Source: an uncultured Spirochaetota bacterium
GTDB taxonomy: Bacteria > Spirochaetota > Spirochaetia > SZUA-6 > CAVTHK01
NCBI GenBank assembly: GCA_963734495.1
Contig: CAVTHK010000015.1
Location: forward strand, 1-64,000
DNA: 64,000 nt
Direction: 5' to 3'
Shown here: positions 1-64,000 of the stretch, one piece after another
How positions within the stretch are numbered: position 1 is the stretch's first letter
Layout: each line of letters opens with the position of its first letter
Position numbers and translations under genes: made by a program
Notes under the pieces: model-generated
Database searches by the model: none
The model's input: the letters and a program-made list of their open reading frames with translations, nothing else
Told to the model about the DNA's origin: nothing

Positions 1-640
1 TCCACAGATACGGCCGGTCGAAGCTGACGCGGTTTGCGCGCGAACCGCTGGAGTTGAAGTCGTAGAGGCTCTTGCCGCCCCAGGCGTTGTACGCCTGCCA
101 CGTGTTGACCGAGACCTGGACGACGACGGCGGAGGGAGCGGCGGCGGCGGCGGGCTCGCGAACGACGAACGGGATTGCGCCCGGCGCGCTTCCGTCCGAG
201 AGGACGATGCGCGCGAGGTAGTAGCCGGTCACCCACGTCGCGGGCACGGTCAACGCGTTCGTCACGGGCCAGCCCGCTCGCACCTCGCCGTTCGCGTCCG
301 GGCCCGGAGTCCCGTACTGCGCGGCCTCGCTCGTGCTGCCGCACGAAGGGAGACAGGTGAGCAGGCGGCCGCCGGGACCGCCGTACCAACCGATGCGGTA
401 GACGTCGAGGCGGTAGCGGAGCCCGGTCGGCGCCGAGATGTGGAAGTCGAGTGTTCCTCCCGCTTCGACGCTCGTCTCAGAGGTGTAGCCCTCGGCAGCC
501 GAGGCGTTTGGGTCACCCCAGGCGGAGGTGCCGGGCAACGCGTTCTCGACCTGGATCGCGTTCGCGGCGTGCGCGTTCGGCGCAAGCAGCAGTGCCGCGA
601 GCGTGGCGAGGACCGTTAGCTCCGCAGCGCTACTGGTACG
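1..640 (-). CDS. N,N-dimethylformamidase beta-subunit-family (DUF6605-like) secreted protein, partial (runs off window start; start codon uncertain)
   Basis: Manual minus-strand translation (not in ORF track): ...LAALLLAPNAHAANAIQVENALPGTSAW...EGYTSETSVEAGGTLDFHIS...YRLDVYRIGWYGGPGGRL...TWPTGYYLARI...SVNTWQAYNAWGGKSLY...VSFDRPY, motifs typical of this family. Confidence 0.7.
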
Positions 641-1133
641 GGTCTTCGTTCGTAACGGCGTCGGAGACCCCCGCCATCACGTGCTCCTGCGAGCGCTCCT
701 GCAGCCGCTCGCGCCCGCGCTTCACCGCTGAGAGGAACTTCTCGAAGATTGACCTCGAGCGTCGAGAGGATCCCGTCCGCCCAGTCCTCCATCTCGAGCC
801 GCGTCTCGCGTGCCTGCCGGCGCGCCTCGTCGACGATGTCCTGGGCCTGCCGCTCCGCGAGCTTGACGATCTCGGTCTGCGACGCCTCGCGCACGGCCTG
901 CTCGGGCCTCGGCGAGCAGCCGGTCGACCTCCCGCTTCGCCTCGGCGAGCATGTCCTGCCGCTCCTTGACGATCCACCGGGCCTGCTTGATCTCCTCGGG
1001 GATCGTCGCGCGCATCTGGTCGAGGATGTCGTAGATCTCCTCGCGGTCCGATCCGAACCTGGTCCGTCAGGGGTACGGCCTTCGCGTTGTGCACGAGGTC
1101 GTCGAGCTTGTCGATCAAAACCAGTACGTCCAT
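630..1133 (-). CDS. DivIVA-like / ATP-synthase-B-like coiled-coil protein typically downstream of coaD (frameshifted)
   Basis: Pieces in three frames: MDVLVLIDKLDDLVHNAKAVPLTDQVR / MRATIPEEIKQARWIVKERQDMLAEAKRE / SQTEIVKLAERQAQDIVDEARRQARETRLEMEDWADGIL; rsmD-coaD-this gene synteny. Confidence 0.7.
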   Translation of the reverse strand: MDVLVLIDKLDDLVHNAKAVPLTDQVRIGPRGDLRHPRPDARDDPRGDQAGPVDRQGAAGHARRGEAGGRPAARRGPSRPCARRRRPRSSSSRSGRPRTSSTRRAGRHARRGSRWRTGRTGSSRRSRSIFEKFLSAVKRGRERLQERSQEHVMAGVSDAVTNEDPYQ

Positions 1134-1143
1134 TGGCTTGAGT

Positions 1144-1659
1144 CTACTCCTGGGGGTTCTCGGGGGTGCCGGGACGGCCTAGCGGGTGCAGCTCGACGAA
1201 GCGTCGCGCAACCGACTCGGGCACGAGTTCGTCCACCTTTCCTCCGAACGCGGCGATCTCCTTCACGCCGCTCGACGAGACGAAGCTCACCTGCGGGCTC
1301 GCCATCACGTAGACCGTCTCGATCTCGGGGGCGAGGGTGCGGTTGAGCTGGTTCATCTGGAACTCCCACTCGAAGTCCGAGATCACGCGCAGGCCTTTGA
1401 TGATCACCTTCGCGTCCCACTTGCGCGCGAAGTCGACGACGAGTCCCAGTAAGACGTCCACCTCGACGTTCTCGAGATCGGCGAGGGCCTCGCGGAGGAA
1501 GCCGACGCGCTCGTCGAGCGTGAACATCGGCGTCTTGTGCTGAGGGTTGCCGACGACGCCGACGACGATGCGGTCGAAGATCGCGGCAGCGCGTCCGATC
1601 ACGTCGACGTGCCCGAAGGTCACGGGATCGTACGAGCCGGGGCAGATCGCAGTGATCAT
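1144..1659 (-). CDS. coaD: Pantetheine-phosphate adenylyltransferase
   Basis: PGSYDPVTFGHVDVI (HxGH-type), KGLRVISDFEWEFQM, VSSSGVKEIA motifs. Confidence 0.96.
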   Translation of the reverse strand: MITAICPGSYDPVTFGHVDVIGRAAAIFDRIVVGVVGNPQHKTPMFTLDERVGFLREALADLENVEVDVLLGLVVDFARKWDAKVIIKGLRVISDFEWEFQMNQLNRTLAPEIETVYVMASPQVSFVSSSGVKEIAAFGGKVDELVPESVARRFVELHPLGRPGTPENPQE

Positions 1660-2191
1660 TCGAAGAGGGTCAGCCGGGCCGAGCCGTACCGGCGGCTCGT
1701 CCTGACGGCGAGCGGAAGCTCAGGCTCCACGCGCGCGCGGCTTCGTTCCTACGACGACGAGAGCGTCTTCGGTCAGGACGTGCGGGAGGTAGCGCGCGAG
1801 CATCGGCTGGAGGTCGGGGTAGTCCTCGTACGGCGGGTCGACGAGGACAAGATCGTACTTCCTGCCCGAGGCACCCTCGCCCGCGAGCGCTCGCGCCGCG
1901 TCGCCCCGGGACGACTCTCGCGCCCGTGAGCTTCAGCTTGTCGAGGTTCTGCTGGATCGTGGCCGCGGCCTGAGCGTCGAGCTCCACGAACGTCGCTGCG
2001 GCCGCACCGCGAGAGAGTGCCTCGAGTCCCATCGCGCCGGACCCCGCATAGAGGTCGAGCACGACGGCGCCGTCGACCGGGCCGATCAGGTTGAACGCGG
2101 CCTCGCGCACGCGGTCGCCCGTGGGACGCGTGTCGAGGCCCTTCGGCGCGGCGATCCGGTGGCCCTTGCGCGAGCCGGCGATGATCCGCAT
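1656..2191 (-). CDS. rsmD: 16S rRNA m2G966 methyltransferase (frameshifted)
   Basis: MRIIAGSRKG...TRPTGDRVREAAFN...VLDLYAGSGAMGLEALSRGA; DPPY motif in shifted frame; stop overlaps coaD ATG (ATGA). Confidence 0.9.
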
Positions 2192-2194
2192 CGC

Positions 2195-2452
2195 CGGCGA
2201 CGGTAGCTCAGCCCGTCCGACGATCCAGGCTCGGTCGCTCACGTCGATCCGGTCGTCGTACCCTCCGACCACGAGCACCCTCCCGTCCTTGAGCCTCGTC
2301 GCTGTGGCGAACGCGAGCGCCGCGTCGATGCGGCCTGTGACGGAACCGGGGCGCGGCGCGGGCGAACCGCTCCAGCTCGGCTGGAGCGCGATCGACGGAA
2401 TGCCTCCCGCCGCGAGCGCCGGGAGCACGAGCGCCAGCACGAACAGCCGCAT
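2195..2452 (-). pseudogene. Short secreted kelch-repeat remnant (signal peptide plus a single kelch blade)
   Basis: MRLFVLALVLPALAAGG signal-like N-terminus then ATATRLKDGRVLVVGGYD kelch motif; only ~85 aa. Confidence 0.45.
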
Positions 2453-2487
2453 GGCCGTCGTTACACCGAGCGAGGGCCCGGAGTTCC

Positions 2488-2769
2488 CTACGCGGCGGGC
2501 GCGGTTCCGTACCGCTGCGCCGCCCGCGCCCGAGCGCGGGCTGCTTCGCGCTCGCGGTCCTTCGGCGGCGCCACGGTCACGAGCTCGGCGAGCAGCTGGG
2601 CGGACGCTGCGGCGACCGCGTCGACCGCGCGCAGGAACGGCCCCTCGTTCGCCTTCGACGGCTTCGTGAACCCGCTGATCTGCGCACGTACTGCTCGGCG
2701 GGCCGCACGGACTTCCTCGCTCGTCGCAGGCGGCTCGAAGTTGTAGAGCGTGTGGATGTTTCGGCACAT
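2488..2769 (-). CDS. DUF2277 family protein
   Basis: MCRNIHTLYNFEPPATSEEVRAA...ISGFTKPSKANEGPFLRAVDAV...APPKDREREAARAR. Confidence 0.8.
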   Translation of the reverse strand: MCRNIHTLYNFEPPATSEEVRAARRAVRAQISGFTKPSKANEGPFLRAVDAVAAASAQLLAELVTVAPPKDREREAARARARAAQRYGTAPAA

Positions 2770-2804
2770 GTCTCTATTCAACCTGTTCGACGTCCCGCCC
2801 CGAC

Positions 2805-3830
2805 TCAGGCGCTTGCGACCGCTGCCTTCGCGGCCGCCGACTGCTGGAGCAGTCCGTCCTCGCCGGCGAGTGCGTCCGCTTCGCGGCGTGCGAGCTCGAG
2901 CAGGTCGCGGTCCGCGCGAAGGGACGCGAAACACAGGCCGAAGGCTCCCGACTGGCGCGTGCCGAGCAGCTCTCCCTCGCCGCGGATCTCGAGGTCGCGG
3001 TCGGCGAGCTCGAAGCCGTCAGTCGTTGACACCATCGCCTCGAGTCGCGCGCGCGCCGAGTCGGTCAGTTCGTCCTTCGCCCGCGAGACGAGCAGGCAGT
3101 ACGACTGCTCCGCCGCGTCCGACGCGGCCGCGGAACTGGTGCAACTGGGCGAGCCGAACCGGTCCGCCTCCTGGTCGATCATCACGGTCGCGTTCGGCAC
3201 GTCGACTCCGACTTCGATGACGGTAGTCGCGACGAGCACGTCGAGCTCCCCCGCCTTGAACTGCGCCATCAGCGCGCGCCGGTCCTGCGGCTTCAGGCGG
3301 CCGTGGAGGCAGCCCTGACGCGAACCCTTTCAGCTCCGCACGGCGCAGCCGCTTCGCCTCCGCCTCGGCCGCCCGCGCCTGCTGCGTCTCCGACTCCTCG
3401 ATCACCGGGCAGACGACGTACGCCTGCCTGCCTTCGTCGAGCAGCCTGCGCAGGCGCGTGTAGGCCTCCGAGCTTCGATCGTGCGTGATCCAGCTGGTGA
3501 CGATCGGCTTGCGGTCCCGCAGGCGGCTTGCGAGATCTCGCTCACCGAGAGGTAGTCGTACAGCGTGAGCGCGAGCGTGCGCGGGATCGGTGTCGCGGTC
3601 ATGTGCAGGACGTGCGGCGTCCGCCCTTCTGCGAGCGCGCGCCGCTGCTCGACGCCGAAGCGATGCTGCTCGTCGACGACGGCGACGCCCAGGTCTGCGA
3701 GCTCGACGCCTTCCTGGATCAGCGCGTGCGTGCCGACGATGATCTGCGCGTCCTCGACGCCGGAGCGCACGTGGCCCGTGAGCAGCGCCGCGCGCACACC
3801 GAGCTCGACGCAGATCGGGTCGATCGTCGC
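2805..3830 (-). CDS. recG: ATP-dependent DNA helicase RecG, C-terminal half only (5' part lost at junction; frameshifted)
   Basis: [90 protein letters not shown]. Confidence 0.92.
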
Positions 3831-5002
3831 CGAGCGCGAGCGCGCTTTCGGCGCCGAGCACCCTCTCTATGCGGCGTCCGAGCTCCACGAGGCCGGCGAT
3901 GGGCTCGTCCCGGTTGCAGCGGCCCACCTGGTCGGCGCGCCTCAGCCGCATGAGGTCCTGGATGTGCTCGTGGCCCACGCGCGCCACGAGGCGCCGCACC
4001 GCGGCGTCCTTCCACTCCTCGCTGTAGTTGAACATGTGGTGGCGGACGAGGTGCGAGACGCGCTGACGACGGCGTTCGGCAGCTTGAGGCGCCTGAGGAT
4101 CGCGTCGGCCGAGCTCGGCCGACACCCGGTCGTGGTTGTGAAATCGCGGCTCGCCCGCTTCGCCGAGCGTGAGCGTCGCCGGCTTGCCGACGTCGTGCAG
4201 GAGCGCCGCCAGCCGCAGGCCGAGGTCGGCCGGGTCGGCCGCGGCGCAGGTGTAGAGGCTGTGCATGAACACGTCGAAGCAGTGCCGCTCCCGCGTTCGA
4301 CGCCGCGCCCGTGCTCGAGCTCGGGCATGATCACGGCGAGCAGCCCGGTCTCCGCGAGGAGCTCGAAGCCCATGACCACGTGCTCCGACTGCACGATGCG
4401 CACCAGCTCGTCGCGCACGCGCTCCATCGAGACGAGCCGGGGACACGGTCGAGGGCGGCGGGGATCGCGGCCTTGGTCGCCTCGTCGATCGAGAAGCCCA
4501 GCTGCGCCGCGAGCCGGCACGCCCGCACCGGCCGCAGCCCGTCCTCCTGGAATCGCGCGTCGGGGTCCCCTATGGCCCGCACAACCTTGCGCTTCAGGTC
4601 CGCCCTCCCGCCGTGCGGGTCGAGCAGCCGGCCCGACGCCAGTCGCAGGCCATTCCGTTGATCGTGAAGTCGCGCCGGGCGAGGTCCTCGTCGATGGTCG
4701 CCGAGAAGGTCACGGCGTCGGGCCTGCGCCCGTCGCTGTAGGTGCCGTCGGAGCGGTAGGTCGTGACCTCGAAGCGCTCGCCCCGGAAGAGCACGGTCAC
4801 GGTGCCGTGTTGATCCCGGTGGGAATCACCCGGCGGAAGAGGTCCGTGACCTGCTCGGGCAGCGCGTTGGTGGCGATGTCGAAGTCGGTGGAGCTCGCGG
4901 CCGAGGATCAGGTCGCGGACGGCGCCGCCGACGAGGTGGCACTCGTAGCCCTTTTCGCGGGAGATCCTGCCGAAGCTCTTTCACCGGGGCCGGGATTCTC
5001 AT
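3826..5002 (-). CDS. cca: CCA tRNA nucleotidyltransferase / poly(A) polymerase family with HD domain (frameshifted; C-terminus cut at junction)
   Basis: [76 protein letters not shown]; ends ..AESALALGD. Confidence 0.88.
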
Positions 5003-5127
5003 GGTAACTCGATACGGGAGTCCACAGTGGGGCAGGGCAGCGCGTCCATGCGCGGCGGCGGAGCTCGGGATGCGCGCGCACCGGGACCCACGGCGGGAAG
5101 CCGCGGCGGCGACGCGACCTCGGCCAC

Positions 5128-5156
5128 AAAAAGCTCCCGGACGGCCGGGGGGCTTT
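5128..5156 (-). terminator. Probable rho-independent terminator of flaB
   Basis: Minus strand AAAGCCCCCCGG-CCGT-CCGGGAGCTTTTT: imperfect GC stem followed by a T run, ~20 nt after the flaB stop. Confidence 0.55.
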
Positions 5157-5178
5157 ACAGCCTCGAGAAACGACCGGC

Positions 5179-6051
5179 CTACTTCATGAGCTGGAGGACG
5201 GTCTGCGGCTGCGTGTTGGCCTGGGCCAGCATGGCCGTTGCGGACTGGACCAGGATCTGGTTCTTCATGTAGTTGACCATCTGCTCCGCCATGTCCGCGT
5301 CGCGGATGCGGGACTCCGAAGCCTGCAGGTTCTCGGCGCCGACCGCGAGGCCCTGCATCGCGTACTCGAGCCGGTTCTGGTACGCGCCGAGGTCCGCGCG
5401 CTGCTTGTTGACCTTGAGCAGCGCCTGGTCCAGCATGCCGATCGCCCGGTTGGCCTGGTCCGGGGTGGACAGCGAGATGAAGGTCGCCGCGGCAGGGGTC
5501 CCGTTCAGGCCCTGGATGCCGAGGCCCTGCGCCGTCATGGTCCCGATGTACGACCGCTCGCGCTGGTCCATGTTGGCGCCGATGTGGAACCACATGCTCG
5601 CGGTGACGGTGTTCTCGCCCGTCTCACGCGCGAAGCGGCCCGTCAGCAGGTTCTGGCCGTTGAACTGCGCGTGCGAGGCGATGCGGTTGACCTCGTCGAT
5701 GAGCTGCGACACCTCGACCTGGATCTGCATGCGGTCCTCGGGGGTGTAGATGCCGTTGGACGCCTGCACGGACAGCTCGCGCAGCCGCTGCAGGATGTCC
5801 TGGGTCTCCTGCAGGTACCCTTCCGTGGTCTGGATGAAGCTCACGCCGTCCTCGGCGTTCTGCTCCGCCCTGCGCAGCCCGCGGATCTGCGACCTCATCT
5901 TCTCGGACACGGCCAGGCCCGAGGCGTCGTCGCCGGCCCGGTTGATCCGCATGCCCGAGGAGAGCTTCTCCATGTCCTTGCCGACGTTCAACGTGTTGAA
6001 CTTCAGGACACGGTGAGCGAACAGGGCGCTCATGTTGTGATTGATGACCAT
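5179..6051 (-). CDS. flaB: Periplasmic flagellar filament core protein (spirochaete flagellin)
   Basis: [14 protein letters not shown]...[33 protein letters not shown]...[10 protein letters not shown]...[13 protein letters not shown]; 290 aa with short central domain as in spirochaete FlaB. Confidence 0.97.
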
Positions 6052-6093
6052 ACATCCTCCCTGATCTTCGATTCCCGGACCTCCATGTCCGGG
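6052..6093 (-). promoter_or_regulatory. CsrA-type binding hairpin plus SD-overlapping GGA in flaB leader
   Basis: mRNA CCCGGAC-AUGGAG-GUCCGGG (7-bp stem, ANGGA in loop; 6074-6093) and AGGGAGGA at the SD. Confidence 0.7.
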
Positions 6094-6109
6094 TGGGTGC
6101 CTACGTCAA

Positions 6110-6136
6110 TTGTCGGAACCCTGCGACCGCCCTTTA
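6110..6136 (-). promoter_or_regulatory. Sigma28 (FliA) promoter of flaB
   Basis: TAAA-N15-TCCGACAA versus consensus TAAA-N15-GCCGATAA. Confidence 0.8.
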
Positions 6137-6205
6137 GCGTTTCTGAGACTTGTGTGAAGAAGGCCCCCGCGGCGCGCCCTTGCCCCGCCGCCGCCGCCAT
6201 TTAGT

Positions 6206-6829
6206 ATGGCCGTGATGACCGGACTGCTTTTCACCGGCGGCGAAGGCCCGAGCCCGGAGAGACTCGCTCCGTTCCTCGAAGGCGTCGAGCTGGTGATCGC
6301 AGCCGACTCCGGACTGGAGCTGGCGAGGGCCGCGGGCGTCGACCCCGCGCTCGTGGTCGGCGACATGGACAGCCTGCGCGACCCGGGCCTGCTCGCCGCC
6401 TACGGCGAACGCGTGATGCGTTTTCCCGTCGACAAGGACGAGACCGACACCGAGATCGGCGTGCGCCTGCTTCGCGAGCGGGGCGTCGACCGGGCGATCG
6501 TGGCCGGCGGGGGCGGGGGGCGTCTGGCCCACCTGCTGGGGTTGCTCGCCCTGTTCGAGCGCCGGTTCGCGCCTTCGGTGTGGCTGACCGCGCGGGAGCA
6601 CGTGCAGGTGGTCGACGGAAGGCTCGCGCTCCCCGGATGCGTCGGTCAGACGATCTCGTTCTTTCCCGTCGGCGGGCGCGCGCTCATCAGGCGCTCGGCG
6701 GGACTCAAGTGGCCGCTGGACGGCCTGAAGTGGGGCAGGGGGGACGCCGGGGTCAGCAACCTGGCGGTCGCCGACACCGTGGAGGTCGAGCTCGCCGCCG
6801 GCCGGCTGCTGATGGTCAGGGAGTGGTAG
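6206..6829 (+). CDS. thiN: Thiamine diphosphokinase (start may be ATG 6215)
   Basis: VIAADSGL, VVGDMDS, FPVDKDETDTE, GGGGGRLAH, GLKWPL, GVSN motifs. Confidence 0.9.
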   Translation: MAVMTGLLFTGGEGPSPERLAPFLEGVELVIAADSGLELARAAGVDPALVVGDMDSLRDPGLLAAYGERVMRFPVDKDETDTEIGVRLLRERGVDRAIVAGGGGGRLAHLLGLLALFERRFAPSVWLTAREHVQVVDGRLALPGCVGQTISFFPVGGRALIRRSAGLKWPLDGLKWGRGDAGVSNLAVADTVEVELAAGRLLMVREW

Positions 6830-7307
6830 CGGCCAGCGCCTCGCGAACCCTTTCGCGGGTCACGCGAGGGTCCTCGACGAGGACGCGCTTGCCGCCGATG
6901 AGGTCGGCGATGCCGAGCTCCGAAGGGTAGCGCGGGATCACGTGGACGTGCAGGTGGCGGATGGACGCTCCGGCGGCGAGGCCCATGTTGTAGCCGATGT
7001 TGTAGCCCTGCGGCTTGTGGGTCCGGTCGAGCACCGTGAGCAGCCGCCTGACGATCTGCGAGATCCGCTGCTCCTCGTCCGCGGACAGCTCCCTCACGTC
7101 CTCGACGTGCCGGATCGGGAATACCAGCATGTGCCCCGGGTTGTACGGGTAGAGGTTGACGGCCGCCGCGACGAGGTCGTCCTGATGCACGGTGAGATCG
7201 ACGACGTCGGCGTCGCGGTCCCGCACGCGGCAGAGCAGGCACCCGGGGGCGCGCTGCGACTGGACGTACGACATCTTCTCGAAGTTGAAGAAGTAGCTGC
7301 GCTCCAC
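6816..7307 (-). CDS. HIT family hydrolase (Ap4A phosphorylase/hydrolase-like)
   Basis: CLLC, NLYPYNPGHMLVFP, GYNIGYNMGLAAGASIRHLHVHVIPR (HxHxH triad); GTG start at 7307. Confidence 0.9.
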   Translation of the reverse strand: MERSYFFNFEKMSYVQSQRAPGCLLCRVRDRDADVVDLTVHQDDLVAAAVNLYPYNPGHMLVFPIRHVEDVRELSADEEQRISQIVRRLLTVLDRTHKPQGYNIGYNMGLAAGASIRHLHVHVIPRYPSELGIADLIGGKRVLVEDPRVTRERVREALAATTP

Positions 7308-7413
7308 TGCGGGACTCCTATCTCCGGGGCAGGGACGGGTGAACCCCGCGGCTGCCTCGAACAGTATAGACCGGGACGCGACGGCAAGGGAACATCGGTA
7401 TATGATGACTAGC

Positions 7414-7755
7414 GTGTCCCGGCCCGCAGAGTCGCCGGTGCTCACGGTGGTGGGCCGTCTGTACCGGTCGTTGTTCCTGTTCTGCATCCTCGCGCTCGTC
7501 CTCTACTGGCTGGGGAATTTCCAGGAGTTCCAGGACGAGAGCCAGCTCCTGCTGCTGCGCGTCGTGCGGGTATCGGCTCTGATCGGCAGCATCCTCGGCG
7601 CCTGGTGCCTGGGGTTCAGGGTGTGGCTCCTGGTGCGCCGCGCGTCGAAGAGGGGATGGCCGCTGGTCGGAGACGGCCTCGTCTTCGTGGCCAATGTCGC
7701 CCTGGTGGCTGGAATCCAGTTCCTGTTCGCGTGGCTGCAGATCCCCGGCGCGTGA
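7414..7755 (+). CDS. Hypothetical three-TM membrane protein
   Basis: Hydrophobic stretches around LGNFQEFQDESQLLLL; GTG start 7 nt after TATGAT. Confidence 0.65.
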   Translation: MSRPAESPVLTVVGRLYRSLFLFCILALVLYWLGNFQEFQDESQLLLLRVVRVSALIGSILGAWCLGFRVWLLVRRASKRGWPLVGDGLVFVANVALVAGIQFLFAWLQIPGA

Positions 7756-7783
7756 GGCCGCGGTCCGACTTCCGTCGTTCGGT

Positions 7784-7813
7784 TTGACAGCCTGTTTTTC
7801 CCGTCGCTATACT
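7784..7813 (+). promoter_or_regulatory. Sigma70-type promoter of the Fe-ADH-glgA-map operon
   Basis: TTGACA-N18-TATACT, 9 nt before ATG 7823. Confidence 0.7.
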
Positions 7814-7822
7814 CGCGCCGTC

Positions 7823-8962
7823 ATGGTGGCGTCCCTGGAGTGTCCGCCCGCCGTCTACGTTGCGGCGGGCGCGCGCAGCCGCCTGCCGGCGCTCGCGAGA
7901 TCGCGTGCGGGACGGGTGCTCGTCGTCACCGGCCAACGCTCCCTGCGCGCGACTGGCCGGGCGGATGAGATCGCCCGATCGCTCTCCGGCATGGAGGTCG
8001 CGATCGCGGCCGCCCCGGCCGGCGAGCCGACCGTCGAAAGCGTCGACCGGATGCGGGCGTCGTGGGCTTCGTTCGCGCCCGACCTCATCGTGGGCGCCGG
8101 CGGCGGGTCGGTACTCGACATGGCCAAGGCGCTCGCCGGACTCCTGCGCTCGACGCACCCCACTCTGGACTACCTCGAGGGGATCGGGAGCGGGCGGGAG
8201 ATCGAGCCGCCCGTGGTGCCATGGATCGCGCTTCCCACGACCGCGGGCACGGGCTCGGAGGCGACCAAGAACGCGGTCATCAAGTCAGCCGCGCATCGCG
8301 TAAAGAAAAGCCTGCGCTCGCCGCTCCTCCTTCCGGTTGCAGCGATCGTGGACCCCGAGTTGGCCGTCGGCATGCCGCCCCGCCTCACGGGCGAGAGCGG
8401 GCTGGACGCGCTGACCCAGCTCGTGGAGGCGTACGTGACCGCCAAGCCCAACCCGATCGCCCGGGCGCTGATCCGCGACGCATTTCCGCGGATGCTGCGC
8501 GCGCTGCAGGTGGTCGCCGAGCGCCCGGACGACCTCGATGCCCGCGGCGACGCCGGCTACGGGGCGCTCGTCAGCGGGATCGCGCTCGCCAACTCGGGGC
8601 TCGGCGCCGTGCACGGCTTCGCATCGGGCCTGGGCGGCGCGGCCGACATCCCGCACGGCCTCATCTGCGCCTCCTTCCTCGCCCCGGTGCTGGCCGCCAA
8701 CCGGCCGGCCATCGACGCCGGCATAGGGGAGCTGATGGGTCCTCTTGCGCTCGCAGGCGACCCGGTGTCCGCCCTGATCCGGGACGTAGAGGGTCTCCTG
8801 GCGCGCTTCGGGCTCGCGGGGGCGATACGCGGCTACGGGATCGGGGCCGGGCAGATTGCTGAGATCGCGCGGCTCTCGGAGGGCTCGAGCATGTCGGGAA
8901 ACCCCGTGCGCTTGAGCCAGGAGCAGAAAGTGACGATCTTGCAGCAGGTGCTCCTGAGCTGA
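7823..8962 (+). CDS. Iron-containing alcohol dehydrogenase family protein
   Basis: GAGGGSVLDMAK, PTTAGTGSEATKNAV, DALTQLVEAY, NSGLGAVHG, PHGLIC. Confidence 0.92.
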   Translation: MVASLECPPAVYVAAGARSRLPALARSRAGRVLVVTGQRSLRATGRADEIARSLSGMEVAIAAAPAGEPTVESVDRMRASWASFAPDLIVGAGGGSVLDMAKALAGLLRSTHPTLDYLEGIGSGREIEPPVVPWIALPTTAGTGSEATKNAVIKSAAHRVKKSLRSPLLLPVAAIVDPELAVGMPPRLTGESGLDALTQLVEAYVTAKPNPIARALIRDAFPRMLRALQVVAERPDDLDARGDAGYGALVSGIALANSGLGAVHGFASGLGGAADIPHGLICASFLAPVLAANRPAIDAGIGELMGPLALAGDPVSALIRDVEGLLARFGLAGAIRGYGIGAGQIAEIARLSEGSSMSGNPVRLSQEQKVTILQQVLLS

Positions 8963-8967
8963 AGCAG

Positions 8968-10507
8968 ATGAGTGTCTGGAAGCTACAGTCGGTCTGGCAC
9001 GTGAGCCGGGAATACGAAGGGGTCGCCGAAGCCGGCGGCCTCAAGGACGTGGTCCGCGGGCTGGCCGAGGCCAGTCTCGCCCATGGGATCACGGCGACGG
9101 TGGTGCTGCCGTACTACGGCGCGGTGTCTCTCGAGGCGCGGCAGGCCGTGGCCCGCCGGTTCCGGGTCCGGGTGTGCGACTCCCGGCGGGCGCCGGCGTT
9201 CCATGACGTGGTCTTCCGCGAGACGCGCCTCCGCGGCGTGCGCGTGCTGCTGGCCGACTCGCCGATCTTCCGCGCCAAGCGCGGCATCTACGTGTACACG
9301 GACGAGGACGAGCGGGAGAACGCGGCGCTCAAGCGGGGCACAGGACACGCGGACGCTCAAGCGATGAATCTCGTGCTGCAGCACGCGGCGCTCGCGCTCG
9401 CGCGCCTCGAGCGGCCCTCGCTCATCCACTGTCACGACGGCCACGCGGCGTTCCTGCCCGCGATGGCCCGCCGCCTGTGGGGCTACCGCCGCCCTCTCTC
9501 CAAAACCGGCTTCGTGCTGACGATCCACAACGCGGGCCCCGGGTACCGGCAGGAGGTCTACGGCATGCCGTACGCGCGCGGCCTCACGCACCTCGGCCGC
9601 CGGACGCTCGCCAGGGGCGTGATCGACAACGCGGTCGAGCCGCTGCTCCTCGGGGCTCTCCATTCCGAGGTGAACACGGTCTCGCAGCCCTACGCGCGGG
9701 AGATCATGGGCCAGGAGCTCGGCCTCGCGTACGAGATGGCAGGGGTGGACCTGGGCGGAATCACCAACGGGATCGACGCCGACGAGTACGATCCGCGGCG
9801 TCCCGAGAAGTCGGGCCTTCCCTTTGCGTTCGACCCGGAGCGCGACGAGCTCGGAGGCAAGGCGCTGTGCAAGCTCGAGCTGCTCGCGCGCATCGCGCGC
9901 GGTCGCAGCGGCCGCGCGCGCCAGTTCGGTTCCGTGTCCCGGGCTGCGGAGCTGCCGCTCATCACGTACGTCGGCCGCCTCACCACCCAGAAGGGGATCA
10001 CGCACCTCTGCGAGGCGCTCAGCCAGTTGTTCGTCGAGAGGCGGGGCTTTGTCGTCGTCGTGCTGGGCGACGGGGAGCGGGAGCTCGAGAGCGAGGCTCG
10101 CCGACCTGGCGTCGTCGCGCGACGCGCACGGCCGCATGGTCTTTCTCGCCGGCTATGACCCTCAGCTCGCCAAGCTCATCTACGCGTCGGGAGACTTCAT
10201 CGTACTTCCTTCAGAATATGAGCCGTGCGGGCTTTCGGACCTCTACGCCCAGATGATGGGCAACGTTCCTGTCGTGAGGCTCGTCGGGGGGCTGGTCAAG
10301 GTCGAAGACGGGGTCACCGGCCTGGGCTATCACCACGCGGACGGGCTCGCCGCGGCGATGCGCAGGGCTCTGGACATGTGGGCCATGGAGCAGCCGGCGC
10401 TCGCGAGGATCCGCCGCGACGCGTTCAAGCGCGTGCTCGCCCGCTACACGTGGCCGCGGGTCTTCGAGTCGGGTTACCTGCCCCTCTACCAGAGGGTGGT
10501 CGGGTAG
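8968..10507 (+). CDS. glgA: Glycogen/starch synthase, GT5 (frameshift ~10095)
   Basis: EAGGLKDV, IHCHDGH, LTIHN, NTVS, GITNGID, VGRLTTQKG, then shifted-frame PSEYEPCGLSDLYA, VGGL. Confidence 0.88.
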
Positions 10508-10514
10508 GGCCGGC

Positions 10515-11312
10515 ATGCAGGCCGAGATCCCCCTCAAGACCGCCGTCGAGGTCGCGCGGATCCGGCGCAGCTGCCGCCTCGCCGAAGCGACGCTCCGGCA
10601 CCTGAGGCCTCACGTGCACGCGGGCGTGAGCACCAGGCATCTCGACAGCATCGCCGAGCGCTACATCAGGGCCGGGGGAGGCCTTCCCGCCCTCAAGGGG
10701 TATCGCGGGTTTCCCGCATCCATCTGCACCTCCGCCAACAACGTCTCGGCGCACGGCATCCCGGACGACGTCGCGCTCGAGGAAGGCGACGTGATCGGTA
10801 TCGACGTCACGGTGGCCGTGGACGGCTGGCACGGCGACGCGGCATGGACCTTCGTCGTGGGCAGGGCAGGCGAGGACGTGCTGCGGCTGGTCCGCGCGGC
10901 CTGGCGCGCCTGCCTCGCGGGGCTCGTGTCGGTAAAGCCGGGCGGCCGCCTCGGCGACGTGGGCTACGCCATCAGCCGCGCCGCGGGCAGGCTCGGCTGC
11001 AGCGTCATCCGCGACTACGTCGGCCACGGCATCGGCCGCGCGATGCACGAGGAGCCGCGGATCGCCAACTTCGGCCGGCGGGGGCAGGGGCTGCGCATCG
11101 TGCCGGGGATGGTCTTTACCGTGGAGCCCATGGTGAACCTCGGCGGCTCGGACGTGAAGGTCATGGACGACGGCTGGACCGTCGTCACGGCCGACGGGAG
11201 CCTCTCGGCGCAGTTCGAGCATACCGTCGCCGTCTATCGCGAAGGCATCGAGATCCTCACGCTTTCCGACACGCGGCTCAAGGATTGTCTTGACGAGCCA
11301 CCGTACTTCTAA
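10515..11312 (+). CDS. map: Type I methionine aminopeptidase
   Basis: GYRGFPASICTSANN, HGIP, GDVIGID, GWHGD, YVGHGIGRAMHEEP, FTVEPMVN, SAQFEHTV. Confidence 0.96.
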   Translation: MQAEIPLKTAVEVARIRRSCRLAEATLRHLRPHVHAGVSTRHLDSIAERYIRAGGGLPALKGYRGFPASICTSANNVSAHGIPDDVALEEGDVIGIDVTVAVDGWHGDAAWTFVVGRAGEDVLRLVRAAWRACLAGLVSVKPGGRLGDVGYAISRAAGRLGCSVIRDYVGHGIGRAMHEEPRIANFGRRGQGLRIVPGMVFTVEPMVNLGGSDVKVMDDGWTVVTADGSLSAQFEHTVAVYREGIEILTLSDTRLKDCLDEPPYF

Positions 11313-11318
11313 TAGCCT
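11290..11318 (+). promoter_or_regulatory. Sigma70-type promoter upstream of tRNA-Thr
   Basis: TTGACG-N17-TAGCCT. Confidence 0.5.
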
Positions 11319-11357
11319 TTCTCGTGCGTGGGCGGGCGTCGAGCGCCGCCTTCGTAT

Positions 11358-11414
11358 GCCACCTTAGCTCAGTCGGCAGAGCACGTGACTTGTAATCTCG
11401 GGGTCGCCGGTTCG
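11358..11414 (+). tRNA. tRNA-Thr(TGT), 5' portion only, broken in the T-loop
   Basis: GCCACCT-TA-GCTC-AGTCGGCA-GAGC-A-CGTGA-CTTGTAA-TCTCG-GGGTC-GCCGG-TTCG then unrelated sequence; anticodon TGT at 11391-11393. Confidence 0.85.
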
Positions 11415-11418
11415 CCCG

Positions 11419-11832
11419 CTATCGCCTGTACAGCATGGCGTAGGCGCTCCCAGCCGGATCGATACGCGGCGGATAGGCTGCAGGATGCGCATTTGTCTCC
11501 AGCACGTTTCCGCCACTACTGATCCGCGCTATTCCATAGAGGAAGCCGAACAATCCCGAATCAACGGTAAACCTGTAGAAGTTCCCGTCCTGGTGGGTGA
11601 TGCTCCACGAATCGGTTTCTAGCGGAACGACATCGCTTTCGTTTTCGAAGAAGCTCACCTCGGTTGCGGTGAAGACCGCCTTCCCGGGAGGCCCGCCGCC
11701 ATGGCCATTGTAGGCTGGATTCGCCCACGTGCCCAGATACTCATAGATGGTCTCTTCGTCGGGAACGCAGCCGGTCACCAGCGATACAACGGCCCCCGCC
11801 ACGAGAACCCATCGGAACGCAATTCGGCTCAT
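11419..11832 (-). CDS. Hypothetical lipoprotein
   Basis: MSRIAFRWVLVAGAVVSLVTGC lipobox-like signal; mature part YLGTWANPAYNG... Confidence 0.7.
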   Translation of the reverse strand: MSRIAFRWVLVAGAVVSLVTGCVPDEETIYEYLGTWANPAYNGHGGGPPGKAVFTATEVSFFENESDVVPLETDSWSITHQDGNFYRFTVDSGLFGFLYGIARISSGGNVLETNAHPAAYPPRIDPAGSAYAMLYRR

Positions 11833-11835
11833 ACG

Positions 11836-11850
11836 CCCCCCCCCCCCCCC
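11836..11850 (-). repeat. G15 homopolymer immediately upstream of lipoprotein start
   Basis: 15 C on the + strand; minus strand reads G15-CGT-ATG. Confidence 0.85.
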
Positions 11851-12197
11851 GCGGTCTTCGCATCTTCCGACAAAAGGCTCCTCCGGCAGCCTGGTTTGAA
11901 ACAACCGTGTTGTCGCCGAGATGCATGAGCCGACTATGGTGCCGATGCAGACGATCGAGGTTCGACCCCTTCGAGCAACGGCTGCCAGATGAAGTATAGG
12001 ACAGAGAGCGCGAAGCCCGCCAGGGCCGAAGCCGCCCTCAGCCGGAGCCCCCGACCGACTAAGCGCTGATAGACTCATGCCAGGTTGTCTCGAGGGGCCG
12101 CGCCGCGGAAGCACCAGCCGGTGAGGGGATAGGTCACGGCCCTGCTGCGGCGGGCTTGTGCGAGGGGCCTTGCCACCTTGAGCGGGAGTAAAGCAGT

Positions 12198-12872
12198 CCT
12201 GCCACCTCGGTCGTCATCGAGCGATACCCAGCGACACTCCAGCTCACCCTGGTTGCGCTCGTGTGGTCCATCGGGCTTGCCTTGGTGCTTGGCACGGTTG
12301 CGGCGACCAGGCGCGGAACCTTTTCCGAGCGGTTCATCATGAGAGTCGCCCTTCTGGGGCAGACCGCGCCCAGCTTCTGGGTGGGCATTATGCTGATGCT
12401 GCTGTTTGCCGTCAGGCTCAGGTGGTTGCCTCCCACCGGAAGGTCGGGTATTGCTTCGATGATCATGCCGGCATTCGTACTGGGCCTGAATCCCTTTGCC
12501 CGCAACATCCGGCTCGTGCGCTCCTGCCTCATGGAGGTCATGGGTCAGGACTACATCACGACGGCCAGATCTAAGGGACTTGCGCAACGGCGGGTCATCA
12601 CACGCCATGCCTTCAAGAACGCGTCGATCCCACTGCTGACGATCCTCGGGCTGCAGCTGCCTGCCGCCCTCGGGGGCGCAGTAATAGCCGAGACGATATT
12701 CGCATGGCCGGGCATCGGCCGCCTGATGATCCAGGCGATCGGGTACAGGGACTTTCCTGTCGTGCAGTGCGCGGTGTTCTTCACGTCGATCATGTTTGTG
12801 GCGATCAACCTCATGATCGACATCCTCTATTCGGTGATCGACCCGCGGATCAAGGCAGCGTCGGAAGAGTAG
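12198..12872 (+). pseudogene. Dipeptide/oligopeptide ABC permease (DppB-like), 5'-truncated
   Basis: VIERYPATLQL...PSFWVGIML...EVMGQDYITTARSKGL...HAFKNA...ETIFAWPGIG...DPRIK; in-frame stop just upstream, N-terminal part absent. Confidence 0.8.
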
Positions 12873-12895
12873 GCTACCACTCGGAGGTGAATCAG

Positions 12896-13200
12896 GTGAG
12901 CGGCGCCGCACAGCGAACAGACACACCTCGGACAGCAAAAGGTGGGATACTTGCGTGGCTGACCGAGCGGCGCAGGCATAACGCGAGCCTGTTCGGCGTG
13001 GCAGTGCTCGCGGGTGTCGTGCTGATGGCCGTCTTCGCGCCGCTGCTTGCGCCGCACGATCCAGAGGTGCAGGACCTGAAGAACAGGCTCGCGCCGCCTG
13101 TCTGGTCTTCACAGGGAAGCTGGAGTCACGTGCTAGGCACCGACCAGCTCGGCCGGGACGTGCTCAGCCGCATCATCTACGGTTCGCGCATTTCTGCCTT
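12896..13200 (+). pseudogene. Dipeptide/oligopeptide ABC permease (DppC-like), 3'-truncated
   Basis: GGAGG SD; FAPLLAPHDP...HVLGTDQLGRDVLSRIIYGSRIS, after which similarity stops. Confidence 0.8.
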
Positions 13201-13300
13201 TGGACTGAGACAATACGATACGATATCAACCGAAGGTATCGACACCATGGGGCATATGATACGCAAGGCGCGTCGTAACTCCTGTGGAGCTACTTCGCAC

Positions 13301-13320
13301 TTCGATTCCGGGAGGTGGCT
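13301..13320 (+). other. Displaced 3' end of tRNA-Thr (att-like fragment)
   Basis: TTCGATT-CCGGG-AGGTGGC-T; AGGTGGC pairs perfectly with the acceptor 5' strand GCCACCT at 11358. Confidence 0.8.
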
Positions 13321-13524
13321 GTCTTAGGTGACCGAGAGGCGGGTCGAGGAGTACCTCCTCAAGCTTCGCACGCAGGGCGCCAGAAGCCAGGACGCACTGA
13401 AGGCTCTGCGCGAATGTGCGAAGGACTTCTTCATCGGGGAGTGTTGCCCGCACTGCTTGACGGTGCGCGGCTCAGGGGGCCAGCTCGGGCCTGAGCACGT
13501 GGAGCATCTGCGGAGCATTCTCGA

Positions 13525-13551
13525 CTTGACGGCGTTCCGAGTGCAACTCAG
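13525..13551 (+). repeat. 27-nt direct repeat copy 1 (promoter-like)
   Basis: CTTGACGGCGTTCCGAGTGCAACTCAG; 24/27 identical to 14366-14392; reads TTGACG-N17-CAGACT. Confidence 0.75.
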
Positions 13552-13574
13552 ACTACAGTCAAGGAGGCGAGAGT

Positions 13575-14285
13575 GTGCTGACGCGCTTGATGATCACCGC
13601 GTTCTCTCTGGCAGTCCTCGAAATCGCTGCCGTAGCTGGGCCCCTTGAAGATGCGAAAGCCGCTTACGATAGAGGCTACTACAGCACGGCTTTGACGCTC
13701 TGGCGTCCCCTTGCCGATCAGGGCGACGCGACAGCCCAAGAGAACCTCGGCAACATGTACGCCAACGGCAGGGGTGTGCCGAAGGACGACGGCGAAGCGG
13801 TGAAGTGGTATCGCAAGGCGGCGGAGCAGTCGTCTGCCTCGGCTCAGACCAACCTCGCCTATATGCACGCCAACGGCCGGGGCGTGCCCAAGGACTACAC
13901 TCAGGCGTTCATGTGGTACAGAAAGGCTGCGGATCAGGGATTTGCGGAAGCTCAACTCAGCCTTGGCATCATGTACAGCGACGGCCTGGGCGTGTCCAAG
14001 GACTACGGCGAGGCGCTCAAGTGGTTCCTCCTGGCCGCGGCGCAGGGCCATATACGCGCCCAGTACTCCCTCGGCGTCATGTACACCAACGGCCTGGGTG
14101 TGCCCCAGGACTACGCAGAAGCCTACAAGTGGTTCAGGATCCTCTACCCCAAGCTCCCGTTGGGGCAAGACAAGGACAACGTGTATAGGATCCTGGATAG
14201 CCTCAGTAAGAAAATGACCCGCGAGCAGTTCGCCGACGCCCAGAAACGCGCTGACGATTGGGACCGAGCACACGCGGCACGGTAG
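13575..14285 (+). CDS. Secreted Sel1-like repeat protein
   Basis: AAGGAGG SD, signal peptide, AGPLEDAKAAY, tandem AQxNLGxMYANGRGVPKD...WYRKAAEQG repeats. Confidence 0.93.
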   Translation: MLTRLMITAFSLAVLEIAAVAGPLEDAKAAYDRGYYSTALTLWRPLADQGDATAQENLGNMYANGRGVPKDDGEAVKWYRKAAEQSSASAQTNLAYMHANGRGVPKDYTQAFMWYRKAADQGFAEAQLSLGIMYSDGLGVSKDYGEALKWFLLAAAQGHIRAQYSLGVMYTNGLGVPQDYAEAYKWFRILYPKLPLGQDKDNVYRILDSLSKKMTREQFADAQKRADDWDRAHAAR

Positions 14286-14365
14286 CAGCTCACGGCTCGA
14301 GCAGTCGCGTCGGTTTGATTGCCGGGCCGAAACGCTGTCTCGCGCATGCGCGTGCCTGAGAACGG

Positions 14366-14392
14366 CTTGACCGCGTTCCGACTGCAACCCAG
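14366..14392 (+). repeat. 27-nt direct repeat copy 2
   Basis: CTTGACCGCGTTCCGACTGCAACCCAG. Confidence 0.75.
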
Positions 14393-14739
14393 TTATTGGG
14401 TCCACTTCTTTCTTTCCTTGATTGAGCCCGAACCCGCCTACTCGGTAGTGGCGGCGATCGATTCGAGTACGCGGACGTATCGCGACGGGATTCAAGTGGA
14501 AACCGCGGCTGTTACCTGCGTGCAAATGAAAAGCGGCGCGGTTAGGGATGCGAGACAGGCGACGAAACCCCGACAGCCCGAGGCGATTGGACCCGCGTCG
14601 CCGCGATAGGTCGTCGGCAGCGGAATATCGGCAAGGGCAGAATCGCGTCTGCTGGGCAAGATGGTCCGAGGTAGCGTTGGTGCGGCCGCGCACGCCCCCT
14701 GGCCGCCATGACGAGCTCAGGAGCGTCCTTCTCCTGGCG

Positions 14740-15415
14740 CTACGGCGCAGCGCTCGGCGTAGATTTGTCCACGGCCGCCGCGATGGCGTCGCGCAGTTTC
14801 CGCACCTGATCCTCGCTCAAATCAAAGGTCAGGTTGCCGGTTTGGCGCGTGTTGCTGGAACCCGCGACCGCGGGCGGGAACACCGTCTTGAAGGATTTCC
14901 CGGCGTTAGTCACGGAGAATACGACAACGAAGGTGACATCCCTGAGCGGTCGATACCTGTCGTTGCCTTCCCTCAAGTCAAGAGTGCCGGAATCCAGCTC
15001 GTAACTGAGCATCCTGGTCGGCGGAAAGGACTTCGGGTCCGCCGCGATAAAGTCGTCCACGGCGTCGAGGAGCTGGCGGGCCTGATCCATGGTCAACGAT
15101 GAAGTCTGCGTCCAGGTCGTAGTCGTTGATGGTCCCAGCCCTGCCCTTGATGAAGACGTTGGCCGCGCGGAGGCTGAAGAGTACGGCCTGGGTTCCGCCA
15201 TCCCGGAAGACCTCTCGCGAGTAGAACACTCCGATGACAGTGCGGTTCCAACCGGGGCCGACGACGTTCACTTCGCTCACCAGATCGATGCTCGAAGCAA
15301 TGGCCCGTCCGCCGCGTATCTCCGGAGCTTTGGACTGGTAGATCGGGTTGTGCACTGTGGCGCATGAGGCCAGGATCGCCAGACACACAGGAAGAATCGC
15401 ACGCGCGGCAATCAT
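14740..15415 (-). CDS. Hypothetical lipoprotein (one frameshift ~15095)
   Basis: MIAARAILPVCLAILASC lipobox; ORFs 14978-15415 and 14740-15201 join into one ~225-aa protein. Confidence 0.65.
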
Positions 15416-15544
15416 CTCGGCTTTCCCTTTCCGCGGCGCCCCCTTTCCGGGAGCGGAGCCACAGTCTCAGCCGCGAGAACTACGCGGGTCAAGCCCAGTC
15501 AGGCCCGCCTGCGCCTCCCGATCGCCGCTGACCGGCCTGCTGCA

Positions 15545-15578
15545 TGGCTACCGCGGTATGCAGGGTGGATACCGCGGT
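15545..15578 (+). promoter_or_regulatory. Candidate enhancer (UAS) for a sigma54 activator
   Basis: TGGCTACCGCGGT / TGGATACCGCGGT repeat at 21-bp spacing; first copy contains palindrome TACCGCGGTA; ~130-160 bp upstream of the -24 box. Confidence 0.5.
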
Positions 15579-15707
15579 GAGCTGACGGTGCACCCCCGGA
15601 GCTCAGGCGGCCGGCCCGGTCGCGAAGCGCCCCGGACCTGCTCTCAGCAATTTGTTTCCAGACAAAGAATAGAGGACGCATCTTAGCCCGCGGAATAACG
15701 CGCGGCG

Positions 15708-15723
15708 TGGCACGCGTATTGCA
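15708..15723 (+). promoter_or_regulatory. Sigma54 (-24/-12) promoter of sugar ABC operon
   Basis: TGGCAC-GCGTA-TTGCA, exact consensus spacing. Confidence 0.85.
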
Positions 15724-15770
15724 CTTCTGCTCCCGTTCTCCAACGTCTTTCGGTTTTCGGGAGGTTGCTC

Positions 15771-16772
15771 ATGAAAAGAGCTGGCAAGGTGATCCTTGCG
15801 GCGCTGGTGGTGCTGCTGGTTGCGGCGCCAGTCTTCGGGTCCCCGTCCGCAGAGACGAAGACCGCGAAAAAGGCCGTCACCATGGCCTTCATGCCCGGCA
15901 TCGCCGACCCCTTCTACTTCACCATGGAACGCGGCATCCGTGCCAAGGCCAAAGAGCTGGGCGTCAACCTGATCGTCGGCGACTACCCCACGACGTGGGG
16001 CCCGGAGGCTCAGGTTCCCATCCTCCAGGCGATGATGGCACGAGGCGGGATCGACATGCTTCTCATCGCGCCGACCTCGGTGGACGCGCTGATCGCGCCG
16101 CTCAAGAAGATCTACGACAGCGGTGTGCAGATCATCACGGTGGACACCTTTCTCGGCGACGGCGACTACTCCAAGACCAGCAACTACTCCTTCCCCCTGG
16201 CCTACATCGGGAGCGACAACGAGCTGGGCGGCCAGCAGGTGGCCGAGCACCTGGCCAAGCTGATCGGCGAGAAGGGCAAGGTCTTCTGCGAGTCCACCAA
16301 CCCGGACACTTCGTCGGTTGTCGGCCGCGTCAACGGCTTCAAGAAGGGCATCGCCGAGTTCCCGAACGTGCAGCTCGTCGGGGTGGACTACTGCCTGGAC
16401 GTGCAGCAGACCGCCATGCAGCAGGTTTCCGCCGCCCTCCAGAAGAACCCCGGCATCGTCGGCATCTTCGGAGTCAACGTGTTCAGCGCCCAGGGGGCTT
16501 ACCAGGCCGTGGTCAACGCGGGGCTCACGGGCGCCGTGAAGATCGCTTCCTGGGACGCCACCGAGACGCTCATCCAGGCGCTCAAGGCAGGCCAGGTCGA
16601 CCTCGTGCTCGCCCAGAAGCCGGCGGAGATCGGATCGCTCTCCGTGGACTGGGGCTACAAGTATCTGACCGCCGGGACGCCGATTCCCAAGAAGGTCATC
16701 CCGGGGTTCGAGTTCTTCACCAGAGACAACGTCAACAACGCCGACATGCAGCAGTGGATCTACAAGAAGTAG
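15771..16772 (+). CDS. Sugar ABC transporter substrate-binding protein (RbsB/CUT2 type)
   Basis: Signal peptide; DPFYFTMERG, IITVDT, YIGSDNELGG, RVNGF, LAQKPAEIG. Confidence 0.92.
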   Translation: MKRAGKVILAALVVLLVAAPVFGSPSAETKTAKKAVTMAFMPGIADPFYFTMERGIRAKAKELGVNLIVGDYPTTWGPEAQVPILQAMMARGGIDMLLIAPTSVDALIAPLKKIYDSGVQIITVDTFLGDGDYSKTSNYSFPLAYIGSDNELGGQQVAEHLAKLIGEKGKVFCESTNPDTSSVVGRVNGFKKGIAEFPNVQLVGVDYCLDVQQTAMQQVSAALQKNPGIVGIFGVNVFSAQGAYQAVVNAGLTGAVKIASWDATETLIQALKAGQVDLVLAQKPAEIGSLSVDWGYKYLTAGTPIPKKVIPGFEFFTRDNVNNADMQQWIYKK

Positions 16773-16885
16773 CCGCAACCGGCAGCCGGCTGTCGCTTGA
16801 CCCGCGACGGCCGGCCGCGCCGGTGCGTTTGCATCGGCGGGGGTCCCCACTTACAATCGACGCGATCGCAGGGAAGGGGCTGACC

Positions 16886-17986
16886 ATGCAGGCGAGCGCC
16901 GGAGCTCTGACCAACGGCAACGCGAGGCCCGCTGTCCTCTCGGTTCTGGGCAGGAACTGGGCGCTGCTGTTCCTGATCGGGGCGACCTTCATCTTCTCGT
17001 TCACGGGCAGGAACTTTTTCACCCTGGCCAACATCCAGAACATCATCTACGCCGCCACCATCTACCTGTTGCTGGCGAGCGCCGAGACCTTTGTGATCAT
17101 CACGGGCGGCATCGACCTGTCGGTGGGCTACGTCATGGGCCTTTCGTCGGTGGTCTGCGCCGGGGTCATGCGGAACCTGTGGTACGTGGACTACGGCATC
17201 CAATGGCCCGCCCTTGCTGCTGTGATCGCCGGGATCGCCGTGGCTATCGTGTCGAGCCTCGCTTGCGGCCTGGCCAGCGGCGTGCTCGTGGCCCGCTACC
17301 GGGTGCCGCCTTTTATCGCGACGCTCGGCGTGCTGGGGGCGGCCTACGGGATCACGCTCCATGCGAGCGGCGGCGGCTTCCCGATCGCGTTCCTGCCTGC
17401 CGGGTTGCGCGAGATCGGCAACGGCTATGTGTACTACTTCAACCCGGTCATCGGGAAATCCCGTTTCTTCGCGGCGCCCGCGGGAACGGCCGACACCCAG
17501 ATCCGGGACCTGGTCCGCATCTTTCCGAACGCGTTGATCTTTACCATCGTCGTCCTGGCCGTGCTGTGGTACCTGCTGCGGCACACCCGCTTCGGCCGCC
17601 ACACCTACGCGATCGGCGGGAGCATGGACGCGGGCGTGAGGGCCGGGATCGACACCAAGGGACACCTGGCGCGGATCTACGTGCTTTCCGCCTTCCTGGC
17701 GGGCGTGGCCGGAGTCGTCAATGTCCTCCAGACCGGCACGGGCAACTTCACGCCCCTGGGCGCGAACTACGAGCTTTTCGCCATCGCCGCGGTCATCATC
17801 GGGGGCGCCAGTCTGCTGGGCGGCAAGGGGCGGATCATGGCCTCAGCGGTGGGGGTGCTCATCCTGCAGGTTCTGGACAACGGCCTGAACCTTTCGGGAG
17901 TGGAGTCCTTCTACCGCTACATCGCCACCGGCGTCGTTCTCATCGTGGCGGTCGTGATCGACCAGCTCTTCCCGGACCTGTTCTGA
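16886..17986 (+). CDS. Sugar ABC transporter permease (RbsC type)
   Basis: FVIITGGIDLSVG, PPFIATLG, TRFGRHTYAIGG, YELFAIAAVIIGGASLLGGKG. Confidence 0.92.
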   Translation: MQASAGALTNGNARPAVLSVLGRNWALLFLIGATFIFSFTGRNFFTLANIQNIIYAATIYLLLASAETFVIITGGIDLSVGYVMGLSSVVCAGVMRNLWYVDYGIQWPALAAVIAGIAVAIVSSLACGLASGVLVARYRVPPFIATLGVLGAAYGITLHASGGGFPIAFLPAGLREIGNGYVYYFNPVIGKSRFFAAPAGTADTQIRDLVRIFPNALIFTIVVLAVLWYLLRHTRFGRHTYAIGGSMDAGVRAGIDTKGHLARIYVLSAFLAGVAGVVNVLQTGTGNFTPLGANYELFAIAAVIIGGASLLGGKGRIMASAVGVLILQVLDNGLNLSGVESFYRYIATGVVLIVAVVIDQLFPDLF

Positions 17987-18003
17987 AGACCAAGGAGTAG
18001 GAG

Positions 18004-19056
18004 ATGACAAGGCAAAGCCGACTCGCCCTCTTCCTGGGGCAGCGCTGGGCCGTCGTGTTCCTGATCGCCGAGATCGCCGCCTTCGCGGTCCTGGGGGCCG
18101 GGTTCTTCAGCCTCAACGGATTCCAGATCGTGCTGTTCTACGGCACCTCGCTGTTTCTCCTATCTACCGCGGAGACCTTTGTGATCGTCACGGGCGGGGT
18201 CGACCTGTCCGTCGGCTACCTCATGGGCTTCGCCACCATCGTGTCGGCCAAGATCGTCGCGGCGCTCAGCCGGGTGGGGGTGGCGCCGGCTTCGGCGATC
18301 CTGCTGGGCGTGCTGATCACCCTGGTGATCGGGCTTCTTCCGGGCCTCCTGAGCGGCCTGCTGGTGGGGACCCTGCGTGTGCCGGCCTTCCTGGCGACCT
18401 TCTCTACCGGCGGGATCATCTACGGGACCTCTCTGCTGATGATCGGGGGCGTGGCGGCCAAGGACGTGCCGATCCTGGCCAACGCCGTCGGCAACAGCTA
18501 CCTCGCGTACTACGTCAGGGGGGGAGGGTTCTCGCTGTTCGTTCGGCCGGAGGTGGCGCGCGGCACCCCCGTGCTGGAGCTCGTGCCGACCATGGTGGTG
18601 TTGACGGCGATCTTTGTCGCCATCGGCGCCTTCGTCCTCAAGCGCACCCGCTTCGGGCGCCACTCCTACGCCATCGGCGGCAACATCGATGCCGCCCTGC
18701 GGGCGGGCATCAACACCAGGCGCCATCTTCTGTTCAGCTATATGATCTCCGCGCTTTTCGCCAGTCTCGCGGGCATCATCTACATGCTGGAGTACGTGAC
18801 GGGCAAGGCTGACGCGGGGGTCTCCTTTCTCCTGGACTCGATCGTGGGCGTGGTGATCGGCGGGGCGAGCCTCTACGGGGGCAGCGGCACCGTCTGGGGC
18901 ACGATCCTCGGATGCCTGATCCTTTCGGTACTCGAGACCGGGCTGCGCATGTCAGGCGTGCAGACCTTCGACAAGTTCATCGCGGTCGGGGCGATCCTGA
19001 TTTTCGCGGTGCTGATCGACCAGTTCTTCCCGGAGCTGATCCACAAGGAGGACTAA
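18004..19056 (+). CDS. Sugar ABC transporter permease (RbsC type), second paralog
   Basis: FVIVTGGVDLSVG, TRFGRHSYAIGGN, VIGGASLYGGSG. Confidence 0.92.
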   Translation: MTRQSRLALFLGQRWAVVFLIAEIAAFAVLGAGFFSLNGFQIVLFYGTSLFLLSTAETFVIVTGGVDLSVGYLMGFATIVSAKIVAALSRVGVAPASAILLGVLITLVIGLLPGLLSGLLVGTLRVPAFLATFSTGGIIYGTSLLMIGGVAAKDVPILANAVGNSYLAYYVRGGGFSLFVRPEVARGTPVLELVPTMVVLTAIFVAIGAFVLKRTRFGRHSYAIGGNIDAALRAGINTRRHLLFSYMISALFASLAGIIYMLEYVTGKADAGVSFLLDSIVGVVIGGASLYGGSGTVWGTILGCLILSVLETGLRMSGVQTFDKFIAVGAILIFAVLIDQFFPELIHKED

Positions 19057-19808
19057 TGGCGTACCTGCTCGAGGTGCGAAACGTCGTCAAGCGCTTTGGC
19101 GGCCTCACGGCCGTGGACAATGTGAGCATGGGCGTGAACGCCGGGGAGGTCGTCGGGCTCCTTGGGGACAACGGCGCCGGGAAGTCCACCCTCATCAAGG
19201 TCATCTCAGGCGTCTACCGGGCTGACGAGGGTGAGATCTTCTACAAGGGCGAGGAGGCTCACATCGAGACACCTATGGACGCCCTGGCCATGGGGATCGA
19301 GACTATCTATCAGGACCTGGCTCTCGCCGAGAACCTGGACACCTCCGCCAACATTTTCCTGGGCCGCGAAAGGATGAAGAAGTGGCTCGGCCTGATTCCG
19401 GTGCTGGATCTCGAAGCGATGCGCGTCGAGAGCCGCAAGGTGCTGGAAAAGCTCGACATCGAGATCCCGTCTCTCAAGAATCGCATCCGCGCGCTTTCCG
19501 GAGGCCAGCGCCAGGCGGTGGCCATCTCGCGCTCGATCTACTGGGACGCCAAGTTCATCATCATGGACGAGCCGACCGCGGCCCTCGGAGTCGCGGAGCA
19601 GAAGAAGGTCCTGGAGACGGTGAACCTGCTCAAGTCCCACGGGATCGGGGTCATCGTGATCAGTCACCAGATGCACGACGTCTTCTCCGTAGCGGACCGC
19701 CTGGTGATCATGCGCCGCGGCCGCAAGGTGGCCGAGCGCCTGACGAGGGAGACGAACGCCGACGAGATCGTGAGCCTGATCGTCGGAGCGGAGACGGTCG
19801 AGAAATAG
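19056..19808 (+). CDS. Sugar ABC transporter ATP-binding protein (single NBD)
   Basis: GDNGAGKST, LSGGQRQ, IIMDEPTAALG, ISH. Confidence 0.94.
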   Translation: MAYLLEVRNVVKRFGGLTAVDNVSMGVNAGEVVGLLGDNGAGKSTLIKVISGVYRADEGEIFYKGEEAHIETPMDALAMGIETIYQDLALAENLDTSANIFLGRERMKKWLGLIPVLDLEAMRVESRKVLEKLDIEIPSLKNRIRALSGGQRQAVAISRSIYWDAKFIIMDEPTAALGVAEQKKVLETVNLLKSHGIGVIVISHQMHDVFSVADRLVIMRRGRKVAERLTRETNADEIVSLIVGAETVEK

Positions 19809-19833
19809 GGCCAGAGGGGGTCGGCCGGCGCGA

Positions 19834-23381
<3,548 letters not shown>

Positions 23382-23424
23382 TCGGGAGCCTGTCGGACTT
23401 GCGAAGGCCGAGGAAGCAAGTTGC

Positions 23425-23454
23425 TTGACGCCCGTTCCCGCTCTCGGGCAGACT
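23425..23454 (+). promoter_or_regulatory. Candidate sigma70-type promoter for small ORF
   Basis: TTGACG-N18-CAGACT. Confidence 0.45.
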
Positions 23455-23486
23455 GAGCGCCGCTGATCGACTCAGGGAGGGAAACC

Positions 23487-23633
23487 GTGTCGGAGAGAAA
23501 TGGTGACAAGGCCCGGTTCGGGCGAGAACGCAAGAAGAAAGCGCTGCATCGGCAGCGCCTTCACCAATTGCTGACCGCGGCGAAGACGAAACAACCCGCG
23601 CCCGCGGGCGCCAGGAAAGCCAAAGAGAAATAA
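23487..23633 (+). CDS. Small basic hypothetical protein, 48 aa (below ORF-track cutoff)
   Basis: AGGGAGG SD, GTG start; MSERNGDKARFGRERKKKALHRQRLHQLLTAAKTKQPAPAGARKAKEK*. Confidence 0.65.
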   Translation: MSERNGDKARFGRERKKKALHRQRLHQLLTAAKTKQPAPAGARKAKEK

Positions 23634-23721
23634 GACGACGCCGCTCGCCGCGGCGGGAACGGCGGGCCGGCGCAGAAACTGGCCGTCGCCGCCGTCGCTG
23701 ACGGCGCCGCGGTTCGAGCGC

Positions 23722-23738
23722 CTTCATGATTTCTTCAT
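23722..23738 (+). promoter_or_regulatory. Candidate OmpR/PhoB-family tandem box
   Basis: CTTCAT-GATTT-CTTCAT (11-bp period) ~70 bp upstream of the FMN-binding gene. Confidence 0.45.
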
Positions 23739-23809
23739 CCCGCTGCTGCACCTTCGCGTTCGGAGGGCAACGCGCGCACAACGCGCCTTGCCCCGAAGGA
23801 GCAGAATCG

Positions 23810-24203
23810 ATGACGGGTTTCAAGAAGTTCGCCGCCGCCGCCGCGATCGTCGCGGCCGTGGGTGCCGGCGGGTATGCTTCCGCTGGCCCGCGCGGCCGAT
23901 CAGGCCCCGGCGGCCCCGGCACTCAAGGACGGCACCTGGAAGGGCCCCAGGGTGCACACGTTCTACGGATTCGTGCAGGTCGACGCGGTGGTGTCGGAAG
24001 GCGCGCTCAAGGACGTCCAGGTCGGTGAGTACCCGGCTCACGACGGCACCTCCCGCCGGATCAACTCGATCGCGGTGCCCTACCTGGTCAAGTCGGCGGT
24101 CTCGGCGGGAAGCGCGCAGATCGACACGATCTCGGGCGCGACGATCACGAGCACCGCGTTCGTCAAGTCGCTCGACCAGGCGCTGTCGGAGGCGTGCAGA
24201 TGA
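23810..24203 (+). CDS. Extracytosolic FMN-binding (FMN_bind) domain protein (frameshift ~23880)
   Basis: Signal/anchor MTGFKKFAAAAAIVAAVGAG; DGTWKG..YGFVQV..INSIAVPYL..IDTISGATITS flavinylation motif. Confidence 0.88.
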
Positions 24204-25795
24204 GCGTGGCCGCTTCCGCACCTTCCCGCGCCGTCGGCTCCCGGACCCTCGCCCTGCCGCGTCTGGCCGGCATCGCGGCGCTGCTGGACCGGACGTCCAT
24301 GTACCGGCTGCTGCTGTACTACCTGGCGGGACTCCTCGCGGCCGCGATCGCGCTGAGCGGGTTCGGGCTGCTGTCCGCCTCGCCGCTGGACATCGCCGCG
24401 ACGATCCTCGTGCTGCTGGCGGCGAGCGTGCCGACCCAGCTGCTGCTCGCGCGGCTGTTTTCCGTGCCTTCGTCGCTCGAGCCGACCCTCATCACGGCCC
24501 TGATCCTGGCGCTGATCGCGAGCCCGGTTCCGCTGCTGACGAAGCCGCTGCAGGCTCTCCCGCTCGCCTTTGCCGGCTTCGCGGCCGTAGCATCGAAGTT
24601 CCTGATCGCCCCCAAAAAGCAGCACATCTTCAACCCGGCGGCATTCGGCATCTACGTCGCGGGCATGCTCTTCCACGAGTACTCGACGTGGTGGGTGGGC
24701 AGCGCGGCCCTGCTGCCGTTCGTGGCGCTCGGCGGCCTCCTGGTCGTCCGCAAGGTCGGCCGGCTGCGGATCGTCGGGCTGTTCCTCGCGGCGTTCACGG
24801 CGTTCCTCACCGGCTTCACGCTGCTGCAGGGCGTAGGCTTCAGCGACGCCGTCGCCGGCGTCGGGTTCGTGTTCCTGCGCACGGAGCTCGTGTTCTTTGC
24901 GGTCGTGATGCTCACGGAGCCGATCACTTCGCCCAAGCGGTTCGTCCCGCAGGCGCTGCACGCCTCGCTCGTCGCGCTGCTCATGCTGCCGCAGCTCACG
25001 GTGCTCGGAGTGACGTTCTCGCCCGAGGCGGCGCTGCTGGTGGGCAACCTGTTTTCGCGGATCGTGAGCCGCAGCCGCCGCTTCGTGCTCCCGTTCCGCG
25101 GCAGGCAGATGCTGGCCCGGGGCGTGTATACCTTCAATTTCGATATCCCGTCCGGGTTCCGCTATCGCACGGGCCAGTACATGGAGTGGGTGCTTGCTCT
25201 TGCGAAGGGCGACAGCCGCGGCAACCGTCGCTCCCTCACGATCTCCTCGGCGCCGACGGAGCCCGTGCTTTCGTTCGCCGTGCGCGTCCCCGAACGGCCC
25301 AGCGCGTACAAGCGCGCCCTCATGGAGATGGAGCCGGGCGCCACGATCGTCGCGGCGGAGCTTTCCGGCGACTTCGTTCTCCCGGCAGCGGCCGGCCGGC
25401 CGCTCGTGCTGATCGCGGGCGGGATCGGCATCACGCCCTTTCGCTCGATGCTCAGGGATCTCGTCGACCGGCGCGAGCGGCGCGACGTCACCTTGATCTA
25501 CTCGACCTTCGGGCCGGAGGAGATCGCATTCCGCGACGACCTCGAGCAGGCGAGGCGCGACCTGGGAGTCAAGGTGGTTTATACTCTGACCGATCCCGAC
25601 CGGGTGCCGCCGGGCTGGAACGGGCGGGTCGGATTCGTGGATGCGCGGCTCATCGCCGAGGAGGTCGCCGACTACGGGCGCAGCCTCTTCTACATCTCGG
25701 GTCCGCCGGCGATGATCAAGGGAGTCAAATCCGAGCTGCGGGCGCTCGGGGTGCGGAGGATAAAGACGGACTTCTTTCCCGGCTACTCCGTGTAG
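24200..25795 (+). CDS. RnfD/NqrB-like membrane domain fused to FNR-type FAD/NAD(P)-binding oxidoreductase
   Basis: KQHIFNPAAFG and MLTEPITSP (RnfD/NqrB-like); RRSLTISSAP, LIAGGIGITPFRSML, YISGPPAMI (FNR-like). Confidence 0.85.
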   Translation: MSVAASAPSRAVGSRTLALPRLAGIAALLDRTSMYRLLLYYLAGLLAAAIALSGFGLLSASPLDIAATILVLLAASVPTQLLLARLFSVPSSLEPTLITALILALIASPVPLLTKPLQALPLAFAGFAAVASKFLIAPKKQHIFNPAAFGIYVAGMLFHEYSTWWVGSAALLPFVALGGLLVVRKVGRLRIVGLFLAAFTAFLTGFTLLQGVGFSDAVAGVGFVFLRTELVFFAVVMLTEPITSPKRFVPQALHASLVALLMLPQLTVLGVTFSPEAALLVGNLFSRIVSRSRRFVLPFRGRQMLARGVYTFNFDIPSGFRYRTGQYMEWVLALAKGDSRGNRRSLTISSAPTEPVLSFAVRVPERPSAYKRALMEMEPGATIVAAELSGDFVLPAAAGRPLVLIAGGIGITPFRSMLRDLVDRRERRDVTLIYSTFGPEEIAFRDDLEQARRDLGVKVVYTLTDPDRVPPGWNGRVGFVDARLIAEEVADYGRSLFYISGPPAMIKGVKSELRALGVRRIKTDFFPGYSV

Positions 25796-25874
25796 CCTGC
25801 GTGCGGCGTGCGTGGGGCAGGGAGGACCAAGGGCGTCCCTCTGCCGCACGGGCAGAAAAGAAGAGGGAAGTGAC

Positions 25875-26582
25875 TTGGTCAAATTGAAGGAAAGTGTCAC
25901 CGCGGCGGCCCTGCTTGCGTTCTGCGCCGTAGGTTTTGCCGCCCCTGCCGCCCCGGCCGCCAGCGCCTCCGCCGCGGGCGCCGCGCGCGTCGTGCCGGCG
26001 GAGCAGGGTGCGTCGATAGCCGGCCGGCTGCTTCTCGTGAGCTATCCGGGGATTCCGATCGCGGAAACGCTGCCCCTGGCCTTGGAGAGCCGGCTGTCGG
26101 GCCAGGCTCTACCCGACTTCGGCCCGCCCGCCTCGCGCATGGACTCCGTTACGATCCCCGGCATCGCGGCGCGCAACAAGCTCGCGGACACTGCCCACTG
26201 GCTGCTGGGCGCTGCGACCGTCGTAGCCGGCGGCGTCACCGGGCTGTTGGGCTCGGAAGCCGGTGACGATGGTGAAGGCGGCGGCGGGGGCGGGGGCGGC
26301 TCGCTTCACCACACGTTCGGGTACGTCACCGCCGGTCTCGCCGCGGCCACGCTCCTGTCCGGCTTGTGGGCGCACCACGGCGACGTGGGCGTGTCGGACG
26401 GCCTGAGCGCAGCCAACGTGCACGCGCTGCTGGGCATCACCGGCGGCCTCATGATTGTGGCGACGCCGTTCGTGGCCGACGCCGGCGGAGGCGGCGACGA
26501 CGGCGGCGGGGGCCACGCCGCGCTGGGGATGGGCGGCGAGCTGCTCATGGGCATCGCAGTGGTCTGGCCGCTCGTATTCTGA
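25875..26582 (+). CDS. Hypothetical membrane protein with four His-bearing helices (cytochrome b561-like?)
   Basis: Signal peptide, then TAHWLLG / LHHTFG / VHALLG / GHAALG each opening a hydrophobic helix; Gly/Asp-rich loops. Confidence 0.6.
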   Translation: MVKLKESVTAAALLAFCAVGFAAPAAPAASASAAGAARVVPAEQGASIAGRLLLVSYPGIPIAETLPLALESRLSGQALPDFGPPASRMDSVTIPGIAARNKLADTAHWLLGAATVVAGGVTGLLGSEAGDDGEGGGGGGGGSLHHTFGYVTAGLAAATLLSGLWAHHGDVGVSDGLSAANVHALLGITGGLMIVATPFVADAGGGGDDGGGGHAALGMGGELLMGIAVVWPLVF

Positions 26583-26604
26583 GGTCGTGATTCTGAGGTC
26601 GTGA
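26576..26604 (+). repeat. 14-nt perfect tandem duplication over the stop codon
   Basis: ATTCTGAGGTCGTG-ATTCTGAGGTCGTG-A. Confidence 0.85.
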
Positions 26605-26693
26605 GGCGCGCCGGCGGGGAGGCGCGACCGCGGAGGGCGGCGCACGGGGAGGACCCGGCATCGCCCGCATGCGAAACAAAAGGAGAGACGGAG

Positions 26694-27455
26694 ATGAGGA
26701 ACAACGAGATGCGGCGGAAGCTCCTGAGGGGCGAGGCCGCGATCGGCATAGGCTCCAGCCTGAACACGCCGCTGGCGGCGGAGACTCTCGCGCTGGCGGG
26801 CTTCGACTTCGTGCTCATCGACAATCAGCACGGAGCCTGGGACGACGAGACGAACGTCGCGGGCTTTCGCAGCGTCTGCCTGGGCGGGGCGACGCCGGTG
26901 ATTCGCGTGCAGAAAAACGACTACGCCACGATCGGGCGGGCGCTGGACCGGGGTGCGCTCGGCATCGTCGTCCCGATGGTCAACTCCAGGGCCGAGGCCG
27001 AGGCGGCCGCCTACGCGATGCGGTTCCCGCCGAAGGGCGGCCGCTCGATGGGACCGTTCGGCGCGGACTTCCACGGCGGCGACTACGCCGCGCGCGCCAA
27101 CGACGAGGTCTACCTCGGCGTCCAGATCGAGACCGCCGTTGCCGTCGATCGGGCCGAGGAAATCCTCTCCGTCGCCGGCGTGGACGGCTGCTGGGTCGGA
27201 CCGGCGGACCTCGGGCTGACCATGGGCGTCGACCTGACCACGGCGGCGGGCAGGGCGAAGCACGAGGCCGCCATCCTGCGCGTGCTCGAGGCCTGCCGCA
27301 AGACCGGCAAGGTGCCGGGCATCGCGTGCACTCCGGACACCGCGGCCCGCTGGCTCGAGACCGGCTACCTGTTCGTCACCGTCGGCGCCGACTTCGCGTT
27401 CCTCAGGGCGAAAGCGGAGGAAGTGCTGGCAAGCCTCAAGCGCCGGAAAGTCTGA
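26694..27455 (+). CDS. HpcH/HpaI (GarL/RhmA-like) class II aldolase
   Basis: GFDFVLIDNQHG, RALDRGALGIVVPMVNS, RFPPKGGRS, VQIET, WVGPADL. Confidence 0.92.
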   Translation: MRNNEMRRKLLRGEAAIGIGSSLNTPLAAETLALAGFDFVLIDNQHGAWDDETNVAGFRSVCLGGATPVIRVQKNDYATIGRALDRGALGIVVPMVNSRAEAEAAAYAMRFPPKGGRSMGPFGADFHGGDYAARANDEVYLGVQIETAVAVDRAEEILSVAGVDGCWVGPADLGLTMGVDLTTAAGRAKHEAAILRVLEACRKTGKVPGIACTPDTAARWLETGYLFVTVGADFAFLRAKAEEVLASLKRRKV

Positions 27456-27592
27456 TCTCGATGGTGCTCTCGCAGCTCTCCGGGCGTCTTCGGCCCCGGC
27501 TGCGTCCCGGGCGCCGTTTCGGGTTATTATGGCTGGAGCTGCGGGCGACCGTCCGCGGGACGGCACCGACCCTGACGGGAAAGGAGCGCACC

Positions 27593-29397
27593 ATGGCGGG
27601 CAGAAAGACGAGAGGAACACGAAAGGTGAAGAAGGCCGCCGCCGCGCGGCCGCGCAGCGTCCGGGCAAAGGCCGCGCGAGCCGACAGGCGCGCCCGGCCC
27701 GCTCGAGCGCCGCGGGCGGCGGGGCGCTCGCGGCCGGCTGCCGCCCGCGCGAAGCCGGGGCCGAAGCTGGCGACGGCGCGGGTCGCGGTGGACGCCGGCA
27801 GGGGCGAGCCGCTGCGCCGCATCTGGCGCTACCTGGGCTACGACGAGCCCAACTACACGTACACCGAAAACGGCCGCGCGCTCCTGGCCAAGATGGGGTG
27901 CATGAACGACGCGCCATACTTTGTCCGCTGCCACTTCATCCTCTGCTCGGGCGACGGGACGGGCAGGCCCAAGTGGGGCTCGACCAACGTCTACACCGAG
28001 GATGCGTCCGGGACGGCCCGTGTACAGCTGGGACATCATCGACAGGATTCTCGACGCGATCCTCGAGACCGGCTGCACGCCTTTCGTGGAGCTCGGCTTC
28101 ATGCCCCAGGCGCTCACGACGGCGCCGGCGGGCATGCCGTATGACGACCCGCGCGCCGGCGGCTGGCGCTACCCGCCGCGGGACCACGAGAAGTGGAAGG
28201 GCCTCATCGCGGCGCTCGGCGAGCACTGCAGGCGCCGCTACGGCCTGAGCGCGAGGTGAGCCGCTGGTACTGGGAGCTGTGGAACGAGCCCGACATCTTC
28301 TACTGGCAGGGGGGAGTCGACGGTTACTGCCGCCTCTACGACTACACGGAGGCCGGCCTTCACTCCGTGCTGCCGCAGGCGATCCTGGGCGGGCCCGCCA
28401 CGACCAACCCGAGCCGCCCCCAGGCGGGCGAGTTCCTGCGCGGCGTTCCTCGAGCACTGCGCCGACGGCACCAACGCCGTCACCGGCGGCCGCGGCACGC
28501 GCCTCGATCTCGTGACGCTTCCACACCAAGGGCGGCGGCTACAAGGTCGACCATGCCGCCCCGAAGCAGACGCCGACGATGAACGCGCTGGTCGCGCACG
28601 CGGCCGAAGGCCTGCGCATCGTCTGCGCGGTTCCCCGCGTTTGCCGGGCTGGAGGTGAACCTCTCGGAGTGCGACCCCGACGGCTGGGCGGCGGGCAGCA
28701 AGCACGACAACCCGAACCTGAATTACCGCAACTCGGAGTACTACGCGAGCTACGTCGGGTGCACCGCCTGCAAGATGCTCGGACCTGGGGTCGCGGGGCG
28801 CCGCAACCGGATCGACGGCATGCTCACCTGGGCCTTCGAGTTCGAGGACCGGGAGTACTTCGAGGGGCTTGCGCACGCCTGAGCACCAACGGCATCGACA
28901 AGCCGGTGCTCAACGTCTTCCGCCTGTTGTCGCGGCTGGGCGGGACGCGGGTCGCGCTGGCCAGCGATCGCGCGCGCGACCCGCTCGCCAGCCCCGGCGG
29001 CGACTCTCCCGACAGTCCGCCTGACATCTCGGGGATCGCCGCCCGGGACCAGGGCGGCCGCGTGCAGGTCTTCCTGTGCAGCCACCATGACGACTGGGAC
29101 GTCAAGGCCGCCAGCCGCGTGGAAATCAGGGTTTCGGGCCTCGAGCCCGGGCTGAGATACCGCGCGGCCGTCACGACGGTCGACGACAAGACGGCGAGCT
29201 CGTACAGCGCCTGGGTGGCGATGGGCGAGCCTCAGAAGCCGAGCCGCGAGCAGAAGCAGGCGCTCGCCGAAGCGGCGCTGCTGCGGCCGCGAAAGCTCGC
29301 GGACGTGGTCGGGAGCAGGGCGGGGGGCTGCTCGGTCGAGCTCGTCCTCGCGAGCCATGCCGTATGCCTGGTCGAGCTGGAGCCGGTCCGCGGGTAG
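27593..29397 (+). CDS. Glycoside hydrolase family 39 (beta-xylosidase-like), several frameshifts
   Basis: IWRYLGYDEPNYTY, KWGSTNVYTED, PFVELGFMP, WYWELWNEPD (acid/base Glu), FHTKG, LSECDPDG, LTWAFEFE, TNGIDKPVLNVFRL. Confidence 0.87.
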
Positions 29398-29409
29398 GCT
29401 GCGGTTTCG

Positions 29410-29438
29410 TTGACATCTTGCGTCGGACCAAGCAGAAT
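29410..29438 (+). promoter_or_regulatory. Sigma70-type promoter of CUT1 ABC operon
   Basis: TTGACA-N17-CAGAAT. Confidence 0.55.
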
Positions 29439-29480
29439 GCGCCTGAGGCTGAGCCTCACGTCTCTCAGGAGGAGGGGTAG

Positions 29481-30774
29481 ATGACCAAGAGGAAGATAGC
29501 ATTCGTTCTCGCGGGGGCCCTGCTGGTGTGGGGCGCCGCGGCGAGCTTTGCGGAGGGTTCGAACGAAGGAACGGGGACGGCGACGGCCCAGAAGACCACG
29601 GTCCGCATGGCGACGTGGACCGCGGCGGCCAACCTTCCCATATGGCAGAAAGGCCCTCGACGTCTTTCAGGGCAAGAACCCTTCGATCCAGATGGTGATG
29701 GAGCACACGCCCGGCACCGCCTACTGGGACAAGCTGACGGTGGCCTATGCCGGAGGCACGCCGCCCGACATCATCTACACGGCGCCCGACACGGCGCAGC
29801 GGGTCGGGCACGCAGGGCATGCTGCTCGACCTGACGCCCTTCGTGAACCGCGACAAGACCGACATGTCGATGATCAACGCCGCGTCCGAGCAGCCGTACA
29901 AGTGGGACGGCAAGATGTGGGCCCTGGCGATCGTCAACGACACGCGCTACACGATCTACAACAAGACGCTGTTCAGGGCCGCCGGCCTCGCCGACCTGCC
30001 GCAGGTCTGGGATGACGCGAGCTTCACCATGGACGCCTTTCTCACCTACTGCCAGAAGCTGACGAACCCGTCCAGGCAGGAGTGGGGCTACGTGTTCGAG
30101 GGCAACGGCATCGGCCGCCCGGACCACGTGGCTGTTCGGCGCCGACTACTGGGACAACCAGGACAAGCCGACCAAGGCCGTCATGGACAGCCCGCAGGGG
30201 ATCGCCGGCCTGCAGTTCGTGCAGGACATGGTCTACCGCTACAAGGTGGCGCCGTCGACCTGCCGAGAACATGGGCGGCTCGGACCCGATGTTCCAGACG
30301 GGCAAGGTCGCGATGATCTGGGGCGGCTACAAGAGCGCGGCGGCGGTGCACAAGGACATCAAGGACTTCGAGTGGGACATCAGCACGATCGCGAAAGGCA
30401 CGCGGCGGATCTCGATCGTCAGCCCGCAGGCGTTCGCCATCATCTCGAAGTCCAAGGTGCCCGATCAGGCGTGGGCGTTCGTCAAGTTCGCCGGCTTCGA
30501 GGAAGGCCAGGAGATCCTCACCCAGAGCACGTCGATGCCGGCCAACCTCAAGATCGACTTCGACAAGGTCTCGCCGCTCAAGCCCTGGCAGAACAAGCTC
30601 CTCCAGGACGGGCTCAAGACGGGCCGGACCGAGATCCCGCACCCGAACGTCAAGCCCCAGATGATCACGATCATCAACGAGGAGATGGACCAGCTCATGG
30701 CGAAGAAGAAGACCGGCGAGCAGGCCGCCAAGGCCATGGCGAGCCGGATGAACGAGATCTTCGCCAAGCAGTAG
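29481..30774 (+). CDS. Carbohydrate ABC transporter substrate-binding protein (CUT1), frameshifted
   Basis: Signal ending FAEGSNE (spirochaete-type FAxGxxE); YWDKLTVAYAGGTPPDI, IYNKTLF, FQTGKVAM. Confidence 0.88.
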
Positions 30775-31733
30775 ATGTCGGGAGCTGACGGCAGCCGCCG
30801 GGGCGGTACCCCGGCGGCGCAGGCCCGCGCCCGCGCGGCCGCAACCGTCCCGAGCGCACCGAGGCGATCTGGTTCTATGTCCTGATCTCGCCGTGGCTGA
30901 TCGGGTTTCTGGTGTTCGCCCTCGGCCCGATCGTGTCGTCGCTGTACCTGAGCTTCACGCAGTACGACATGGCCAACCCGGCCAAGTGGATCGGGCTGGC
31001 GAACTACAAGCAGATGGCGGCCGACCCGCTGGTCTGGCAGTCGCTCAAGGTCACGGGCCTGTGGGTGTTAGGCGGGCTGCCGCTGCGGCTGGTGGTCGCC
31101 TTCTTCTTCGCGATCCTGATGAACCAGCGCATGCCCGCCAGCGGCTTCTTCCGCACCGTCTACTACCTGCCGTCGGTCGTCTCCGGCGTCGCGGTCGCGA
31201 TCGTGTGGATGTGGCTCCTGCAGCCGCAGTTCGGCATCGTGAACTGGTTCCTGCGCATGGTCGGCCTCGAGGGCCCGCGCTGGCTCGCGAGCCCGGACTG
31301 GGCCCTTCCCGGCTTCATCCTCATGAGCCTCTGGAACACCGGCGCGACGATGGTGATCTTTCTCGCGGGGCTGCAGGGCATCCCGACCGATTTCTACGAG
31401 GCGGCCGAGATCGACGGGGCGGGCAAGCCGCGGCAGTTCTTCGCGATCACGATCCCGCTGATGACGCCGGTGATCCTCTTCAACCTGGTCATGGGCATCA
31501 TCAGCGCCTTCCAGGTGTTCACGCAGGCCTTCGTGATGACCAACGGGGGCCCCGCCAACGCGACGCTCTTCTACATGCTGTACCTCTACCGCGTGGCCTT
31601 CCAGTACAGCCAGATGGGCTACGGCTCCGCGATGGCGTGGGTGCTGTTCCTGATCGTGCTCGTGCTGACCCTGCTCGTGTTCCGTTCCTCGGGACGCTGG
31701 GTCTACTACGAAGGCGGGGTCAAGGGAAGATGA
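30775..31733 (+). CDS. Carbohydrate ABC transporter permease (MalF-like)
   Basis: SPWLIGF, FFRTVYYLPSV, FLAGLQGIPTDFYEAAEIDGA (EAA loop), MGYGSAMAW. Confidence 0.92.
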
Positions 31734-32596
31734 AGGCAGCCACCTGGGGGCGCGCCGGTGCGCGGCAGTGCGACGCTGCTGTTCCGCGCCTTCGCGTTCT
31801 TCGTCGTGTGCGCCGGCGCGCTGTCGATGCTGGTGCCCTTCTTCTGGATGCTCGTCACCTCGCTGAAACCGCCCGGGGAGGTGTTCCTCTACCCGCCGCG
31901 CTGGTGGCCGAGCCAGGTGCGCTTCGAGAACTACAGGGAAGCGCTGACGGCCCTGCCCTTCGGGCAGTGGTACCTGAACACGATCTTCATCACGGTGGTG
32001 AGCACGCTCGGCGACGTCGTCACGGCGTCGCTGGTCGGCTACGCGTTCGCCCGCCTGCGGGCGCCGGGGCGCGACTTCCTCTTCATGCTGGTGATCAGCA
32101 CGATGCTCCTGCCGCACCAGGTCACGATGATCCCGGTGTTCCTGATCTTCAGGAGCATGCACGCGATCGACACCTTCGTGCCGCTCATCGCTGCGGAGCT
32201 GGCTCGGCGGGGGAGCCTTCAACATATTCCTGTGCCGTCAGTTCTTTCTCACGCTGCCGCTCGAGCTCGACGACGCCGCCCGCATCGACGGGTGCGGGGT
32301 GGTCGGGATCTACTGGCGGATCATCCTGCCGCTGTCGAAGCCGGTGCTGGCCGCGGTCACGGCGTTCGCTGCGGTCGCCAAGTGGAACGAGTTCCTCGAC
32401 CCCGTCGATCTACCTGCAGTCGCGGGCCAAGTACGTCGTGTCGATCGGGCTGCGGCTGTTCCAGGACTACCAGGCCACCTCGTACCACTGGCTCATGGCC
32501 GCCGCCGTGGTCACGATGCTCCCGTGCCTCGTCGTCTTCTTCGTCGCGCAGAAGTCGTTCGTGCAGGGGATCGCCACCACCGGCCTCAAGGGGTAG
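31730..32596 (+). CDS. Carbohydrate ABC transporter permease (MalG-like), frameshifted
   Basis: [52 protein letters not shown]. Confidence 0.9.
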
Positions 32597-32610
32597 CCGG
32601 GGCAGGCCGC

Positions 32611-32786
32611 CGCTGCGGGACCGGGCGCCCGCCGCGTCCGGGCCCACCCGGCCGCGGCTCGCCGGCTCCGCGCAGGCCCCGCGTACTCGCGGGGGTGGCT
32701 TTCGGGCTCCGTCCCGGACCTGGCCCGGACGCTTCGGCATTCCCTCCGCTGCGCTGCGGGACCAGGGCGCCAGGCGCGTCCGGGCC
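32611..32786. repeat. GC-rich intergenic direct and inverted repeat element
   Basis: CGCTGCGGGACC(A)GGGCGCC..CGCGTCCGGGCC at 32611-32644 and 32752-32786; inverted GGCCCGGACGC at 32722-32732. Confidence 0.65.
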
Positions 32787-32801
32787 GCGGCATCCCGGAC
32801 C

Positions 32802-32830
32802 TTGACAGCTGCAAAAGCCGCGGGTATATC
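32802..32830 (+). promoter_or_regulatory. Sigma70-type promoter of tRNA-Tyr
   Basis: TTGACA-N17-TATATC, 12 nt before the tRNA. Confidence 0.6.
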
Positions 32831-32842
32831 TTGCGCGCCTAT

Positions 32843-32925
32843 GGGGAGATTCCCGAGTGGTCAAAGGGGGCAGACTGTAAATCTGTTGGCTTTCGCCTTC
32901 GAAGGTTCGAATCCTTCTCTCCCCA
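32843..32925 (+). tRNA. tRNA-Tyr(GTA), no encoded CCA
   Basis: GGGGAGA/TCTCCCC acceptor, CCGAGTGGTCAAAGG D-arm, GCAGA-CTGTAAA-TCTGT anticodon arm, long variable arm, GAAGG-TTCGAAT-CCTTC. Confidence 0.97.
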
Positions 32926-32988
32926 ATCGCATTCCTTGAGAGGCCGCCAGGCGCCTCGGGTCGGACGCCCGGCGAGGAGCTTGCCGGC

Positions 32989-33480
32989 TTGAGTTTCTAC
33001 CGCGACGGAGTCAGGTTCCGAGTGCACCCGCTGCTCGCGGTGCTGCAGACACGAACCGGGCTACGTCTTCCTCAGCGAGCTGGATCTTCGGAATCCCTCG
33101 CCGAGCACCTGCGCCTCACGCAGGACGAAGTTCTCGAACGCTACTGCCGGACCGTCGAGATCGCCGGGATCCCGCGCGTCAGCCTCAAGGAGCGCCCCAA
33201 CTACGACTGCATCTTCTGGGCGCCCGGCAGGGAGTGCACGGTCTACGAGGCGCGGCCGCTGCAGTGCCGCGCTTTTCCCTTCTGGCCGGCGAACATGGCG
33301 AGCCTCGCCGACTGGCAGAGCGGCGGCTCACGCGCTGTCCGGGCATCGGACAGGGGCCGCTGCATTCGCGGCGCACGATCGAGAAGTGGCTCCGCCGCCG
33401 CGAGCGCGAGCCCTTCATGACGCCGCCCGCGGCCCCGTCGGACCCGGCCCGGGTCGCGGGCCGGGTCGGACCTGAGGCCT
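32989..33480 (+). CDS. YkgJ-family cysteine-cluster protein (frameshifted)
   Basis: FYRDGVRFECTRCSRCC, NYDCIFW, CTVYEARPLQCRAFPFW, CPGIG. Confidence 0.82.
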
Positions 33481-33482
33481 CC

Positions 33483-34431
33483 ATGAAGGTGAAGTTCTGG
33501 GGCGTGCGCGGGTCCATCCCGACGCCGCTGACCGCGGACAAGCTCAGGAGCCGCATCGCCGCCGTCATCCAGCGGGTCCGGCCGTCCGACCTCGCCAGCC
33601 CCGAGAGCCGGGAAGCGTTCCTGTGCCGGCTGCCGCCCGTACCTCTTCGGGCTCGTCGGGGGCAACACGACCTGCGTCGAGGTCCGAGGCGACGACGGCG
33701 GCGATGGTGATCATCGACGCCGGCACCGGGATCCGGGAGCTCGGCCTGGAGCTCGCCCGCTGCCGCGAGGCGCCTCGCGAGTACCACGTGCTCATCACGC
33801 ACTATCACTACGACCACCTGCAGGGGCTGCCGTTCTTCGACCCGATCCTCCGCGAAGGGCAACAAGGTGACCTTCTACAGCCCGACCGCCCAGATGGAGA
33901 AGTATATTCGCGGACAGATGAGGGCGCCCTATTTCCCGGTGGGCATGGAAGCGCTGCCCGCCGACGTGGAGTTCCGCGTGCTCGAGGGTCACGCCGCGCG
34001 AGGTCGCGGGAATGCGGTGTCCTGGCGCAAGATGAAGCACCCCGGCGATGCCTATTCCTACCGCTTTTCGCAGCGGCGACAGGAAGATCATCTTCGCGAC
34101 CGACTCCGAGATCACCGAGGCGGAGTTCCAGGACAACGCAGGAGAACAGGGCCTACTTCCAGGGCGCAGACCTGCTGATCCTCGACTCCCAGTACACCCT
34201 GCAGGAGTCGCTGAACAAGATGGACTGGGGGCACACGTCCTACAGCCTGGCGGTCGGACCTGGCCGCGCGGTGGGACATCGGGACGCTGGCGCTCTTCCA
34301 CCACGAGCCGCAGTACCCGGACAAGAAGGTGTACGCGATGCTGCGGTCGGCCAACTGGTACGTCGGGCACCTGGAGCACAGCGGACACGCGGATCGTGCT
34401 GGCGATCGAGGGAACGGAGCTGAGCTTCTGA
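33483..34431 (+). CDS. MBL-fold metallo-hydrolase (frameshifted)
   Basis: VKFWGVRGSIPTP, GGNTTCVE, IIDAGTG, THYHYDHLQGLPFF, HPG, FATDSE, WGH, LFHHEP. Confidence 0.88.
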
Positions 34432-34668
34432 ATGAGCGACGAGAGCGCGGTGCGCCTGTCCGCAGAGGAGGCCCGCAGGCTCTACGCGCGTGCTGGCGGC
34501 GCGCGGGGAAAGCCCGATTCGGTTCTGGGCCGGCTGCTCGCAAAGCTCGAGGGCCACCTGTACCGGACGATGACGATCGAGGAGATCGAGCTTCTGAGGC
34601 AGAGCGCGGATGAGGCGGCGCGCGGGCGCCGGGCAGCAGGGCCGAGGTCCGGGCCGGTGATCGCGTGA
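34432..34668 (+). CDS. Small hypothetical protein
   Basis: LLAKLEGHLYRTMTIEEIE; packed between MBL hydrolase and mltG. Confidence 0.55.
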   Translation: MSDESAVRLSAEEARRLYARAGGARGKPDSVLGRLLAKLEGHLYRTMTIEEIELLRQSADEAARGRRAAGPRSGPVIA

Positions 34669-35713
34669 CCTGGGGCGGAGATGCGCGGTTCGTGGAGAGC
34701 GCCGCCGGCGTCGTGGCCTCCGTCCTGGGGGCGCTGGTGCTGGCGGGGGGCGCGTTCCGGGTGATCAACGGGCCCGGGCGCGGCCCTCGAGAGCGAGAGC
34801 GCGCCTGTTCCGGGTGCGCGAAGGCGACACCGCCGACGCCATCGCCCAGCGGCTGCAGGACGAGAAGCTCGTGCGCTCGGCGGCGCTGGTGCGGGCCGTG
34901 ACCCGCGGTCATGGGCACGGGGTCGGCCTTCAAGGCGGGCAACTACCGCTTCCGCGCCGGCGCCACGGCCCTCGAGATCTACAACGCCCTCGTCTCGGGC
35001 GAGCAGAGCCTCGTCAAGGTCACGGTCCCCGAGGGCTACACGATGGGCAAGCTGGCGGCGCTGCTGGAGCGCCGGCGGGTCTGCTCGCGCGAGGATTTTC
35101 TCCGCGCCGCCCATTCGAAGGAGCTGCTGGCAGCCTGAGGATACCGGCCCGCAGCGCGGAGGGATACCTGTTCCCGGACACCTACTTCCTGCCCGAGGAG
35201 TACCCGGCCGACGAAGTCGTCCGCACGATGGTGGAGAACTTCTTCGCCCGGGTGCGGCAGCTCGAGCCGGAGACCGCGGAATGGAAGCCGGAGGCCCTGC
35301 ACCAGGAGCACGTGATCCTCGCCTCGATCGTGGAGCGCGAGTACCGGATTCCGGCCGAGGCGCCGATCATCGCGTCGGTTTTCCGCAACCGGCTGAGCTA
35401 CGGCATCGGTCTGGAATCGTGCGCCACGGTTGAGTATATTATCACCGAGATCGAGGGGCGGCCGCATCCCGGTTTCATCACCGGTCAAGACATCAAGATC
35501 GACTCGCCGTACAACACGTACAAGTGGGCGGGGCTGCCGCCGGGGCCGATATCGAACCCCGGGCTCGTCGCGCTCGAAGCCGCGTTGCACGCCCCGCAGA
35601 CGGACTACTACTATTTCGTGCTGAAGGATCCGGCGACGGGGGAGCACCACTTCTCGACGAGCCTTCGCGGGCACATCGAGGCCAAGCGGTACTACCTCAA
35701 GAGCCCCAGCTAG
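34665..35713 (+). CDS. mltG: Endolytic transglycosylase (frameshifted)
   Basis: N-terminal TM, KVTVPEG, EGYLFPDTY, ILASIVERE, SPYNTYKWAGLPPGPISNPG. Confidence 0.92.
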
Positions 35714-35821
35714 TCGGGCGCGGCCGGGCCTGACGGGCTGCCAGGCCGGGGCGCGGCCGGCGGCCAGGCCGGGCCGGTGCCGGACAGCTTCAGGGCAGCC
35801 TGGGCGCGCAGGGCGGGGACC

Positions 35822-37583
35822 TTGGCGGAGGAACGGGACAGCAAGGACGAGATCCTCAGGCGCCTCGACATGGCCGAGGTGGTCGGGGAGTACGTGCAGC
35901 TCCGCCGCCGCGGGGACCGGCTGTGGGGGCTGTGCCCGTTCCACAACGAGAAGACGCCGTCGTTCTCGGTCAACCCCGACAAGGGCGTCTTTTACTGCTT
36001 CGGATGCCACAAGGGCGGCGATCTCTTTACCTTCGTCATGGAGGCGGAGAAGCTCTCGTTCGTCGAGGCGCTGCGGCTCCTCGCGGAAAAGGCGGGGGTC
36101 GAGATCGGCGCCGGGCGGACGCCCGCGGACGACCGGCGGGAGGCGCTCCTCGAGCTCAACAAGCGAGTCGCAGGCACCTATGCGTGGCTGCTGCGCGAGA
36201 GCCGGGCGCGCGAGGCGGAGCAGGCGAGGGGGTACCTGCAGTCGCGGGGCTTCGGCCGCGGAAGCGATCGAGCTTTTCCAGGTCGGCTATGCGCCGGAAG
36301 ACCGGGGATGGACGGCGAGGTTTCTCGAGGAGCACGGCTACTCGCGGGAGTTCCTGCGGAGCTCCGGGCTCCTCCGCGACGACCTCGGCGGTCTGTTCCG
36401 GGGCCGCGTGATGTTCCCGATCGAGAACGTGCGGGGAGAGATCCTCGGATTCGGCGGCCGCGCCATGGGCGATGCGCATGCCGAAGTACCTGAACAGCCC
36501 GGAAACGGCCCGGTGTTCCGCAAGCGGGAGGCCGTGTTCGGCCTGCGGCAGGCGGTGGACTCGATCCGGAAGAGCGGGCGCTTCCTCCTGATGGAGGGCT
36601 ACACCGACGTGATGGCGAGCCACCAGGCCGGCGTGACGAACGCGGTCGCCACGCTGGGCACGGCGCTCAGCGAGGATCAGATCCGGCTGATGCGGCGGTA
36701 CGCCGGCGTGGCCGTCCTGGTGCCCGATGCGGACGAGGCGGGCCGGACCGCGGCCCTTCGCGGCCTGGAGTCGCTCGAAGGCGCCGGCTTCGAGGTCGAG
36801 GTCGTGCGCCTGCCGGGCGAAAACGACCCCGCCGACCTGGTGCGCGAAGAGGGTGGCGAGAAGTTGCAAAAACTTCTAAAATATCCTATAAGTGGGTTCG
36901 AGTATCTTCTGGAATACGCCCAGGAGCGATGGGACGCCAGGACCCCTGGAGGAAAAGAAGGTATTTTCAGGCAGTTGCTGCCTCTTCTCAGGAAGACGTC
37001 GTCCGAGGTGAAGCGTGACGGGTATTTTGCGCGACTCGCCGACGTCCTTGAAGTGCGCCCCGAGTCGCTGCGCAGCGAGTTCGCGCGAGGACGCCCGGCG
37101 GAGCCGGAGCCGGCGCGCCGCAAGGCGCCGGGCGCTGTCGCCGGAGCTGTTCATGATGCTCGCGGTCGCCGCGAACCCGGAGCAGTACCCGGCGCTGCGC
37201 GCGCGTGATCTCCGCCTGGAGGACCTGCAGGACCCGAGAGCGCGTCAGGTGTATCTCGCTCTCGAAGAGTGTTTCCGGGCGGAGCAGCAGGGACTGCGGG
37301 CGCTGGTGGAGCGCATCGACGACGCCGACCTGCGGACCTTGATCCTGGAAAAGGCGGCGACCGAGGAGTTCGGCGGCGAACCCCGAGGCGCTCATCCGCG
37401 ACGCGACGCGCTGGCACAAGCGCGGGCGGCTGGAGGAGCGGCGGCAGCGGCTCGTAGCGGAGATCCGTCGCGCGCAAGCGGCGGACCCTGACGCCGTGAG
37501 GCGGCTGCAGGAGGAGAAGATGAGCCTCGATCAGGAGATAGAAGAGCTGAGGGTGGCGACAGGATGTCGGATCTGCAGAATGA
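35822..37583 (+). CDS. dnaG: DNA primase (frameshifted; ends approximate)
   Basis: GLCPFHNEKTPSF..FYCFGC zinc finger, FRGRVMFPI, GFGGR, KYLNSPE, EGYTDV, DADEAG, DPAD. Confidence 0.95.
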
Positions 37584-39293
37584 TCCAGCGGTGATCAAGC
37601 TGCTCGAGTTCGCCAAGGCCAAGTCGAGCATCACCTACGACGAGGTGAGCGACTTTCTGCCCGACACGATCATGGGCACGGAGAAGATGGGCGAGGTCAT
37701 CAGCCTGCTCGAAAAGAACAACATCCGCATGGAGGACGAGGCCGACGCGATCGCGGCGGCCGACGCCCGGCCCGAAGCCGGAGAAGGCGCAGAAGCGGCT
37801 GATCTACAACGAGAAGGACTCGGCGATCGACGATCCTATCCGGCTGTACCTCCGCGAGATCGGCAAGGAGAACCTGCTCACGGCGGAGCAGGAGGTGACG
37901 CTCTCCAAGCGGATGGAGGAGGGCGGGCAGATCATCAAGGACGTCGTGCGGACGTCGCCGCTGATCATCTCGGAGTTCTACCGCCTCGCGAGCAAGGCGC
38001 TGTCCAAGCGCGATCCTCGCGAGCTGAACCTCACGAAGAAGGAGATCTCGGAGTACCTGGCGGAAAAGCGCAGGATCGCGCAGTTCTACAAGGACGCCGA
38101 TGCGGCAGCACCTCTCGGGTCGGTGCGGGCCTACATGGAAGCGAAGCGCTCCCTGGAAGAGAGCGAGCTTTCTCGCCGACGAGGGGCTCGCCAGGAAGCG
38201 GCGCGACCTCGTGACCTGGCTTTCCAAGGTCGACATCCACCCGGACGACATCAACGCGATCTCGGAGCGGTTCGCGGGGGCCGCGCGCAAGATCCGCGAG
38301 ATCCAGCGCGAGCGGGAGAAGATCGAGCGCAGGCTCAAGGTCGCGAGCCAGAAGGACATGCGCAACATCGGGCGCAGGCTGGCGAACCCCAAGGAGAGGG
38401 ACGCGATCGAGAAGGAGCTGGCGCTCCCCGCGGACAAGATCAAGAACAAGATCCGGCTGGTGCAGGTCAACGACAAGAAGCTGAAGAAGCTCGACGCCGA
38501 GTTCGAGAGCAACACCGAGGAGATCCTCTCGATGGCGCGCGAGATCGACCGCGGCCGCCGGATGATGAAGACCGCCAAGGACAAGCTGATCAAGGCCAAC
38601 CTGCGGCTGGTCGTGAGCATCGCGAAGAAGTACACCAACCGGGGGCTGCACTTCTTCGACCTGGTGCAGGAGGGCAACATCGGGCTGATCAAGGCGGTCG
38701 AGAAGTTCGAGTACCGCAAGGGGTACAAGTTCTCGACGTACGCGACCTGGTGGATCCGGCAGGCGATCACCCGCTCCATTTCCGACCAGGCCCGCACCAT
38801 CCGGGTGCCCGTGCACATGATCGAGCAGATCAACAAGGTCCTGCGGGAGTCCCGGCAGCTCATGCAGGTGCTCGGCCGCGAGCCGACGGACGAGGAGGTG
38901 GCGGACAAGCTCGGCTGGTCGGTGAACCGCGTCAAGAGCGTCAAGAACGTGGCGCGGGAGCCGATCTCGCTCGAGACGCCGATCGGCGAGGAAGAAGACT
39001 CGCTGCTCGGGGACTTCATCGAGGACAAGGACGTGGAAAACCCGGCGAGCCAGACCGCGTTCAAGCTGCTGCAGGAGCAGCTCGAGGACGTCCTGGCGAC
39101 GCTGCCGCCGCGCGAGCAGGAAGTCCTCAAGATGAGGTTCGGGCTCGAAGACGGCTACTCGCTCACGCTCGAGGAGGTGGGCCTCTATTTCAACGTGACC
39201 CGCGAGCGCATCAGGCAGATCGAGGCCAAGGCTCTGCGGAGGCTGCGCCATCCCAAGCGCAGCCGGAGACTCAAGGATTATCTGGACAATTGA
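37564..39293 (+). CDS. rpoD: RNA polymerase primary sigma factor (frameshifted)
   Basis: [72 protein letters not shown]. Confidence 0.97.
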
Positions 39294-39294
39294 G

Positions 39295-40106
39295 ATGAAG
39301 AAGACGGAACAGGCCAAAGAAGCCACGATGGAAAAGGTGTTCGAGAAGCTGCGGACCCTGCAGGGGATCCTCTCGCAGAAGTTCGAGATCGAAAAGGAGA
39401 TCGACGAGATCCCCAAGATCCTGTCGACCAAGACGGAGCTGCTGAACCGGCTCAAGAAGACCTACGTCGAGCGCAACGCGGAGTACGAGGCCACCCAGAC
39501 CAAGATCAAGGACATCCGCGAGCGGATGACGTCGGCCGAGCAGGAGCGGCAGAAGTTCGAGCAGCAGATGGACGTCATCAAGACCCAGCGCGAGTACGAG
39601 ACGCTCGACAAGGAAATCAAGGACGCGAACGACCGCGAGCAGAACCTGCGCAAGGACCTGCAGGCCCAGACCAAGCGGCTCGAGGAGATGAAGGTGAGCC
39701 TCGACCGCGAGGCCCAGATGATCGAAAAGCAGGAAGAAGAGGTCAAGGGCGAGCAGTCGCGGCTCAAGCACGAGATCAAGGAGCGGGAAAAGGAGCTCGG
39801 CAAGCTGCAAAAGGACGAGGCCAAGGTCACGCCCGGCCTCGACGGCGAGATCCTGTTCAAGTTCGAGCGGATCATCCGCAGCAAGTCCGGCGTCGGGATC
39901 GTTCCGATCATCAAGGGCGTCTGCACGGGATGTCACATGATCCTCGCGGGGCAGTTCGTCAACGACGTCCGCAGGGGCGACCGTATCCAGTTCTGCCCGC
40001 ACTGCAGCCGCATCCTCTACTACGAGGACCAGGGCGGGGCCGAGGACATGACGGCGTTCGAGACGGGCGCCTTTGCCGCCGAGAAGAGGAAGCCGAGGAG
40101 GAGTAG
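39295..40106 (+). CDS. Coiled-coil C4-type zinc-ribbon (DUF164) protein
   Basis: Long coiled coil, CTGCHMIL...CPHCSRILY; true stop probably TAG 40104-40106 after an indel. Confidence 0.88.
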
Positions 40107-40121
40107 AGACAGGACAGCGAC

Positions 40122-40502
40122 AGGGCAGGCGGGACACCGCTGCCGGCGGCGCGATTGCCGCGTCGCCGGTAGAGGAAAGTCCGGGCTCCGCAGAGCATGG
40201 CACCGGATAACGTCCGGGGGCTCCGGCGCGCAAGCGACGGGTCACAGACAGCGCCACAGAAAACAAACCGCCCGCCCTCGCGCGAGTCCGACGGGAGAGC
40301 AAGGGTGAAAAGGCGGGGTAAGAGCCCACCGCCCGGAGCGGCAACGCCCGGGGCACGGCAAGCCTTGCCAGGAGCAAAGCCAAGCAGCAGGGGGTGGCTC
40401 GCCCCGTACCTGCGGGTAGGCTGCTGCCCATCGACCGCGCGGGCGACCGCCGCGGCCAGAGAGATGGTGTCCGTAAACAGAACCCGGCTTACGGCCTGCC
40501 CT
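40122..40502 (+). ncRNA. rnpB: RNase P RNA (type A)
   Basis: GAGGAAAGTCCGGGCTCC, AGCGCCACAGAAA, GGGTGAAAAGGCGGGGTAAGAGCCCACC, GGCAAGCC..GAGCAA, ACAGAACCCGGCTTAC; P1 AGGGCAGGC/GCCTGCCCT. Confidence 0.96.
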
Positions 40503-40534
40503 TTTTCTTCATGGGTCAGGGAGGGGACCTTCGG

Positions 40535-41489
40535 ATGTATCGCAATCTCGATCGCTACCGGTACAGCAATCCCGTGCGCGCCCGCAAGCGGCGCGTGCGC
40601 CTTTTGCTGGCGGCGTGCATCCTGGTGGCGGCGGTCGGGCTCGCGGTCCTCGGCATCCTCTTCCTGCGGCCGGCCCTCGAGCGGCGGTCGGCGGCCCGGG
40701 GGCAGCACGCGGACCTGGCCGCGCTCTGGCGCCAGGGGCTGTACCGCGAGGTCGCGACCGCCGCGTCGCAGGAGCTCGAGCGGGAGCCGATGAGCTGGAG
40801 GCCCCTGGCGTACTTCGGGCTCGCCAGCTACTACCGCGCCTACCAGGAAAAAGCCCTCGAAGACCGGATCCCGCTGCTCGATCAGGCGATCGCGGCGCTG
40901 CGGCGCGCGCGTCTCGACCCGAAAGCCCCGGCCCGCGGGCAGATCGAGCAGGCTCTCGGCGAGGCCTACTACTACAAGGGCCGCTTCTACTACGACCTCG
41001 CGGTCAAGTACATCGAAAGCGCGATCGCCTCCGGGTACATCGACCGCAACGCCCACGAGTACCTCGGTCTCGCGTACGGGGGGCTCGGTGACGCCGCAGC
41101 GCGAGCTCGCCGCGTTCCAGAAGGCGGCGGAGAAGGACCCGTCGGACCTGCTGCTGCTCTCCATCGGCAAGAGCTATCTCAAGCTCGGCCAGAGGCAGCA
41201 GGCGGAAGAAAACCTGCTGCGGGCCTTGAACAAAACCGAAGACCCGAATATAGAGAAGGAGAGCCGATTCAGGCTGGCCGACATCTACCGGGAGCGGGGG
41301 GACCTCGTCAAGGCCGAGGCGGAGTACCACGCTATCGTCGCAGTCGACCCTGATTCTGCTGAGGCGCATTTCCAGCTCGGCGAGCTGTACAGTGCGATGA
41401 ACGATCCGGTGAGGGCGCGGGCGGAGTACCGCAGGACGCTGGTGATCGACCCGACTCACTACGGGGCCAAGCGGCGGTACTACCGGTAG
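40535..41489 (+). CDS. Membrane-anchored TPR protein (frameshift ~41095)
   Basis: N-terminal TM; LGEAYYYKG, EAHFQLGELY TPR motifs; lies between rnpB and mreB. Confidence 0.82.
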
Positions 41490-41504
41490 GGTGGAGGGGG
41501 CGGG

Positions 41505-42539
41505 ATGGCACTGGGGGGATTGATCAACGGTTTGTCGACCGACCTGGGGATGGACCTGGGTACGTGCACGACGCTCATCTACATCAAGGGCAAGGGCGTC
41601 GTGCTCTACGAGCCGTCGGTCGTCGCGATCGAGAAGGGCACGAAGAGGGTCGTCGCCGTCGGGACGGAAGCTAAAAAGATGCTCTGGCGGACGCCCGGCG
41701 ACATCGTCGCGATCCGGCCGCTGAGGGACGGGGTCATCGCCGACTTCGAGATGACCGAGAAGATGATGCGGTACTTCATCGGCAAGGTCCTGCCGAACCG
41801 CTGGCTCATCAAGCCGCGCATGGTCATCGGGGTGCCTTCGGGAATCACGGAGGTGGAAAAGCGCGCCGTCCGCGAGAGCGCGGAGCAGGCGGGAGCGAGG
41901 GACCCCGTGTACCTCATCGAAGAGTCGATGGCGGCGTCGATCGGCGCGGACATCCCCATATACGAGCCTGCCGGGCACATGATCTGCGACATCGGCGGGG
42001 GTACGACGGAGATCTCGGTGATCTCGCTGGGCGGGATGGTGGTGTCGAACACGATCCGCATCGGCGGCGACGAGTTCGACGAAGCCATCATCAAGCACGT
42101 GCGCAACGTGCACAACCTGCGGATCGGCGAGCAGACCTCCGAGACGCTCAAGATGACGATCGGCAACGCGATCTCCGACGGCCAGATCGAGAAGATGGAA
42201 ATCAAGGGGACCGACGCGATCACGGGCCTTCCACGCCGCATCGAGGTCGATTCGGTCGAGGTCCGCGAAGCGCTGCAGGGGCCGATCAACGCGGTCATCG
42301 ACGAGGTCAAGCGGACGCTCGGCCAGACGCCGCCTGAGCTGGCCGCCGACATCGTGGAGCGCGGGATCGTGATGAGCGGAGGGGGCTCGCTGCTCAAGGG
42401 GCTGCCCAAGCTGATCGCCAAGGAGACCGGAGTGCCTGTGATCCTGGCCGAGAACCCGATGATGTGCGTGGCCATCGGGGCGGGCCGGTTCCTTGAGACG
42501 CTCAAGGAGAACAGCAGGCGCTTCTACAGCAAAGGCTGA
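41505..42539 (+). CDS. mreB: Rod shape-determining protein MreB
   Basis: [45 protein letters not shown]. Confidence 0.97.
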
Positions 42540-43378
42540 TGCTCCGCGAATTCTTCTCCAAGCGCAGGAACGGCACGACGTTCGTCGCGCTGGCCGGCGC
42601 GTCGATCGCCCTGATCCTCGCCTCGACGGGCGCCAATCTGGACCTGCCCAAGGCCGTGGGGCTCGGGCTGTTCGCGACCGTCCAGAGGACGATCACCGGT
42701 TCCGTGCAATGGGTTCGCAGCACCTTCGACTCGATCGGCGAGCTCCGGCGCACGCGGGAGGAGCTCGAGGTCCTGCGCGGGCGGCTGCAGGAGGCCGAGC
42801 GGGTGTCGCGAGACATCGTGCGCCTCCGCCGGGAGAACGAACAGCTGCGCGAGCTCGTCGGGCTCGCGGAGCGGACGCCGTACCGCAACTTTCCCGCCAG
42901 GGTCATCGCGAAACAGCCCGGCAACACGTCGAGCCAGCTCGTCCTCGACCGGGGCGGCCTCGACGGGGTCCGCCGCATGATGCCCGTCATCGCCCAGCAG
43001 CGGGGGATCACGGCGCTGGTCGGCAAGGTCGTTACCGTGAGCCGCCGCACGTGCGCCGTGCTGCCGATCACCGGGCAGACGAGCTACGTGGCCGCGCGCC
43101 TCGAGGCGTCCCGCTACGACGGGCTGCTCGCGGGCCAGGGCGAGGCGAGCCCCTTTCTGCTGCTGACCCACGTGAGCACGCTCGCGGTCAAGGAGATCGC
43201 CTACGGCGACGTCGTGGTGACCTCCGGACTGGGACAGCTCTTCCCGGCCGACATCCAGATCGGCCGGGTGCGCACGATCCGGTCCCTGCCTCAGGCGTCG
43301 TCTCTCGAGCTCGAGGTCGAGCCCTTTATCGACATGTCGCGGCTCGAGCAGGTCCTCATCGTGGACACGGGACAATAG
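42539..43378 (+). CDS. mreC: Rod shape-determining protein MreC
   Basis: TM, coiled coil LRRENEQLRELV, DRGGLDGV, GDVVVTSGLGQLFP. Confidence 0.93.
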   Translation: MLREFFSKRRNGTTFVALAGASIALILASTGANLDLPKAVGLGLFATVQRTITGSVQWVRSTFDSIGELRRTREELEVLRGRLQEAERVSRDIVRLRRENEQLRELVGLAERTPYRNFPARVIAKQPGNTSSQLVLDRGGLDGVRRMMPVIAQQRGITALVGKVVTVSRRTCAVLPITGQTSYVAARLEASRYDGLLAGQGEASPFLLLTHVSTLAVKEIAYGDVVVTSGLGQLFPADIQIGRVRTIRSLPQASSLELEVEPFIDMSRLEQVLIVDTGQ

Positions 43379-43379
43379 A

Positions 43380-43896
43380 ATGGACAGGACGCTCCGTTTC
43401 GTGCTGGTATCCGCCGTCGTGCTCGCGGCCGCCGTCATCCTGCAGTCGACGGCGCTCGAGTACGTGGCGATCCGCGGGCGTCAAGCCGGACCTGGCCCTG
43501 ATCGTGCTCGTATTCGTCGCGGTGCACGGCGGGCCGATGGCGGGCCAGGTGTCGGGGTTCATCGCCGGCCTGGTGCAGGATTTCCTGAGCCTGCCGCCGC
43601 TCGGCATGGGCGCACTGGTGCGCACCACGATCGGGTTCGTCTACGGGAGGCTCCAGGGCGCGCTGTCCGCCGGCTCGGTGCTCGCTCCCGTTCTGCTGGT
43701 CCTCCTGGCCACCGTGATGAAGGGCGCGCTGCTCTGGCTGGCCGCGAGCCTCCTGGCGCCCGCCTTTCGGCTCAAGTTCACGGTGGGCTCGCTGATCGAG
43801 CTGGGCTACAACTCGCTGCTCGCGCCGCTCGCGTTCGCGGCGCTCGGCCGCATCAAGGCCCTGCAGGACACGGACCGCAAGGAGGGATCGCCGTGA
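43380..43896 (+). CDS. mreD: Rod shape-determining protein MreD (frameshift ~43475)
   Basis: ILQST..GVKPDLALI..GFIAGLVQDFLSLPPLG; operon position. Confidence 0.9.
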
Positions 43897-45761
43897 GCGA
43901 TCGGCAGGTCGGGCGGTCCGCGCTCGTGCGCGGGCGGCTTCTTGCTCTGGCTTCGGTCACCGTCGGTGTGTTCCTGCTGCTCGCCACCAAGCTCTTCACG
44001 CTGCAGGTCGTCAATCGGCGCGAGTACGCGCGGCGGGCCGAGGAGGTTGCCAGCCGCTCGGAGACCATCGAGGCGCCGCGCGGGCGGATCTTCGACCGCC
44101 AGATGGACGTGCCCGCTCGCCACGAACACGGACTCATTCGCCGTCGAGATCGTGCCCGGCGAGGTGCCGCGGGCCGATTTCGACCAGGATCCTGCGTGCG
44201 TCTGCCGCCTCGTGAGCGCCGACGTCGCGGAGGTGCGCGAGCGCATCAACGTCGCGCAGCCAGCGCTCCTTCGAGCCCGTCGTCGTCAAGTCGAGCGTGC
44301 CCAGGGAGACGGTGTACTACCCTGGCGGAGCACGCGCAGGACTACCCGGGCGTGCGGTGGCGGAGCCGGCCCGGCCGAGACTACCTCGAGGGCGGGTCGC
44401 TGGCGCACGTGCTCGGGTACGTGGCGAACATCACCGGCGAGGAATACCAGCTTCTGTACAACAAGGGCTACGCGTTCAACGCCGTCGTCGGCAAGAGCGG
44501 CATCGAGCAGGTCTACGACGAGACGCTCAGGGGCAAGGACGGCCGCCGGATGGAGATCGTCGACGTCAAGGGCCAGACGGCGGGCGAGGGGGCCGTTCGC
44601 TACATCCCCCCGCGGGCCGGCAAGGACCTGGTCCTGACGATCGACCGCGACATACAGACCCTCAGCGAGAAGGCGCTCGGTCACCGCAAGGGCTCGGTGA
44701 TCGTGCTGCGGCCTGCCACGGGCGAGATCCTGGCCATGGTGTCCTACCCGTACTTCGACCAGAACATCTTCTCCCAGGGCGCCGACAAGGAGCGCTTCAA
44801 CGAGCTCGCCCTCGACCCCGAGTCGCCGTTCCTCAACCGCGCCGTGCAGTCCGCGTATCCGCCCGCATCGGTGTTCAAGCTGGTGCTCACGACCGCTCTC
44901 GCCGAGGAGGACCTGTTCCCGCTCGACCGCGTGGTCAACTGCACGGGCAGCATCCGGGTGGGCGACCGCATCTTCAACTGCTGGAAGAAGACCGGCCACG
45001 GGCCGCTCGACCTGATGGGCGGGCTGGCGCAGTCGTGCGACGTCTACTTCTGGACGGTCGGCCTGGAGGCGATCGGGGTCGAGCGCATCGTGCGCTACGC
45101 CGACATGTACGGGCTTGGCGCGCCTTCGGGCATCGACCTCCCCCGCGAGGCCTCCGGGTTCGTGCCGTCGCCCCGCTGGAAGGAACAGAAGCTTCACGCG
45201 CCGTGGGTCGGCGGTGACACGATGAACCTGTCCATCGGCCAGGGCTGGACCCTCGTGACTCCGCTGCAGATCGCCGACATGGTGGCCATGATCGTGAACC
45301 AGGGTGTGACCTACCGGCCCCATATCGTCAAGGAGATTCGCGACGCCGCCACCGGGGCCGTAGTGGAGAGGCGCGAGCCGGAGGTGCTGCGGACCTCGTC
45401 GGTCAGCAAGGAAGCGTTCGCCATCGTGCAGAAGGCCATGCGCGAAGTGGTCACCGGCGGGACGGCCGAATACGTGCTGTCGACAAAGGCGGTCGAGGCC
45501 GCGGCCAAGACCGGGACGGGCGAGATCGGCCTCGACGAGAGCTGGCACTCCTGGTTCGTCACCTATGCGCCGTACCAGACGGACGACCCGATGCAGAGGG
45601 TCGTGGTGGTCGTCATGGTCGAGGCGACCGAGGGCGAGTACGAATGGTGGGCGCCCAAGGCCGGCAACGCGATCCTCCAGGGGATCTTCGCCCACCAGAC
45701 CTTCGAGCAGGCCGCCAAGGCCCTGGGACTTCCGTACCTCCTGGAGAGCCGCTCGCCATGA
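43893..45761 (+). CDS. mrdA: Penicillin-binding protein 2 (frameshifted)
   Basis: APRGRIFDR, HVLGYV, GKSGIE, YPPASVFK (SxxK), QSCDVYF, AKTGT. Confidence 0.93.
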   Translation: MSDRQVGRSALVRGRLLALASVTVGVFLLLATKLFTLQVVNRREYARRAEEVASRSETIEAPRGRIFDRQMDVPARHEHGLIRRRDRARRGAAGRFRPGSCVRLPPRERRRRGGARAHQRRAASAPSSPSSSSRACPGRRCTTLAEHAQDYPGVRWRSRPGRDYLEGGSLAHVLGYVANITGEEYQLLYNKGYAFNAVVGKSGIEQVYDETLRGKDGRRMEIVDVKGQTAGEGAVRYIPPRAGKDLVLTIDRDIQTLSEKALGHRKGSVIVLRPATGEILAMVSYPYFDQNIFSQGADKERFNELALDPESPFLNRAVQSAYPPASVFKLVLTTALAEEDLFPLDRVVNCTGSIRVGDRIFNCWKKTGHGPLDLMGGLAQSCDVYFWTVGLEAIGVERIVRYADMYGLGAPSGIDLPREASGFVPSPRWKEQKLHAPWVGGDTMNLSIGQGWTLVTPLQIADMVAMIVNQGVTYRPHIVKEIRDAATGAVVERREPEVLRTSSVSKEAFAIVQKAMREVVTGGTAEYVLSTKAVEAAAKTGTGEIGLDESWHSWFVTYAPYQTDDPMQRVVVVVMVEATEGEYEWWAPKAGNAILQGIFAHQTFEQAAKALGLPYLLESRSP

Positions 45762-47072
45762 TGCGGCAGAGCTCGGTCCTCGGGGTCGACCTCGCCCTGC
45801 TTGCCGCCACCGTGTTCCTGATGGTCGCAGGCGTGCTCTTCATCTACTCGAGCGGGGTCGGCGCGTCCGGCGAATCCGCCAACCGGGAGTACGTCAAGCA
45901 GATCGTCTGGGCCGTGACCGGCATCGGCGCTGCTGATGGCGTTCGCCCTGACCAACTACGGACGCCTCGCGCCGATGGCCTTCCCCATCTATTTCGGGTG
46001 TCTCGCCGTGCTCCTGTTCACGCTGGCGTTCGGCAAGGTGGTGAACGGCGCGCGGTCCTGGCTCGGCGTGGGCGACCTGGGGGTTCAACCTTCGGAGTTC
46101 ACCAAGCTGGGGACCATCCTCGCCCTCGCGAGCTTCCTCGGGTCATCCGGGCGCAGGATCCGCGAGGTGCCGCGCTTCCTGATCGGGTTCGGGATCGTTC
46201 TCGTGCCGATGGGGCTGATCCTGATGCAGCCCGACATGGGGACCGCGCTCGTCTACGTGCCCGTCTTTCTCGCGATGGCTCTGGTGGCGGGAGCGCGTCT
46301 GGACCATCTCGGGTTTCTGGGGGGCGCCGGCCTCCTGACCGTGGTCCTGAGCGTCCTGCCCGCGTATGAGCGCACGCTCGCCGAGCGGCCCGGGTCGAAT
46401 CTGGAGGCGGCGCTCTCCTGGGACCGGATGGGGATCTTTGTCGCGGCCCTCGTCCTCGTGCTCGCGGCCGCCGCCGTCGGGTACCTTTTCTCGAAGCGGA
46501 GGCATTTCTACTGGATCGGCTACGCGGCGGCGGTCCTCACGGCGGGGCTCATCGGATCGTTCGTGGCGCGCTCGGTGCTCAAGGACTACCAGCTGATGCG
46601 CCTCATCATCTTCCTCGACCCGGCGGTCGACCCTCGCGGCGCCGGCTGGAACATCATCCAGTCCGTGACCGCCATCGGAAGCGGCGGGATATGGGGCAAG
46701 GGGTTCCTGCACGGGACGCAGAGTCGCTTCAACTACCTGCCGCAGCAGAGCACGGACTTCATCTTTTCGACCCTGGCGGAGGAGTGGGGCTTCTTCGGGG
46801 CGCTTCTGGTGCTGTTGGCCTTTCTCGTGATCATGCTGCGCGGGGTGCGCATCCTCTCCTATGCGCGCGACGAGTTCGCGCTCTACGCCGGGACCGGCAT
46901 CGTGGCGATGATCCTGTTCCACGTTCTCGTCAACGTGGGCATGACCATGGGGATCATGCCGATCACGGGGATCCCGCTGCCGTTCCTCTCGGCGGGCGGC
47001 TCCTCGCTGTGGACCATGTGCATGGGGGTGGGGATCCTGCTCAACGTGTACCTGCGGCGTTATCGTTACTAG
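45758..47072 (+). CDS. rodA: SEDS peptidoglycan polymerase RodA (frameshift ~45935)
   Basis: GARSWL, QPSEFTK, QPDMGT, QSVTAIGSGG, TDFIFS, PITGIPLPFLSAGGS. Confidence 0.95.
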
Positions 47073-47089
47073 CGGGAACTGTTACCGAC

Positions 47090-49506
47090 GTGGACGCAAT
47101 AGAGCGGGCTCTGCGGCGCGTAGCCCGGCCGGGGCGATACGCCGGCGGCGAGTACGGCAGCGTGGCGCGAGGCGGCCCGGGGCTGTTCCGCGTCGCGGTT
47201 TCGTATCCCGATCTGTACGAGATCGGGATGTCGAATCTCGCGATCCACATCCTCTACAATCGCATCAACGCGCTCGACGGCGTCGTCTGCGAGAGGGTCT
47301 TCGCGCCGGACACGGACCTCGAGCGGGAGCTGCGCAGCGCGGGCCTCCCGCTGTTCACGCTGGAGAGCCGCACGCCCCTCGCGGAGATGGACCTCATCGG
47401 GTTCTCTCTGGGCTACGAGATGACCCTCACCAACATGCTGGCGATCCTGGATCTGGGCGGCGTCCCCGTCGAAGCGGGTGCCCGGTCCGCGGGCGATCCG
47501 ATCGTCATCGCCGGAGGACCGGTCGCCTCGAATCCTCTTCCTCTCTCGCGGTTCGTGGATGGCGCGTTCGTCGGCGAAGCGGAGGACTGGGTGGGGGAGG
47601 CGCTGCCGGCCCTGGCGGCCATGAAGCGCGGCGGGGCCGCCCGCGCCGAGATGCTCGCGCGGATGCAGCGAGCACCCCTCCGTGTGGGCGCCGCAGGCGG
47701 GACGGAAAGCCCGCCGCGCGGTCTGGAGCGGCTTCGCCGACGCGGCCGGGAGCTCGGTCATGCCGGTACCGAGCCTCAAGGTCGTTCAGGACCACGGGAA
47801 CGTGGAGATCATGCGGGGGTGCCCCAACGGCTGCCGATTCTGCCACGCGGGCATGTTCGGCAGGCCGGCGCGGATCAAAGAGCCGGCGGACATCCTCGCG
47901 GAGGTCGGCCGTGTCGTCGCCGAGGGAGGGCACCGGGAGGTGACGCTCGCCTCGCTCTCGTCCGCGGACTACACGGGGCTCCCGGACCTGCTGCGCGCGC
48001 TCAACGGCCTCTACGGGGCCCGCGGGGTCTCCTTCTCGGTGCCGTCGCTCAAAGTCGAGTCCGTCGGCGCGGACCTGTTCGCTGAGCTCTCCGCCGTGCG
48101 CCGCAGCGGGCTCACGTTCGCGGTCGAGACGCCCGGCTGCTTCCGGCAGCGCGGCTTGAACAAGGAGGTGCCGGTCGACAGGGTCGTTGCCATCCTGCGG
48201 GAGGCGAAGTCCAACGGGTGGCGCAGCGCGAAGTTCTACTTCATGGTCGGGCTCCCGCTGCCGGGCGGCGAGCGCGAGTCGGAGGAGATCGTCGAGCTGC
48301 TCGAGCGGGTCGGCCGCGACTCCGGGATGTTCCTGAACGTCAACGTCGCCACCTTTATCCCGAAGCCGCACACGCCGTTCCAGTGGGCGCGTCAGCTCGG
48401 CGAGGCCGAGGCGCTCGACCGGATCATGAGCGTGCGGCGCGCCCTTCCGAAGGCCCGCTTCAAGGTCGGCTACCACGCTCCCTTCACCTCCGTGCTGGAG
48501 GGCATCGTGTCGCGGGGCGACGAGCGCGCCGGGGACCTGGTGCTCGCGGCGTACCGGGCGGGCGCCCGGCTCGACGCGTGGGAGGAGCGTATCCGCTGGG
48601 ACCTGTGGCGCGAGGCGATCGCGGGCGCCGGCTGGGACGTGCTGGGCGAGTCGCTGCGGGCCCGCGCGCTCGACGAGCCGCTCCCCTGGGACGGCATCGA
48701 CTCCCGCATCTCGCGGAAGTTCCTCGCGGAAGAGTGGGCGAGGGCGCAGCGCGGCGAGATGACCAGGCCGTGCGACGTTTCCTGCGCGACCCCCTGCGGC
48801 GCCTGCGGGCCGAAGCTGCGCGTGCGCCGCGCGCCCGCCCGGTCGATCGACGTGGCGGCAGCCGCCGTTCCGGCGCCCACCGCGGGGACGAAGACGCGGG
48901 TCCTCTTCGAGTTCTCGAAGCTGGACCGGGCCGCTTTGATCAGCCACCTCGATCTGATGGGAGTCATGGAGAAGGCCTTCGTACGGGCGGGATTTCTCGT
49001 GGCGTTCACCGAGGGGCACAACCCGAAGCCCCGGCTGGAGTTCGCGAGCCCCCTCGCCCTCGGCGTCGAGTCTTCGGCCGAGGCGGCCGCGGTCGATCTG
49101 CTGAACTACGCGGGGGCGGCCGACTTCGCGGCGAGGCTCGGCGCGGCGCTGCCCGCGGGGCTCTCCGTGGTACGCGCAGCGGAGCTCGGCGGTCCGCGGA
49201 AGCCGTCGCTCGCGGCCCGCGTCTGGGGCGCCGACTACGAGGTGCGATGGACGGGCGCGGCCGCCCTGGCCGCGGCGCTGGCCGGCGGACGTCTGCCCGC
49301 AGGGACCGTTGACCGCGGTTCGCGTCGACGGCGAAGTCCTCGGCGTGAGGCACAGGCACCTGCAGAAGAAGGGCACCGCGCTGCTCGACGTGCTGGAGCG
49401 CGCGCTCGGGGCAAGCCCGCTCGCCGAGGGCGTGGAGGTGCGGCGGGTGGGGCTCCTGGCCGACGGCGAGGCGCCCCTGTTCGCCGCTGTCAGCCTTCAG
49501 CTTTGA
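47090..49506 (+). CDS. TIGR03960-type radical SAM protein fused to TIGR03936-type domain (frameshifted)
   Basis: PGRYAGGE, YPDLYEIGMSN, EIMRGCPNGCRFC (CxxxCxxC), FIPKPHTPFQW; C-terminal ISHLDLM..FTEGHNPKPRLEFASPLALG. Confidence 0.88.
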
Positions 49507-50272
49507 TCTGGTCCCAGATCCTGTCCATCTCCGCGAGATCGACGTCCTGGAATTCGCGGCCGCTCGCCTTGAGGCGCGTCTCCAGCTCGCGGAAGCGGGT
49601 CTCGAACTTGCGGTTCGAGGCGCCGAGCGCCATCGCCGGGTCCACTTTGAGGAGGCGGGCCAGGTTGACGACCGTGAACAGCAGGTCGCCGATTTCGCCT
49701 TCGAGGGCGCGGGGGTCGGCCGCCGCTTCGCGCGTCTCGGCGATCTCTTCCTGCAGCTTGTCGTAGACGGGCTCGGGCCCGGGCCAGTCGAAACCCACCC
49801 GCGCGGCTTTCTTCTGCAGCCCGAGCGCCCGCTCGAGCTGAGGCAGCGACGCGGGGACGCCGTCGATGGCGCTCGCGGGCTTCTCCTTGCCGTTCTCGCC
49901 CTGCTTGATCCGCTGCCACTGCTCGAGGATGCGTCCCACGTCCTGCTCGCGCTTCTCCCCGAAGACGTGGGGATGCCTGCGGATGAGCTTCGCGCAGACG
50001 CCCTCGACGGCGTCCGCAAGGGACAGCCTCCCGCTCTCCTCTTCGATCGCGGCGATCAGCGATGCCACCATCAAGAGGTCCCCGATCTCCTCGCAGAGGT
50101 TGGCCGCGTCCCCGCGGTCGATGGCGTCGACGCACTCGTACGTTTCCTCGATCAGGCTCGTTCGCAGGCTCGACGATGTCTGCTTCTGGTCCCACGCGCA
50201 GCCCTCGGGCCCGCGCAGGTGCTTCACGATGGTGTAGAGCCTCTCGAACAGGGAGCCGGTTGTCGCGCTCAC
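49490..50272 (-). CDS. mazG: Nucleoside triphosphate pyrophosphohydrolase MazG
   Basis: LRGPEGCAWDQKQT, EETYE, EEIGDLL, KLIRRHPHVF, VGFDW, EIGDLLF, KFETRF. Confidence 0.95.
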   Translation of the reverse strand: MSATTGSLFERLYTIVKHLRGPEGCAWDQKQTSSSLRTSLIEETYECVDAIDRGDAANLCEEIGDLLMVASLIAAIEEESGRLSLADAVEGVCAKLIRRHPHVFGEKREQDVGRILEQWQRIKQGENGKEKPASAIDGVPASLPQLERALGLQKKAARVGFDWPGPEPVYDKLQEEIAETREAAADPRALEGEIGDLLFTVVNLARLLKVDPAMALGASNRKFETRFRELETRLKASGREFQDVDLAEMDRIWDQIKAEG

Positions 50273-50390
50273 GTTACCCCGCCCGCCGCGGTCGGAGGCC
50301 GCGGCTTCCACTGGATGCGGACGACCATAGCAGTTGGAGCGCCGAGCCTCAAGCGGCCTCGAGCCGGGGCCGCGTGACCTCACGGTTGCG

Positions 50391-50419
50391 TTGACACCAC
50401 GATGCAAAGCGCATATCCT
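50391..50419 (+). promoter_or_regulatory. Sigma70-type promoter of rpe
   Basis: TTGACA-N17-TATCCT. Confidence 0.65.
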
Positions 50420-50491
50420 CGAAATCCGTCCGCGGCGCCCGGGCGGGCGGCCGCGTTCCGGAGCAGGAGCAGACTGAAGGCGAGAGGCAGG

Positions 50492-51148
50492 ATGAAGGCG
50501 ACGCTGGTGGCTCCGTCGATCCTCTCGGCGGACTTTTCCCGAGTCGGGTCTGAGCTCGCGCGGATCGACGCCTCGGGCGCCGACTGGGTCCACCTCGACG
50601 TGATGGACGGGAGCTTCGTCCCCCCGATCACGTTCGGCGCCAAGATGGTCGCGGACCTCAGGTCCCACTCGCGGCTGCCTTTCGACGCGCACCTGATGGT
50701 GGTGCACCCCGAGACGTTCGTGCGCGATTTCGTCGAGGCCGGTGCCGACCGTGTCACCGTGCACGCCGAGGCCACGCCGCACCTGCACCGCTGCCTCGCC
50801 GAGATCGGCGCCCTCGGCGCCGCGCCGGGCGTCGCCGTCAATCCCGCCACCCCGCTCGAGGCGGTCCTCGAGGTCCTCGAGGCCGTGAAGCTGGTTCTGG
50901 TAATGACCGTCAACCCCGGCTTCGGCGGACAGCAGCTCATCCCGCGCACCCTGGAAAAGGTCGCGCGCCTCGCGCGCGTGCGCGAAGAACGGTCGCTCGA
51001 CTTCCTGATCGAGGTGGACGGGGGAATCAACGAGAGCACGGCGGGCGACGCGCGGAGCGCCGGGGCCGACGTTCTCGTGACCGGGTCGTCGTTCTTCACC
51101 GCCGCGGCGCCCGACCGCTACGTGCAGGCGCTGCGCGGCGGGGGGTGA
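50492..51148 (+). CDS. rpe: Ribulose-phosphate 3-epimerase
   Basis: APSILSADF, HLDVMDGSFVP, DAHLM, MTVNPGFGGQ, EVDGG. Confidence 0.97.
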   Translation: MKATLVAPSILSADFSRVGSELARIDASGADWVHLDVMDGSFVPPITFGAKMVADLRSHSRLPFDAHLMVVHPETFVRDFVEAGADRVTVHAEATPHLHRCLAEIGALGAAPGVAVNPATPLEAVLEVLEAVKLVLVMTVNPGFGGQQLIPRTLEKVARLARVREERSLDFLIEVDGGINESTAGDARSAGADVLVTGSSFFTAAAPDRYVQALRGGG

Positions 51149-51201
51149 GGCTTCAGGCCGCGGCTCGATGATGCCGAAAGTGTAAAGGGGATCCCTTCCT
51201 T

Positions 51202-52128
51202 ATGAGACGTAGCGTGGTTGCAGCCCTTCTCCTCGCCGCCGCCCTGCTCGGCGCGCAGGATGCGGGCCTTGCCGCCGGCATCTCGTCGCTCGAGGCGGGC
51301 GACTACCCCGCCGCGATCCGCGCGCTCGACGGCGTCGTGGCGGACCCCGCGCAGTCGGCCTTCCATGCGGACGCCTACCTCCTGCTGGCCAAGGCCCAGA
51401 TCGCGGTCGGATCGTTGCCGAAGGCGGTGGCGGCCCTCGAGTACTACCTGCTCAACTTTCCGAAGCACCGATCCTACGCGGAGGGCGTCTATCTCAAGGG
51501 AAGGCTGCTCTACCTGCAGGGCGACTACGAAAACGCCATCGTCGCGCTGCAGAGGTTCCTCAAGAGCTACCCGGGGACCGCGTTCGAGCCCAACGCGACC
51601 TACTACATCGGCGAGTCGCTGTTCGCCCTCGGGCGACTGGACGAGGCGCTGGCGCCGATGCGGGAGCTCGTGGCCCGCTGGCCGGACAGCGCCAAGGCCG
51701 AGGCCGCAAGGTACCGGGTCTCGGTGATCGAGCTCCACAAGCGCGAGGCCGAGCTGCTGAACCTGCTCAAGGCCAGCCACGAGGAGACGCTCAGGGCCGT
51801 CGAGGACTCCCGGAACCAGGAGCGAAGCTACGAGCAGGCGATCACGGCCTATCAGCGCCGCCTCGCGGGCGAGGGCTCCGACTCCCAGAAACAGGTGGTG
51901 TCGCTCGAGCAGCAGCTCGCAGCCCGCGACCGCGAGCTGCAGAGCCTGCGTGCGCAGGTGGACGCCCTGACAAAGCAGCTCGGGCAGGCCGGAAGCGCGC
52001 CAACGGGCGCCGCCGCACCGGCCACGGCGGCCGGCAACGAGGCGACCGCACGCCTGCTCAAGACCAAGGAGCAGGCCCTCGACCTCAAGGAGCGGCTGAT
52101 CCGCAGGCTCGGCGGGGGGGGCAGGTGA
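51202..52128 (+). CDS. Secreted TPR protein (CpoB/BamD-like repeats) with C-terminal coiled coil
   Basis: Signal peptide; YLKGRLLYLQGDYENAI, FLKSYPG..NATYYIGESL; coiled coil tail. Confidence 0.8.
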   Translation: MRRSVVAALLLAAALLGAQDAGLAAGISSLEAGDYPAAIRALDGVVADPAQSAFHADAYLLLAKAQIAVGSLPKAVAALEYYLLNFPKHRSYAEGVYLKGRLLYLQGDYENAIVALQRFLKSYPGTAFEPNATYYIGESLFALGRLDEALAPMRELVARWPDSAKAEAARYRVSVIELHKREAELLNLLKASHEETLRAVEDSRNQERSYEQAITAYQRRLAGEGSDSQKQVVSLEQQLAARDRELQSLRAQVDALTKQLGQAGSAPTGAAAPATAAGNEATARLLKTKEQALDLKERLIRRLGGGGR

Positions 52129-53174
52129 TGAGGCGCCTCGCGGCTTTCTCGCTCGTGCTGCTCGCCGTGCTCGCGACAGGCCCCGCGGCGCAAGCGCTCG
52201 AAATCGACCAGGGACGCCTCAGGCTCAGGCTGGAGGAGGGGATCGGCCGCTTCAGCCTCTCCTATCTCCCCGATCGGCCAGGGGCCGGCTACATTCCCCT
52301 CCTGCTCGCCGACGACCCGCGCACGACCGTGCTGACGCTCGTCGAGGGCAACCGGGTGCACCGGATGGGAGAGACCGCGGCCTTCGCCGAGAAGCTCGAG
52401 AGAACGCGGGAGGGCGCGCAGTTCGTCTGGACGGGAAAGACCCTCGAAGTGACGGAGCGGTTCGGGTTCGTCGCGTCTTCCGGCAGCGTGCTCGCAGACG
52501 GTGTAAGGATCGACATCGTGGTCCGCAACGTAGGCGAAGCGGCCCGCAGCGTGGGCCTGCGCTACCTGTTCGACACCTGGCTCGGGGAGGGCAGCGGGCT
52601 GCACTTCTGGACGCCCGCGGCGCCGAGGATCGACCGCGAGTACATGCTGGTGCCGGGGGACGCGGAGCCGTTCTGGGTTTCGTCGGCATCCAAGGGCGGC
52701 GAGGGGCTGCAGGTGATGGTGAGCGGGCCGGGAATCACGAAGCCGGACCGGGTGCTCTTCGCGAACTGGAAGCGCCTGAACGAGGCCTCGTACGGCTACG
52801 AGACCGCGTCCACCCGCAACTTCAACCAGCTGCCCTATTCGATCAACGATTCCGCGGTCGCGCAGTACTACCTGCCGAAGGATCTGCAGGCGGGCCAGAC
52901 GCTCACCGTGACCCTCGTGATGGGCCTCTATAACGCGAAGGGGTTCAGCGCGGACCTCGCAGCCCGTTCCACGGAGGTCAGCCGGATCGTGGAGAAGGCG
53001 GCCGCGGCGACCACCGCGGTCACCGACCCGACCCTGGCCCTCAAGAGCGACCTCGAGACGATCGACAAGCTCATAGCCGAGATCGACAGGCAGCTCGCTT
53101 CCGGGCAGGTTGCCGAGGCCGACCTCCCGCTCATGGAAAAACTGATCGCGGACCTGCAGGCCAAGTACAGGTAG
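52125..53174 (+). CDS. Secreted hypothetical protein
   Basis: Signal peptide; VGLRYLFDTWLGE, FANWKRL, YSINDSAV; translationally coupled to upstream gene. Confidence 0.75.
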   Translation: MMRRLAAFSLVLLAVLATGPAAQALEIDQGRLRLRLEEGIGRFSLSYLPDRPGAGYIPLLLADDPRTTVLTLVEGNRVHRMGETAAFAEKLERTREGAQFVWTGKTLEVTERFGFVASSGSVLADGVRIDIVVRNVGEAARSVGLRYLFDTWLGEGSGLHFWTPAAPRIDREYMLVPGDAEPFWVSSASKGGEGLQVMVSGPGITKPDRVLFANWKRLNEASYGYETASTRNFNQLPYSINDSAVAQYYLPKDLQAGQTLTVTLVMGLYNAKGFSADLAARSTEVSRIVEKAAAATTAVTDPTLALKSDLETIDKLIAEIDRQLASGQVAEADLPLMEKLIADLQAKYR

Positions 53175-53176
53175 CA

Positions 53177-54226
53177 ATGGCTGGGGATCTCTCGAAGGCG
53201 CAGAAGCTGCTGCGGGCGCGGCGCTTCCGGCAGGTGATCCGCCTGCTGGAGCCGGAGGTCTTCCGTTTCCGCCAGAGCTTCCAGTACTTCTACGTCCTGG
53301 GGCAGGCAAGCCTCTACGCCGGGGACTTCGCCTCCGCCGCCTCTTACCTCGAGCGCGCCCGCGGGCTGGGCGACGACGAGCGCGTGCTGACGGCGCTCGC
53401 CGCGGTGCAGCTCGCCCGCGGTCAGAAGGACGCGTGCCTGAAGACGTGGCTGGAGGTCGTCGACCGGTGGCCGCGGAACCGCCAGGCGCGTCGCGGGCTG
53501 CGGCTGCTGCGCCGGGGCGGCGAGCCCGCGGAGCTCTCGGGGCGGCCCGGCCTGATGCGCTCGCTGTATCCGCCGCTGCCGCGGCGAGTGGCGCCGCTGC
53601 TGTTCGCCTGCCTCGCCGCCGCGGTCATAGCCGCGGGCGCCTATGCCGCGGTCCGATACCTTCCGCCCCCCCGGCGCGCCGGCGTGCCCGACCTCTCGCT
53701 TCCGGCCAGCCCGCTCATCGCGCCCTCCCGCCCGGGAGCCCTGTACGTTCTCAGCGAGCGGGAGGTCCGGCAGATCTTCGAGCGGGCCAAGTCCCTGCTG
53801 CTGAGCTATCGGGACAACGAGGCCTGCGTCGAGCTGAACCGACTCCTGCTCTCCAACGCGGGCCAGGCGGTGCGGGACCGGGCCGCCATGCTCAAGTCGT
53901 ACGTGCGCGGCTTCGATTTCGCCAGCACGGGCCGCTCGTACAGCTGGGCGGAGACGAGCGTCGAGCCGAGGCTGTACGACGGCTGCTTCGTGCGCTGGCG
54001 CGGCCGCGCGGCGAACTACCGCAGCGACGCATCAGGGGCGAGGTTCGACTTTCTCGTGGGCTACGAGCGGGGCACCGAGCTTCTCGGCATCGTGCCCGCG
54101 ACGCTCTCCTTTGCCGCGGACATCGCCGCCGGAGACAACCTGGAGGTCATCGGCAGGCTGCTGGTCGGCGAGGGGCGTTCCCTCCGCCTGGAGATCACTT
54201 CGCTGCGGCAGATCGTCCCGAAGTAG
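53177..54226 (+). CDS. TPR-containing membrane protein
   Basis: N-terminal TPR-like helices, central TM, C-terminal WRGRAAN..FDFLVGY domain. Confidence 0.75.
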   Translation: MAGDLSKAQKLLRARRFRQVIRLLEPEVFRFRQSFQYFYVLGQASLYAGDFASAASYLERARGLGDDERVLTALAAVQLARGQKDACLKTWLEVVDRWPRNRQARRGLRLLRRGGEPAELSGRPGLMRSLYPPLPRRVAPLLFACLAAAVIAAGAYAAVRYLPPPRRAGVPDLSLPASPLIAPSRPGALYVLSEREVRQIFERAKSLLLSYRDNEACVELNRLLLSNAGQAVRDRAAMLKSYVRGFDFASTGRSYSWAETSVEPRLYDGCFVRWRGRAANYRSDASGARFDFLVGYERGTELLGIVPATLSFAADIAAGDNLEVIGRLLVGEGRSLRLEITSLRQIVPK

Positions 54227-54874
54227 AAGCTCCGCGACCCGGCGGGCCTCGCGCACGACCTCCGCGTCTCTCGACGCGCGGCCTATCGCGATCACCGGCT
54301 GCGCAAGCTCCTGCCCCCCGACCGCTTCCGCTGCCGCGAGCGCCGCGAAGATCTCCCGCCGGGGCGCGCCGCTCGCGCGGCCGCCGCTGCCGGCGAGGGT
54401 TTCGGCCAGCGTCGCGAGCTCCGCGGCGAGCATGGGCCTGGCGCGGCGCGCCCCGGCTTGCGGCGCGAGCCGCAGCACGGCGACCCGCGCGTGCCCGTCG
54501 TCGAGCGCAGGCAGCGCGGCGAGCAGGCGCGAAAGCGCCGCCGGGTTCGTCCGCGCCCACCTCGCCGCGGCATCTGCGCCGGCCGTCACCCGCATGAGGT
54601 AGGCTCCGACAAGATGAGCGCCCCGCGGCGACACACCCTGCGGCGACACGCCCCGCGGCGAATGTTGATAAAGGAGCGCCGCAATGATATCCTCGACGTA
54701 CCCGTCCCGGCGCTCCGCGAGGGCGCGGATCGCGGCTTCTGCGGTGTCGAGGTCGTAGTCCAGGAGCAGGGAGAGAACGACGGGATTCTCGTACCGCGAG
54801 CCGGTTCGTATCCAGTCGTAGCTCTGGCCGAAAGCGGCGGCGGCGCACAGTAGCAGCACGGCACAGGCGCGCAA
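54200..54874 (-). CDS. Secreted HEAT/ARM-like hypothetical protein (3' end uncertain)
   Basis: Signal [16 protein letters not shown]; Ala/Leu-rich helices; the ORF reads ~190 nt into the convergent gene, so the true stop is probably near 54200-54230. Confidence 0.55.
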
Positions 54875-54986
54875 CGGGCAAGCCTTCCTTCTTTCCCAGT
54901 ATCGGCACGGCCGGCGTGCCGCCGCGAGGGCGGGGAGAAAAGCACGAGGGACCCCGGGCCCGTATCTTGACGTGAGGGAGAAGCGA

Positions 54987-56231
54987 ATGGCGAAAGAAGC
55001 TCAGGCACCTCGCGAGGACAGGCTCAAGGCGCTGGAGTCGGCGAGGCTCCAGATCGAGCGCCAGTTCGGCAAGGGCGCCCTGATGCAGCTCGGCGAGAAC
55101 GCCGCCGACATGGAGATCGACATCATCCCTTCGGGCTCCGTGCTCCTCGATGCCGCGCTCGGCGTCGGGGGATACCCGCGCGGCCGCATCATCGAGATCT
55201 ACGGCCCGGAGTCGTCGGGCAAGACCACCCTGGCGCTGCAGGCCATCGGAGAGTCGCAGAAGCAGGGCGGCATCGCCGCGTTCGTGGACGCGGAGCACGC
55301 CCTCGACCCGATCTACGCGTCGCACATCGGCGTGAACATCGACGATCTCTGGGTATCCCAGCCCGACACGGGCGAGCAGGCCCTGGAGATCGTCGAGGCC
55401 CTGGTCCGCTCAGGGGCGGTGGACATCGTCGTCGTGGACTCGGTGGCCGCGCTTACCCCGCGCGCCGAGATCGAGGGCGAGATGGGCGACGCCCACATGG
55501 GGCTGCAGGCGCGCCTCATGAGCCAGGCGCTGCGCAAGCTCACGGCCACGGTCTCCAAGTCCAACACCTGCCTCGTCTTTATCAACCAGATCCGCATGAA
55601 GATCGGCGTGATGTTCGGCAACCCGGAGACCACCACCGGGGGCCGCGCTCTCAAATTCTACGCCTCGGTGCGCCTCGAGGTGCGGCGCATCGAGACCATC
55701 GAGAAGAGCTCCGACGAGGCGGTCGGGAACAGGGTGCGCATCAAGGTCGTCAAGAACAAGGTGGCGCCGCCCTTCCGCCAGGTCGAGGTGGACATGATGT
55801 TCGGCGAAGGACTGTCGACCAGCGGCAGCCTCCTCGACGCCGCCGTGCAGAACAACATCATCGAGAAGAGCGGCTCGTGGTACTCCTACGGCAAGGAGCG
55901 CATCGGACAGGGCCGCGACGCCGCCAAGAAGTTCCTCCAGGAGCACCAGGACCTCGCGCAGAAAATGGACGCGGAAGTGCGCAAGATCCTGCTGCCCGAG
56001 CGCAAGCGGAAGGCCGCGCCCGAGGCGGCCGTCCCCGCCGGCGCGCCCGAGGCGGCGGCGGTCGCCGAGCCGTCGGCAGAGCCCGCAGCGCCGCCTGCCG
56101 CCGCGCATCCGGCCCGTCGCGCGGCGCCGGCAAAGGCCGCGGCCAAGGAGCCCAGGGACTCCCGGGAGACCAAGGACCCCAAGGAGGCCAGGGAGGGCAA
56201 GGAGTCCACGGAGGCCAAGGAGCTGTTCTGA
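54987..56231 (+). CDS. recA: Recombinase RecA with long C-terminal tail
   Basis: [58 protein letters not shown]. Confidence 0.98.
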
Positions 56232-56728
56232 GCGCTTTCGAGGTCTACCTCGGCCTGGGATCGAACCTCGGGGACCGCGAGCTGAACCTCAAGCGGGCCC
56301 TGGACCGCGTGTCTGAGCTCCTGGGCGGCCTGCGCGCAGCGCCTGCCTATGAAACGGAGCCACTCGAGGGCGCCGGACCGGGGCTGTTCCTGAACACGGT
56401 CGCCTCGGGCTGGACGGCCGTCGATGCCGCGGCGCTGCTCGAGAGGCTCAACGCGATCGAGCTCGACCTGGGCAGGCGCCGGGAGCCCGGCGGCGGCAAG
56501 CGGCCGCGGACGATCGACATCGACGTGCTGCTGTTCGCGGACCGGGTCGACGACGACCCCCGCCTGACCCTGCCGCACCCGAGGATGCACGAGCGGGCGT
56601 TCGTCCTGGTGCCGCTGCTCGACCTCGCGCCGACGCTGGCCGATCCGCGCAGCGGGCGGCCGTACCGCTCGTGGCTGGCCGCGTGCGCGGGACCGCGCAT
56701 CGCGGCCGGCAGTGGAAGGAGTCTTTGA
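56228..56728 (+). CDS. folK: 2-amino-4-hydroxy-6-hydroxymethyldihydropteridine diphosphokinase (start codon unclear)
   Basis: [41 protein letters not shown]. Confidence 0.93.
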
Positions 56729-57489
56729 TGTCGGACAATACGGCCGGGGGCACGCCGAGCGCCGCGACGCAGCGCTTCAGTCTCGGCGAGTTCGAAGGGC
56801 CGCTGGACCTGCTCCTGTTCCTGATCCGCAAGAACGAGGTCAACATCTACGACATCCCGATCGCCGAGATCACCGAGCAGTACCTGGCGTACCTGCAGTA
56901 TGCGACCCGCGTCGACCTGGACAACATCACGGAGTTCTACCTGATGGCGGCGACGCTGCTCTACATCAAGTCGCGGATGCTGCTGCCGGTCGAGCTCGAG
57001 CTCGACGACGAGCTCGAGGACCCGCGCAAGGTGCTGGTGGAGCAGCTCGTCGAGTACCAGAGGTACAAGAAGCTCAGCGACCTGATCGCCCAGGCGCAGG
57101 ACGAGAGCGAGTACACGATCGAGCGGCGCCGCGATCAGATCGGCCTGCCGTTCCAGGACGACGACCTCTGGGAGGACGTCGCGGTCTGGGACCTGCTCAA
57201 GGTGTTCTCGCGATTGATCTCCTCGATCTCGGACGAGAGGGTCTTCGACCTCTACGAACAGGTCACGGTCAACGAGAAGATCACGCTCATCAACGAAATC
57301 CTCGGCGAGCGGTCGGAGTTCACGTTTGCGGAGCTGATCGCGAGGGGGCGGCGCACGGTGCTCGAGATCGTCTGCAGCCTCCTCGCGCTGCTGGAGCTGA
57401 TCAAGAGCCGGGTGCTCGTCGTGCAGCAGAACCGCCTGTTCGGCGACATCCGCATCATCAAGAGGGAAAACGGCAGTGGACTTCAGTAG
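56728..57489 (+). CDS. scpA: Segregation/condensation protein A
   Basis: FEGPLDLLLFLI, ITEQYL, MAATLLYIKSRMLLP, LALLEL, QNRLFGDI. Confidence 0.95.
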   Translation: MSDNTAGGTPSAATQRFSLGEFEGPLDLLLFLIRKNEVNIYDIPIAEITEQYLAYLQYATRVDLDNITEFYLMAATLLYIKSRMLLPVELELDDELEDPRKVLVEQLVEYQRYKKLSDLIAQAQDESEYTIERRRDQIGLPFQDDDLWEDVAVWDLLKVFSRLISSISDERVFDLYEQVTVNEKITLINEILGERSEFTFAELIARGRRTVLEIVCSLLALLELIKSRVLVVQQNRLFGDIRIIKRENGSGLQ

Positions 57490-58015
57490 GGAGGCCGCCA
57501 TCGTCGAAGCGGTGCTGTTCCTCGAGGGCGAGCCCATGGAGCTCGCCCAGATCGTGCGAGCGACCGGGCTGGGTCGCGAGGCGGTCGCCGAGGCGCTCTC
57601 GCTCCTCAGGCAGGAGTACCAGGGCGACCACCACGGCCTGGAGGTCGTCGAGATCGGCGGCGGATTCGGGTTCGCGCCGAAAAAGGCGTACTGGGAATCG
57701 CTGCGCGAGCGCTACGGCCGCAAGAACGACAAGCGGCTGTCGCGGGCGGCCCTGGAGACCCTGGCGATCATCGCCTACACGCAGCCCGTCACGAAGGCCG
57801 AGGTCGAGAGCATCCGGGGCGTCACCGCCGACGGCATGATCAAGCTGCTCATCGAGCGCAGCCTCATCGAGACGGCGGGCAAGAAGGACGCGCCCGGAAA
57901 GCCCGTCCAGTACCGGACGACCAGGGAGTTCCTGCGGGTCTTCCGCCTGGCGAGCATCGCCGACCTCCCCAAGATGGACGACCTCGACGAGGAGCGTTTC
58001 GCCGCCTATGAGTGA
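57476..58015 (+). CDS. scpB: Segregation/condensation protein B
   Basis: VEAVLF, LSRAALETLAIIAYTQPVTKAEVESIRGV, YRTTREFLRVF. Confidence 0.95.
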   Translation: MDFSREAAIVEAVLFLEGEPMELAQIVRATGLGREAVAEALSLLRQEYQGDHHGLEVVEIGGGFGFAPKKAYWESLRERYGRKNDKRLSRAALETLAIIAYTQPVTKAEVESIRGVTADGMIKLLIERSLIETAGKKDAPGKPVQYRTTREFLRVFRLASIADLPKMDDLDEERFAAYE

Positions 58016-58760
58016 GCCGCGGGAGGAGGAGGCGAGGGGCGTTCGGCTGCAGGTCTACATGGCGCGCTGCGGCGTCGGCTCGCGCCGCCGCTGCGAGGAG
58101 ATCATCGCCGCCGGGGCCGTCGCGGTGAACGGGACGAGAGTCACCACGCAGGGCACGCGCGTGGCGCCCGGGCGACGTCGTCACGTGGAACGGCCGCAAG
58201 CTGTCGCCCGTCGCGCCGCATGCTGTACATCGCGCTCAACAAGCCCCGGCAGTACCTGTGCGCCAATCACGACGACGCAGGGGAGGCCCCTGGCGATCGA
58301 CCTCCTCAAGGGCGCGGTGACGACGCGGCTGTTCCACGTCGGCCGCCTCGACTTCCTCTCGACGGGGCTCATCCTGTACACCAACGACGGCGAGTTCGCG
58401 AGGATCGCGGCCCACCCGTCGTCGCGGGTGCCCAAGGAGTACATGGTCGATACGGTCCAGGCCTCTGACCGACGAGCAGCTCGAGCGCTACCGCCGCGGC
58501 GTCCGCGGCGAAAAGGGGCAGTACCGGCTGGTGAGCTGGAAGCGCCTCGACCCGCGGCGCGTGGTCCTCGTCCTCGAGGAGGGGCGCAACCGCGAGATCC
58601 GCGAGGTGCTGCGGCATCTTCGGCGTGCAGGCGCGCCACGTGCACCGCATCCGCATCGGGCCGGTGAGCGTCAAGGGCCTGGCCGCCGGGCAGTTCCGGC
58701 ACCTGAGGCCGCGCGAGGTCGCCTGGTTCCTGCGGCCTCGGCTCCGACAGGAGCTGAAGA
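58008..58760 (+). CDS. rluB: RsuA/RluB-family pseudouridine synthase (frameshifted; end approximate)
   Basis: RLQVYMARCGVGSRR S4 domain, LNKP, VGRLDFLSTGL, TNDG, EGRNREIR, HRIRIG. Confidence 0.88.
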
Positions 58761-58814
58761 GGCGGCCGCTCGCCGGCGCTCCGCCGTCTCCGCGATTTCG
58801 CCGACCCGGGGAGC

Positions 58815-58843
58815 TTGACCATCGCGGCGCTTTGTGGGACACT
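58815..58843 (+). promoter_or_regulatory. Candidate promoter of rpsA
   Basis: TTGACC-N17-GACACT with TG just upstream of the -10. Confidence 0.4.
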
Positions 58844-58878
58844 TGTTTAAAGGCTTACACGGGAGTAATTGGCGGGAT

Positions 58879-60586
58879 ATGTCGGACGAGAACGCGAACG
58901 CACTTGACCAGATGGCGGAGGGTCAACTCGAGGAGCAGTATTTCAAGTCCCTCCAGGGCCTCGAAGAAGGCCAGATGATCGCGGGAACCGTTGTCCAGAT
59001 CAGCGCGGACAACGTGTTCGTCGACATCGGCTACAAGTCCGAGGGCAAGATCCCGATCGGCGAGTTCCAGACGCTGCCCAAGATCGGCGAGCAGGTCCAG
59101 GTGGTCCTGGTCCGCAAGGAGAGCCGGGACGGCTCGATCGCCGTGTCGAAGGCCAAGGCCGACGAGAAGATCTTCTGGCGCAACCTCCGCAAGGCCCACG
59201 CCGAAAAACTGCCGATCGACGGCAAGATCGTCGCAGCAGGTCAAGGGCGGTTACAGCGTCGATATGGGAAGCGGTGTCACCGGATTCCTCCCGCTTTCCA
59301 AGACCGACGTCTACCGCGTCAACAACGTCGAGGAGTACGTCGGCGTCGAGAGCAAGTTCGCCATCGAGCGACTCTTCTCCAACGGCAAGGTGAACATCGT
59401 CCTCTCGCGCCGCGCGTGGCTCGAGGAAGAGTACAAGCGCAAGCGCGAGGAGTTCTTCGCCAAGACGCAGATCGGCGACGAGGTCGAAGGGCGGGTCAAG
59501 AGCTTCACGTCCTTCGGCGCCTTCATCGACCTCGGCGGTTTCGACGGGCTTCTGCACATCAACGACATGAGCTGGGGCCACGTCAACACGCCCAAGGAAA
59601 AGGTGACCCTGGGCGACAAGATACGGCTCAAGGTCATCAATCTCGACCCCGAGAACCAGAGGATCAACCTCAGCCTCAAGCACTTCACGGAAGACCCGTG
59701 GAACCGCTTCGAGGAGAAGTTCCAGAGCGGCGACGTCGTCCACGGCACCGTCACCAAGCTCACCGACTTCGGCGCCTTTATCGAGCTCGAGGAAGGCATC
59801 GAAGGTCTCGCTCACATCTCGGAGTTCTCGTGGGTCAGGCGGGTCCGCCACCCGAGAGAGGTGCTGCACGTCGGCGACAGCGTCGACGTCAAGATCCTCG
59901 ATTACGACGTGACGCAGGGCAAGGTCTCGCTCGGCCTCAAGCAGGTGCACGCCAACCCCTGGAGCGACATCGACGCCCGTTTCCCCGTCGGCATGCGGAT
60001 CCGGCGCAAGGTCAAGAACCTCGCCGCCTTCGGCGCGTTCTTCGAGGTCGAGGAGGGGATCGACGGCCTGCTGCACCTCGACGACTTCTCCTGGACCAAG
60101 CACCACAAGCACCCCTCGGAGGTCCTCAAGGAGGGCGACGAGGTCGAGGTCATGGTCATCGGCATCGACAAGGAGTCGCAGCGGATCAGGCTGGGGCTCA
60201 AGCAGCTCGACGAGGACCCGTGGCGCAGCCTGCAGAAGGCGTTCCCGCGCGGGCAGCGTCATCGAGGGCGTGGTCACGCGGACGGCGGACTTCGGCGTGT
60301 TCGTCAAGGTGCAGGGCGACATCGAGGGGCTGATCGCCAACAAGAGCCTCTACGACGCGCGCAACGAGACGCTCGAGGAGGTCCTGGCCTCCCTCAAGGA
60401 AGGGCGAACCGATCAAGGTCCGTCGTCATCGAGGTCAACCCGTCGCGTCAGAAGCTCGGCCTGTCCCGCGTGGACTTCATCAGGCGGGTCCACGACGAGG
60501 AGATGTCGAAGTACCTGCAGTCCGAGGGTGCGAGCGACAAGGTGACGCTGGGAGATCTGCTCAAGGACAAGCTGTCAGACTCCTAA
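58879..60586 (+). CDS. rpsA: 30S ribosomal protein S1 (frameshifted)
   Basis: VDIGYKSEG, FGAFIDLGGFDGLLHINDMSW, FGAFIELEEGIEGLAHISE; repeated S1 domains. Confidence 0.96.
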
Positions 60587-60598
60587 GAAGTCGCCCCT

Positions 60599-62115
60599 AT
60601 GCTCAGCGGCAGCGTCGATCGCGAGAGGCTCGAAACCCTAATCGAGATCAACACGCTCATCAACTCGAACTACACGGACCTGACCGTGCTGCTGACCCGC
60701 ATCATCGAGAGCGCGACCAGGCTGACGATGGGCGAAGCCTCGTCGCTGCTCCTCCTGAACCCCGCGAACAACCGGCTCTACTTCGAGATCGCGCTGGGCA
60801 CCAAGGCCGCCGACGTCAAGCGCTTCTCGCTCGACATGGGCGAGGGGATCGCGGGCTGGGTGGCGGCCGAACAACACCTCGGTGGTCGTCAACGACGTGG
60901 AGCAGGACGACCGGTTCGACGACGAGATCGCCAGGACCGTCGGGATTCCCGACGACTTCGATCCTGTGCGTGCCGATGCAGCTCAAGGGACGCTGCGTCG
61001 GCGTGATCGAGATCATCAACAAGGCCGGGGGGCTCAAGTTCACCGAAGACGACCTGCAGTGGCTGGAGGTGTTCGCCACGCAGGCGGCCATCGCGATCCA
61101 GAACGCCCAGGCCTACCAGCAGGTCCAGGAGGAGATCCTTCTCCTCAACGAGCAGATCCAGGCGGACAAGGGCTTTCACACCCTCGTGGCGGTGAGCCCG
61201 GCGATCAAGGAGAAGCTGGCGATCGTCGGAGAGGGCCGCCGCGACCGACTCGACGGTGCTGCTCCTCGGCGAGAGCGGGGTGGGCAAGGAGCTGTTCGCC
61301 GAGCAGATCCACCTCAAGAGCCGCAGGCGGGACGCCGCCGTTCGTGCGCGTCAATTGCGCGGCGCTCCCGGAGCCGCTGCTGGAAAGCGAGCTCTTCGGG
61401 CACGTCAAGGGCGCGTTCACCGACGCGACGCGCGACCGCCGGGGCCGCTTCGAGCTGGCCGACGGGGGGACGCTGTTCCTCGACGAGATCGGCGAGCTGC
61501 CCCTGGGCGTACAGGCCAAGCTGCTGCGAGTGCTGCAGCAGAAGACCTTCGAGAAGGTGGGATCCAGCAACCCGACCACCGTGGACGTGAGGCTCATCGC
61601 GGCGACGAACAAGGACATCGAGCGCAGCGTGGCCGAGAAGAGCTTCCGCGCGGACCTCTACTACCGGCTGAACGTCCTGCCCATCGCCATACCGCCGCTG
61701 CGCGAGCGCAGGGAGGACATCCCGGAGCTGGCGCGGTTCTTCCTCACGAAGTTCCGGCACGACACGAAGAAGCAGATCCGCGGCTTCTCGGACGAGGCCA
61801 TGGAAGCGCTGCTCGCGCTGTCACTGGCCGGGGAACGTGCGCGAGCTCGAGAACGCGGTCGAGCGGGCCGTGGTGACGTGCGCCGGCGACCTCATCGGGC
61901 CGGACGACCTCGTCCTCAACGCGGGCGCCAGGTCCGCGCAGGACGCCTACCTGAACAAGCCGCTGAAGGGCGCCGTCAACCTCTTCAAGAAGCACTACAT
62001 CGCGGGCGTCCTGCAGGAGCACGACTGGAACCAGACCAGGGCCGCGCGCGCTCTCGGAGTCCAGAGGACCTATCTCTCCAGGCTCATCAAGGAGCTGGAG
62101 ATCAGCAGAACATGA
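60599..62115 (+). CDS. GAF-domain sigma54-dependent transcriptional activator (frameshifted)
   Basis: [64 protein letters not shown]. Confidence 0.92.
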
Positions 62116-62205
62116 CGGGCGCGGCCGGCCGGGCGCGCCGCGGCGCAGGGGGCCAGCGATGCCCCGGCGCGGAGGTCTCGCGCCGGCGCCGTCGAGGAGC
62201 AGGTG

Positions 62206-62895
62206 ATGCGTGAAGAAGGTGAAGCTCAACAGCGTCTCGCGACCAGGATCGCCGGGATCGTGGAGGCCCTCAGGGTGCCCCTGATGGTCGTCCTGGCAGT
62301 CGTCGTCGTCGGTGTCGTCGCGTACTTCGTGTACGCACAGGCCGCGGCAGGCGCGCGCGAGCGCGCGGCCATGCTCCTCGAGCAGGCGGACAACCAGTTC
62401 TCGCAGTGGCGCGGCGAGCAGGATGCGCAGAAGAAGGACAAGCTCGAGGCGGATCTGCGCAAGAACCTCGAGACCCTGCGCAAGAGCGGCGGTTACTCGG
62501 CGCAGAGGGGCCTCTACATCCTCGGCCAGCTCGAGGCGGAAAAGGGGAACAAGCAGGCGGCCTTCGAGGCCTACAACGCCCTCGCCGCGAGCGAGGACCG
62601 CAGTTATCTGGGCATGGAAGGGCTGATCAACGCCGCGGTCTTCGCCGAGGACCTGGGCCAGACCGACAAGGCGCTCGAGCTCTACCGCAGGATCATCGAC
62701 AAGCATCCCAACACCCCGCACGCGGCGCACGCGTATTTCGCCGTGGGGCGGATGCTCGAAATCAAGGGCGATTTCAAGAGCGCGGCGGCGACGTACACCG
62801 AGATGCGGACGAAGTACCCCTCGAGCAGTTGGACGAACCTCGCCGTGGACCGTATAATAGCGCTCCAGGCAGGCGGCAAGGTCGGCAAGCAATAG
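62206..62895 (+). CDS. Membrane-anchored TPR protein (YfgM-like)
   Basis: Single TM followed by TPR helices, [21 protein letters not shown]. Confidence 0.75.
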
Positions 62896-62929
62896 GCTGC
62901 CGGCTCGAGCCGGATCGCGGGAGGCATCC

Positions 62930-64000
62930 ATGGCCGGCAGGCGCTCACGAATCCTCGAAGCCCGCTACCTTCGGCCTGGTCATCGGCGCCGTCGTCTTTG
63001 CCCTCATGTATCTCCTCACCTTCGGGACGGCCGTGATCCGCAACGTCGAGGAGAACGTGTTCCTCGACGTGTGGTTCAACTGGAAGCTCACGTTTCGCGG
63101 CCAGACCGTCCAGGAGGGGGTGACTCTCAAGACGCGGAACCCCTACATCTCCCCCGACATCCTGATCGTGGGCATCGACAACCGCAGCCTGCAGCGCTAC
63201 GGCAAGTGGCCCTTTCCGCGCTCAGTCCACGCGGGGCTGATCAACAGCTTTACCCGCATCCAGCAGCAGGGCGAGCGCGAGCGCTCGTTGTTCCTGGACA
63301 TCAACTTCATCGAGCCGGACGTCGAGGCGCCGGAGAACGACGCGCTGCTCGTCAAGAGCATCCGCGAAAACGGGCGGGTGTTCCTCGACACGTTCCTCCA
63401 GCCGGGCGAGGCCTCCGGCTCGTTTGGTCAGGATCAGATGGGGCGGCAGAAGACCCTGATGGAGCGCTACGGCGAGATCACCCGCATCACGGGCGACATC
63501 TCCAGGGTCGTCACCTTCCGCAGCGCCGAGGCGCCCGCTCAAGCCCTACGCCCGCGCCGCCCGGGGCTACGGGAACGCGAGCTATGTCGAAGACGTGGAC
63601 AACGTGTTCCGCAGGCAGCCGCTCATCGCGCGGCTGGCCGAGCCGATCGAGGACATCGACGTGGCGTCGCTCACCACCGGGACGACGGTCGACGCCGCCG
63701 CGTTCGAGCGGCTCGGCTGGTACGACAAGGATGGGATCTCCCACACCGTGGCGCTTCCGCTCACGGAGCAGACGCTCGACGAGCTGCGGAAGGAGATGGC
63801 CCGCCGCGCGCCTGGCCGCGGCGACGACACCAATGGCGACGGAAAGCCCGACACCTACCGCTATTTCGTGCGGCGCTATCGCGACCACTTCGTGCCGGCG
63901 ATCACCCTGTCGCTCACGCTGGAGTATGTGAACCGCAAGCCGTCCGACGTCGAGGTGGTGCTGGGCAAGCACATCCGCATCCCGCAGCCTCAGGAGTTCA
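62930..64000 (+). CDS. CHASE2-domain protein, probably adenylate/guanylate cyclase; partial, frameshifted
   Basis: TM then LDVWFNWK..ILIVGIDNRSLQRYGKWPFPRSVHA..LFLDINF..D(V)DNVFRRQPL; catalytic domain lies beyond the window. Confidence 0.8.

Follow-up and report, generated by a model that had tools for sequence, protein, structure and literature searches.

Results

A tRNA-Thr gene in two pieces

The window, by which we mean the whole stretch of DNA analysed, covers 64,000 nt of contig C15, which belongs to a metagenome bin (G000) of 5.38 Mb in all. On the forward strand, the methionine aminopeptidase gene map (10515–11312; Peptidase_M24, E = 9.5e-45) is followed by the 5′ part of a tRNA-Thr(TGT) gene (11358–11414; tRNA positions 1–57), which stops in the T loop with the final letters GCCGG-TTCG. 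The 3′ part lies in the same orientation at 13301–13320 and reads TTCG-ATT-CCGGG-AGGTGGC-T, the final 20 nt of the tRNA, comprising T loop, 3′ T stem, 3′ acceptor strand and discriminator. TTCG is the sole sequence present twice, and both pieces together make up exactly one tRNA; the preliminary description of a split gene with TTCG at both ends therefore agrees with the letters. The last 19 nt of the tRNA occur once in the window, and none of 100 shuffles gave a match at up to three mismatches. Elsewhere in the bin, the only exact copy is that in an intact tRNA gene on contig C4.

Judged by whether tRNA finders see a contiguous cloverleaf, the broken locus is not a functional tRNA gene. ARAGORN reports no tRNA at 11358, its sole call in the window being a tRNA-Tyr at 32842–32926, and the Rfam tRNA match at 11365–11419 reaches 25 bits, under the gathering score of 29. 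A scripted join of 11330–11414 and 13305–13350 is called as a 73-nt tRNA-Thr(tgt), confirming that joining yields a full cloverleaf. The acceptor stem of the joined tRNA is perfect, and both mismatches described earlier are present, a T·T in the anticodon stem and a G:G at the base of the T stem, but only the latter is peculiar to this copy. The T·T mismatch is native, being found in 7 of the 7 intact orthologues displayed (C4, G001, G009, G016, G028, G025 and G013), whereas the G at the T-stem base occurs, among the genes displayed, in the broken copy only; the intact genes with the same CCGG/CCGGG T stem (C4, G001 and G013) have a C there. This single-base difference, like the frameshifts described below, may be a sequencing error, since errors are frequent in the bin and the duplicates differ by many 1-nt indels.

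Content of the insert

The 1,886-nt insert between the two pieces (11415–13300) has a GC content of 0.616, compared with 0.697 upstream, and contains an orphan lipoprotein gene, a 5′-truncated dppB, a 3′-truncated dppC and an AT-richer spacer. The putative lipoprotein ORF (11419–11832, reverse strand; 137 aa) is intact, and its stop codon is 4 nt away from the T-loop break. It has a signal peptide and the motif LVTGC, a putative lipobox that we read by eye from the letters. Pfam assigns the ORF to no family, and, among the 91 other genomes of the order, 8 have homologues, with 27–47% identity. Three nucleotides upstream of its ATG lies a run of 15 C (11836–11850, forward strand; poly-G on the lipoprotein strand), which is the longest homopolymer of the bin; the next is 10 nt long, and just six homopolymers in the 5.38 Mb measure 9 nt or more.

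The dppB/oppB-type permease remnant (12192–12872, forward strand; BPD_transp_1, E = 1e-38) is without its first ∼85–110 residues. In tblastn, it aligns with residues 112–340 of a 342-aa paralogue frame, and a stop codon stands immediately upstream of it. Since its best match among 92 genomes of the order has 47% identity (full frames there are ∼308 aa long), we regard this stump as foreign. The dppC/oppC-type remnant (12896–13195, forward strand; OppC_N, E = 1.2e-11) covers only residues 17–93 of a 301-aa paralogue (tblastn). The 100-nt spacer (13201–13300; GC 0.51) adjoins the 3′ tRNA piece and is possibly the remnant of an attP arm.

The insert is not a mobile element. Its terminal inverted repeats score no better than chance, 89 of 500 shuffles reaching the observed value, and Pfam finds no transposase domain and, in the ORFs of the insert, nothing other than permease domains. 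The junctions share no repeat beyond TTCG and no arm-type repeats, and the insert belongs to no repeat family; only distant dpp paralogues resemble it elsewhere in the bin. As had been stated, no integrase is encoded: of 19 matches to the tyrosine recombinase profile PF00589 in the bin, none is on C15 and none on C4, and tblastn with the integrase of the relative G028 detects no remnant in the insert or elsewhere on C15.

An intact copy on a second contig

Upstream of the break, segment 3826–11414 (7.6 kb, forward strand) has a counterpart at C4:8737–1157 (reverse), with 90.6% identity over 7,614 nt (blastn), ending exactly at 11414. The identity is mosaic, ranging from 76 to 100% between stretches. 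The segment carries a truncated cca′, flaB, genes for thiamin pyrophosphokinase, HIT and Fe-ADH proteins, glgA, map and the tRNA 5′ part (Pfam assigned the domains, and tblastn with the cca of C4 located the cca′ copy). On C15, the CCA-adding enzyme gene breaks off at the edge of the duplicate, at residue 434 of 501, and has three frame changes; that on C4 is intact. The end of this diverged duplicate precisely in the T loop is the one feature lacking a full explanation.

Contig C4 carries an intact tRNA-Thr(TGT) gene at c[1141-1213], following its own version of the duplicate, and this gene is identical to that of G001. Over >12 kb on its left side, C4 is collinear with both G001 and G009 and thus holds the tRNA-Thr orthologue. 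The idea that the decoder of ACA had been lost is therefore wrong when the whole bin is considered, and the intact second copy, named beforehand as a finding that would count against a switch, exists. We infer that C4 and C15 come from a single cell; were they two sister populations instead, redundancy would be unproven for the organism of C15. Another tRNA-Thr(TGT), at C3:38620, was rejected as this organism's other copy because it sits in a 43%-GC chimeric block; the tRNA cluster around it is absent from the relatives searched.

The locus in relatives and the DNA downstream

The position of map upstream of tRNA-Thr(TGT) is conserved in the order (synteny with G009, G016 and G001), and a comparison of this locus, proposed at the outset, finds the tRNA gene intact after map in 6 of 6 relatives fetched. 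Their layout is map, intact tRNA-Thr and then variable DNA, and the DNA 3′ of the tRNA gene differs among C15, C4 and G001. In G028, the order is an intact tRNA-Thr, a PF00589 integrase (55.4 bits), 17.2 kb of DNA and an exact 42-nt repeat of the tRNA. Within the order, islands thus do use the tRNA-Thr(TGT) gene as a site.

On C15, a fall in GC from 0.70 to 0.62–0.64 coincides exactly with the T-loop break, and the low values persist until ∼23.5 kb (0.697 for 3826–11357, 0.616 for the insert and 0.644 for 13321–23500). The second lower-GC block, at 13321–23500, encodes a Sel1-repeat protein, a sugar ABC transporter, a histidine kinase and a sigma-54 regulator. It contains no recombinase and has no collinear counterpart in G001, which is of the same genus; a second displaced tDNA fragment was not found at its far end. 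Past this block, the DNA is again genus-like, with 74–79% matches in G001. The tRNA-Tyr(GTA) gene called by ARAGORN (forward strand) lies here; in G009 and G016, it lies 107–158 nt past tRNA-Thr, and synteny with these two genomes is back at 33477–34412. The whole 21.4 kb from the Thr piece to tRNA-Tyr was rejected as a single island, as 26.7–33.3 kb has normal GC and 70–79% matches in G001.

Searches for the junctions in other data gave no exact match: 13301–13333 had none in metagenome_contigs, and 13295–13319 had none in metagenome_contigs or genome_contigs, sets from which records of the genome itself are possibly excluded. Two wetland runs (word share 0.06), compared at 85% likeness, contain short contigs that mostly represent conserved genes of other organisms and span neither junction. 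A 151-nt contig from these runs matches 13208–13283 with different flanks, and a 228-nt low-depth contig covers 13308–13548, starting within the 3′ tRNA piece; neither of the two bears on the junctions.

Discussion

With moderate confidence, we propose that a redundant tRNA-Thr(UGU) copy was killed at an island attachment site, of a kind often used by mobile islands, and that the island was gutted later by deletions; the locus looks like a scar of an ordinary kind and no switch. A tyrosine-integrase island would have entered the T loop of the C15 gene, and 13301–13320 would be the displaced 3′ tDNA fragment left by such an integration. Deletions at ∼12190, at ∼13195 and at the left end may then have gutted the island, taking away the integrase together with the regenerated 3′ tRNA part and sparing the orphan lipoprotein gene, the two permease stumps and the 100-nt arm-like spacer. 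The order of these events, and deletion as the way in which the left end was lost, are what we infer from the present arrangement. Among the options first put forward, a decayed island with its left end deleted fits best. The 3′ piece runs from the first T-loop base to the discriminator, as a displaced tDNA fragment would; the GC drop beginning at the break supports an island edge, the stumps in the insert support decay of acquired DNA and the island in G028 supports the reading of this gene as an island site. The damaged cca′ and the G at the T-stem base argue for a dead redundant copy, the loss of which would be tolerated because of the intact orthologue on C4. Against a gutted island stand the absence of an integrase remnant from C15 and of a second displaced fragment at the far end of 13321–23500. 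In addition, the 5′ piece ends and the 3′ piece starts within the same 4 nt, a geometry that argues against a random left-end deletion (by rough estimate, such a deletion would reach that spot about one time in ten) and that direct insertion or a recombinase-made deletion fits somewhat better.

Direct insertion, which we consider possible but rather unlikely, would mean that a copy which was already redundant received foreign DNA in its T loop, that the tRNA was never regenerated and that the inserted DNA decayed later. The route could be an integrase acting at a secondary site that shares only TTCG with the attP overlap, or illegitimate recombination at a 4-nt microhomology. Two pieces that sum to exactly one tRNA, with TTCG alone doubled, are the outcome expected of a staggered cut or of a short crossover core, and the intact copy on C4 would lift selection against such an event. 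However, the overlap of tyrosine recombinases is usually 6–8 nt, longer than the 4 nt shared here, neither a recombinase nor a transposase was found and the terminal inverted repeats are at chance. The GC content is, moreover, similarly low on either side of the 3′ piece, which suggests that this piece lies inside acquired DNA and not at its outer edge. An assembly artefact would mean that DNA from different metagenome populations was misjoined in the contig and that no molecule has this structure. The bin gives grounds for that suspicion, being 83% complete and 4.7% contaminated. In contig C3, the first 50.5 kb, with a GC of ∼0.43, encode tuf, nusG, rplA, an rpoB in fragments and an rpoC that is cut within the gene; at this cut GC leaps to 0.6–0.75, marking C3 as chimeric; C14 is a 95–97% variant of C2:142–159 kb; and C15:1–3825 has diverged recG, rsmD and coaD fragments, the native copies of which are on C10 and C4. 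A bin with a chimera, a variant contig and many indels needs care, and its gene-level oddities call for a read check before interpretation. Nevertheless, a misjoin yields A-to-B and not A-B-A′, and here the exact tRNA remainder returns 1,886 nt on; the contig then regains genus-like DNA and the tRNA-Tyr and synteny of G009 and G016, and, apart from the distant dpp paralogues, nothing else in the bin is similar to the insert. The chimeric contig lends the earlier suggestion of an assembly collapse some weight, but 5′ part, insert and exact remainder are hard to obtain by misjoining, and we regard an artefact as improbable.

The preliminary description had also raised a DNA-level switch, in which an active integrase-less, CIME-like element is excised in trans by a recombinase encoded elsewhere, rebuilding the tRNA. 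Excision in silico at TTCG does rebuild a tRNA accepted by ARAGORN, the bin encodes many tyrosine recombinases, with 19 PF00589 matches on other contigs, and integrase-less elements that keep attL and attR are described in a review (PMC5704250). In the case of C15, however, no att repeat is longer than the 4-nt core, arm-type or inverted repeats are not above chance and the contig encodes no recombinase. The rebuilt tRNA would have a G:G pair where C4, G001 and G013 pair C with G, truncated genes are a sign of decay and not of a maintained element, the bin holds no further copy of the insert, no empty-site sequence was found and the exact junction patterns are unmatched in metagenome_contigs and genome_contigs. 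We therefore see no support for this proposal and regard it as very unlikely. One form of it, a 1.9-kb non-autonomous passenger that is removed precisely at TTCG and toggles a second tRNA-Thr(UGU) gene at the DNA level, is likewise very unlikely, and to our knowledge no regulatory interruption of a tRNA gene of that kind is known.

Comparison with known systems places the locus nearest to islands. In the split tRNA genes of Nanoarchaeum and in tRNA genes with introns, a tRNA is encoded as pieces, as is the tRNA-Thr of C15, but here the break lies in the T loop and comes with a 4-nt duplication. Trans-joining of a split tRNA was rejected, since the flanks form a duplex of −33.2 (shuffle mean −33.7), which 258 of 500 shuffles equal or better, and so was a group I or II intron, as cmscan of 10800–13900 against 4,227 families, with E up to 10, gave a tRNA match only. 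The skin element in sigK of Bacillus subtilis and the comK prophage of Listeria interrupt genes that are restored by excision. Likewise, the insert on C15 splits a gene, and its precise removal restores the tRNA in silico; those elements are intact conserved units that encode, or rely on, a dedicated recombinase, whereas the insert on C15 is a mosaic in decay within a redundant tRNA copy, and no excision product was seen. For cis-mobilizable elements (CIMEs) and the tandem accretion of islands, the review PMC5704250 cites Pavlovic (2004) and Bellanger (2011). The locus resembles CIMEs and accreted islands in being an integrase-less remnant between an att-like site and a further acquired block, and resembles accreted arrays in having two lower-GC blocks with a tDNA fragment between them. 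By definition, CIMEs keep both att sites as a full direct repeat; in C15 the junctions have only TTCG in common, the left site is destroyed and no related element exists in the bin.

Islands integrated into tRNA genes, as collected in Islander, offer the closest match. According to the Islander report (PMC4383910), integration leaves a tDNA together with a fragment of tDNA; 1,836 of the 3,919 islands have attP sites in the T-stem region, and 148 carry 'damage'. The locus on C15 shares the tRNA target, the break in the T loop, a displaced, directly oriented 20-nt 3′ fragment, a shift in composition and foreign content, and the same tRNA gene carries a complete island in G028. It differs in that no full-length tDNA is regenerated, no integrase lies inside the interval and the content consists of gene stumps. 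The interval of 1.9 kb is also below the 2-kb filter given in that text (PMC4383910). The locus adds little new biology, being a further case in which foreign DNA landed in a tRNA gene and a redundant copy was lost there, but tDNA fragments without an integrase can still flag old island borders.

The two pieces of tRNA-Thr(TGT)

Both pieces of a split tRNA-Thr(TGT) can be read in the window. The 5′ piece (11358–11414) comprises the first 57 nt and ends GCCGG-TTCG, and the 3′ piece (13301–13320) reads TTCG-ATT-CCGGG-AGGTGGC-T. A scripted join of 11330–11414 with 13305–13350 yields a 73-nt tRNA-Thr(tgt), which bears out the split gene and the full tRNA upon excision that the preliminary description had claimed. 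ARAGORN calls no tRNA at 11358, and the Rfam tRNA model matches 11365–11419 with 25 bits, below its gathering score of 29; otherwise, no match to any of 4,227 Rfam families was found in 10800–13900 at E-values up to 10. The 3′ piece, taken as 19 nt, occurs once in the window, and no shuffle (0/100) contains any match to it at up to three mismatches. Elsewhere in the bin it has a single exact copy, as part of an intact tRNA on contig C4. The exact junction strings had no matches in the public contig collections scanned.

An intact second Thr(TGT), listed beforehand as counting against the proposal, was looked for across the bin and found at C4 c[1141–1213], one of 55 ARAGORN calls. This gene is identical to that of G001, a genome of the same genus, and differs from the 57 nt in the window at one position, the base of the T stem (C on C4, G in the window). 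The G:G pair noted there is thus present and specific to the broken copy, and the T·T mismatch noted in the anticodon stem is also present but common to all seven intact orthologues printed (7/7). CCA is not encoded in the tRNA genes printed.

A further Thr(tgt) call, at C3:38620–38694, was rejected as a gene of this organism, since it sits in a chimeric block with a GC content of approximately 0.43 and its tRNA cluster was not found in the relatives searched. The 50-kb block (C3:1–50516) contains a cluster of Thr-Tyr-Gly-Thr tRNAs, tuf, tRNA-Trp, nusG, rplA, an rpoB spread over several frames and a degraded integrase with five stops (37642–38133); rpoC is truncated within domain 5, at the very point of the GC jump to 0.6–0.75. 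C3 looks like a chimeric contig in which DNA of a low-GC organism is joined to the high-GC genome.

The duplicated upstream region

The broken gene ends a duplicate of the C4 locus: within the window, which is C15:1–64000, positions 3826–11414 align to C4:8737–1157 over 7,614 nt with 90.6% identity, and the alignment stops precisely at TTCG. Identity is 91–97% at 3.8–5.4 kb, 99–100% at 5.4–6.9 kb (flaB and neighbours), 76–85% at 7.2–8.9 kb and 81–92% from there up to the tRNA. The 99–100% tract (5392–6941, including the thiamin pyrophosphokinase region) looks like a recent gene conversion or exchange between the copies. Both copies are equally far from G001 (66–89%). The left side of C4 is collinear with G001 and G009 (another genome of the order) through cca, rnc, acpP, rpmF, coaD and beyond, whereas C15 is not. 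On C4, the gene for the CCA-adding enzyme is complete (501 aa); the C15 copy breaks off at residue 434, on the edge of the duplicate, and has three frame changes. The reading frames of map, thiamin pyrophosphokinase and Fe-ADH are better on C15 than on C4. Such frameshifts are weak evidence, given approximately 45 indels between the copies in an error-prone bin.

To the left of 3826, C15 has diverged pieces of recG, rsmD and coaD; the native copies of these genes are on C10 and C4. The fragmentary extra copies (1–3866; approximately 68% nucleotide identity to native recG on C10) either were acquired or mark one more chimeric end of a contig; the junction near 3826–3866 truncates both recG and the adjacent cca′.

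We lean towards C4 and C15 belonging to a single genome whose ancestral locus has been split, because the left and right flanks are each single-copy in the bin and because loss of part of cca should be poorly tolerated when tRNA genes lack an encoded CCA. The left flank and the live tRNA would then be on C4, and the right flank would be on C15 together with acquired DNA and a duplicate in decay, with gene conversion accounting for the 99–100% tract. That the contigs come from two sister populations binned together is less favoured.

Content of the insert

The insert (11415–13300; 1,886 nt) has a GC content of 0.616, versus 0.697 in the 7.5 kb upstream. An intact 137-aa ORF (11419–11832, minus strand), whose stop codon lies 4 nt from the break, encodes a putative lipoprotein with a signal-peptide and lipobox-like N-terminus, as read by eye from the translation. 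It matches no Pfam family, and homologues with 27–47% identity are present in 8 of 91 other genomes of the order. A 15-C run (11836–11850), which reads as poly-G on the coding strand and lies 3 nt ahead of the ORF start, is the longest homopolymer in the 5.38-Mb bin (next longest, 10 nt); it is a candidate tract for phase variation by strand slippage, unless it is a sequencing artefact. A 23-nt inverted repeat (11810–11832/11925–11947, 78% complementary) spans the first codons of the putative lipoprotein gene and brackets the run; it may be due to chance.

The remaining genes are stumps. A dppB-type permease remnant (12192–12872), with a stop codon directly upstream, aligns to residues 112–340 only of a 342-aa paralogue frame, and a dppC-type remnant (12896–13195) matches only residues 17–93 of 301. 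A 100-nt spacer within the insert has a GC content of 0.51. Across 92 genomes of the order, which have full-length frames of approximately 308 aa, no match to the dppB stump exceeds 47% identity. Judged by these stumps and the low identity of dppB, the insert is probably a remnant of once-longer foreign DNA, reduced by at least two internal deletions. As described earlier, it is integrase-less: no recombinase or transposase domain was found in it. Its terminal inverted repeats are at chance level (89/500 shuffles as good), no direct repeat beyond TTCG was found at its ends, and no part has a second copy in the bin except for distant dpp paralogues. With its truncated genes, lack of recombinase or transposase and end repeats at chance level, the insert was rejected as a compact mobile unit.

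The right flank and related genomes

GC is 0.644 from 13321 to approximately 23.5 kb and then returns to 0.688. None of 42 ORFs scanned (489–4024 and 13327–35710) contains a recombinase domain. G009 and G016, of the same order, have Fe-ADH, glgA, map, tRNA-Thr(TGT) and tRNA-Tyr(GTA) in succession, followed by homologues of window 33477–34412; in the window, tRNA-Tyr is at 32842, 21.4 kb past the Thr piece. In G001, the sequence after the intact tRNA-Thr is unrelated. Since window 26.7–33.3 kb has 70–79% matches on other G001 contigs, only approximately 11.4–23.5 kb looks to have been acquired in this lineage. Within the flank, a Sel1-repeat gene has an internal tandem duplication (13743–14135; 71% identity, 108-nt offset), as repeat proteins commonly would. 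At 27906–29394 and 29738–30771, two ORFs share a split GH39 glycosidase and a solute-binding protein retains its C-terminal part only; these defects are frameshifts, pseudogenes or assembly indels.

In all six relatives fetched (6/6), map is followed by an intact tRNA-Thr(TGT). Another genome of the order, G028, has a complete 17.2-kb island there (C16:8608–25852): the intact tRNA-Thr is followed by a 375-aa PF00589 integrase (55.4 bits), and the 17.2 kb end in an exact 42-nt direct repeat of tRNA positions 32–73, which begins in the anticodon loop, with tRNA-Tyr 4 kb beyond. tRNA-Thr(TGT) is thus a proven island site in this order.

Origin of the broken gene

A decayed island at the T loop, among the origins proposed at the outset, is the best reading of the broken gene and a reasonably probable one. 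An island would have integrated at the T loop, leaving 13301–13320 as its displaced 20-nt tDNA fragment, and deletions would then have taken out its integrase and most of its cargo, together with the regenerated 3′ end of the tRNA. The second block of lower GC, beyond this fragment, is consistent with tandem accretion. Islander describes exactly the same signature and lists 148 'damaged' islands (PMC4383910), and decay to integrase-less remnants and accretion are likewise described (PMC5704250). The weak point of the decayed-island reading is that the end of the 5′ piece and the start of the 3′ piece fall within the same 4 nt, a geometry that favours either a recombinase-made deletion or an insertion that did not restore the gene. 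Such an insertion, into an already redundant tRNA copy, would explain the shared 4 nt directly, and we consider it possible if rather unlikely.

The chimeric C3, the odd left end of C15 and C14, a variant contig 95–97% identical to C2, all speak for an assembly artefact. This is nevertheless improbable, as it needs an exit in the T loop, the exact tRNA remainder 1,886 nt on and a return to the conserved tRNA-Tyr synteny. An active switch excised in trans, also proposed at the outset, found no support beyond the in-silico join and is very improbable. The feature thus appears to be real: a copy of tRNA-Thr(UGU), broken and apparently redundant, at the border of a decayed island, which is an ordinary feature and another instance of a known phenomenon.

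Composition of the bin

The bin (5.38 Mb in 18 contigs) is rated 83% complete and 4.7% contaminated, and its assembly quality calls for read-level confirmation of the tRNA feature; the stretch is present as traces only in the two sequencing runs found. The whole of C14 (16,970 nt) is a variant of C2:142424–159359, so the bin, judged by this alignment, seems to hold strain-level alternative contigs. On C9, 375000–420000 has a GC content of 0.51–0.56 over 45 kb within the 0.68-GC genome and could represent a prophage, a large island or foreign DNA of another kind.

Follow-up and report, generated by a model that had tools for sequence, protein, structure and literature searches.

The window (the whole 64,000-nt stretch of DNA that was analysed) contains a locus of only three genes, flanked by a response regulator and an aldolase gene, as judged from the open reading frames of the window and a Pfam scan of two neighbours. 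All three genes were confirmed to be real. The features of the locus are the following:

23810..24203, + strand: gene 1, secreted FMN-binding carrier, RnfG/NqrC-like (PF04205)
24123..24143, + strand: ApbE flavinylation motif D-T-I-S-G-A-T within gene 1 (from the sequence)
24200..25795, + strand: gene 2, 531 aa, NqrB/RnfD-like membrane domain fused to an FNR-type FAD/NAD(P)H domain (Pfam)
25875..26582, + strand: gene 3, TTG start, putative di-haem cytochrome b561-like protein (AlphaFold models, His/Gly pattern, weak b561 matches)
26196..26516, + strand: candidate haem ligands H108 (26196), H145 (26307), H183 (26421) and H214 (26514), and a fifth histidine, H167 (26373)

Predicted flavin carrier and NAD(P)H conduit, and a distant apbE

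FMN_bind (PF04205) is found in gene 1 above the Pfam cut-off (E 2.2e-8), together with a motif of the flavinylation consensus D-x-x-[S/T]-G-A-[S/T] (PMC12052999). The predicted FMN-bearing Thr is encoded by 24141-24143, and among 50 gene 1 homologues the G-A of the motif is invariant and the T at least 90% conserved. Where genes 1 and 2 adjoin, the stop codon of the former and the start codon of the latter overlap (ATGA, 24200-24203), which confirms the coupling of a motif protein to a membrane protein gene described in an earlier note on this DNA. The ATG at 23810 is out of frame with the FMN_bind domain, with a one-base frameshift near 23855-23868, and the N-terminus is signal-peptide-like when judged by eye across it. 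Comparison of 23816-24193 with a related contig gives 377 bases against 378 with a single gap, and the frameshift is probably an assembly error; no RNA run was listed as containing this DNA, and four DNA sequencing runs contained small shares of relatives only. The frameshift went unmentioned in the earlier note.

In gene 2, NAD_binding_1 (PF00175) is above the Pfam cut-off (E 4.6e-17), while NQR2_RnfD_RnfE (PF03116) gives a weak match below it (E 0.004), yet is annotated on many full-length homologues, so that the proposed fusion of an RnfD/NqrB-like membrane domain (approximately residues 30-290) with a cytoplasmic FNR-type domain stands. Out of 8000 candidates scored, 2383 were homologues at E<=1e-100. 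The ApbE motif was not found by a motif scan of the first 300 residues in any of 45 gene 2 rows, one of which is a C-terminal fragment. The available parts of two reports describe an Nqr/Rnf-like flavinylation system of two subunits, an FMN_bind protein and a PF03116-PF00175 fusion, occurring mainly in Actinobacteria and the candidate phyla radiation (Méheust 2021, PMC8238504; Huang 2024, PMC11334425). According to the same parts, its membrane domain is without the flavinylated Thr of NqrB/RnfD, it is recognised by a fusion lying at most five genes from an exported FMN-binding or ApbE gene (an apbE within the cluster being unnecessary), and it is proposed to carry out one-way NAD(P)H export, with no electron acceptor named there. 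At our locus the fusion has a PF00175 domain, a PF04205 gene overlaps its start and the membrane domain is free of the motif. Genes 1 and 2 therefore represent this published system, and the two-gene core is already known. A part of a full Nqr/Rnf operon was rejected as an explanation, since the locus is without the six-subunit set (RnfA/E or NqrD/E, RnfB/C or NqrA/F); RnfD, RnfG and Rnf-Nqr membrane genes are found at two other loci of the genome. A genome of the same genus (G001) lacks a full-length fusion and shares no synteny with the window.

The earlier note had also described the module as lacking apbE, and none was found anywhere in the window. The only match of the genome lies on a different contig (C11:764036-764872), at a locus with Ndh2/polyprenyl-synthase, and its product has a lipobox-like N-terminus; a genome devoid of apbE is thus ruled out by this one lipoprotein-type copy. 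Such pairs do usually adjoin apbE, as had been stated: the gene is present in 63 of the 67 related fusion loci (a gene 1 homologue in 64/67), and the ApbEs of these cassettes begin a few residues ahead of the domain, with no signal. The apbE-less pair is not unique, since such a pair is also present in three of the 67 loci.

Gene 3 and its likeness to cytochrome b561

The TTG start of gene 3 lies 79 bases past gene 2, in agreement with the earlier description of a four-His membrane protein some 80 bp after the fusion. No sigma-70 site was found by a promoter scan at the locus, and no terminator-like site between genes 2 and 3. Four of the seven histidines of the protein are near-invariant family-wide, with His at the positions of H108, H145, H183 and H214 (H1 to H4) in 53, 52, 55 and 53 of 55 rows, respectively. 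The AlphaFold model comprises a signal peptide, a low-confidence linker and a four-helix bundle (helices 102-127, 141-167, 179-203 and 212-234; core pLDDT 91.5) in which the four histidines sit near the starts of consecutive helices, and the helix order would place H1 and H3 on one side and H2 and H4 on the other. Gly and Ala are abundant in the helices, whose hydropathy is low, and an N-terminal hydrophobic stretch is present in 49/55 rows. Position H167 is His in 51/55 close rows and 28/55 rows of a wider set; it is kept in 4/4 fusion-linked members, and was rejected as family-defining since only 8/15 operon-linked and 5/23 solitary members have it. Longer or fused forms of gene 3 were not found among 8000 candidates, which is weak evidence, and the ESM Atlas gave unnamed clusters only (0.89-0.94), from which no usable family emerged.

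Small residues at H1+7, H3+4, H3+18, H4+4 and H4+18 are markers of cytochrome b561, as is position H3-2 (PMC10691727). In the gene 3 family, whose helices have a Gly background of 15%, Gly is found at H3+4 in 48/55 and at H4+4 in 52/55 rows, a small residue at H3+18 in 51/55 and Asn at H3-2 in 44/55; H1+7 is Thr, Ala or Ser, and the Gly of H4+18 is missing. The window protein itself has no Pfam match, and PF03188 and PF01292 are each matched by 9/55 family members at E<=0.1 (best 6.5e-4). The only PDB sequence match up to E 10 was the plant b561 4o6y (E 0.29), with the HMMER alignment shifted by one helix, while hhalign of the family against b561 gave probabilities of 44-55% and the family profile retrieved two Pfam-positive b561 proteins. 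With Foldseek, neither gene 3 model had a match at E<=0.001; the TM of 0.67 to 4o6y was the highest among the matches listed. The structural alignment covers the haem core of b561 (41-178 of 4o6y, 41-180 of Dcytb) with Z 9.3 and rmsd 3.5 over 126 aligned residues, although generic four-helix bundles score higher (Z 12.9). No b561 match is statistically significant. The four-His pattern, those b561 markers that are kept and the fold nevertheless make it likely that gene 3 encodes a di-haem b561-like cytochrome, the haem being predicted, so that the haem protein surmised in the earlier note gains support from sequence and fold with matches that stay below significance.

Distribution of gene 3 and a second operon

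In a metagenome contig (L094), a fusion lies 22 bases upstream of a gene 3 homologue (56% identical), which shows that the two genes do co-occur elsewhere. Two more pairs (P0017/P0002 and P0018/P0003) are probably adjacent, this pairing being based on equally long contigs of the same source. The order of fusion and gene 3 is kept down to 74% identity for the former and 56% for the latter. The linked fusions form one clade, and their loci are kin and not independent events. Gene 3 is absent from 67/67 canonical loci and was not found in the four same-order genomes with an apbE cassette; among 400 genomes of the phylum, its family occurs in 16 and the fusion in none. Many family members are solitary, the nearest sister branches included; two close relatives (L095 and L096) have no fusion, and G001 has only a distant solitary relative of gene 3. 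Judging from these sequences, gene 3 is an accessory confined to one subclade of fusions, which restricts the partnership suggested in the earlier note to that subclade.

The family also heads a different operon in 16 of the 28 same-class genomes carrying it (10 genera, 6 families), where the gene 3 relative is followed by a motif-bearing secreted protein and then by a ferric-reductase-FNR fusion. The window gene 3 nests inside the operon-linked clade (tree of 122 columns), and one relative (P0176) bears a motif of its own, D-S-V-S-G-A-T. In the second-operon fusions four histidines are invariant (16/16, spacing 14 and 14) and PF01794 is below its cut-off (5/16 at E<=0.1). The carrier has a flavinylation-like motif, is not an FMN_bind protein, belongs to no Pfam family and is weakly flavodoxin-like, with no trusted Pfam or PDB sequence match. 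The pair of carrier and conduit is conserved at 30/30 same-class carrier loci examined, from 14 of which the gene 3 relative is missing. There was no apbE match in 17/17 second-operon regions scanned for it, and the published cluster rule would consequently probably have missed this operon.

Proposed electron path, alternatives and known systems

Our tentative reading, which we would put a little short of an even chance, is that the locus encodes a three-protein inner-membrane/periplasm unit in which gene 3 is an accessory di-haem cytochrome taking electrons from the flavin carrier. NAD(P)H would be oxidised by the FNR domain of gene 2 (the domain is observed, the activity predicted), and electrons would cross the membrane, as in the published model, by way of a flavin bound non-covalently in the NqrB/RnfD-like domain and reach the FMN on the gene 1 Thr. 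The lipoprotein ApbE would load this FMN in trans on the periplasmic side, standing in for the signal-less enzyme of the usual cassettes. With the N-terminus of gene 3 outside, the outer haem would be coordinated by H108/H183 and the inner haem by H145/H214. That the outer haem accepts electrons from the carrier is, given the repeated gene association, somewhat more probable than the scheme as a whole, and better than an even bet. The inner haem might then reduce a membrane acceptor, most likely quinone, which is the least certain step; it would constitute a return arm for the one-way conduit, similar to the semicircular paths of Nqr/Rnf without ion pumping. Since the family, in other spirochaete-like bacteria, also adjoins a second, unrelated system built on the same principle, gene 3 could be the missing next electron step. 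More broadly, an unnamed signal-bearing b561 family may be a modular downstream partner of flavin-based NAD(P)H export, inherited as the first gene of an undescribed spirochaetal operon and, in the lineage of the window, re-attached to the Nqr/Rnf-like conduit, with a flavin site in one relative and a distant housekeeping ApbE throughout; we regard this as nearly an even call.

Gene 3 could also be a terminal reductase acting at its outer face on outside substrates such as Fe(III)/Cu(II) chelates, receiving electrons from the carrier or the membrane and using H167 as metal site. This residue lies exactly 22 residues past the second haem His in 50/50 rows having both. The spacing equals that of His108 in Dcytb (H2+22), a metal-binding residue on which ferric reductase activity depends (PMC10691727). 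It is conserved in all the fusion-linked proteins, and the available parts of the flavinylation reports place iron transporters in some Nqr/Rnf-like and MsrQ-like clusters. However, 22 residues is one helix length anyway, the His is kept in just about half of the operon-linked members and fewer of the solitary ones, and no iron-transporter gene was recognised beside the cassette (ORF list, two neighbours scanned with Pfam). The inner haem would moreover be superfluous if electrons came from outside, and we consider this role unlikely.

It is a comparably unlikely, if anything slightly weaker, proposition that gene 3 is a passenger, a stand-alone protein of the b561-like or another four-helix type that once came to lie behind an ordinary pair and was inherited with it, the pair reducing another periplasmic acceptor. 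The single clade of linked fusions, the absence from the canonical loci, the many solitary members and the 79-base gap, within which separate expression is possible, are what this would produce, but the gene order has persisted at 74%/56% identity with no terminator-like site found in the gap, 16 genomes have the family at the head of an operon that is analogous without being homologous, and a flavinylation motif is present in one member itself. A parallel input, with gene 3 feeding the carrier from quinol, or a relay moving electrons across the outer membrane, is very improbable. The N-terminal hydrophobic stretch and the low-hydropathy helices could be taken to suggest it, but quinol to FMN transfer is uphill on the usual potentials, helical outer-membrane proteins are to our knowledge rare, and CYBDOM proteins already show that a b561 core can sit N-out in an ordinary membrane.

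The Nqr/Rnf-like complex is widespread, and the locus gives it a concrete candidate acceptor in an easily expressed three-gene unit. While the ApbE of the usual cassettes has no export signal, a periplasmic lipoprotein ApbE would here fix the site of flavin attachment. The carrier and conduit operon points to a class of flavinylated proteins and a cytochrome family that apbE-anchored surveys would miss. If true, the modular-partner reading would supply the missing acceptor of the Nqr/Rnf-like system and amount to a minimal redox loop of three proteins, and the flavodoxin-like carrier of the second operon would be a new class of ApbE substrate.

The locus shares with the Nqr/Rnf-like system the FMN_bind subunit, the PF03116-PF00175 fusion, the membrane domain without ApbE motif and the predicted one-way export, and differs in missing a signal-less in-operon apbE and in the added third, cytochrome-like gene. 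The second operon differs from the MsrQ-like flavinylation system (Méheust 2021) in PF01794 being below cut-off, in a carrier that is not FMN_bind and in having no apbE nearby, but has in common with it a ferric-reductase-type domain with two His pairs, a fused NAD-binding domain and an adjoining secreted protein with a flavinylation-like motif. With the b561 core (PF03188; AtCytb561-B 4o6y, human Dcytb 5zlg), gene 3 shares a run of four helices with a conserved His at the start of each, the small residues at H3+4, H4+4 and H3+18 and, in close relatives, the His at H2+22, and with CYBDOM-type b561 the predicted N-out topology. It is, however, below every family cut-off, lacks the H4+18 Gly, and has a cleavable-looking signal peptide and linker in place of TM1 or a DOMON domain. 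The DUF4405 cytochromes are likewise four-His membrane proteins tied by gene association to flavinylation; the available part of the report on them (Huang 2024, PMC11334425) shows haem b and describes six helices, an MsrQ/PepSY-like fold and apbE clusters without a conduit. DUF4405 is matched by 1/55 gene 3 family members (E 0.09), and gene 3, in contrast, has four helices and accompanies a complete conduit.

The three genes and the published core

The locus comprises three genes on the forward strand, flanked by a sigma-54 response regulator gene on one side and an HpcH aldolase gene on the other:

23810-24203, +: gene 1, secreted carrier (FMN_bind match in Pfam, E 2.2e-8)
24123-24143, +: gene 1 motif D-T-I-S-G-A-T
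24200-25795, +: gene 2, NqrB/RnfD-FNR fusion, starting inside an ATGA overlap with gene 1; weak PF03116 match, clear PF00175 domain
25875-26582, +: gene 3, putative di-haem membrane protein, 79 bases after gene 2

Both the SGATITS-motif FMN-binding protein described in the earlier note and its ATGA coupling to the fusion are borne out by these features. Relative to the FMN_bind domain, the ATG at 23810 lies in another frame, with a one-base shift near 23855-23868; since a related organism's contig spans 23816-24193 in 377 bases, with a single gap, and further genes in the window look split across frames, this is likely an assembly error. At 27750-32900, the genes for a probable glycosidase and for an ABC sugar transporter apparently fall into different frames, which points to indel errors in the assembly. 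The FAD motif of gene 2 (25233-25241, residues about 344-347) reads R-S-L-T, compared with R-Y-F-T in the family and R-S-F-T in linked relatives. A 10-base direct repeat at 26581-26606 takes in the gene 3 stop codon, where a related contig is 30 bases short. Those close gene 2 homologues that bear names are labelled Spirochaetia.

Genes 1 and 2 are the known NQR/RNF-like core. According to Méheust et al. 2021 (PMC8238504), this system counts 127 clusters, recognised by an NqrB/RnfD-FNR fusion at most five genes from an exported FMN-binding or ApbE gene; as either neighbour is accepted, apbE is not needed in the cluster. Huang et al. 2024 (PMC11334425) model the system as two subunits, point out that its membrane domain has no flavinylation site of the NqrB/RnfD kind, and propose that it exports electrons from NAD(P)H in one direction. 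No ApbE motif turned up when the first 300 residues were scanned in 45 rows of fusion homologues. The core of what had been put forward as a candidate novel system is already published; what stands is a variant with an accessory gene 3 and no adjoining apbE.

Likeness of gene 3 to cytochrome b561

Gene 3 matched no Pfam or NCBIfam family. Its family was sampled with 14 close relatives and 42 representatives from searches, and 55 rows were aligned. The candidate haem histidines are kept at positions 108 (53/55), 145 (52/55), 183 (55/55) and 214 (53/55), and the AlphaFold model has a helix at the N-terminus, then a loose linker, then a set of four helices that each start near one of them; a hydrophobic N-terminal stretch is present in 49 of the 55 rows. 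The b561 core, as described in PMC10691727, has four helices, with H1/H3 serving the outer haem, H2/H4 the inner haem, and small residues at set offsets. The relatives of gene 3 satisfy H3+4, H4+4 and H3+18, with Asn at H3-2, but not H4+18. Each b561 Pfam family was matched by 9/55 members at E<=0.1, and hhalign against 17 Pfam-positive b561 proteins gave a probability of 44-55% with H3 and H4 in register. The sole match of a PDB sequence search to E 10 was 4o6y (E 0.29, register off by one helix), for which Foldseek gave a TM of 0.67 with a non-significant E-value. VIA aligned the gene 3 core to 41-178 of 4o6y and 41-180 of Dcytb (Z 9.0-9.3), although generic bundles scored higher (Z up to 12.9). 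These homology scores are weak but all lean in one direction, and gene 3 is probably a di-haem cytochrome.

No relative scored better against Pfam b561 than a distant one at L117:674-1788 (E 2.9e-5); a YceI gene comes next, an arrangement known from E. coli yceJ-yceI. One other relative, P0176, carries its own D-S-V-S-G-A-T in the linker, just ahead of the first helix; about 600 bases past it lies a lipoprotein-like gene with D-A-V-T-T-A-S (L168:1339-2028 for P0176, and L194:2653-3153). A looser flavinylation-motif match falls inside a loop in 1/65 rows of the wider alignment.

Linkage to the fusion and supply of ApbE

Co-occurrence of the third gene with homologues of the fusion, proposed earlier as a check, holds within one clade but not in the canonical cassette: gene 3 was in none of the 67 related fusion loci (63 + 4; flanks 1.5-5 kb, some ended by contig edges), nor did it turn up in the four genomes of the same order that carry the apbE cassette. 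Among 400 sampled genomes of the phylum, the gene 3 family occurred in 16 and the fusion in none. Four metagenome loci were available for close gene 3 relatives (L094-L097). In L094, the FNR domain of a fusion (74% identical) ends 22 bases upstream of a gene 3 with 56% identity; the fusion is absent at L095 and L096, and at L097 the upstream sequence is just 70 bases long. The two closest fusions (88% and 71%) have a common source and equal longest-contig size (6038 and 12159 bases) with two close gene 3 relatives, which suggests that they adjoin. As these four linked fusions form one clade (support 1.0), the link is real and of single origin.

A gene 1 homologue is present in 64/67 related loci and an apbE match in 63/67, nearly always between carrier and fusion; in three (L043, L052, L070), carrier and fusion are adjacent with no apbE match. 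L070, with two carriers, has a DUF2231 membrane gene upstream (711-1250), the only such case in the 67 loci (motif scan). Where the start of a cassette ApbE is visible (L008-L011, L028-L090), it lies about six residues ahead of the domain, with no export signal by eye, yet the substrate looks exported.

The gene 1-gene 2 junction is spanned, without apbE, by a contig that is about 91% identical, so the absence recorded in the earlier note is not an assembly gap. The search for apbE elsewhere in the bin, which is 83% complete, gave a single PF02424 match, on contig C11, with a lipobox-like N-terminus and adjoining an Ndh2-like protein and a polyprenyl synthase. This makes flavinylation of gene 1 in trans by this ApbE plausible; the assembly may lack a second apbE. 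The C11 locus (L100:7938-13118), where the sole apbE stands with a membrane-tailed Ndh2-like protein, the synthase and what is by eye a Rex-like regulator, resembles a flavin-based electron-export locus. Four more FMN_bind genes of this genome (L002, L003, L005, L006; two belong to Rnf-type loci, another apparently stands alone, and one is lipoprotein-like with two motifs) would all share one ApbE.

A second operon and the proposed working

A search of 300 same-class genomes with the wider gene 3 profile matched 28 others (30/33 matches fetched, the window's own included); three of these had fed the profile, and two matches were Pfam-positive b561 proteins. In 16/28 genomes (10 genera, 6 families), a gene 3 relative precedes, on the same strand, genes for a secreted protein (~170 residues) and then a membrane protein (~425 residues):

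L098:8169-10563, L099, L181-L193, L195 (16 same-class genomes), same strand: gene 3 relative, carrier, ferric-reductase-FNR fusion

Among these genes, a carrier is interrupted by an in-frame stop, a conduit is truncated and a gene 3 relative runs into a contig edge, in one case each. The membrane protein, with four invariant histidines in two pairs and FAD/NAD domains, is probably a ferric-reductase/MsrQ-like conduit. The carrier has no trusted Pfam family and resembles flavodoxin weakly (hhalign 29%, E 6e-4; control E 0.55). Its motif, D-x-x-[STA]-[AS]-[AS]-[ST] in 14/14 aligned, differs from the flavinylation consensus in lacking Gly; Gly-to-Ala reduces but retains flavinylation, according to PMC12052999. 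The window's genome itself encodes, at an Rnf locus, an FMN_bind protein whose motif reads D-A-I-T-A-A-T. Exactly one apbE was found in 15/16 of these genomes, the exception being 64% complete, and never in the fetched flanks. A divergent two-component pair lies upstream in five of the 16.

In the reverse test (30/42 matches fetched), 14 further carrier loci (L236-L249) all had the conduit adjacent and none a gene 3 relative within 1.5 kb, so here, too, gene 3 is not an obligatory part. In L236 and L237, carrier and conduit have a rubredoxin-like/DUF2231-like membrane protein two genes upstream of them; in L239 it stands directly upstream, behind cytochrome bd subunit II. A solitary gene 3 relative is divergent from a ferric-reductase-FNR gene at L108:11-2034. 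In a midpoint-rooted tree (55 proteins, 122 columns), the window's gene 3 clade nests within the operon-linked clade (bootstrap 82, 97, 100), its nearest sisters being solitary members.

From the observed domain content, motifs, gene order and distribution we infer each electron-transfer step. NAD(P)H would reduce FAD in gene 2, from which electrons would reach, via a non-covalent flavin site, the FMN placed on gene 1 by the distant lipoprotein ApbE; they would then enter gene 3 at its outer haem and pass on via the inner one to quinone, which would make this a return arm that pumps no ions. This onward transfer is favoured because both haem pairs are conserved, and the whole chain is held tentatively. 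A fifth histidine, H167, stands 22 residues past H2 in 50/50 rows having both, as the metal ligand of Dcytb does, yet just 28/55 rows of the wider set have His there. Among the rival readings, gene 3 as a terminal metal reductase is rather unlikely, gene 3 as a passenger is unlikely too, and a parallel input or outer-membrane relay is improbable.

Within the literature searched (subscription journals mostly outside coverage), no paper among those listed described a unit joining flavinylation or ApbE with b561, the two source papers being the nearest that came up; nor was there any paper on Spirochaetia, MsrQ and extracellular electron transfer, or a description of the second operon. Compared with known systems, the NQR/RNF-like core is established, and what appears new is the putative accessory cytochrome and the predicted action of ApbE in trans; the second operon, apparently undescribed, gives the strongest support to reading gene 3 as part of a variant.
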